A stretch of DNA of 13,749 bases from Candidatus Hermodarchaeota archaeon (lineage in GTDB: Archaea > Asgardarchaeota > Lokiarchaeia > Sigyniarchaeales > SOKP01), in the NCBI GenBank assembly GCA_048885925.1, contig JBHLLG010000074.1, positions 1 through 13,749 on the forward strand, given 5' to 3'. Under the pieces are notes generated by a model. That model saw only the letters and a list, made by a program, of their open reading frames with translations, had not been told where the DNA came from and did no database searches. The position numbers were made by a program, and so were the translations under genes. Position 1 is the first letter of the stretch, and every line of letters starts with the position of its first letter. Below, in pieces: positions 1 through 13,749 of this stretch.

Positions 1-206
1 AATATTCTAAAAACATTGCATATATGATAAACTATAGTAATATTCCGAACTTTATCAATATGATTACATGGGCAAAATCACCTCAGGAGTCTCAAGAGAT
101 TGAAGATGAACTAAATACCGAAGGATTCAAAAGAATTATTCATAGAGTTTTTATATCAACAGAGTGGTATGAATGTTGGATTGATCAGCTGCTTAGAACA
201 AAATAA
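1..206 (+). CDS. 3' end of a tandem Lrp/AsnC-family transcriptional regulator (partial, runs off the left edge); paralog of 7690..8574
   Basis: The frame is open from position 3 (YSKNIAYMINYSNIPNF...EGFKRI...WYECWIDQLLRTK*). It aligns with the C-terminus of 7690..8574 (YSDSFALYFSYSNIPFF...EGLKNI...WYECWIDQLLRTK*). The ATG at 24 is therefore internal. Confidence 0.9.
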   Translation, partial: YSKNIAYMINYSNIPNFINMITWAKSPQESQEIEDELNTEGFKRIIHRVFISTEWYECWIDQLLRTK

Positions 207-349
207 CTTAAAGAATCTATTAGAATTTTGTTGCTTATTGAGTAAAATCCACACAAGAAAAAGTAAAGAAGTAAACGTGCGATTTATCGGGATTGATAAG
301 CAATTGTAATGAAATATGTGCCGATTAGTGAAATAATTATTTCAAATTA

Positions 350-570
350 TTCCTAAATTTCAACCTATTAGTATAATTATTGATACTTAGTATATCCAAT
401 TTTCCTCCTTTAGGAAGAAATTTCCTAGAATTGAATGATTTAGTATGATTATTTATTTCTAAAAATTTCAACAAAAATTGTATTCTCCATTCTAAACTCT
501 TATTTTTCATTTTTTCCAAGCAAGTGAACGTCCTCTTATTAGAGCCCAATTTGTATTAAAAATAATAAAA
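350..570 (+). repeat. Copy A of a conserved intergenic regulatory module
   Basis: Box 1 ttcc-N16-agta at 350-373; box 2 tatc-N16-ggaa at 393-416; promoter-like GAACgtccTCTTATTAGagcccaat from 526. Homologous to 3210-3432, 4322-4560 and 8709-8945. Confidence 0.8.
526..550 (+). promoter_or_regulatory. Putative non-canonical promoter (TATA-like TCTTATTA 534-541 with GAAC upstream and GRRCCC-like downstream)
   Basis: One of five copies of the motif, all on the + strand and about 45-95 nt upstream of a gene start. Here it lies 67 nt before the ATG at 608. Confidence 0.65.
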
Positions 571-607
571 TTAAAAAAAATTTTAAAAAAAAAAAGTGTG
601 AATAAAA

Positions 608-784
608 ATGAATATAAACCAAATGGAATATCAACTGTATTTATTTCATGATATAATACCAAAAAGTCAATATAAATTATACTTTCTTTTGGAAGTGATA
701 AAAACTAAAAGAAAATTAATAGAAAAAATGGTTCCTGCGATTTCGAGGGAAATTATTTTAACTATTGGAGGTATCTTAAAATGA
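608..784 (+). CDS. Small 58-aa ORF (MNINQMEYQLYLFHDIIPKSQYKLYFLLEVIKTKRKLIEKMVPAISREIILTIGGILK), translationally coupled to the ABC ATPase
   Basis: Translated by hand; below the ORF-track cutoff. GTGAA-N5-ATG context matches the start at 10741. Its TGA stop overlaps the next ATG (ATGA 781-784). Confidence 0.5.
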   Translation: MNINQMEYQLYLFHDIIPKSQYKLYFLLEVIKTKRKLIEKMVPAISREIILTIGGILK

Positions 785-1725
785 GTGAAATAATTATTGA
801 AACAAAAAATTTAACTAAAACTTATGATGATACGACCGCTCTACAATCTTTAAACATAAAAGTGCCTAAAAATTCAATTTTTGGATTTCTCGGTCCAAAT
901 GGTTCGGGAAAGACAACTACAATGAAAATGTTATTAGGCCAAATAGAACCTACGAGTGGAAGCGCAATGATTTTTGGACACGATATCAGGGAAAATGTAA
1001 AAATTCATAAAAGAATTGGATACCTTCCACAAGATATACGGTTCTACGAACATATGACTGCTCGTGAAATAATTAGTTTTTCAATGCGCTTCTTTTATGA
1101 AGGCCCAAAAGTTCTAATCGATAAGAGAGTAAATGATATGATAGAATTAGTTGGATTAGAGAATAAAGCTGATAGGGCAGTTAAAAGCTTTTCAGGTGGG
1201 GAACGGCAACGATTGGGGATTGCCCAAGCGGAAGTAAATCAGCCGGATTTACTTATTCTTGATGAACCTGCCTCGGCTTTAGATCCTCTTGGACGACGTG
1301 ATGTTCTTGATCTTATGAATAGATTACGTAAGGATAGAACAATCTTCTATTCTACGCATATATTAGATGATGTACAAAGAGTAAGTGATACAGTTGCGAT
1401 TTTAAATAAAGGAGTTTTAGTTACTCAAGGTCCAATTGAGGAGATTCTTAAAGGAGGAGAGGGTACTATTTACACGGTAAAATTGAAAGGAATTGAAGTG
1501 GAAGAGTTAAAAACTCGTTTACTCAATCAATCATGGGTTTCCGCTGTAAGTGTTGAGCAAGGAAATGTCGAATCATTATGGGATATAAGTATATCTGATG
1601 ATAGTGCTGCAGAAGATAATCTTTTAGGATTACTTCAAGGGAATGGTGGTAAAATTGTTAATTACGGACAAAAAAAGGTTGATTTAGAACAGATTTTTAT
1701 GAAATTAGTGGAGGGAGAAAGTTAA
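781..1725 (+). CDS. ABC transporter ATP-binding protein (ABC-2/DrrA-CcmA-like exporter)
   Basis: Walker A GPNGSGKTT, Q-loop YLPQ, signature FSGGERQR, Walker B LLILDEP, H-loop STH, C-terminal LEQIFMKL; SD GGAGGT upstream. Confidence 0.96.
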   Translation: MSEIIIETKNLTKTYDDTTALQSLNIKVPKNSIFGFLGPNGSGKTTTMKMLLGQIEPTSGSAMIFGHDIRENVKIHKRIGYLPQDIRFYEHMTAREIISFSMRFFYEGPKVLIDKRVNDMIELVGLENKADRAVKSFSGGERQRLGIAQAEVNQPDLLILDEPASALDPLGRRDVLDLMNRLRKDRTIFYSTHILDDVQRVSDTVAILNKGVLVTQGPIEEILKGGEGTIYTVKLKGIEVEELKTRLLNQSWVSAVSVEQGNVESLWDISISDDSAAEDNLLGLLQGNGGKIVNYGQKKVDLEQIFMKLVEGES

Positions 1726-1726
1726 A

Positions 1727-2527
1727 ATGGCAAGTAAAACCGAGATTCTAGATACTAAATATACTGGGCTTATACCCGTTAAAGAGGGTGGAAAATTCCA
1801 AGGATTAAAAAATTTAATGAGAACGGAAATAAGTCGATGGAAACGCACTGGTGGATGGTGGCTACAATTATTAGCAATTTTAGGAATGGCTAATGGTATA
1901 ACTTTCTTGACAATCTTAGGAAGTGGAGACCCGGAAATTGGTCTAATGATCTTCCCTCTTATGGCGGGATTATATATCCCGTTAGTCGCAATGACTTCAG
2001 TTCAAGGAGCTATAGTGGCAGAAAGAACGGAAGGAACTGCTGCATGGGTGCTCTCAAAACCAGTTACGCGACACGCTTTTATTACCTCCAAATTTCTAAC
2101 GAATATTATTAGTATAACTATATCAATGGTTCTTGCGCCCTTTCTATTGATCTACGTAGAATTTAATTTACTTGGGATTCCTGCAAGTTTTCTAGGGACA
2201 ATGATTGCTGCGGGATTTTTCTGGATGTGGTGTATGTTTTGGCTCATTTTAGCTTTAATGTTAGGTACCATTCTGAAAACAAGAAAATCTGTGATGTATG
2301 TAATGCTAACAATTTATATGTTGTTTTTTGGAGTAGGAGATCAAATCCCCGCTATAATCAATCCGCTAATGTTCTGGCCAGAATCAGGATCCACTGGACT
2401 ACTTTCAATGATGTCAGATCAAATCATGGGTACTCTTAATCTAAACTTAGCACCCGTAGTAATAATGGCATGCAGCATCCTATTTTTAGCGATTGCGATT
2501 AAGAAATTTCTAAAATTGGAATTATAA
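1727..2527 (+). CDS. ABC-2 type transporter permease
   Basis: About 6 hydrophobic segments and the motif GAIVAERTEGTAAWVLSKPVTRHAFITSKF typical of ABC-2 permeases. Starts 1 nt after the ATPase stop. Confidence 0.93.
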   Translation: MASKTEILDTKYTGLIPVKEGGKFQGLKNLMRTEISRWKRTGGWWLQLLAILGMANGITFLTILGSGDPEIGLMIFPLMAGLYIPLVAMTSVQGAIVAERTEGTAAWVLSKPVTRHAFITSKFLTNIISITISMVLAPFLLIYVEFNLLGIPASFLGTMIAAGFFWMWCMFWLILALMLGTILKTRKSVMYVMLTIYMLFFGVGDQIPAIINPLMFWPESGSTGLLSMMSDQIMGTLNLNLAPVVIMACSILFLAIAIKKFLKLEL

Positions 2528-2980
2528 AACAAATTTTTTTTTTTTATTCAAAAAAAGATAAAAATTCGATCTAAAAAATTCTCTTTTTTTTCCGACGATA
2601 TTAAAATCTAAGAATAGAAGTGATGTGGTTTTAAGTATTCGTTGTTCAATTGTAGAAATAAAACTGATGGATCTTGTTTCTATACTCCCGGGATCATCTA
2701 AGAATAAATCAAGTGGGATATCAACGAATTCTTCTGAGGAATCTAAATTGAGTAGATAATCAGTTTCAACCTCTCTTACTTTTTCTTGGAATGAATATGA
2801 ATTTTCTTCCCTTTCCTCCTCAGGAAAATTTAAAGAATTTAGTTGATTATAATTATAGGTTACTCTCTTTATATCAACACAGTTATGCTCTTGAAACTTA
2901 ACCTTTGTATAATGGACATATTTCTTAAAATGATAATAAATCTGTTCATAAGTACAAGGAATCTTGTTTATTTCTCCCAT
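2522..2980 (-). CDS. Hypothetical protein (152 aa), acidic central region; the C-terminus may be readthrough or frameshifted
   Basis: A long ORF in very AT-rich DNA with no recognisable motif. The last ~20 codons run through the poly-A/T terminator region and overlap the permease stop. Confidence 0.5.
   Translation of the reverse strand: MGEINKIPCTYEQIYYHFKKYVHYTKVKFQEHNCVDIKRVTYNYNQLNSLNFPEEEREENSYSFQEKVREVETDYLLNLDSSEEFVDIPLDLFLDDPGSIETRSISFISTIEQRILKTTSLLFLDFNIVGKKREFFRSNFYLFLNKKKKFVL
2534..2545 (+). terminator. Oligo-T archaeal-type terminator for the ABC operon
   Basis: A run of 12 T starts 7 nt after the permease stop. Confidence 0.6.
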
Positions 2981-3163
2981 TTTTATAAAGAGTGTCTATT
3001 TTTTAATATTTCAAAAGAATCATAAAATAATTAATTTACATCCTAATTTCTTTATTCATTTTTATTCTTCAAAAATTAAATTTAATCAATCAGAAATTAA
3101 ATAGATATGAGGTGAATTAAAATTAAAGAAATAATTTATAGCAAATATATTAATAACGTAAAA

Positions 3164-3196
3164 CGTTGGGTTGATAAATTACTTAGAACAAAATAA
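3164..3196 (+). pseudogene. Isolated remnant of an Lrp/AsnC gene 3' end (RWVDKLLRTK*)
   Basis: cgttgggttgataaattacttagaacaaaataa matches tgttggattgatcagctgcttagaacaaaataa (174-206). No upstream Lrp body is present. Confidence 0.75.
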
Positions 3197-3209
3197 GAAA
3201 AAGAAAAGA

Positions 3210-3432
3210 CTCCTAAAATTAAACCAACTAGTGAAAAAATTAACATTTTAGGTTCCAAATCATATATCTTTCAGTATAAAAGTTAGGATTTCATAGAATT
3301 CTTTAGACTTTCTGCACTTGAGGAAAACATCAATCTCTCCCTTTAAGTGATTTTAACTTCCCATTATCAGGATTTTTCCGAGTATACGAACATGCTTTTA
3401 TTAGGGCACCTACTAATATTAAAAATAACAAA
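3210..3432 (+). repeat. Copy B of the conserved regulatory module
   Basis: Box 1 ctcc-N16-agtg at 3210-3233; box 2 ttcc-N16-agta at 3253-3276; GAACatgcTTTTATTAGggcacc at 3388-3410. Confidence 0.75.
3388..3410 (+). promoter_or_regulatory. Putative promoter motif (TATA-like TTTTATTA 3396-3403)
   Basis: Copy of the five-fold motif, 73 nt upstream of ATG 3476. Confidence 0.65.
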
Positions 3433-3475
3433 ATAATTATAAAAAAAATAAATAATTTAAAGGGATTTGATTTAT

Positions 3476-4126
3476 ATGAGTGAAGATACAAAAATAAGTA
3501 GTTTAGTTAGATTGATGTTTGTTCTATGGTTACTCACAATGGTGATGCTCTGGGTATTATTTGGTCTTATGACTCTCGAGTTTTTATTCTGGCTCGCCTT
3601 AGGTCTTACTGTTGGTGGACCTGTTCTAGCAATAACATATAAACTAAAAGAGCTAAATGCAGGTGCAGTAATTTTTGCTATTGTATTACTTTGGGTAGCA
3701 TTTGGCGTCTACGGGGGTATTCTGCTTTTCGGTATTGCTTTGACTTTAACAATTTTGGGGCCTATTATTGTGATTATACTCTCTGTAATTAATCGAAAGA
3801 AAGGTCCAAAAAAAGAAATTAAACCGCTAGGAAAACTAGGGCCATTAAATCCACTTGCTTGGTTATGTAATCTAGGGTGGTTAGGAGCGTTAGGAACACT
3901 TTATACATCTCTTTTCTGGCTGTATTTATTGTTTTTCTTAATCCTTCTAGGAATTATTCCATATGATGCTGAAGTACCTGTGAAAAGAAAAAACCGATTA
4001 TGGTTATTAGGATTTTTGGGATTTATTGGATTTCTTTTTGGAGCGTTGTTTTATTGGACATGGTCATTTACTAGCTTATTTACACTATTTATCCTAGGGA
4101 TATTACCAAAAAAGACTAGAGAATGA
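3476..4126 (+). CDS. Multi-pass membrane protein with internal repeats; C-terminal half resembles the DUF3796-type LGFLGFLG motif
   Basis: Highly hydrophobic. Repeat pairs LFWLALGLTVGGP/LFGIALTLTILGP and LGWLGALG...LILLGIIP/LGFLGFIG...LFILGILP. ATG 3476 is preferred over TTG 3467, which forms part of the SD-like TTGAT. Confidence 0.85.
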   Translation: MSEDTKISSLVRLMFVLWLLTMVMLWVLFGLMTLEFLFWLALGLTVGGPVLAITYKLKELNAGAVIFAIVLLWVAFGVYGGILLFGIALTLTILGPIIVIILSVINRKKGPKKEIKPLGKLGPLNPLAWLCNLGWLGALGTLYTSLFWLYLLFFLILLGIIPYDAEVPVKRKNRLWLLGFLGFIGFLFGALFYWTWSFTSLFTLFILGILPKKTRE

Positions 4127-4144
4127 AAATTTAAATACCAATCA

Positions 4145-4153
4145 TTTTTTTTT
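4145..4153 (+). terminator. Oligo-T terminator
   Basis: A run of 9 T lies 19 nt after the stop at 4126. Confidence 0.5.
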
Positions 4154-4288
4154 AATCAACTTCTTCTGGGAAGCATTTATAATCTTCAAACTATTTAAAG
4201 AATTTATAATAAGGAACAGCTTTAATTTATCTAAGATTGAGATTAATCAAGAAAAATTACAAATGAAAATATAATATGTTTTATATCT

Positions 4289-4303
4289 CTTAGAACTAAA
4301 TGA
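4289..4303 (+). pseudogene. Minimal Lrp 3'-end remnant (LRTK*)
   Basis: cttagaactaaatga versus cttagaactaaataa at 8560-8574. It ends 19 nt before module box 1, similar to copies B (14 nt) and D (17 nt). Confidence 0.55.
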
Positions 4304-4321
4304 AATTATATCTATCCATTA

Positions 4322-4560
4322 TTCCAAAATATCAACCAATTAGAATATTTTTTGGTACTTTCAATTCCAAAATTTATTCAATTAAGAGGAAAATATTGAT
4401 TTTGAATGGTTTTCCAGAATTCTTTCTAAATTGTAGATGTATTAATTACATTAAAAAATAAATTTCTATTCAATAAGGTCTAAAGGTTCTTTTTTCTCTA
4501 TTATAGTGAACATCCTCTTATTAGAACCCCAATCTCTATTATAATTACTAAAAAAAATTA
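4322..4560 (+). repeat. Copy C of the conserved regulatory module
   Basis: Alignable to 8709-8945 along its length, including an identical 34-mer (4350-4383 = 8737-8770). Boxes at 4322-4345 and 4365-4388; GAACatccTCTTATTAGaacccc at 4508-4530. Confidence 0.9.
4508..4533 (+). promoter_or_regulatory. Putative promoter motif (TCTTATTA 4516-4523) for the flavodoxin-like/tfb unit
   Basis: Copy of the five-fold motif, 58 nt upstream of ATG 4581. Confidence 0.65.
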
Positions 4561-4580
4561 TATAAAATCTCTTGAATAGA

Positions 4581-5060
4581 ATGAAATTATGGATTATATA
4601 TAAGGAAAAAATTGTAATCTCTAAAACTATAGCTGAGATGATACAGGATCGCTTAGAGGATTATATAGAGGTTTCAGTAGGGACTGCAAATAAGACGGAT
4701 CCTTTATCTTTGGTAGAAGAAAAGTTGGATTACTTGATTATTGGAGATATTTTTGGGGAAAAAATACCAAGTTTAGAGATTCAGAATTGGGTGTTGAAAT
4801 ACAGTGAAGATTCAATATTATGTAATAAAGAACTTCAAGCTTTATCGGGTTTTTATATCTCACTAACAGAGATGGAAAATGATTTAGTCTGGATAGAATT
4901 TCTTCGAAAATATATAAAAGCCAAACTAATATTTCCACCAATCCTTTGTTTAAAGTTAAAAAAATCAGAATTACCTGTAAAGATCGGAGCACTTGAAATA
5001 GTTAAGGATTATTCAAATGATTTTATTGAATATTTATTAAATAGGAATAATAAAAAATAG
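4581..5060 (+). CDS. Flavodoxin-like fold protein, apparently lacking the FMN phosphate-binding loop
   Basis: The N-terminus MKLWIIY...SKTIAEMIQDRL...LDYLIIG follows the flavodoxin beta1-alpha1-beta3 pattern, but KEKIVIS replaces the S-x-x-G-N-T loop. Confidence 0.65.
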   Translation: MKLWIIYKEKIVISKTIAEMIQDRLEDYIEVSVGTANKTDPLSLVEEKLDYLIIGDIFGEKIPSLEIQNWVLKYSEDSILCNKELQALSGFYISLTEMENDLVWIEFLRKYIKAKLIFPPILCLKLKKSELPVKIGALEIVKDYSNDFIEYLLNRNNKK

Positions 5061-5076
5061 GAATAATCATAAAGAA

Positions 5077-5241
5077 ATGAAGAAAATTGATGTGAATGCT
5101 TTGAAGAATTATTTTCTAAGAGGTAAAGTGAAAGTGTGGATAATGTTATTATTCATGTTCCTCATGACGTTAGGTTTGTGTTTATGGGGTCGAATAAAAG
5201 AGATGAGAGGTGATACAAATTACTCAACTCAATTTAATTGA
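5077..5241 (+). CDS. Possible 54-aa single-pass membrane peptide (MKKIDVNALKNYFLRGKVKVWIMLLFMFLMTLGLCLWGRIKEMRGDTNYSTQFN)
   Basis: Translated by hand. It fills the gap between the flavodoxin-like gene and tfb, has one ~18-aa hydrophobic stretch flanked by basic residues, and overlaps the tfb start. Confidence 0.35.
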   Translation: MKKIDVNALKNYFLRGKVKVWIMLLFMFLMTLGLCLWGRIKEMRGDTNYSTQFN

Positions 5242-6181
5242 ACTAAATGATTATGAAAGAAAGTTTAAATCTTTCAATTGGTGTGAAGAATGCGGTGGAA
5301 ATATAATATTTATTTCTGAAACTGGAGAATCAGTATGCCAAGAATGTGGATTGGTGGTTAATGAAAGAGCAATAGACTTATCGCATAGTGATAAAATAGT
5401 ATATACAAATCAAGATATTATAAACAAAAAACATATTGGTTCTTTAATTACTCCTTTAACTCCTGGAGTAGCTTTACATACTATAATACCCACAAAAGAA
5501 ATTAGAAATTCCGACTTAAAAAGAGCAGCAAAATGGAATACAAGGATCTCATGGAATAAGAAAAACATTCTCATTGCTACAAGGGAATTAAAAAGAATTA
5601 GCTCAAACTTGGATCTCCCGGATTATGTTAAAGTTTCAGCTATAAATGTGTATAAAAAAGCATTTAAAATGAACATTATTAAAGGTCGATCTATTAATAC
5701 TATGGTTGCTGCGTGTATTTATTATGCATGTAGAAATCTTAAAATTAACAGGACATTACAAGAGATTCTCGAAGAATGTAATTCTAGTGAGAGAGAATTA
5801 AGAAGTCATTTCAAAGTTTTAGTTAAACTATTAAATTTAAAGATTCCAATGATAGATTTTATTTCATTAATTCCAAAATATATAGCAATTCTGAATTTAG
5901 ATCGTGAAATAGAGAACTTGGTTATAAATTTATTAGAACCTATTAAAGATTCTATGTATATTAACGGAAAGGACCCTAGAGGATTAGTTGCTGGAGCATT
6001 ATATCTTGTATGCAATTTAAAAAAGATACAACTTACTCAACAACAAATTTCCAAAGTGGTAGGTATAAGTGAACTTACAATTCGCTCAAGATATAAAGAG
6101 CTCTTAAAAAATAGAACTGCAATTAATCTAATGAATTCATTTGAAAGTAAAAATCTTATTGCAAGAGAAGCTCAGAAATAG
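5210..6181 (+). CDS. tfb: Transcription initiation factor IIB (TFB) paralog
   Basis: Zn ribbon CEEC-x17-CQECGLVV; two cyclin repeats (IKGRSINTMVAACIYYACR...RTLQEI; GKDPRGLVAGALYL); C-terminal HTH TQQQISKVVGISELTIRSRYKEL. The true start may be ATT 5219. Confidence 0.95.
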   Translation: MIQITQLNLIELNDYERKFKSFNWCEECGGNIIFISETGESVCQECGLVVNERAIDLSHSDKIVYTNQDIINKKHIGSLITPLTPGVALHTIIPTKEIRNSDLKRAAKWNTRISWNKKNILIATRELKRISSNLDLPDYVKVSAINVYKKAFKMNIIKGRSINTMVAACIYYACRNLKINRTLQEILEECNSSERELRSHFKVLVKLLNLKIPMIDFISLIPKYIAILNLDREIENLVINLLEPIKDSMYINGKDPRGLVAGALYLVCNLKKIQLTQQQISKVVGISELTIRSRYKELLKNRTAINLMNSFESKNLIAREAQK

Positions 6182-6297
6182 ATGAAAATTTAATGATTTA
6201 TGAAAAAGAAGTAAACTTGTCCATTTTTAGAAACTCACCTGAAGATATCAGGATAATTGTGAAAACAAATATTCTTTAATTTAATTAATGTTAAAAA

Positions 6298-7512
6298 TCA
6301 TGGATTTACTTTCATTATTTCCTCTTTTATTGCTTCCATGAAGTATTGATTGGCGGAAATAGATTGATTCAAATATTCTAAGCATTTTTTTATTTGTTTA
6401 TAACCATTTCTATGAGTAATTTCATTTTCTCTTCTTTTAAGTTCATCCATAGTTTTATTTATTATGGGATCCCATTTCTCTAAAATTTTAAGCTTTTTAT
6501 ATATCCTTAAAAAATTGGAGAATGCGATAGAATCCATTATATATAATTTCTCACGAACGCCCTTGATTTTTTTTCTTCTAATAAGACCTTCTTTAATTAA
6601 ATAGTTAAGCCCTTGAGAAATCATCCCTGCTGAAAAACCAGTTAATTCCTTAATCTTTTGCTGAGTAAGTTCCTTCCTAAAGATTAAATATGCGATAATC
6701 TCTGAATATTGAGGATTAGATGCTGCAAACATGGGAGAATTTATTGTAAAATTGATAAGATCTTTTTCAATTTCTTCCATTTTTAATCTATACGGATATC
6801 TCTTGGATATATTATCATTTTCAACAACTTCAGATTCATTCTTACCAACTTCTTGAAATTTTTCTAGGCTTTTTCTATATTCTTCTATAGCAATGTATTC
6901 CTTTTTTTTCTCAATAGGAAATTTGGACATAGATTCTTTATGTCTTTCTAAGCGGTAATCTATATATTCAATCATCTCTCTTAATCTTTCAAGAAAAGTA
7001 TTTTTTACGCTGTTCTTGTTTACATTTCTCACTCTAATCTCTTCCAAATTTCTCATTTTTTCTGTATAAAAATTTTTCGCTTTCCTCAATTCTTTATCTA
7101 TGATTTCTGGAGAATGAAAACCTGGAATATTAAGGAATCTAGGATTTAGGAAGTATACATTGCTGAATTGCCATAGATAGAATTTACTTACGCTTCTTGG
7201 AGAAATAAGAACTTGGTTGGTTTTGATTTTTTTTTGTTTGACTACTGATAAATCAAGTAATTCATTTAGATATGAAGATATTGAACCCGATGAAAAACCC
7301 TCTTTTGATCCTTTTTTATAAAATATTTCGGATAAATCTTTAATCTCTTGCTGTGTAAGGGTGTCATGTATAAAAAGATAAGTAAGTATGTGTATTTGAA
7401 TGTCTGATTTCCACTCGAATGGATAGTTTTCTATTGCAAATTCAATTATTAGATTCTCATATTTATATAATTCACTATCGACCAATGGTTTTATAGCAGG
7501 ATTAAACATCAT
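6298..7512 (-). CDS. Tandem-duplicated winged-helix regulator (GbsR/MarR-like, two wHTH domains)
   Basis: Internal repeat: ILTYLFIHDTLTQQEIKDLS...GFSSGSISSYLNELL...KKI versus IIAYLIFRKELTQQKIKELTGFSAGMISQGLNYLI...KKI, each followed by a long helical region. Confidence 0.85.
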   Translation of the reverse strand: MMFNPAIKPLVDSELYKYENLIIEFAIENYPFEWKSDIQIHILTYLFIHDTLTQQEIKDLSEIFYKKGSKEGFSSGSISSYLNELLDLSVVKQKKIKTNQVLISPRSVSKFYLWQFSNVYFLNPRFLNIPGFHSPEIIDKELRKAKNFYTEKMRNLEEIRVRNVNKNSVKNTFLERLREMIEYIDYRLERHKESMSKFPIEKKKEYIAIEEYRKSLEKFQEVGKNESEVVENDNISKRYPYRLKMEEIEKDLINFTINSPMFAASNPQYSEIIAYLIFRKELTQQKIKELTGFSAGMISQGLNYLIKEGLIRRKKIKGVREKLYIMDSIAFSNFLRIYKKLKILEKWDPIINKTMDELKRRENEITHRNGYKQIKKCLEYLNQSISANQYFMEAIKEEIMKVNP

Positions 7513-7562
7513 TCTCTAATGATTTTGTTTCTATAATAATAATAATCAAATAAATATTTAAG

Positions 7563-7584
7563 TTTTTGTGAAATTTCACAAAAA
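7563..7584. promoter_or_regulatory. Perfect 22-bp palindromic operator TTTTTGTGAAATTTCACAAAAA between divergent regulators
   Basis: Exact self-reverse-complement. Flanked by a + strand BRE/TATA (GAAAGA TTTAAATA, 7587-7600) and a - strand AAAAAC TTAAATAT (7554-7567). Confidence 0.8.
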
Positions 7585-7586
7585 GT

Positions 7587-7600
7587 GAAAGATTTAAATA
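7587..7600 (+). promoter_or_regulatory. Canonical archaeal BRE-TATA promoter for the Lrp/AsnC gene
   Basis: Purine-rich GAAAGA immediately followed by TTTAAATA, 90 nt upstream of ATG 7690. Confidence 0.55.
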
Positions 7601-7689
7601 TTCATGTTTTTTAAAAATAATTATATATATTTCAGGATTTGTGAATTTTCATTAATACTGAAAAAATAATAATAAAAGAGTGATTTGAA

Positions 7690-8574
7690 ATGGATAAAAT
7701 TGACCTCGTTATCATTAGAAATTTATTGGAAAACTGTCGCTTAACTTTTAGAGAATTAGCGGATGCGAATTATATGTCCGTTAGTGCTATACATAAACGT
7801 ATAAAAAAGCTTGAAGAAAATGGGATAATTACTGCATATACTGCAAGACCAAGCATAATTGCTTTAAAATGTTTAAAGATCTTGATTTATGGCACATCTC
7901 ACGCAAAATCATTGGATACAATTAGTCAAGAACTTGGTCAACAGGAAAATACGAGATTTGTTGGAATCGCAGGTAATAAATTTCTAATTATTATCGCCTA
8001 TTTAAGGGATATTTCAGAACTTCAAGATTATGGTAGTTTTATATCAAGAACGGCTCAAATAAGCAACCCAACCATAGGCATTATTGATATTCCTTATATT
8101 ACAACCCCAGAACCACTTTCAACAATAGATTATAAGATTTTAAAATGTTTAAATCGAGACGCAAGAAAGTCTATAATGGATATTACTGATGATACTGGCC
8201 TCTCTGCTAAAACAATTAAAAAGCGACTAGAAAGAATGATGGAGAATAATTTAACTGAATTTACGATTGAATGGTTTCCTATGTATGAAAATTGTTTCCT
8301 TATGGGTTTTAATATAACTTTAAACCAAGGAACTGATTTAAGCTCCACCATTGGGATGATTTGTGAAAAATATTCTGATAGTTTTGCCTTATATTTCAGC
8401 TATAGTAATATTCCATTCTTTTTTACCCTTATTATATGTCCTAAAAGCGCTCAAAACGCTCATGAACTCCAAAAAGATTTAGAGAAGGAAGGTCTCAAGA
8501 ACATTACTCCTTTTATTTTATTATCCGTAAAATGGTATGAATGTTGGATTGATCAACTTCTTAGAACTAAATAA
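7690..8574 (+). CDS. Tandem (double HTH) Lrp/AsnC-family transcriptional regulator
   Basis: MDKIDLVIIRNLLENCRLTFRELA...SVSAIHKRIKKLEENGII and a second LSTIDYKILKCLNRDARKSIMDI...GLSAKTIKKRLERM, both AsnC-type HTH domains, each followed by a RAM-like region. SD GAGTGAT. Confidence 0.93.
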   Translation: MDKIDLVIIRNLLENCRLTFRELADANYMSVSAIHKRIKKLEENGIITAYTARPSIIALKCLKILIYGTSHAKSLDTISQELGQQENTRFVGIAGNKFLIIIAYLRDISELQDYGSFISRTAQISNPTIGIIDIPYITTPEPLSTIDYKILKCLNRDARKSIMDITDDTGLSAKTIKKRLERMMENNLTEFTIEWFPMYENCFLMGFNITLNQGTDLSSTIGMICEKYSDSFALYFSYSNIPFFFTLIICPKSAQNAHELQKDLEKEGLKNITPFILLSVKWYECWIDQLLRTK

Positions 8575-8641
8575 AAGATTCATCAATAACAAATAAAGTT
8601 TGATTTTAAGAACTCGAAAACTTCATTTTGTCTTATGAATG

Positions 8642-8692
8642 TCTGCAAAGTGGTATGAGTGTTAGGTAGATCAATTAGTTCGGACTAAATAG
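8642..8692 (+). pseudogene. Second, diverged Lrp 3'-end remnant (SAKWYEC*VDQLVRTK*) just downstream of the intact gene
   Basis: Codon-by-codon match to SVKWYECWIDQLLRTK* with a TGG>TAG nonsense change at 8663-8665 and several synonymous differences. Confidence 0.85.
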
Positions 8693-8708
8693 GCTATTGA
8701 TTTCTTAA

Positions 8709-8945
8709 TCCTAAAATTTCAACTAATTGGAAAAAATTTTGGTACTTTCAATTCCAAAATTTATTCAATTTGGAAGAAAATTTTAAGTTTTTATAGTTTT
8801 TTTGGATTTATTTTAAATTTTAGAGATGTTATTACAATAGAAAATAGGTTTATATTCTACAAGGTCCAAATAGTTCTTTTTTCCAAGCTAGAGAACATCT
8901 TCTTATCAGAGGTCCAATCTCTATGATAATTACTAAAAAAAATTT
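8709..8945 (+). repeat. Copy D of the conserved regulatory module
   Basis: Boxes tcct-N16-ggaa at 8709-8732 and ttcc-N16-ggaa at 8752-8775; GAACatctTCTTATCAGaggtcc at 8893-8915; closely similar to copy C. Confidence 0.9.
8893..8918 (+). promoter_or_regulatory. Putative promoter motif (TCTTATCA 8901-8908)
   Basis: Copy of the five-fold motif upstream of the DUF166 gene. Confidence 0.6.
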
Positions 8946-9001
8946 GAATAAAATTGAGTGAATATCAAAAAATAAGAGATATAAGAAATAGTGGTAGAAA
9001 A

Positions 9002-9727
9002 ATGAAAATTTTAATAATTTCTGATGGAAAATATGGTGATCGTGCAAAGGAAATAATAAAAGACGAATTTCCAAGCACCGAATATTTAATAATTAGAGAA
9101 GAAAACCCAACCATGTTTTTAGAAGAAATTTTTCTTGAGAAAGAAGTCGAAAATGCGATAGAGAATGCAGATCTGCTAATTTTATATGTTCGCCACCCCG
9201 ATGTTGTATACGAAATATGTGCGCGTCAAAAACCTACTATCCTTCCAGTACATTTTGGAATTGGTTTTTTTGAACAGGTAAAGTCTTTAAATTCAAGAGT
9301 AGTACAACCTTCAAGCATGTGTAATGCTTTGCCAGATTATGGAATTAAGGAAATTGACGGATTTTTTACTAAATTTGGAAGACCTATTTATAAAATTCAG
9401 ATAGAAAATATAAAAAATAATCACCCAATAATTAGAGAAGTTAATCTTATCGCTGAAAGCCCTTGTGGTTCTTCCAGAAATACTCTAATATTTTTAAAAA
9501 ACAAACCATTAACTATTGAAACTTTAAATACTTTTGCTATGAGCATCAGACAAGAGTGTGTTGAACCTATGTCGGTTATCTTTAAGAGAGATTTTACCGA
9601 AACAACAGGTCCTATTCATCTTATTAAACTTTTTGATGCAATTGAAGGAGAGGATCCCTCTATTGTGTTAAACGATGACATTTTGAATAATTATATTAAA
9701 AATATCCGTAGAGGATTTCTTAAATGA
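9002..9727 (+). CDS. DUF166 family protein (often loosely annotated 'thymidylate synthase'-like)
   Basis: MKILIISDGKYGDRA start, HPD, SMCNAL, FGRP, SPCGS and a later Cys, as recalled for archaeal DUF166 proteins. ATG 9002 is preferred to TTG 8954. Confidence 0.75.
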   Translation: MKILIISDGKYGDRAKEIIKDEFPSTEYLIIREENPTMFLEEIFLEKEVENAIENADLLILYVRHPDVVYEICARQKPTILPVHFGIGFFEQVKSLNSRVVQPSSMCNALPDYGIKEIDGFFTKFGRPIYKIQIENIKNNHPIIREVNLIAESPCGSSRNTLIFLKNKPLTIETLNTFAMSIRQECVEPMSVIFKRDFTETTGPIHLIKLFDAIEGEDPSIVLNDDILNNYIKNIRRGFLK

Positions 9728-9780
9728 TGAGTGAGTAACAAGAAAAAAAAATATCTTTATTATTTCCTCTTATTTCTATT

Positions 9781-9845
9781 TTTTTTCCTTTGTAACGAAC
9801 ATGCTCTTATTAGAACCCCAATATTTTTTAAAATTAACAAAAAAA
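9781..9845 (+). promoter_or_regulatory. Copy E (promoter-proximal part only) of the module: ttttttcc...GAACatgcTCTTATTAGaaccccaat
   Basis: GAAC 9797, TATA-like 9805-9812. Differs from copy C at one position across GAAC...CCCCAAT. Upstream boxes and Lrp tail are absent. Confidence 0.7.
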
Positions 9846-9907
9846 ATTTTTAAAAACAGTGATAAAAAATTACTCAAACTCAAACATATCAGAATAGAAA
9901 TGAAGAT

Positions 9908-10660
9908 TTGTATGTTTTAGAAGATGAGCAATTAAGTCTTGCTAAAATAGCTGCTTTGAGTATAATTCCCGGCATCATAGCTTTAATTTTTGATATAATT
10001 GCAGCACCATTAGTATTACAAAGTGGATATCCACTACTTTTTACTCTTGTTCTTGCTAATATTATAGTCCTTATACCATCTGAGCTACTAATCCTAATAT
10101 ACTTAGGATATAAAAAGAATAAGAAGGTCTCAATTAAGGGAATTATTCCATATAGAAAATCGATGCCAACCAAGAAGTTAGTAATATGGATTATCATCCT
10201 ATTTGCATACGGTTATGCTATCAATATGCTAATGTTCCCGATCACAGGAGTGCTTAAAAATCTATTTGCTTGGATGCCAGAAGTATTTTTCTCAGTAGAA
10301 TCTGATGTGATTACGACAACCAACTTTCAATTATACTCATCTACAGCATTAATAACTGTTCTAATTGTCGCTTTGTTGGCAAATGCTATACTAATACCAA
10401 TTATAGAAGAAATCTATTTTAGGGGTTTTCTTTTACCTCGTACATCTCGCTTTGGTAAAAATGCTGCAATTATAAATGTATCTCTATGGTCTATATATCA
10501 TATATGGGCACCATGGACCATCATTGCTAATATAATTATATTTCTTCCAATAGCGTACTTGGTAATGAAAAAGCAGGATGTTAGACTGTCAATTTTGGGT
10601 CATATGCTTGCTAATTTTATGCTTGTAGTGATGATAGTACCTCTCCTGATTACGATATAA
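9908..10660 (+). CDS. CPBP family intramembrane glutamic endopeptidase (CAAX/Abi-like)
   Basis: Multi-pass hydrophobic protein with EEIYFRG, WSIYH and GHMLAN motifs. The frame is open back to ATT 9869, a possible real start. Confidence 0.92.
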   Translation: MYVLEDEQLSLAKIAALSIIPGIIALIFDIIAAPLVLQSGYPLLFTLVLANIIVLIPSELLILIYLGYKKNKKVSIKGIIPYRKSMPTKKLVIWIIILFAYGYAINMLMFPITGVLKNLFAWMPEVFFSVESDVITTTNFQLYSSTALITVLIVALLANAILIPIIEEIYFRGFLLPRTSRFGKNAAIINVSLWSIYHIWAPWTIIANIIIFLPIAYLVMKKQDVRLSILGHMLANFMLVVMIVPLLITI

Positions 10661-10740
10661 AGATATAATATCCAGATCTCAAAATAAAATAGAAAACAAG
10701 AGAAATTAAAACAAGATAGCAAAAAAAAGTGTGAAAAGAG

Positions 10741-12252
10741 ATGAAAAAATCAATAATAATCATTGGAGCTGGTGTTGCAGGCTTATCTGCAGGGTGTTAT
10801 GCGCGAATGAATGGATATAATACACAAATCTTCGAAATGCATAACATACCTGGAGGAGTTTGCACAACATGGGAACGTAAGGGATATAAGATTGATGGAT
10901 GTATCCATTGGTTGACTGGTATTAAATCAAGAAATAGTTTTTACCCTATATTTAAAGAATTAGGGATATTACAAGGACGAGAGATGGTTGTTCATGAGGA
11001 TTATGCACGAATTGAGGGGCAAAATGGTAAAATCTTTGTTGTACACACAGATATTGATCGCTTGGAGCAGCATATGAAAGAATTAGCTCCTGAAGACAAA
11101 GAGGCTATAGAAGATTTCACAAACGGGATTCGTAATTGTATTAATTTCCCCCTCCCTATTGAGAAACCAAATGATTTATTTAATTTTATTGATGTGATTA
11201 AATTAATACGTAAGATGCGTCCTTATTTTAAGGTTCTTAAGAAATGGGGTAATGTTACAATTCAAGATGCTTCCAAATATTTCCAAAACCCCTTCTTACG
11301 TGAAGTATTTCCTTTTATTTTCAATCTTCAAAATCCCCCAACATTTCCAATGTTAGCGATTCTTACAACTTTTGCTTGGATGCATCAAAAAGTGTGTGGT
11401 TATCCAATTGGGGGATCTCTGGAGCTTTCTAAATCAATAGAGAAACGTTATCTTTCATTAGGAGGGAAGATCCACTATAGATCGCGTGTCGTTAAAATTT
11501 TAGTTGAAAATGATAGGGCGGTTGGTGTACGGTTGGCTAATGGTGCTGAATATCACAGCGATATAATTATTTCAGCCGCTGATGGTCATACAACTATATT
11601 TAACATGTTAGATGGTAAATATATAAATAAAAAGATCAAGAATTATTACGATCATATGCCAACCTATAAACCATTGGTTTACATAGGACTAGGTGTGGCA
11701 CGCTCGTTTGAAGAGATACCACCTACAGTAACCGGAACTGATTTTCCCCTAAATGAACCAATTACTATAGGAGGACAAGAACGGAACAGATTGAGTTTTC
11801 AGATATATAATTTTGATCCTACATTAGCACCTGCGGGAAAATCATTTATTAGAGTTCATTTCGCATCGGATTATGACTATTGGAAAAAATTAAGAATAGA
11901 TTCTGAGCGATATAAAGATGAGAAGGAGAAAATTGCTAGTCAAGTAATTGCCTCACTAGATAAACGGTTCCCTGGTTTAGCAAACCAAGTAGAAATGTAT
12001 GATGTGGCAACACCAATAACATTCGAACGTTATACTGGAAATTGGAAGGGGAGTTTCCAAGGTTGGGAGGAATCAGTAAAAACTTTAAGGTTGCAAATGA
12101 AAAAAACTCTACCAAGACTAAAAAATTTCTATATGACTGGGCATTGGGTTCAACCAGGTGGAAGCATCCCGTCCTCGGTTATGTCGGGTCGTCATGTAGC
12201 TCAAATTATCTGTAAGGTAGATAAGAATAAATTTAATTCTTATAATCCTTAA
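10741..12252 (+). CDS. Phytoene desaturase-like FAD-dependent oxidoreductase (COG1233/CrtI-like)
   Basis: N-terminal IIIGAGVAGLSAG, GG..TTWERKGYKIDGCIHWL, YPIGG, ATPITFERYTGNWKGS, and C-terminal NFYMTGHWVQPGGSIP. Substrate unknown. Confidence 0.9.
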   Translation: MKKSIIIIGAGVAGLSAGCYARMNGYNTQIFEMHNIPGGVCTTWERKGYKIDGCIHWLTGIKSRNSFYPIFKELGILQGREMVVHEDYARIEGQNGKIFVVHTDIDRLEQHMKELAPEDKEAIEDFTNGIRNCINFPLPIEKPNDLFNFIDVIKLIRKMRPYFKVLKKWGNVTIQDASKYFQNPFLREVFPFIFNLQNPPTFPMLAILTTFAWMHQKVCGYPIGGSLELSKSIEKRYLSLGGKIHYRSRVVKILVENDRAVGVRLANGAEYHSDIIISAADGHTTIFNMLDGKYINKKIKNYYDHMPTYKPLVYIGLGVARSFEEIPPTVTGTDFPLNEPITIGGQERNRLSFQIYNFDPTLAPAGKSFIRVHFASDYDYWKKLRIDSERYKDEKEKIASQVIASLDKRFPGLANQVEMYDVATPITFERYTGNWKGSFQGWEESVKTLRLQMKKTLPRLKNFYMTGHWVQPGGSIPSSVMSGRHVAQIICKVDKNKFNSYNP

Positions 12253-12294
12253 ATACATTTTTTATAGAAAAAATAAAGAAAAAAAATAGTTATA

Positions 12295-13749
12295 TTATTG
12301 AAGCTTATCCTTCATTTCCATGTAGAAGTCCAGCGATTCTGGGTTGCGAAGGGCACCACGATTGGTTATTTCCATCCCATGGATAATTTTATTTACAGCA
12401 ATTTCAACTTTCTTGTTACTGAACGTGTAAGGGATGCCGTCTGGAGGTGTTTGGAAAATTAACCGTGGTACATGTCGCGGAGAGGTCTTTTCTCTTATTG
12501 TTTGAGTGATTTTAGTTCTTAATTCATCCGTAAGTTCATATCCTTCTTTTAAAAGTACAAACATTATGATCCTAATATCACCTTCATATTTCTGACCGAT
12601 AACTAAGGAATCAGCGATTTCTGGGAGCTGTTCAACTACATTATAAATTTCAGCTGTACCGATCCTTACTCCAGATGGTTTTAACACAGCATCGGAGCGC
12701 CCCCAGAAAGTAATTCCTCCAGTATCACTATGAATTACGATATAATCACCATGTCTCCAAACATTTTTACCCTTATCTTTAAAGAAATCAAAATAAGCAG
12801 CATTATATCTTGTCATTTTATCATCATCATCCCAGAAATAGGTTGGCATTGAAGGAGCCGGTGCCTCACATACAAGTTCCGCTTGTTTATCTTCAACAGG
12901 ATGGCCATTCTCATCATATGATTCTACTTTCATTGCCAATGCACGACCTTGTAATTCTCCAGAATAGACCGGTAAAATAGGTATAGCTCCAGCAAAACAA
13001 CCATTAATATCAGTACCGCCACTTATTGAGTTAAAATATAAATCTTTTTTGATTTCACGATAAACATATTCAAATCCCTCCGGAGATAAAGTAGATGCTG
13101 TCTGCGAAATTTCCCTTAGAGCGCTTAGATCATATTTCTCAGCAGGTTTTGCATGAAGACCCATTAAATAATGAATATAGGATGCACTAGTACCAAATAT
13201 AGAAATTTTGTGCTTTTCTATTAATTCAAAAAATCTGAGAGGATCAGGATAAAGGGGATTACCATCATATAAAAAGATAGTTGCACCTACTGCTAATGCA
13301 CTAATTAACCAATTCCACATCATCCAACTTGGAGCAGTAATATAAGTTATAACATCACTTCTTTTGCAATCAGTTGATAGTATAAGCTCCTTTAAGTGAT
13401 TAATAAGAACACCTCCAGCACTTTGAACCATACATTTTGGTTTTCCTGTTGTTCCAGAAGAGAACATTACATAAACAGGATGATCAAATGGTAATTGTTC
13501 AAAGGTAAGCTGAATTTCCTCTTCCTTAGAAATAAAATCTTCCCAATTAACCGCTTTAGGAATATTACTAATATCAGCTTTACCATCAGTGATATAAGAT
13601 ACAACTATGACCTTTTCTATTGAAGGAATGGCTTCTACAACAGTTTTAATATTATCACGTATATCAAAAACCTTATCACGATAATAATATCCATCAACTG
13701 TAAAGAGCACTCTCGGTTTAATTTGACCAAATCTGTCGATTACTGCACT
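12295..13749 (-). CDS. acsA: Acetoacetate--CoA ligase (AMP-forming), 5' end beyond the window
   Basis: FDHPVYVMFSSGTTGKPKC, SWMMWNW, SISGGTDINGCF, VWRHGD, GRSDAVLKPSGVRIGTAEIY, SPRHVP, KKVE, NPESL. The frame is open to the right edge (SAVIDRFGQIKPRVLF). Confidence 0.93.
   Translation of the reverse strand, partial: SAVIDRFGQIKPRVLFTVDGYYYRDKVFDIRDNIKTVVEAIPSIEKVIVVSYITDGKADISNIPKAVNWEDFISKEEEIQLTFEQLPFDHPVYVMFSSGTTGKPKCMVQSAGGVLINHLKELILSTDCKRSDVITYITAPSWMMWNWLISALAVGATIFLYDGNPLYPDPLRFFELIEKHKISIFGTSASYIHYLMGLHAKPAEKYDLSALREISQTASTLSPEGFEYVYREIKKDLYFNSISGGTDINGCFAGAIPILPVYSGELQGRALAMKVESYDENGHPVEDKQAELVCEAPAPSMPTYFWDDDDKMTRYNAAYFDFFKDKGKNVWRHGDYIVIHSDTGGITFWGRSDAVLKPSGVRIGTAEIYNVVEQLPEIADSLVIGQKYEGDIRIIMFVLLKEGYELTDELRTKITQTIREKTSPRHVPRLIFQTPPDGIPYTFSNKKVEIAVNKIIHGMEITNRGALRNPESLDFYMEMKDKLQ

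Follow-up and report, generated by a model that had tools for sequence, protein, structure and literature searches.

Locus organisation

The window, a stretch of 13,749 nt, is the entire contig C74. On its plus strand, non-coding modules of ~250 bases are placed between genes or gene remnants of Lrp2x, a tandem-double Lrp/AsnC protein, and different downstream genes, termed cargo below (Table 1). An earlier note on this DNA had described four homologous modules (A to D) and a partial fifth (E). All five are true homologues, essentially where it had placed them, and E is just the last ~110 nt of a module. The stop codons of the Lrp reading frames were found at 204-206, 3194-3196, 4301-4303, 8572-8574 and 8690-8692. 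The note had further claimed that no Lrp gene body exists before B and C, and neither tblastn (E ≤ 1) nor a nucleotide HMM of the gene (E ≤ 10) gave a match there. Lrp tails are present before A to D as described, but in A ~110 unrelated bases separate the tail from the module. Pfam bore out the calls for cargo A (ABC ATPase and ABC-2 permease), cargo D (DUF166) and TFIIB, and the predicted CPBP protein and desaturase of cargo E correspond to an Rce1-like CPBP family member (Pfam) and a CrtI-family enzyme (NCBIfam). Cargo B is a membrane protein, as had been read, with no Pfam assignment, and "flavodoxin-like" for cargo C holds at the level of the fold.

Table 1. Lrp2x genes and remnants, modules and cargo genes in the window
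Feature	Position	Strand	Remarks
Lrp2x paralogue A, 3' end, 67 codons	3..206	+	First 252 codons on C56 (17526-18281)
Module A, core 526-552	328..610	+	Precedes a 58-codon ORF (608-784) and ABC-2 exporter genes
Cargo A: ABC ATPase 781-1725, ABC-2 permease 1727-2527	781..2527	+	Pfam
Lrp2x 3' remnant, about 15 codons, no gene body upstream	3143..3196	+	
Module B, core 3388-3415	3203..3470	+	
Cargo B: multi-pass membrane protein, no family match	3467..4126	+	Pfam, NCBIfam
Lrp2x remnant, final 5 codons (CTTAGAACTAAATGA)	4289..4303	+	
Module C, core 4508-4535	4315..4581	+	
Cargo C: 159-aa flavodoxin-fold protein 4581-5060, divergent TFB paralogue 5210-6181	4581..6181	+	
Intact Lrp2x gene, 294 aa	7690..8574	+	
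Second, dead Lrp2x 3' end, about 18-20 codons, in-frame TAG	8627..8692	+	
Module D, core 8893-8920	8703..8960	+	
Cargo D: DUF166 protein	8954..9727	+	Pfam
Module E, 3' part only: T-run, core 9797-9824, TATA-like box	9766..9876	+	
Cargo E: Rce1-like CPBP membrane protease 9908-10660, CrtI-family FAD oxidoreductase 10741-12252	9908..12252	+	Pfam, NCBIfam

The array runs past the window onto contig C56, where three further modules are located. The end of C56 and the start of the window overlap by 77 identical bases, and this overlap is unique to these two contig ends. Together they form a cluster of ~32 kb with eight modules and seven Lrp2x paralogues, and no module was found elsewhere in the 3.9-Mb genome. 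The earlier note had seen no recombinase in the window, which holds for C56 as well: the scanned ORFs of C56 and C74 yielded neither a tyrosine or serine recombinase nor any transposase family. Genome-wide, two tyrosine recombinase matches (on C51 and C76) and no serine recombinase were found. The 3' ends of the cargo showed no conserved element beyond T-runs (repeat family D10).

Homology of the modules and linkage to the regulator

A repeat search of the window connected 350-570, 3210-3447, 4321-4567, 8708-8952 and 9743-9856 through repeat families D1 to D5 and D12, and MAFFT alignments showed common blocks among the copies, including a near-invariant core. An nhmmer profile built from 16 copies, all from other species and none from the studied genome, matched A (328-596, E 1e-17), B (3165-3460, E 2e-26), C (4289-4576, E 2e-35), D (8638-8988, E 1e-41) and E (9766-9876, E 4e-14), as well as the three copies on C56 (E 3e-36 to 1e-67). 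Beyond the eight modules, its only matches in the genome at E ≤ 1 were the 3' ends of the two intact Lrp genes. When the window was shuffled 200 times with its dinucleotides preserved, the profile gave no match at E ≤ 10, so A and B, whose homology the earlier note had made depend on a comparison with AT-matched shuffles, are significant against such controls.

Among the 41 modules in the loci fetched across genomes, 20 have a full Lrp2x gene directly upstream, which ends within the first ~65 positions of the module. Module A is the 21st, with its gene spanning the join between C56 and C74, and for the remaining 20, tblastn revealed a remnant in 2 and none in 18. The canonical order of regulator, module and cargo was observed for G and H in the studied genome and recurs in a dozen or more other MAGs. 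In all eight copies of the studied genome, an ORF on the same strand begins 30-90 nt past the core.

Eight of 36 congeneric genomes (G000 included) have the core and none of the 24 from outside the genus does, and a control search with the reversed pattern gave no match. Within this one genus, core and Lrp2x subfamily (identity of 52% or more) occur in the same subset of genomes. G000, G001, G006, G008, G013, G019 and G042 carry close Lrp2x genes, G011 carries a partial one, and the distant double-Lrp paralogues (~30% identity) are without a module. Against this linkage, G004 (95% complete) and G020 (88% complete) hold modules although the query found no close Lrp2x in them; in these genomes, the module would need another factor. 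In G020, moreover, two modules directly follow each other head to tail, with no intervening gene, which a model of simple unit duplication would not predict.

Architecture of the module

Where a full Lrp2x gene is directly upstream, the module begins within its last codons. In the invariant core of 28 nt, the dyad GCTCT-TATT-AGAGC is found just 5' of a TATA-like box, TATTAAAATTAA, which lies a few bases after the core. This box resembles GAGAAAATTATAATTAA, a conserved element that many Lrp2x genes have ~40 nt ahead of their ATG, and we infer that it serves as the TATA box. All five genomic occurrences of the 14-bp core dyad (≤1 mismatch) fall within modules. A conserved T7-8 run precedes the core and an A-run follows it. 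In the consensus, as in several copies, the core is also framed by an A/T-rich inverted repeat of 9-11 nt. The upstream blocks include an imperfect 17-bp dyad, TTTCAACTAAATGGAAA. Candidate dyads are present in the modules, and the operator pair named in the earlier note is putative. The cargo gene usually has a GGTG/GGAG ribosome-binding site.

Mismatch rates by codon phase were flat in the modules (0.353, 0.365 and 0.362), as opposed to 0.22, 0.21 and 0.43 in the control Lrp 3' end. RNAalifold predicted a single 5-bp hairpin (−3.3 kcal/mol; 5 pairs in 286 columns), the consensus fold contained no foldable attC-like structure, and an Rfam search of the module gave no match. The flat mismatch rates, the weak RNA fold and the lack of an Rfam match indicate that the constraint acts at the DNA level, with neither coding nor RNA-structure signals. 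However, 250 conserved nucleotides are a long span for a promoter, which counts against a promoter reading.

The regulator Lrp2x

The Lrp2x regulators form a lineage-specific family in which two Lrp/AsnC units are fused in tandem. The 294-aa protein has two HTH_AsnC domains (Pfam), each followed by a RAM-like β-α-β-β-α-β unit, and its structure model (pLDDT 89.9) comprises two HTH-plus-RAM units. NCBIfam returned LysM, AsnC, LrpA and Lrp, and the Lrp2x profile matched 23 PDB sequences at E ≤ 0.001, which are named Lrp/AsnC-type or transcriptional regulators. The best full-length structural match of the model was the siroheme decarboxylase NirDL, a fused double Lrp-like enzyme (4ch7; E 1e-12, TM 0.6), and among the matches listed, no other named Lrp-like fold aligned with the model along its whole length. 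However, the identity is 11-12%, NirDL is absent from the 23 matched PDB sequences, and the Pfam and NCBIfam matches of Lrp2x are regulators, unlike NirDL. The ORFs that were scanned included no gene of the haem pathway.

Decay, conversion and age

The Lrp2x genes form a decay series. Paralogue H has no start codon, one copy in G001 has an in-frame TAG, and 3' remnants of about 109, 29, 18, 15 and 5 codons lead down to none, with ragged edges and no common breakpoint. The dead 3' end before module D and the tail of paralogue H, on C56, are almost identical. From 8650 to 8775, D is 90-100% identical to module H, after which the identity drops to 50-60%, a pattern that resembles gene conversion. 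Most module pairs are 55-75% identical overall, and the trees are star-like. Mean identity was 0.62 for the modules, 0.56 for the third codon positions of the adjacent regulators and 0.71 for the whole regulator genes. Divergence of the modules is thus similar to that of the regulators' third codon positions, and the spread is therefore old and not a recent integration.

Comparison with known systems

The earlier note knew of no named element with this layout, which is partly right: the overlap of a regulator gene with a control region is known for Ptr2 of Methanocaldococcus jannaschii, and promoter reuse before unrelated genes has been described as "putative mobile promoters" by Matus-Garcia, Nijveen and van Passel in 2012 (PMC3575422). 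According to the available part of the source (PMC2995911), the Ptr2 gene and its target's control region overlap, the activating sites of Lrp proteins lie just upstream of the BRE, and sites further upstream and wrapping of the DNA are frequent. As with Ptr2, an Lrp-family regulator gene adjoins the target here and its reading frame overlaps the target control region. The activating Ptr2 dimer site, a few bases upstream of BRE/TATA with more sites further upstream, also has its like in the layout of the module. The Ptr2 targets named in that part are fdxA, rb2 and rbr, with the process labelled electron transport, and the cargo across our cluster includes flavodoxin-fold proteins, a flavodoxin, a 4Fe-4S protein and Zn-dependent dehydrogenases. 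On this analogy, Lrp2x would bind the module, and as the sign of regulation we favour a positive one, with activation from a site immediately upstream of BRE/TATA; both binding and activation are putative here. Unlike Ptr2, Lrp2x joins two Lrp units in a single chain, and its control region is ~250 nt long, block-conserved across paralogues and species, and multiplied eight-fold in one locus, with the regulator lost at half of the copies.

The archaeal Lrp/FFRP operators (FL11, Ss-LrpB, LysM) resemble the module in their dyad-symmetric, AT-centred sites, and their multiple phased sites, with the DNA wrapped over stretches of about 100 bp or longer, are proposed to have a counterpart here, as far as the parts available of PMC2995911 and PMC2715240 describe them. 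The optimum reported in the latter is a pair of 5-bp arms around a 3-bp AT centre. In contrast, the core dyad is 5-4-5, which counts against the promoter/operator reading; a fused pseudo-dimer, however, need not read a symmetric site. The putative mobile promoters, which were defined by at least 80% identity over at least 50 nt between −150 and −50 (PMC3575422), are likewise homologous non-coding DNA before non-homologous genes in one genome, with no known mobile element. The modules differ from them in their lower identity for most pairs, in being clustered and tied to one regulator family, and in an origin that is visible in the gene remnants. Integron gene cassettes share with our array the single direction and the alternation of short conserved non-coding units with unrelated genes, but the array has no integrase and no attC structure, its boundaries are ragged, and each unit has its own putative promoter.

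Origin of the modules

The spread of the modules is most likely a matter of duplication and decay of regulator-promoter units and not a new kind of mobile cassette. We consider it probable that the promoter/operator region was co-duplicated with the regulator as at Ptr2, later orphaned, and partly homogenised by gene conversion. The ancestral unit would have consisted of the regulator gene, a control region starting in its last codons and a target operon on the same strand. The conserved T-run may stop read-through from upstream, and the upstream blocks, such as the 17-bp dyad and the tail itself, may be auxiliary sites for a DNA-wrapping oligomer. Local duplication would have multiplied the unit into a cluster. 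Some of its regulators would then have decayed, and the modules orphaned in this way are probably still served in trans by those paralogues that survive; ectopic recombination and gene conversion would keep parts of the modules alike and could reshuffle the downstream content. This corresponds to one of the two explanations in the earlier note, duplication of an Lrp plus target-promoter unit with loss of the Lrp body, and fits the recurrence of canonical units and the presence of all loss intermediates.

The other explanation in that note, capture of cargo at an att-like tail, finds no support in view of the ragged boundaries, the lack of a recombinase on C56 and C74, the old divergence and the plain cargo ends. 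An integron-like array, in which cargo was captured singly by site-specific recombination at Lrp 3' ends with the tail as att scar, would explain why the order of tail, module and unrelated cargo repeats on one strand of the window. It would also explain why the truncated E, which recurs in another species (L026), precedes the CPBP and CrtI-like genes here and a 389-aa membrane protein there, with both cargoes adjoining the same convergent acyl-CoA synthetase-like gene. However, the tail remnants, from about 109 codons to none without a shared breakpoint, already largely refute it. Integron cassettes are promoterless, whereas every module has its own promoter-like end. Since, in addition, the only tyrosine recombinase matches of the genome lie on other contigs and no serine recombinase was found, no attC-like fold was found and orthologous units of different species retain the same cargo families, we regard such an array as very improbable. 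A short, self-spreading, non-autonomous mobile promoter (PMC3575422), in which tail and module copy independently of the regulator by ectopic recombination or through an unknown trans-acting enzyme, would bring new genes under Lrp2x control. The orphan modules before a 570-585-aa gene in unrelated, conserved housekeeping surroundings of two species (L029 and L062) suit this possibility, as do the cargo-free tandem in G020, the D/H tract, the inverted repeat around the core, and r23a and r23b, an orphan and an Lrp-linked copy on one contig that are mutual closest relatives (support 100/99). It is nevertheless unlikely in view of the low copy number and confinement to one locus, the ragged 5' ends, the absence of terminal inverted repeats at the module ends and of visible target-site duplications, the divergence of most copies to the level of the regulators, and the lack of recombinase or transposase families among the scanned ORFs of the cluster.

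The module might instead act as RNA, as an Lrp2x 3' UTR, a cargo 5' leader or a small RNA with a post-transcriptional function. The T7-8 run could pair with the A-run, the hairpin GCUCU-uauu-AGAGC is conserved with one compensatory change, and 250 conserved nucleotides exceed the needs of most promoters. However, the consensus fold is weak, no Rfam family matches, and the conserved blocks are contiguous words and not paired columns, which makes an RNA function quite unlikely. The least credible reading is a small protein-coding gene, present or recent, starting at the tail ATG (tgg tATG aat gtt gg). As a present-day function, this is already refuted for most copies: the substitutions have no codon periodicity, A, C, F, H, r23a, r23b and r28 contain 4-8 frame 0 stops with their halves frame-shifted, in D and H a stop comes 4 codons past the tail ATG while B lacks this ATG, and the only Pfam match was YnaM-like, below the family's cut-off (E 0.016; 15.3 bits against 27). 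Frame 0 is stop-free in 3 of the 15 scorable copies (D, r22b and r25) of the 19-copy alignment, whose base composition would by our estimate predict about 6 stops. ORFs of 111, 90 and 105 codons, one family by clustering, cover the module in L025, L024 and L064. These stop-free copies and the ORFs of 90-111 codons in three species, which count against the promoter/operator reading, hint at an older coding origin.

Eight homologous modules in one locus

Contig C74, the window, belongs to an assembly of 3.9 Mb with 29% GC. Five stretches on its + strand (modules A to E) were linked by a repeat search and aligned by MAFFT with shared blocks, and a first nhmmer profile made from these copies found three further modules, F to H, on contig C56 (table). 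C56 ends in the same 77 bases with which the window begins, and this 77-mer occurs nowhere else in the assembly. Furthermore, joining the pieces on C56 and C74 completes one Lrp gene. Judged from this overlap and the completed gene, the real object is one locus of ~32 kb with eight modules.

A second profile, built from 16 copies from other species with all sequence of the genome itself excluded, recovered all eight modules from the whole genome with E-values of 1e-14 to 1e-67. At E≤1 it matched nothing else but the two intact Lrp 3' ends; when the window was shuffled 200 times with dinucleotides preserved, no match appeared at E≤10. The homology proposed for the window's copies in the earlier note was thus confirmed. 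The stops of the Lrp tails at 206, 3196, 4303, 8574 and 8692 were all found where that note had placed them, and no Lrp body was detectable upstream of modules B and C, as it had also claimed. At the right edge of the window, the final 77 bases recur identically at an end of contig C179 (2.9 kb), on which the acyl-CoA synthetase-like gene of this edge probably continues.

Positions of modules and other features in the locus and in loci from related genomes
Feature	Contig or locus	Position	Strand	Method
Module F	C56	~922-1269	+	nhmmer
Module G	C56	~5950-6332	+	nhmmer
Module H	C56	~16322-15942	-	nhmmer
Stretch of the H-linked Lrp2x gene without ATG	C56	17090-17200	-	
Sequence with the element order of a module end	C56	10700-11040	-	
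58-codon ORF	C74 (window)	608-784		
Divergent TFB paralogue	C74 (window)	5210-6181		
Divergent wHTH gene	C74 (window)	6298-7512	-	
Palindrome-containing stretch	C74 (window)	7534-7653		
Intact Lrp2x gene	C74 (window)	7690-8574	+	
77 bases shared with C179	C74 (window)	13673-13749		
Head-to-tail modules	L063 (G020)	473-1112		
Divergent TFB beside an Lrp2x gene	L066 (G042)	6285-6617		
Divergent TFB near an orphan module	L064 (G013)	16587-17468		

Anatomy of the modules

The anatomy was derived from the consensus of 23 copies and from conservation profiles. The tail, that is, the last codons of the upstream Lrp2x gene, has the consensus GTTGGATTGATCAATTACTTAGAACTAAATGA, and a strongly conserved block, TTCCCAAATTTCAACTAAATGGAAAAAATTTTGG, follows about 20 nt after it. 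This block contains an imperfect 17-bp dyad, TTTCAACTAAATGGAAA, as well as the repeated word AACTAAATG, which is also found 41 nt farther upstream, within the tail. More blocks of moderate conservation and a run of seven to eight T residues lead to the near-invariant 28-nt core GAACATGCTCTTATTAGAGCCCCAATCT with the dyad GCTCT-TATT-AGAGC. Allowing at most one mismatch, this 14-bp dyad occurs five times in the genome, every time in a module. TATTAAAATTAA and an A-run lie directly behind the core, and the distance from the end of the dyad GCTCTTATTAGAGC to TATTAAAATTAA is about 9 nt. The cargo start codon lies 30-90 nt from the core and often has GGTG or GGAG ahead of it. The box after the core resembles GAGAAAATTATAATTAA, a conserved element that many Lrp2x genes have about 40 nt ahead of their ATG. 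Because of this likeness and the distance to the start codons, we read the box as a putative TATA box.

The associated putative regulator is a double Lrp protein

The 294-aa protein Lrp2x carries two helix-turn-helix (HTH) domains of the AsnC type that marks the Lrp/AsnC (FFRP) family: PF13404 matched two stretches (residues 1-42 and about 143-190; E 9e-22), and PF13412 matched with an E-value of 2e-22. NCBIfam matches to LysM, AsnC, LrpA and Lrp all stayed under the equivalog cut-offs. The AlphaFold model, computed with 12 relatives (pLDDT 89.9), showed two successive units of an HTH plus a beta-alpha-beta-beta-alpha-beta fold, followed by a short C-terminal helix that corresponds to the tail. 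The RAM fold of FFRPs is therefore present after each HTH in the model, and the Pfam RAM model PF01037 was absent among the matches at E≤0.01. In a PDB profile search, residues 1-132 aligned with full-length FFRPs (E down to 2e-15), and the 23 PDB sequences matched bear the names of Lrp/AsnC-type or transcriptional regulators. Many Lrp/FFRP regulators also matched one half of the protein each in Foldseek, with 20-27% identity. Over the full length, the top Foldseek match was NirDL, a fused siroheme decarboxylase with 11-12% identity. We rejected membership in the siroheme decarboxylases (NirDL/AhbAB), which were matched by fold only and were absent from the PDB-profile, Pfam and NCBIfam matches; the ORFs scanned also showed no haem-pathway genes. 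Based on sequence and model, we read Lrp2x as a putative single-chain pseudo-dimer regulator.

The genome has five close Lrp2x paralogues, all within this locus. Besides the intact gene of the window, one Lrp2x paralogue is at 5137-6021 on C56. Two more at 33-37% identity likewise lie in the locus, and more distant ones lie on other contigs. The intact Lrp2x gene of the window lacks the GAGAAAATTATAATTAA box common to many of its relatives. Between this gene and a divergent wHTH gene, we observed a 40-nt imperfect palindrome containing the perfect 14-bp palindrome TGTGAAATTTCACA, with a similar word, TTTGTGAATTTTCA, 73 nt farther on. The palindrome could be an operator of the 404-aa MarR-like protein.

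Layout and distribution of the regulator-module unit

In G, H and most copies from other species, the module starts inside the last ~20 codons of Lrp2x, spans about 300 nt and is followed by a gene on the same strand. This is the Ptr2-type arrangement, in which a regulator's ORF adjoins or runs into the control region of a downstream target read in the same direction. According to the excerpts of PMC2995911, the reading frame of Ptr2 overlaps its target's control region, and the Lrp2x layout works alike. Tail and module are conserved together; in 19 of 20 full-gene cases, the HMM alignment of the module starts 64-68 nt before the Lrp2x stop. At module D, the full Lrp2x gene ends 61 nt before the module.

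We counted 41 modules in the fetched loci by combining BLAST, the 28-nt pattern (up to three mismatches), an exact IUPAC pattern and nhmmer, leaving out eleven loci that repeated stretches already included. These counts are lower bounds, since diverged copies escape, such as those in three loci (L025, L028 and L029) that the patterns did not match. A full Lrp2x gene lies directly upstream in 20 of the 41 modules, and module A is a 21st case across the contig join. Remnants visible by tblastn (about 109 aa and 29 aa) precede two modules. The other 18 have no upstream Lrp2x by tblastn, and several of them keep 5-18 codons at the DNA level.

The 28-nt core, with up to three mismatches, was found in 8 of the 36 genomes of the genus, including the one studied here; of 24 genomes from other genera, none had it, and a control search with the reversed pattern gave no match. 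The set of genomes with close Lrp2x genes (at least 52% identity) is almost the same as the set with the core. A search through 185,579 species, each represented by one genome, with the IUPAC form of the core gave 26 matching stretches, of which nhmmer identified 22 as true modules and 4 as chance matches in bacterial records. The true modules reside in Promethearchaeota-type MAGs, except for one Hodarchaeota-titled record and two short bacteria-binned contigs. These two contigs (L070 and L088; 3.1 and 3.6 kb), from records titled as Ignavibacteriaceae and Cellulophaga MAGs, carry full modules and an Lrp2x gene 58-60% identical to that of the window. Given the Lrp2x gene on both, they are most likely mis-binned Asgard contigs and not transfers.

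On C56, a distant Lrp2x paralogue (37% identity) is followed by a T-run, AACAT, TCTTA, CCAAT and TATATT. The order of these elements is that of the module's end, and the dyad is absent. By its element order, this sequence could be a much-diverged module, which would make the link between regulator and module older still.

Regulator decay and exchange between modules

Several Lrp2x genes next to modules are damaged. The H-linked gene has AAT AAA AAA ATT GAT, with a TAA just upstream, where its relatives begin with ATG GAT (A/G)AA ATT GAT. The earliest possible start codon, a TTG, comes about 13 codons in, and the gene may be a young pseudogene. One copy in genome G001 has a single in-frame TAG. 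In addition, 3' remnants of about 109 aa (G001), 29 aa (G020) and 18 codons (D) stand before otherwise normal modules, and shorter ones comprise ~15 codons (B), ~12 codons and ~5 codons (C and F), down to none. Because these remnant ends are ragged, they fit deletion and decay, and not site-specific recombination at the tail. That a few last codons survive so frequently could be due to the mere ~20 nt that separate them from the first conserved block and to the second copy of AACTAAATG that they hold. They may thus themselves be part of the control region, in parallel with the overlap at Ptr2.

Between units, identity averaged 0.62 for the module, 0.56 for the third codon positions of the regulators and 0.71 for whole regulator genes. 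Congruence between the regulator and module trees was uninformative, as both were star-like with two starred branches each. Cargo families are retained in orthologous units across species, whereas paralogous units differ. The spread of the modules is, on these comparisons, old, because module identity is close to that of the regulators' third positions, the trees are star-like and orthologous units have kept their cargo.

Modules D and H are 90-100% identical from 8650 to about 8775, dead tail included, and 50-60% identical thereafter; the 3' half of D is nearer to C. On one G001 contig, an orphan and a linked module are sisters (support 100/99). In a G020 locus, two modules follow each other head to tail with no intervening gene; each has a tail remnant, one of about 29 codons and the other of about 12, and part of their junction reads as N. 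Because of the D-H tract, the sister modules and the tandem pair, we read the recent exchange as apparent gene conversion and unequal recombination among the repeats.

Interpretation of the modules

The feature is real and well defined, and several readings of it can be set against the data. A structured RNA was rejected, as RNAalifold predicted just a 5-bp hairpin of -3.3 kcal/mol and Rfam gave no match in C56 or C74. ORFs of 90-111 codons span the module in three species, as a small coding gene would. However, frame 0 is open in only 3 of 15 scored copies and carries 4-8 stops in other copies, no Pfam match exceeded its cut-off, and the substitution rates by codon phase (0.353, 0.365 and 0.362) show no codon periodicity, as opposed to those of the Lrp 3' end (0.22, 0.21 and 0.43). 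The open frame in some modules may be left over from a coding origin. A miniature transposon (MITE) was rejected as well, because the module ends lack terminal inverted repeats and the copies are undispersed, with all eight in one locus; the alignment flanks showed no target-site duplications. An integron cassette array would call for an adjacent recombinase, precise bounding sites and a conserved folded site, none of which was found. The suggestion in the earlier note that the tails are att-like scars of captured cargo is not supported by the ragged remnant ends or the domain searches: six-frame searches of the genome matched the tyrosine recombinase family (PF00589) on contigs C51 and C76 only and the serine recombinase family (PF00239) nowhere. 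The search for flanking recombinases which that note had recommended found none on C56 or C74, Pfam detected neither recombinase nor transposase domains among the 20 ORFs scanned across the locus, and a scan of C56 revealed no tRNA as an integration target.

Capture of genes might also proceed without an enzyme. The tail plus module would then be a recombination-competent promoter cassette, moved repeatedly before new genes by ectopic recombination and gene conversion, and the cluster would enlarge an Asgard Lrp2x regulon; the cassette would find its homology anchors in the conserved Lrp tail and, at the opposite end, the invariant core. Such capture would have left its traces in the G020 tandem pair, the orphan modules in housekeeping contexts, the D-H tract and the exchange of cargo next to one and the same flanking gene. 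We consider this improbable. The modules resemble putative mobile promoters in that one promoter region is reused before unrelated genes. By definition (PMC3575422), these share 80% identity or more along 50 nt or more, located at -150 to -50 relative to non-homologous genes of a single genome, and most module pairs here fall below 80%. Between 8690 and about 8770, the 40-nt windows of D and H show 100% identity, but they fall about 180-300 nt ahead of where the D cargo starts; nearer the core, D and C reach up to 0.82 in 40-nt windows, and A and D agree at 86% over 35 nt.

We propose that Lrp2x would bind the dyad just upstream of the BRE/TATA, along with upstream auxiliary sites, and would thereby control initiation at the cargo promoter; binding, start site and sign of regulation are all putative. 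Orphan modules would be served in trans by the remaining paralogues. However, the 5-4-5 dyad departs from the 5-3-5 optimum given for archaeal FFRP sites in the excerpts of PMC2715240, 250 nt is long for a promoter, and genomes G004 and G020 have modules although a close Lrp2x was not found there with the query used.

Asgard archaeal gene regulation has hardly been tested by experiment. The locus offers a sharply defined, testable regulon with a fused double-Lrp family, an invariant 28-nt core and a dyad next to a TATA-like box, and the promoters available number eight in one genome and 41 across the collected loci. Regulon growth would be unusually legible here: regulator and target promoter co-duplicate, the regulator decays stepwise, and the promoter persists before new genes, with gene conversion keeping the module copies partly alike. 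If Lrp2x does bind as proposed, this would be a first operator-level model of transcription control for Asgard archaea and an archaeal case of promoter reuse. A narrow search of main texts found no description of the fused family or the module; among the matches listed, none concerned fused or tandem Lrp regulators, and nothing relevant concerned Lokiarchaeal promoter architecture.

Cargo genes

ABC-2 exporters, small membrane proteins, DUF4386 proteins, flavodoxin-fold proteins and Zn-dependent dehydrogenases recur as cargo across species. The model of the flavodoxin-fold protein (pLDDT 84.8) matched flavodoxins in Foldseek with a TM of up to 0.8. The locus also contains a flavodoxin, a 4Fe-4S protein, DUF166, a CPBP protease and a CrtI-family oxidoreductase. 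The cargo set looks like one of redox, detoxification and export functions, and it is reminiscent of the targets tabulated for Ptr2 in the excerpts of PMC2995911, which belong to electron transport.

A 58-codon ORF behind module A overlaps, by ATGA, the start of the ABC ATPase gene that follows it; the ORF could be a genuine small gene that leads the ABC operon as its first cistron. The divergent TFB paralogue of the window scored 202 bits, below the family cut-off of 384. We rejected a dedicated TFB for the modules, this being one of 10 TFB paralogues in the genome. A divergent TFB adjoins an Lrp2x gene in one other species (G042), and in G013 it lies 6.5 kb from an orphan module.
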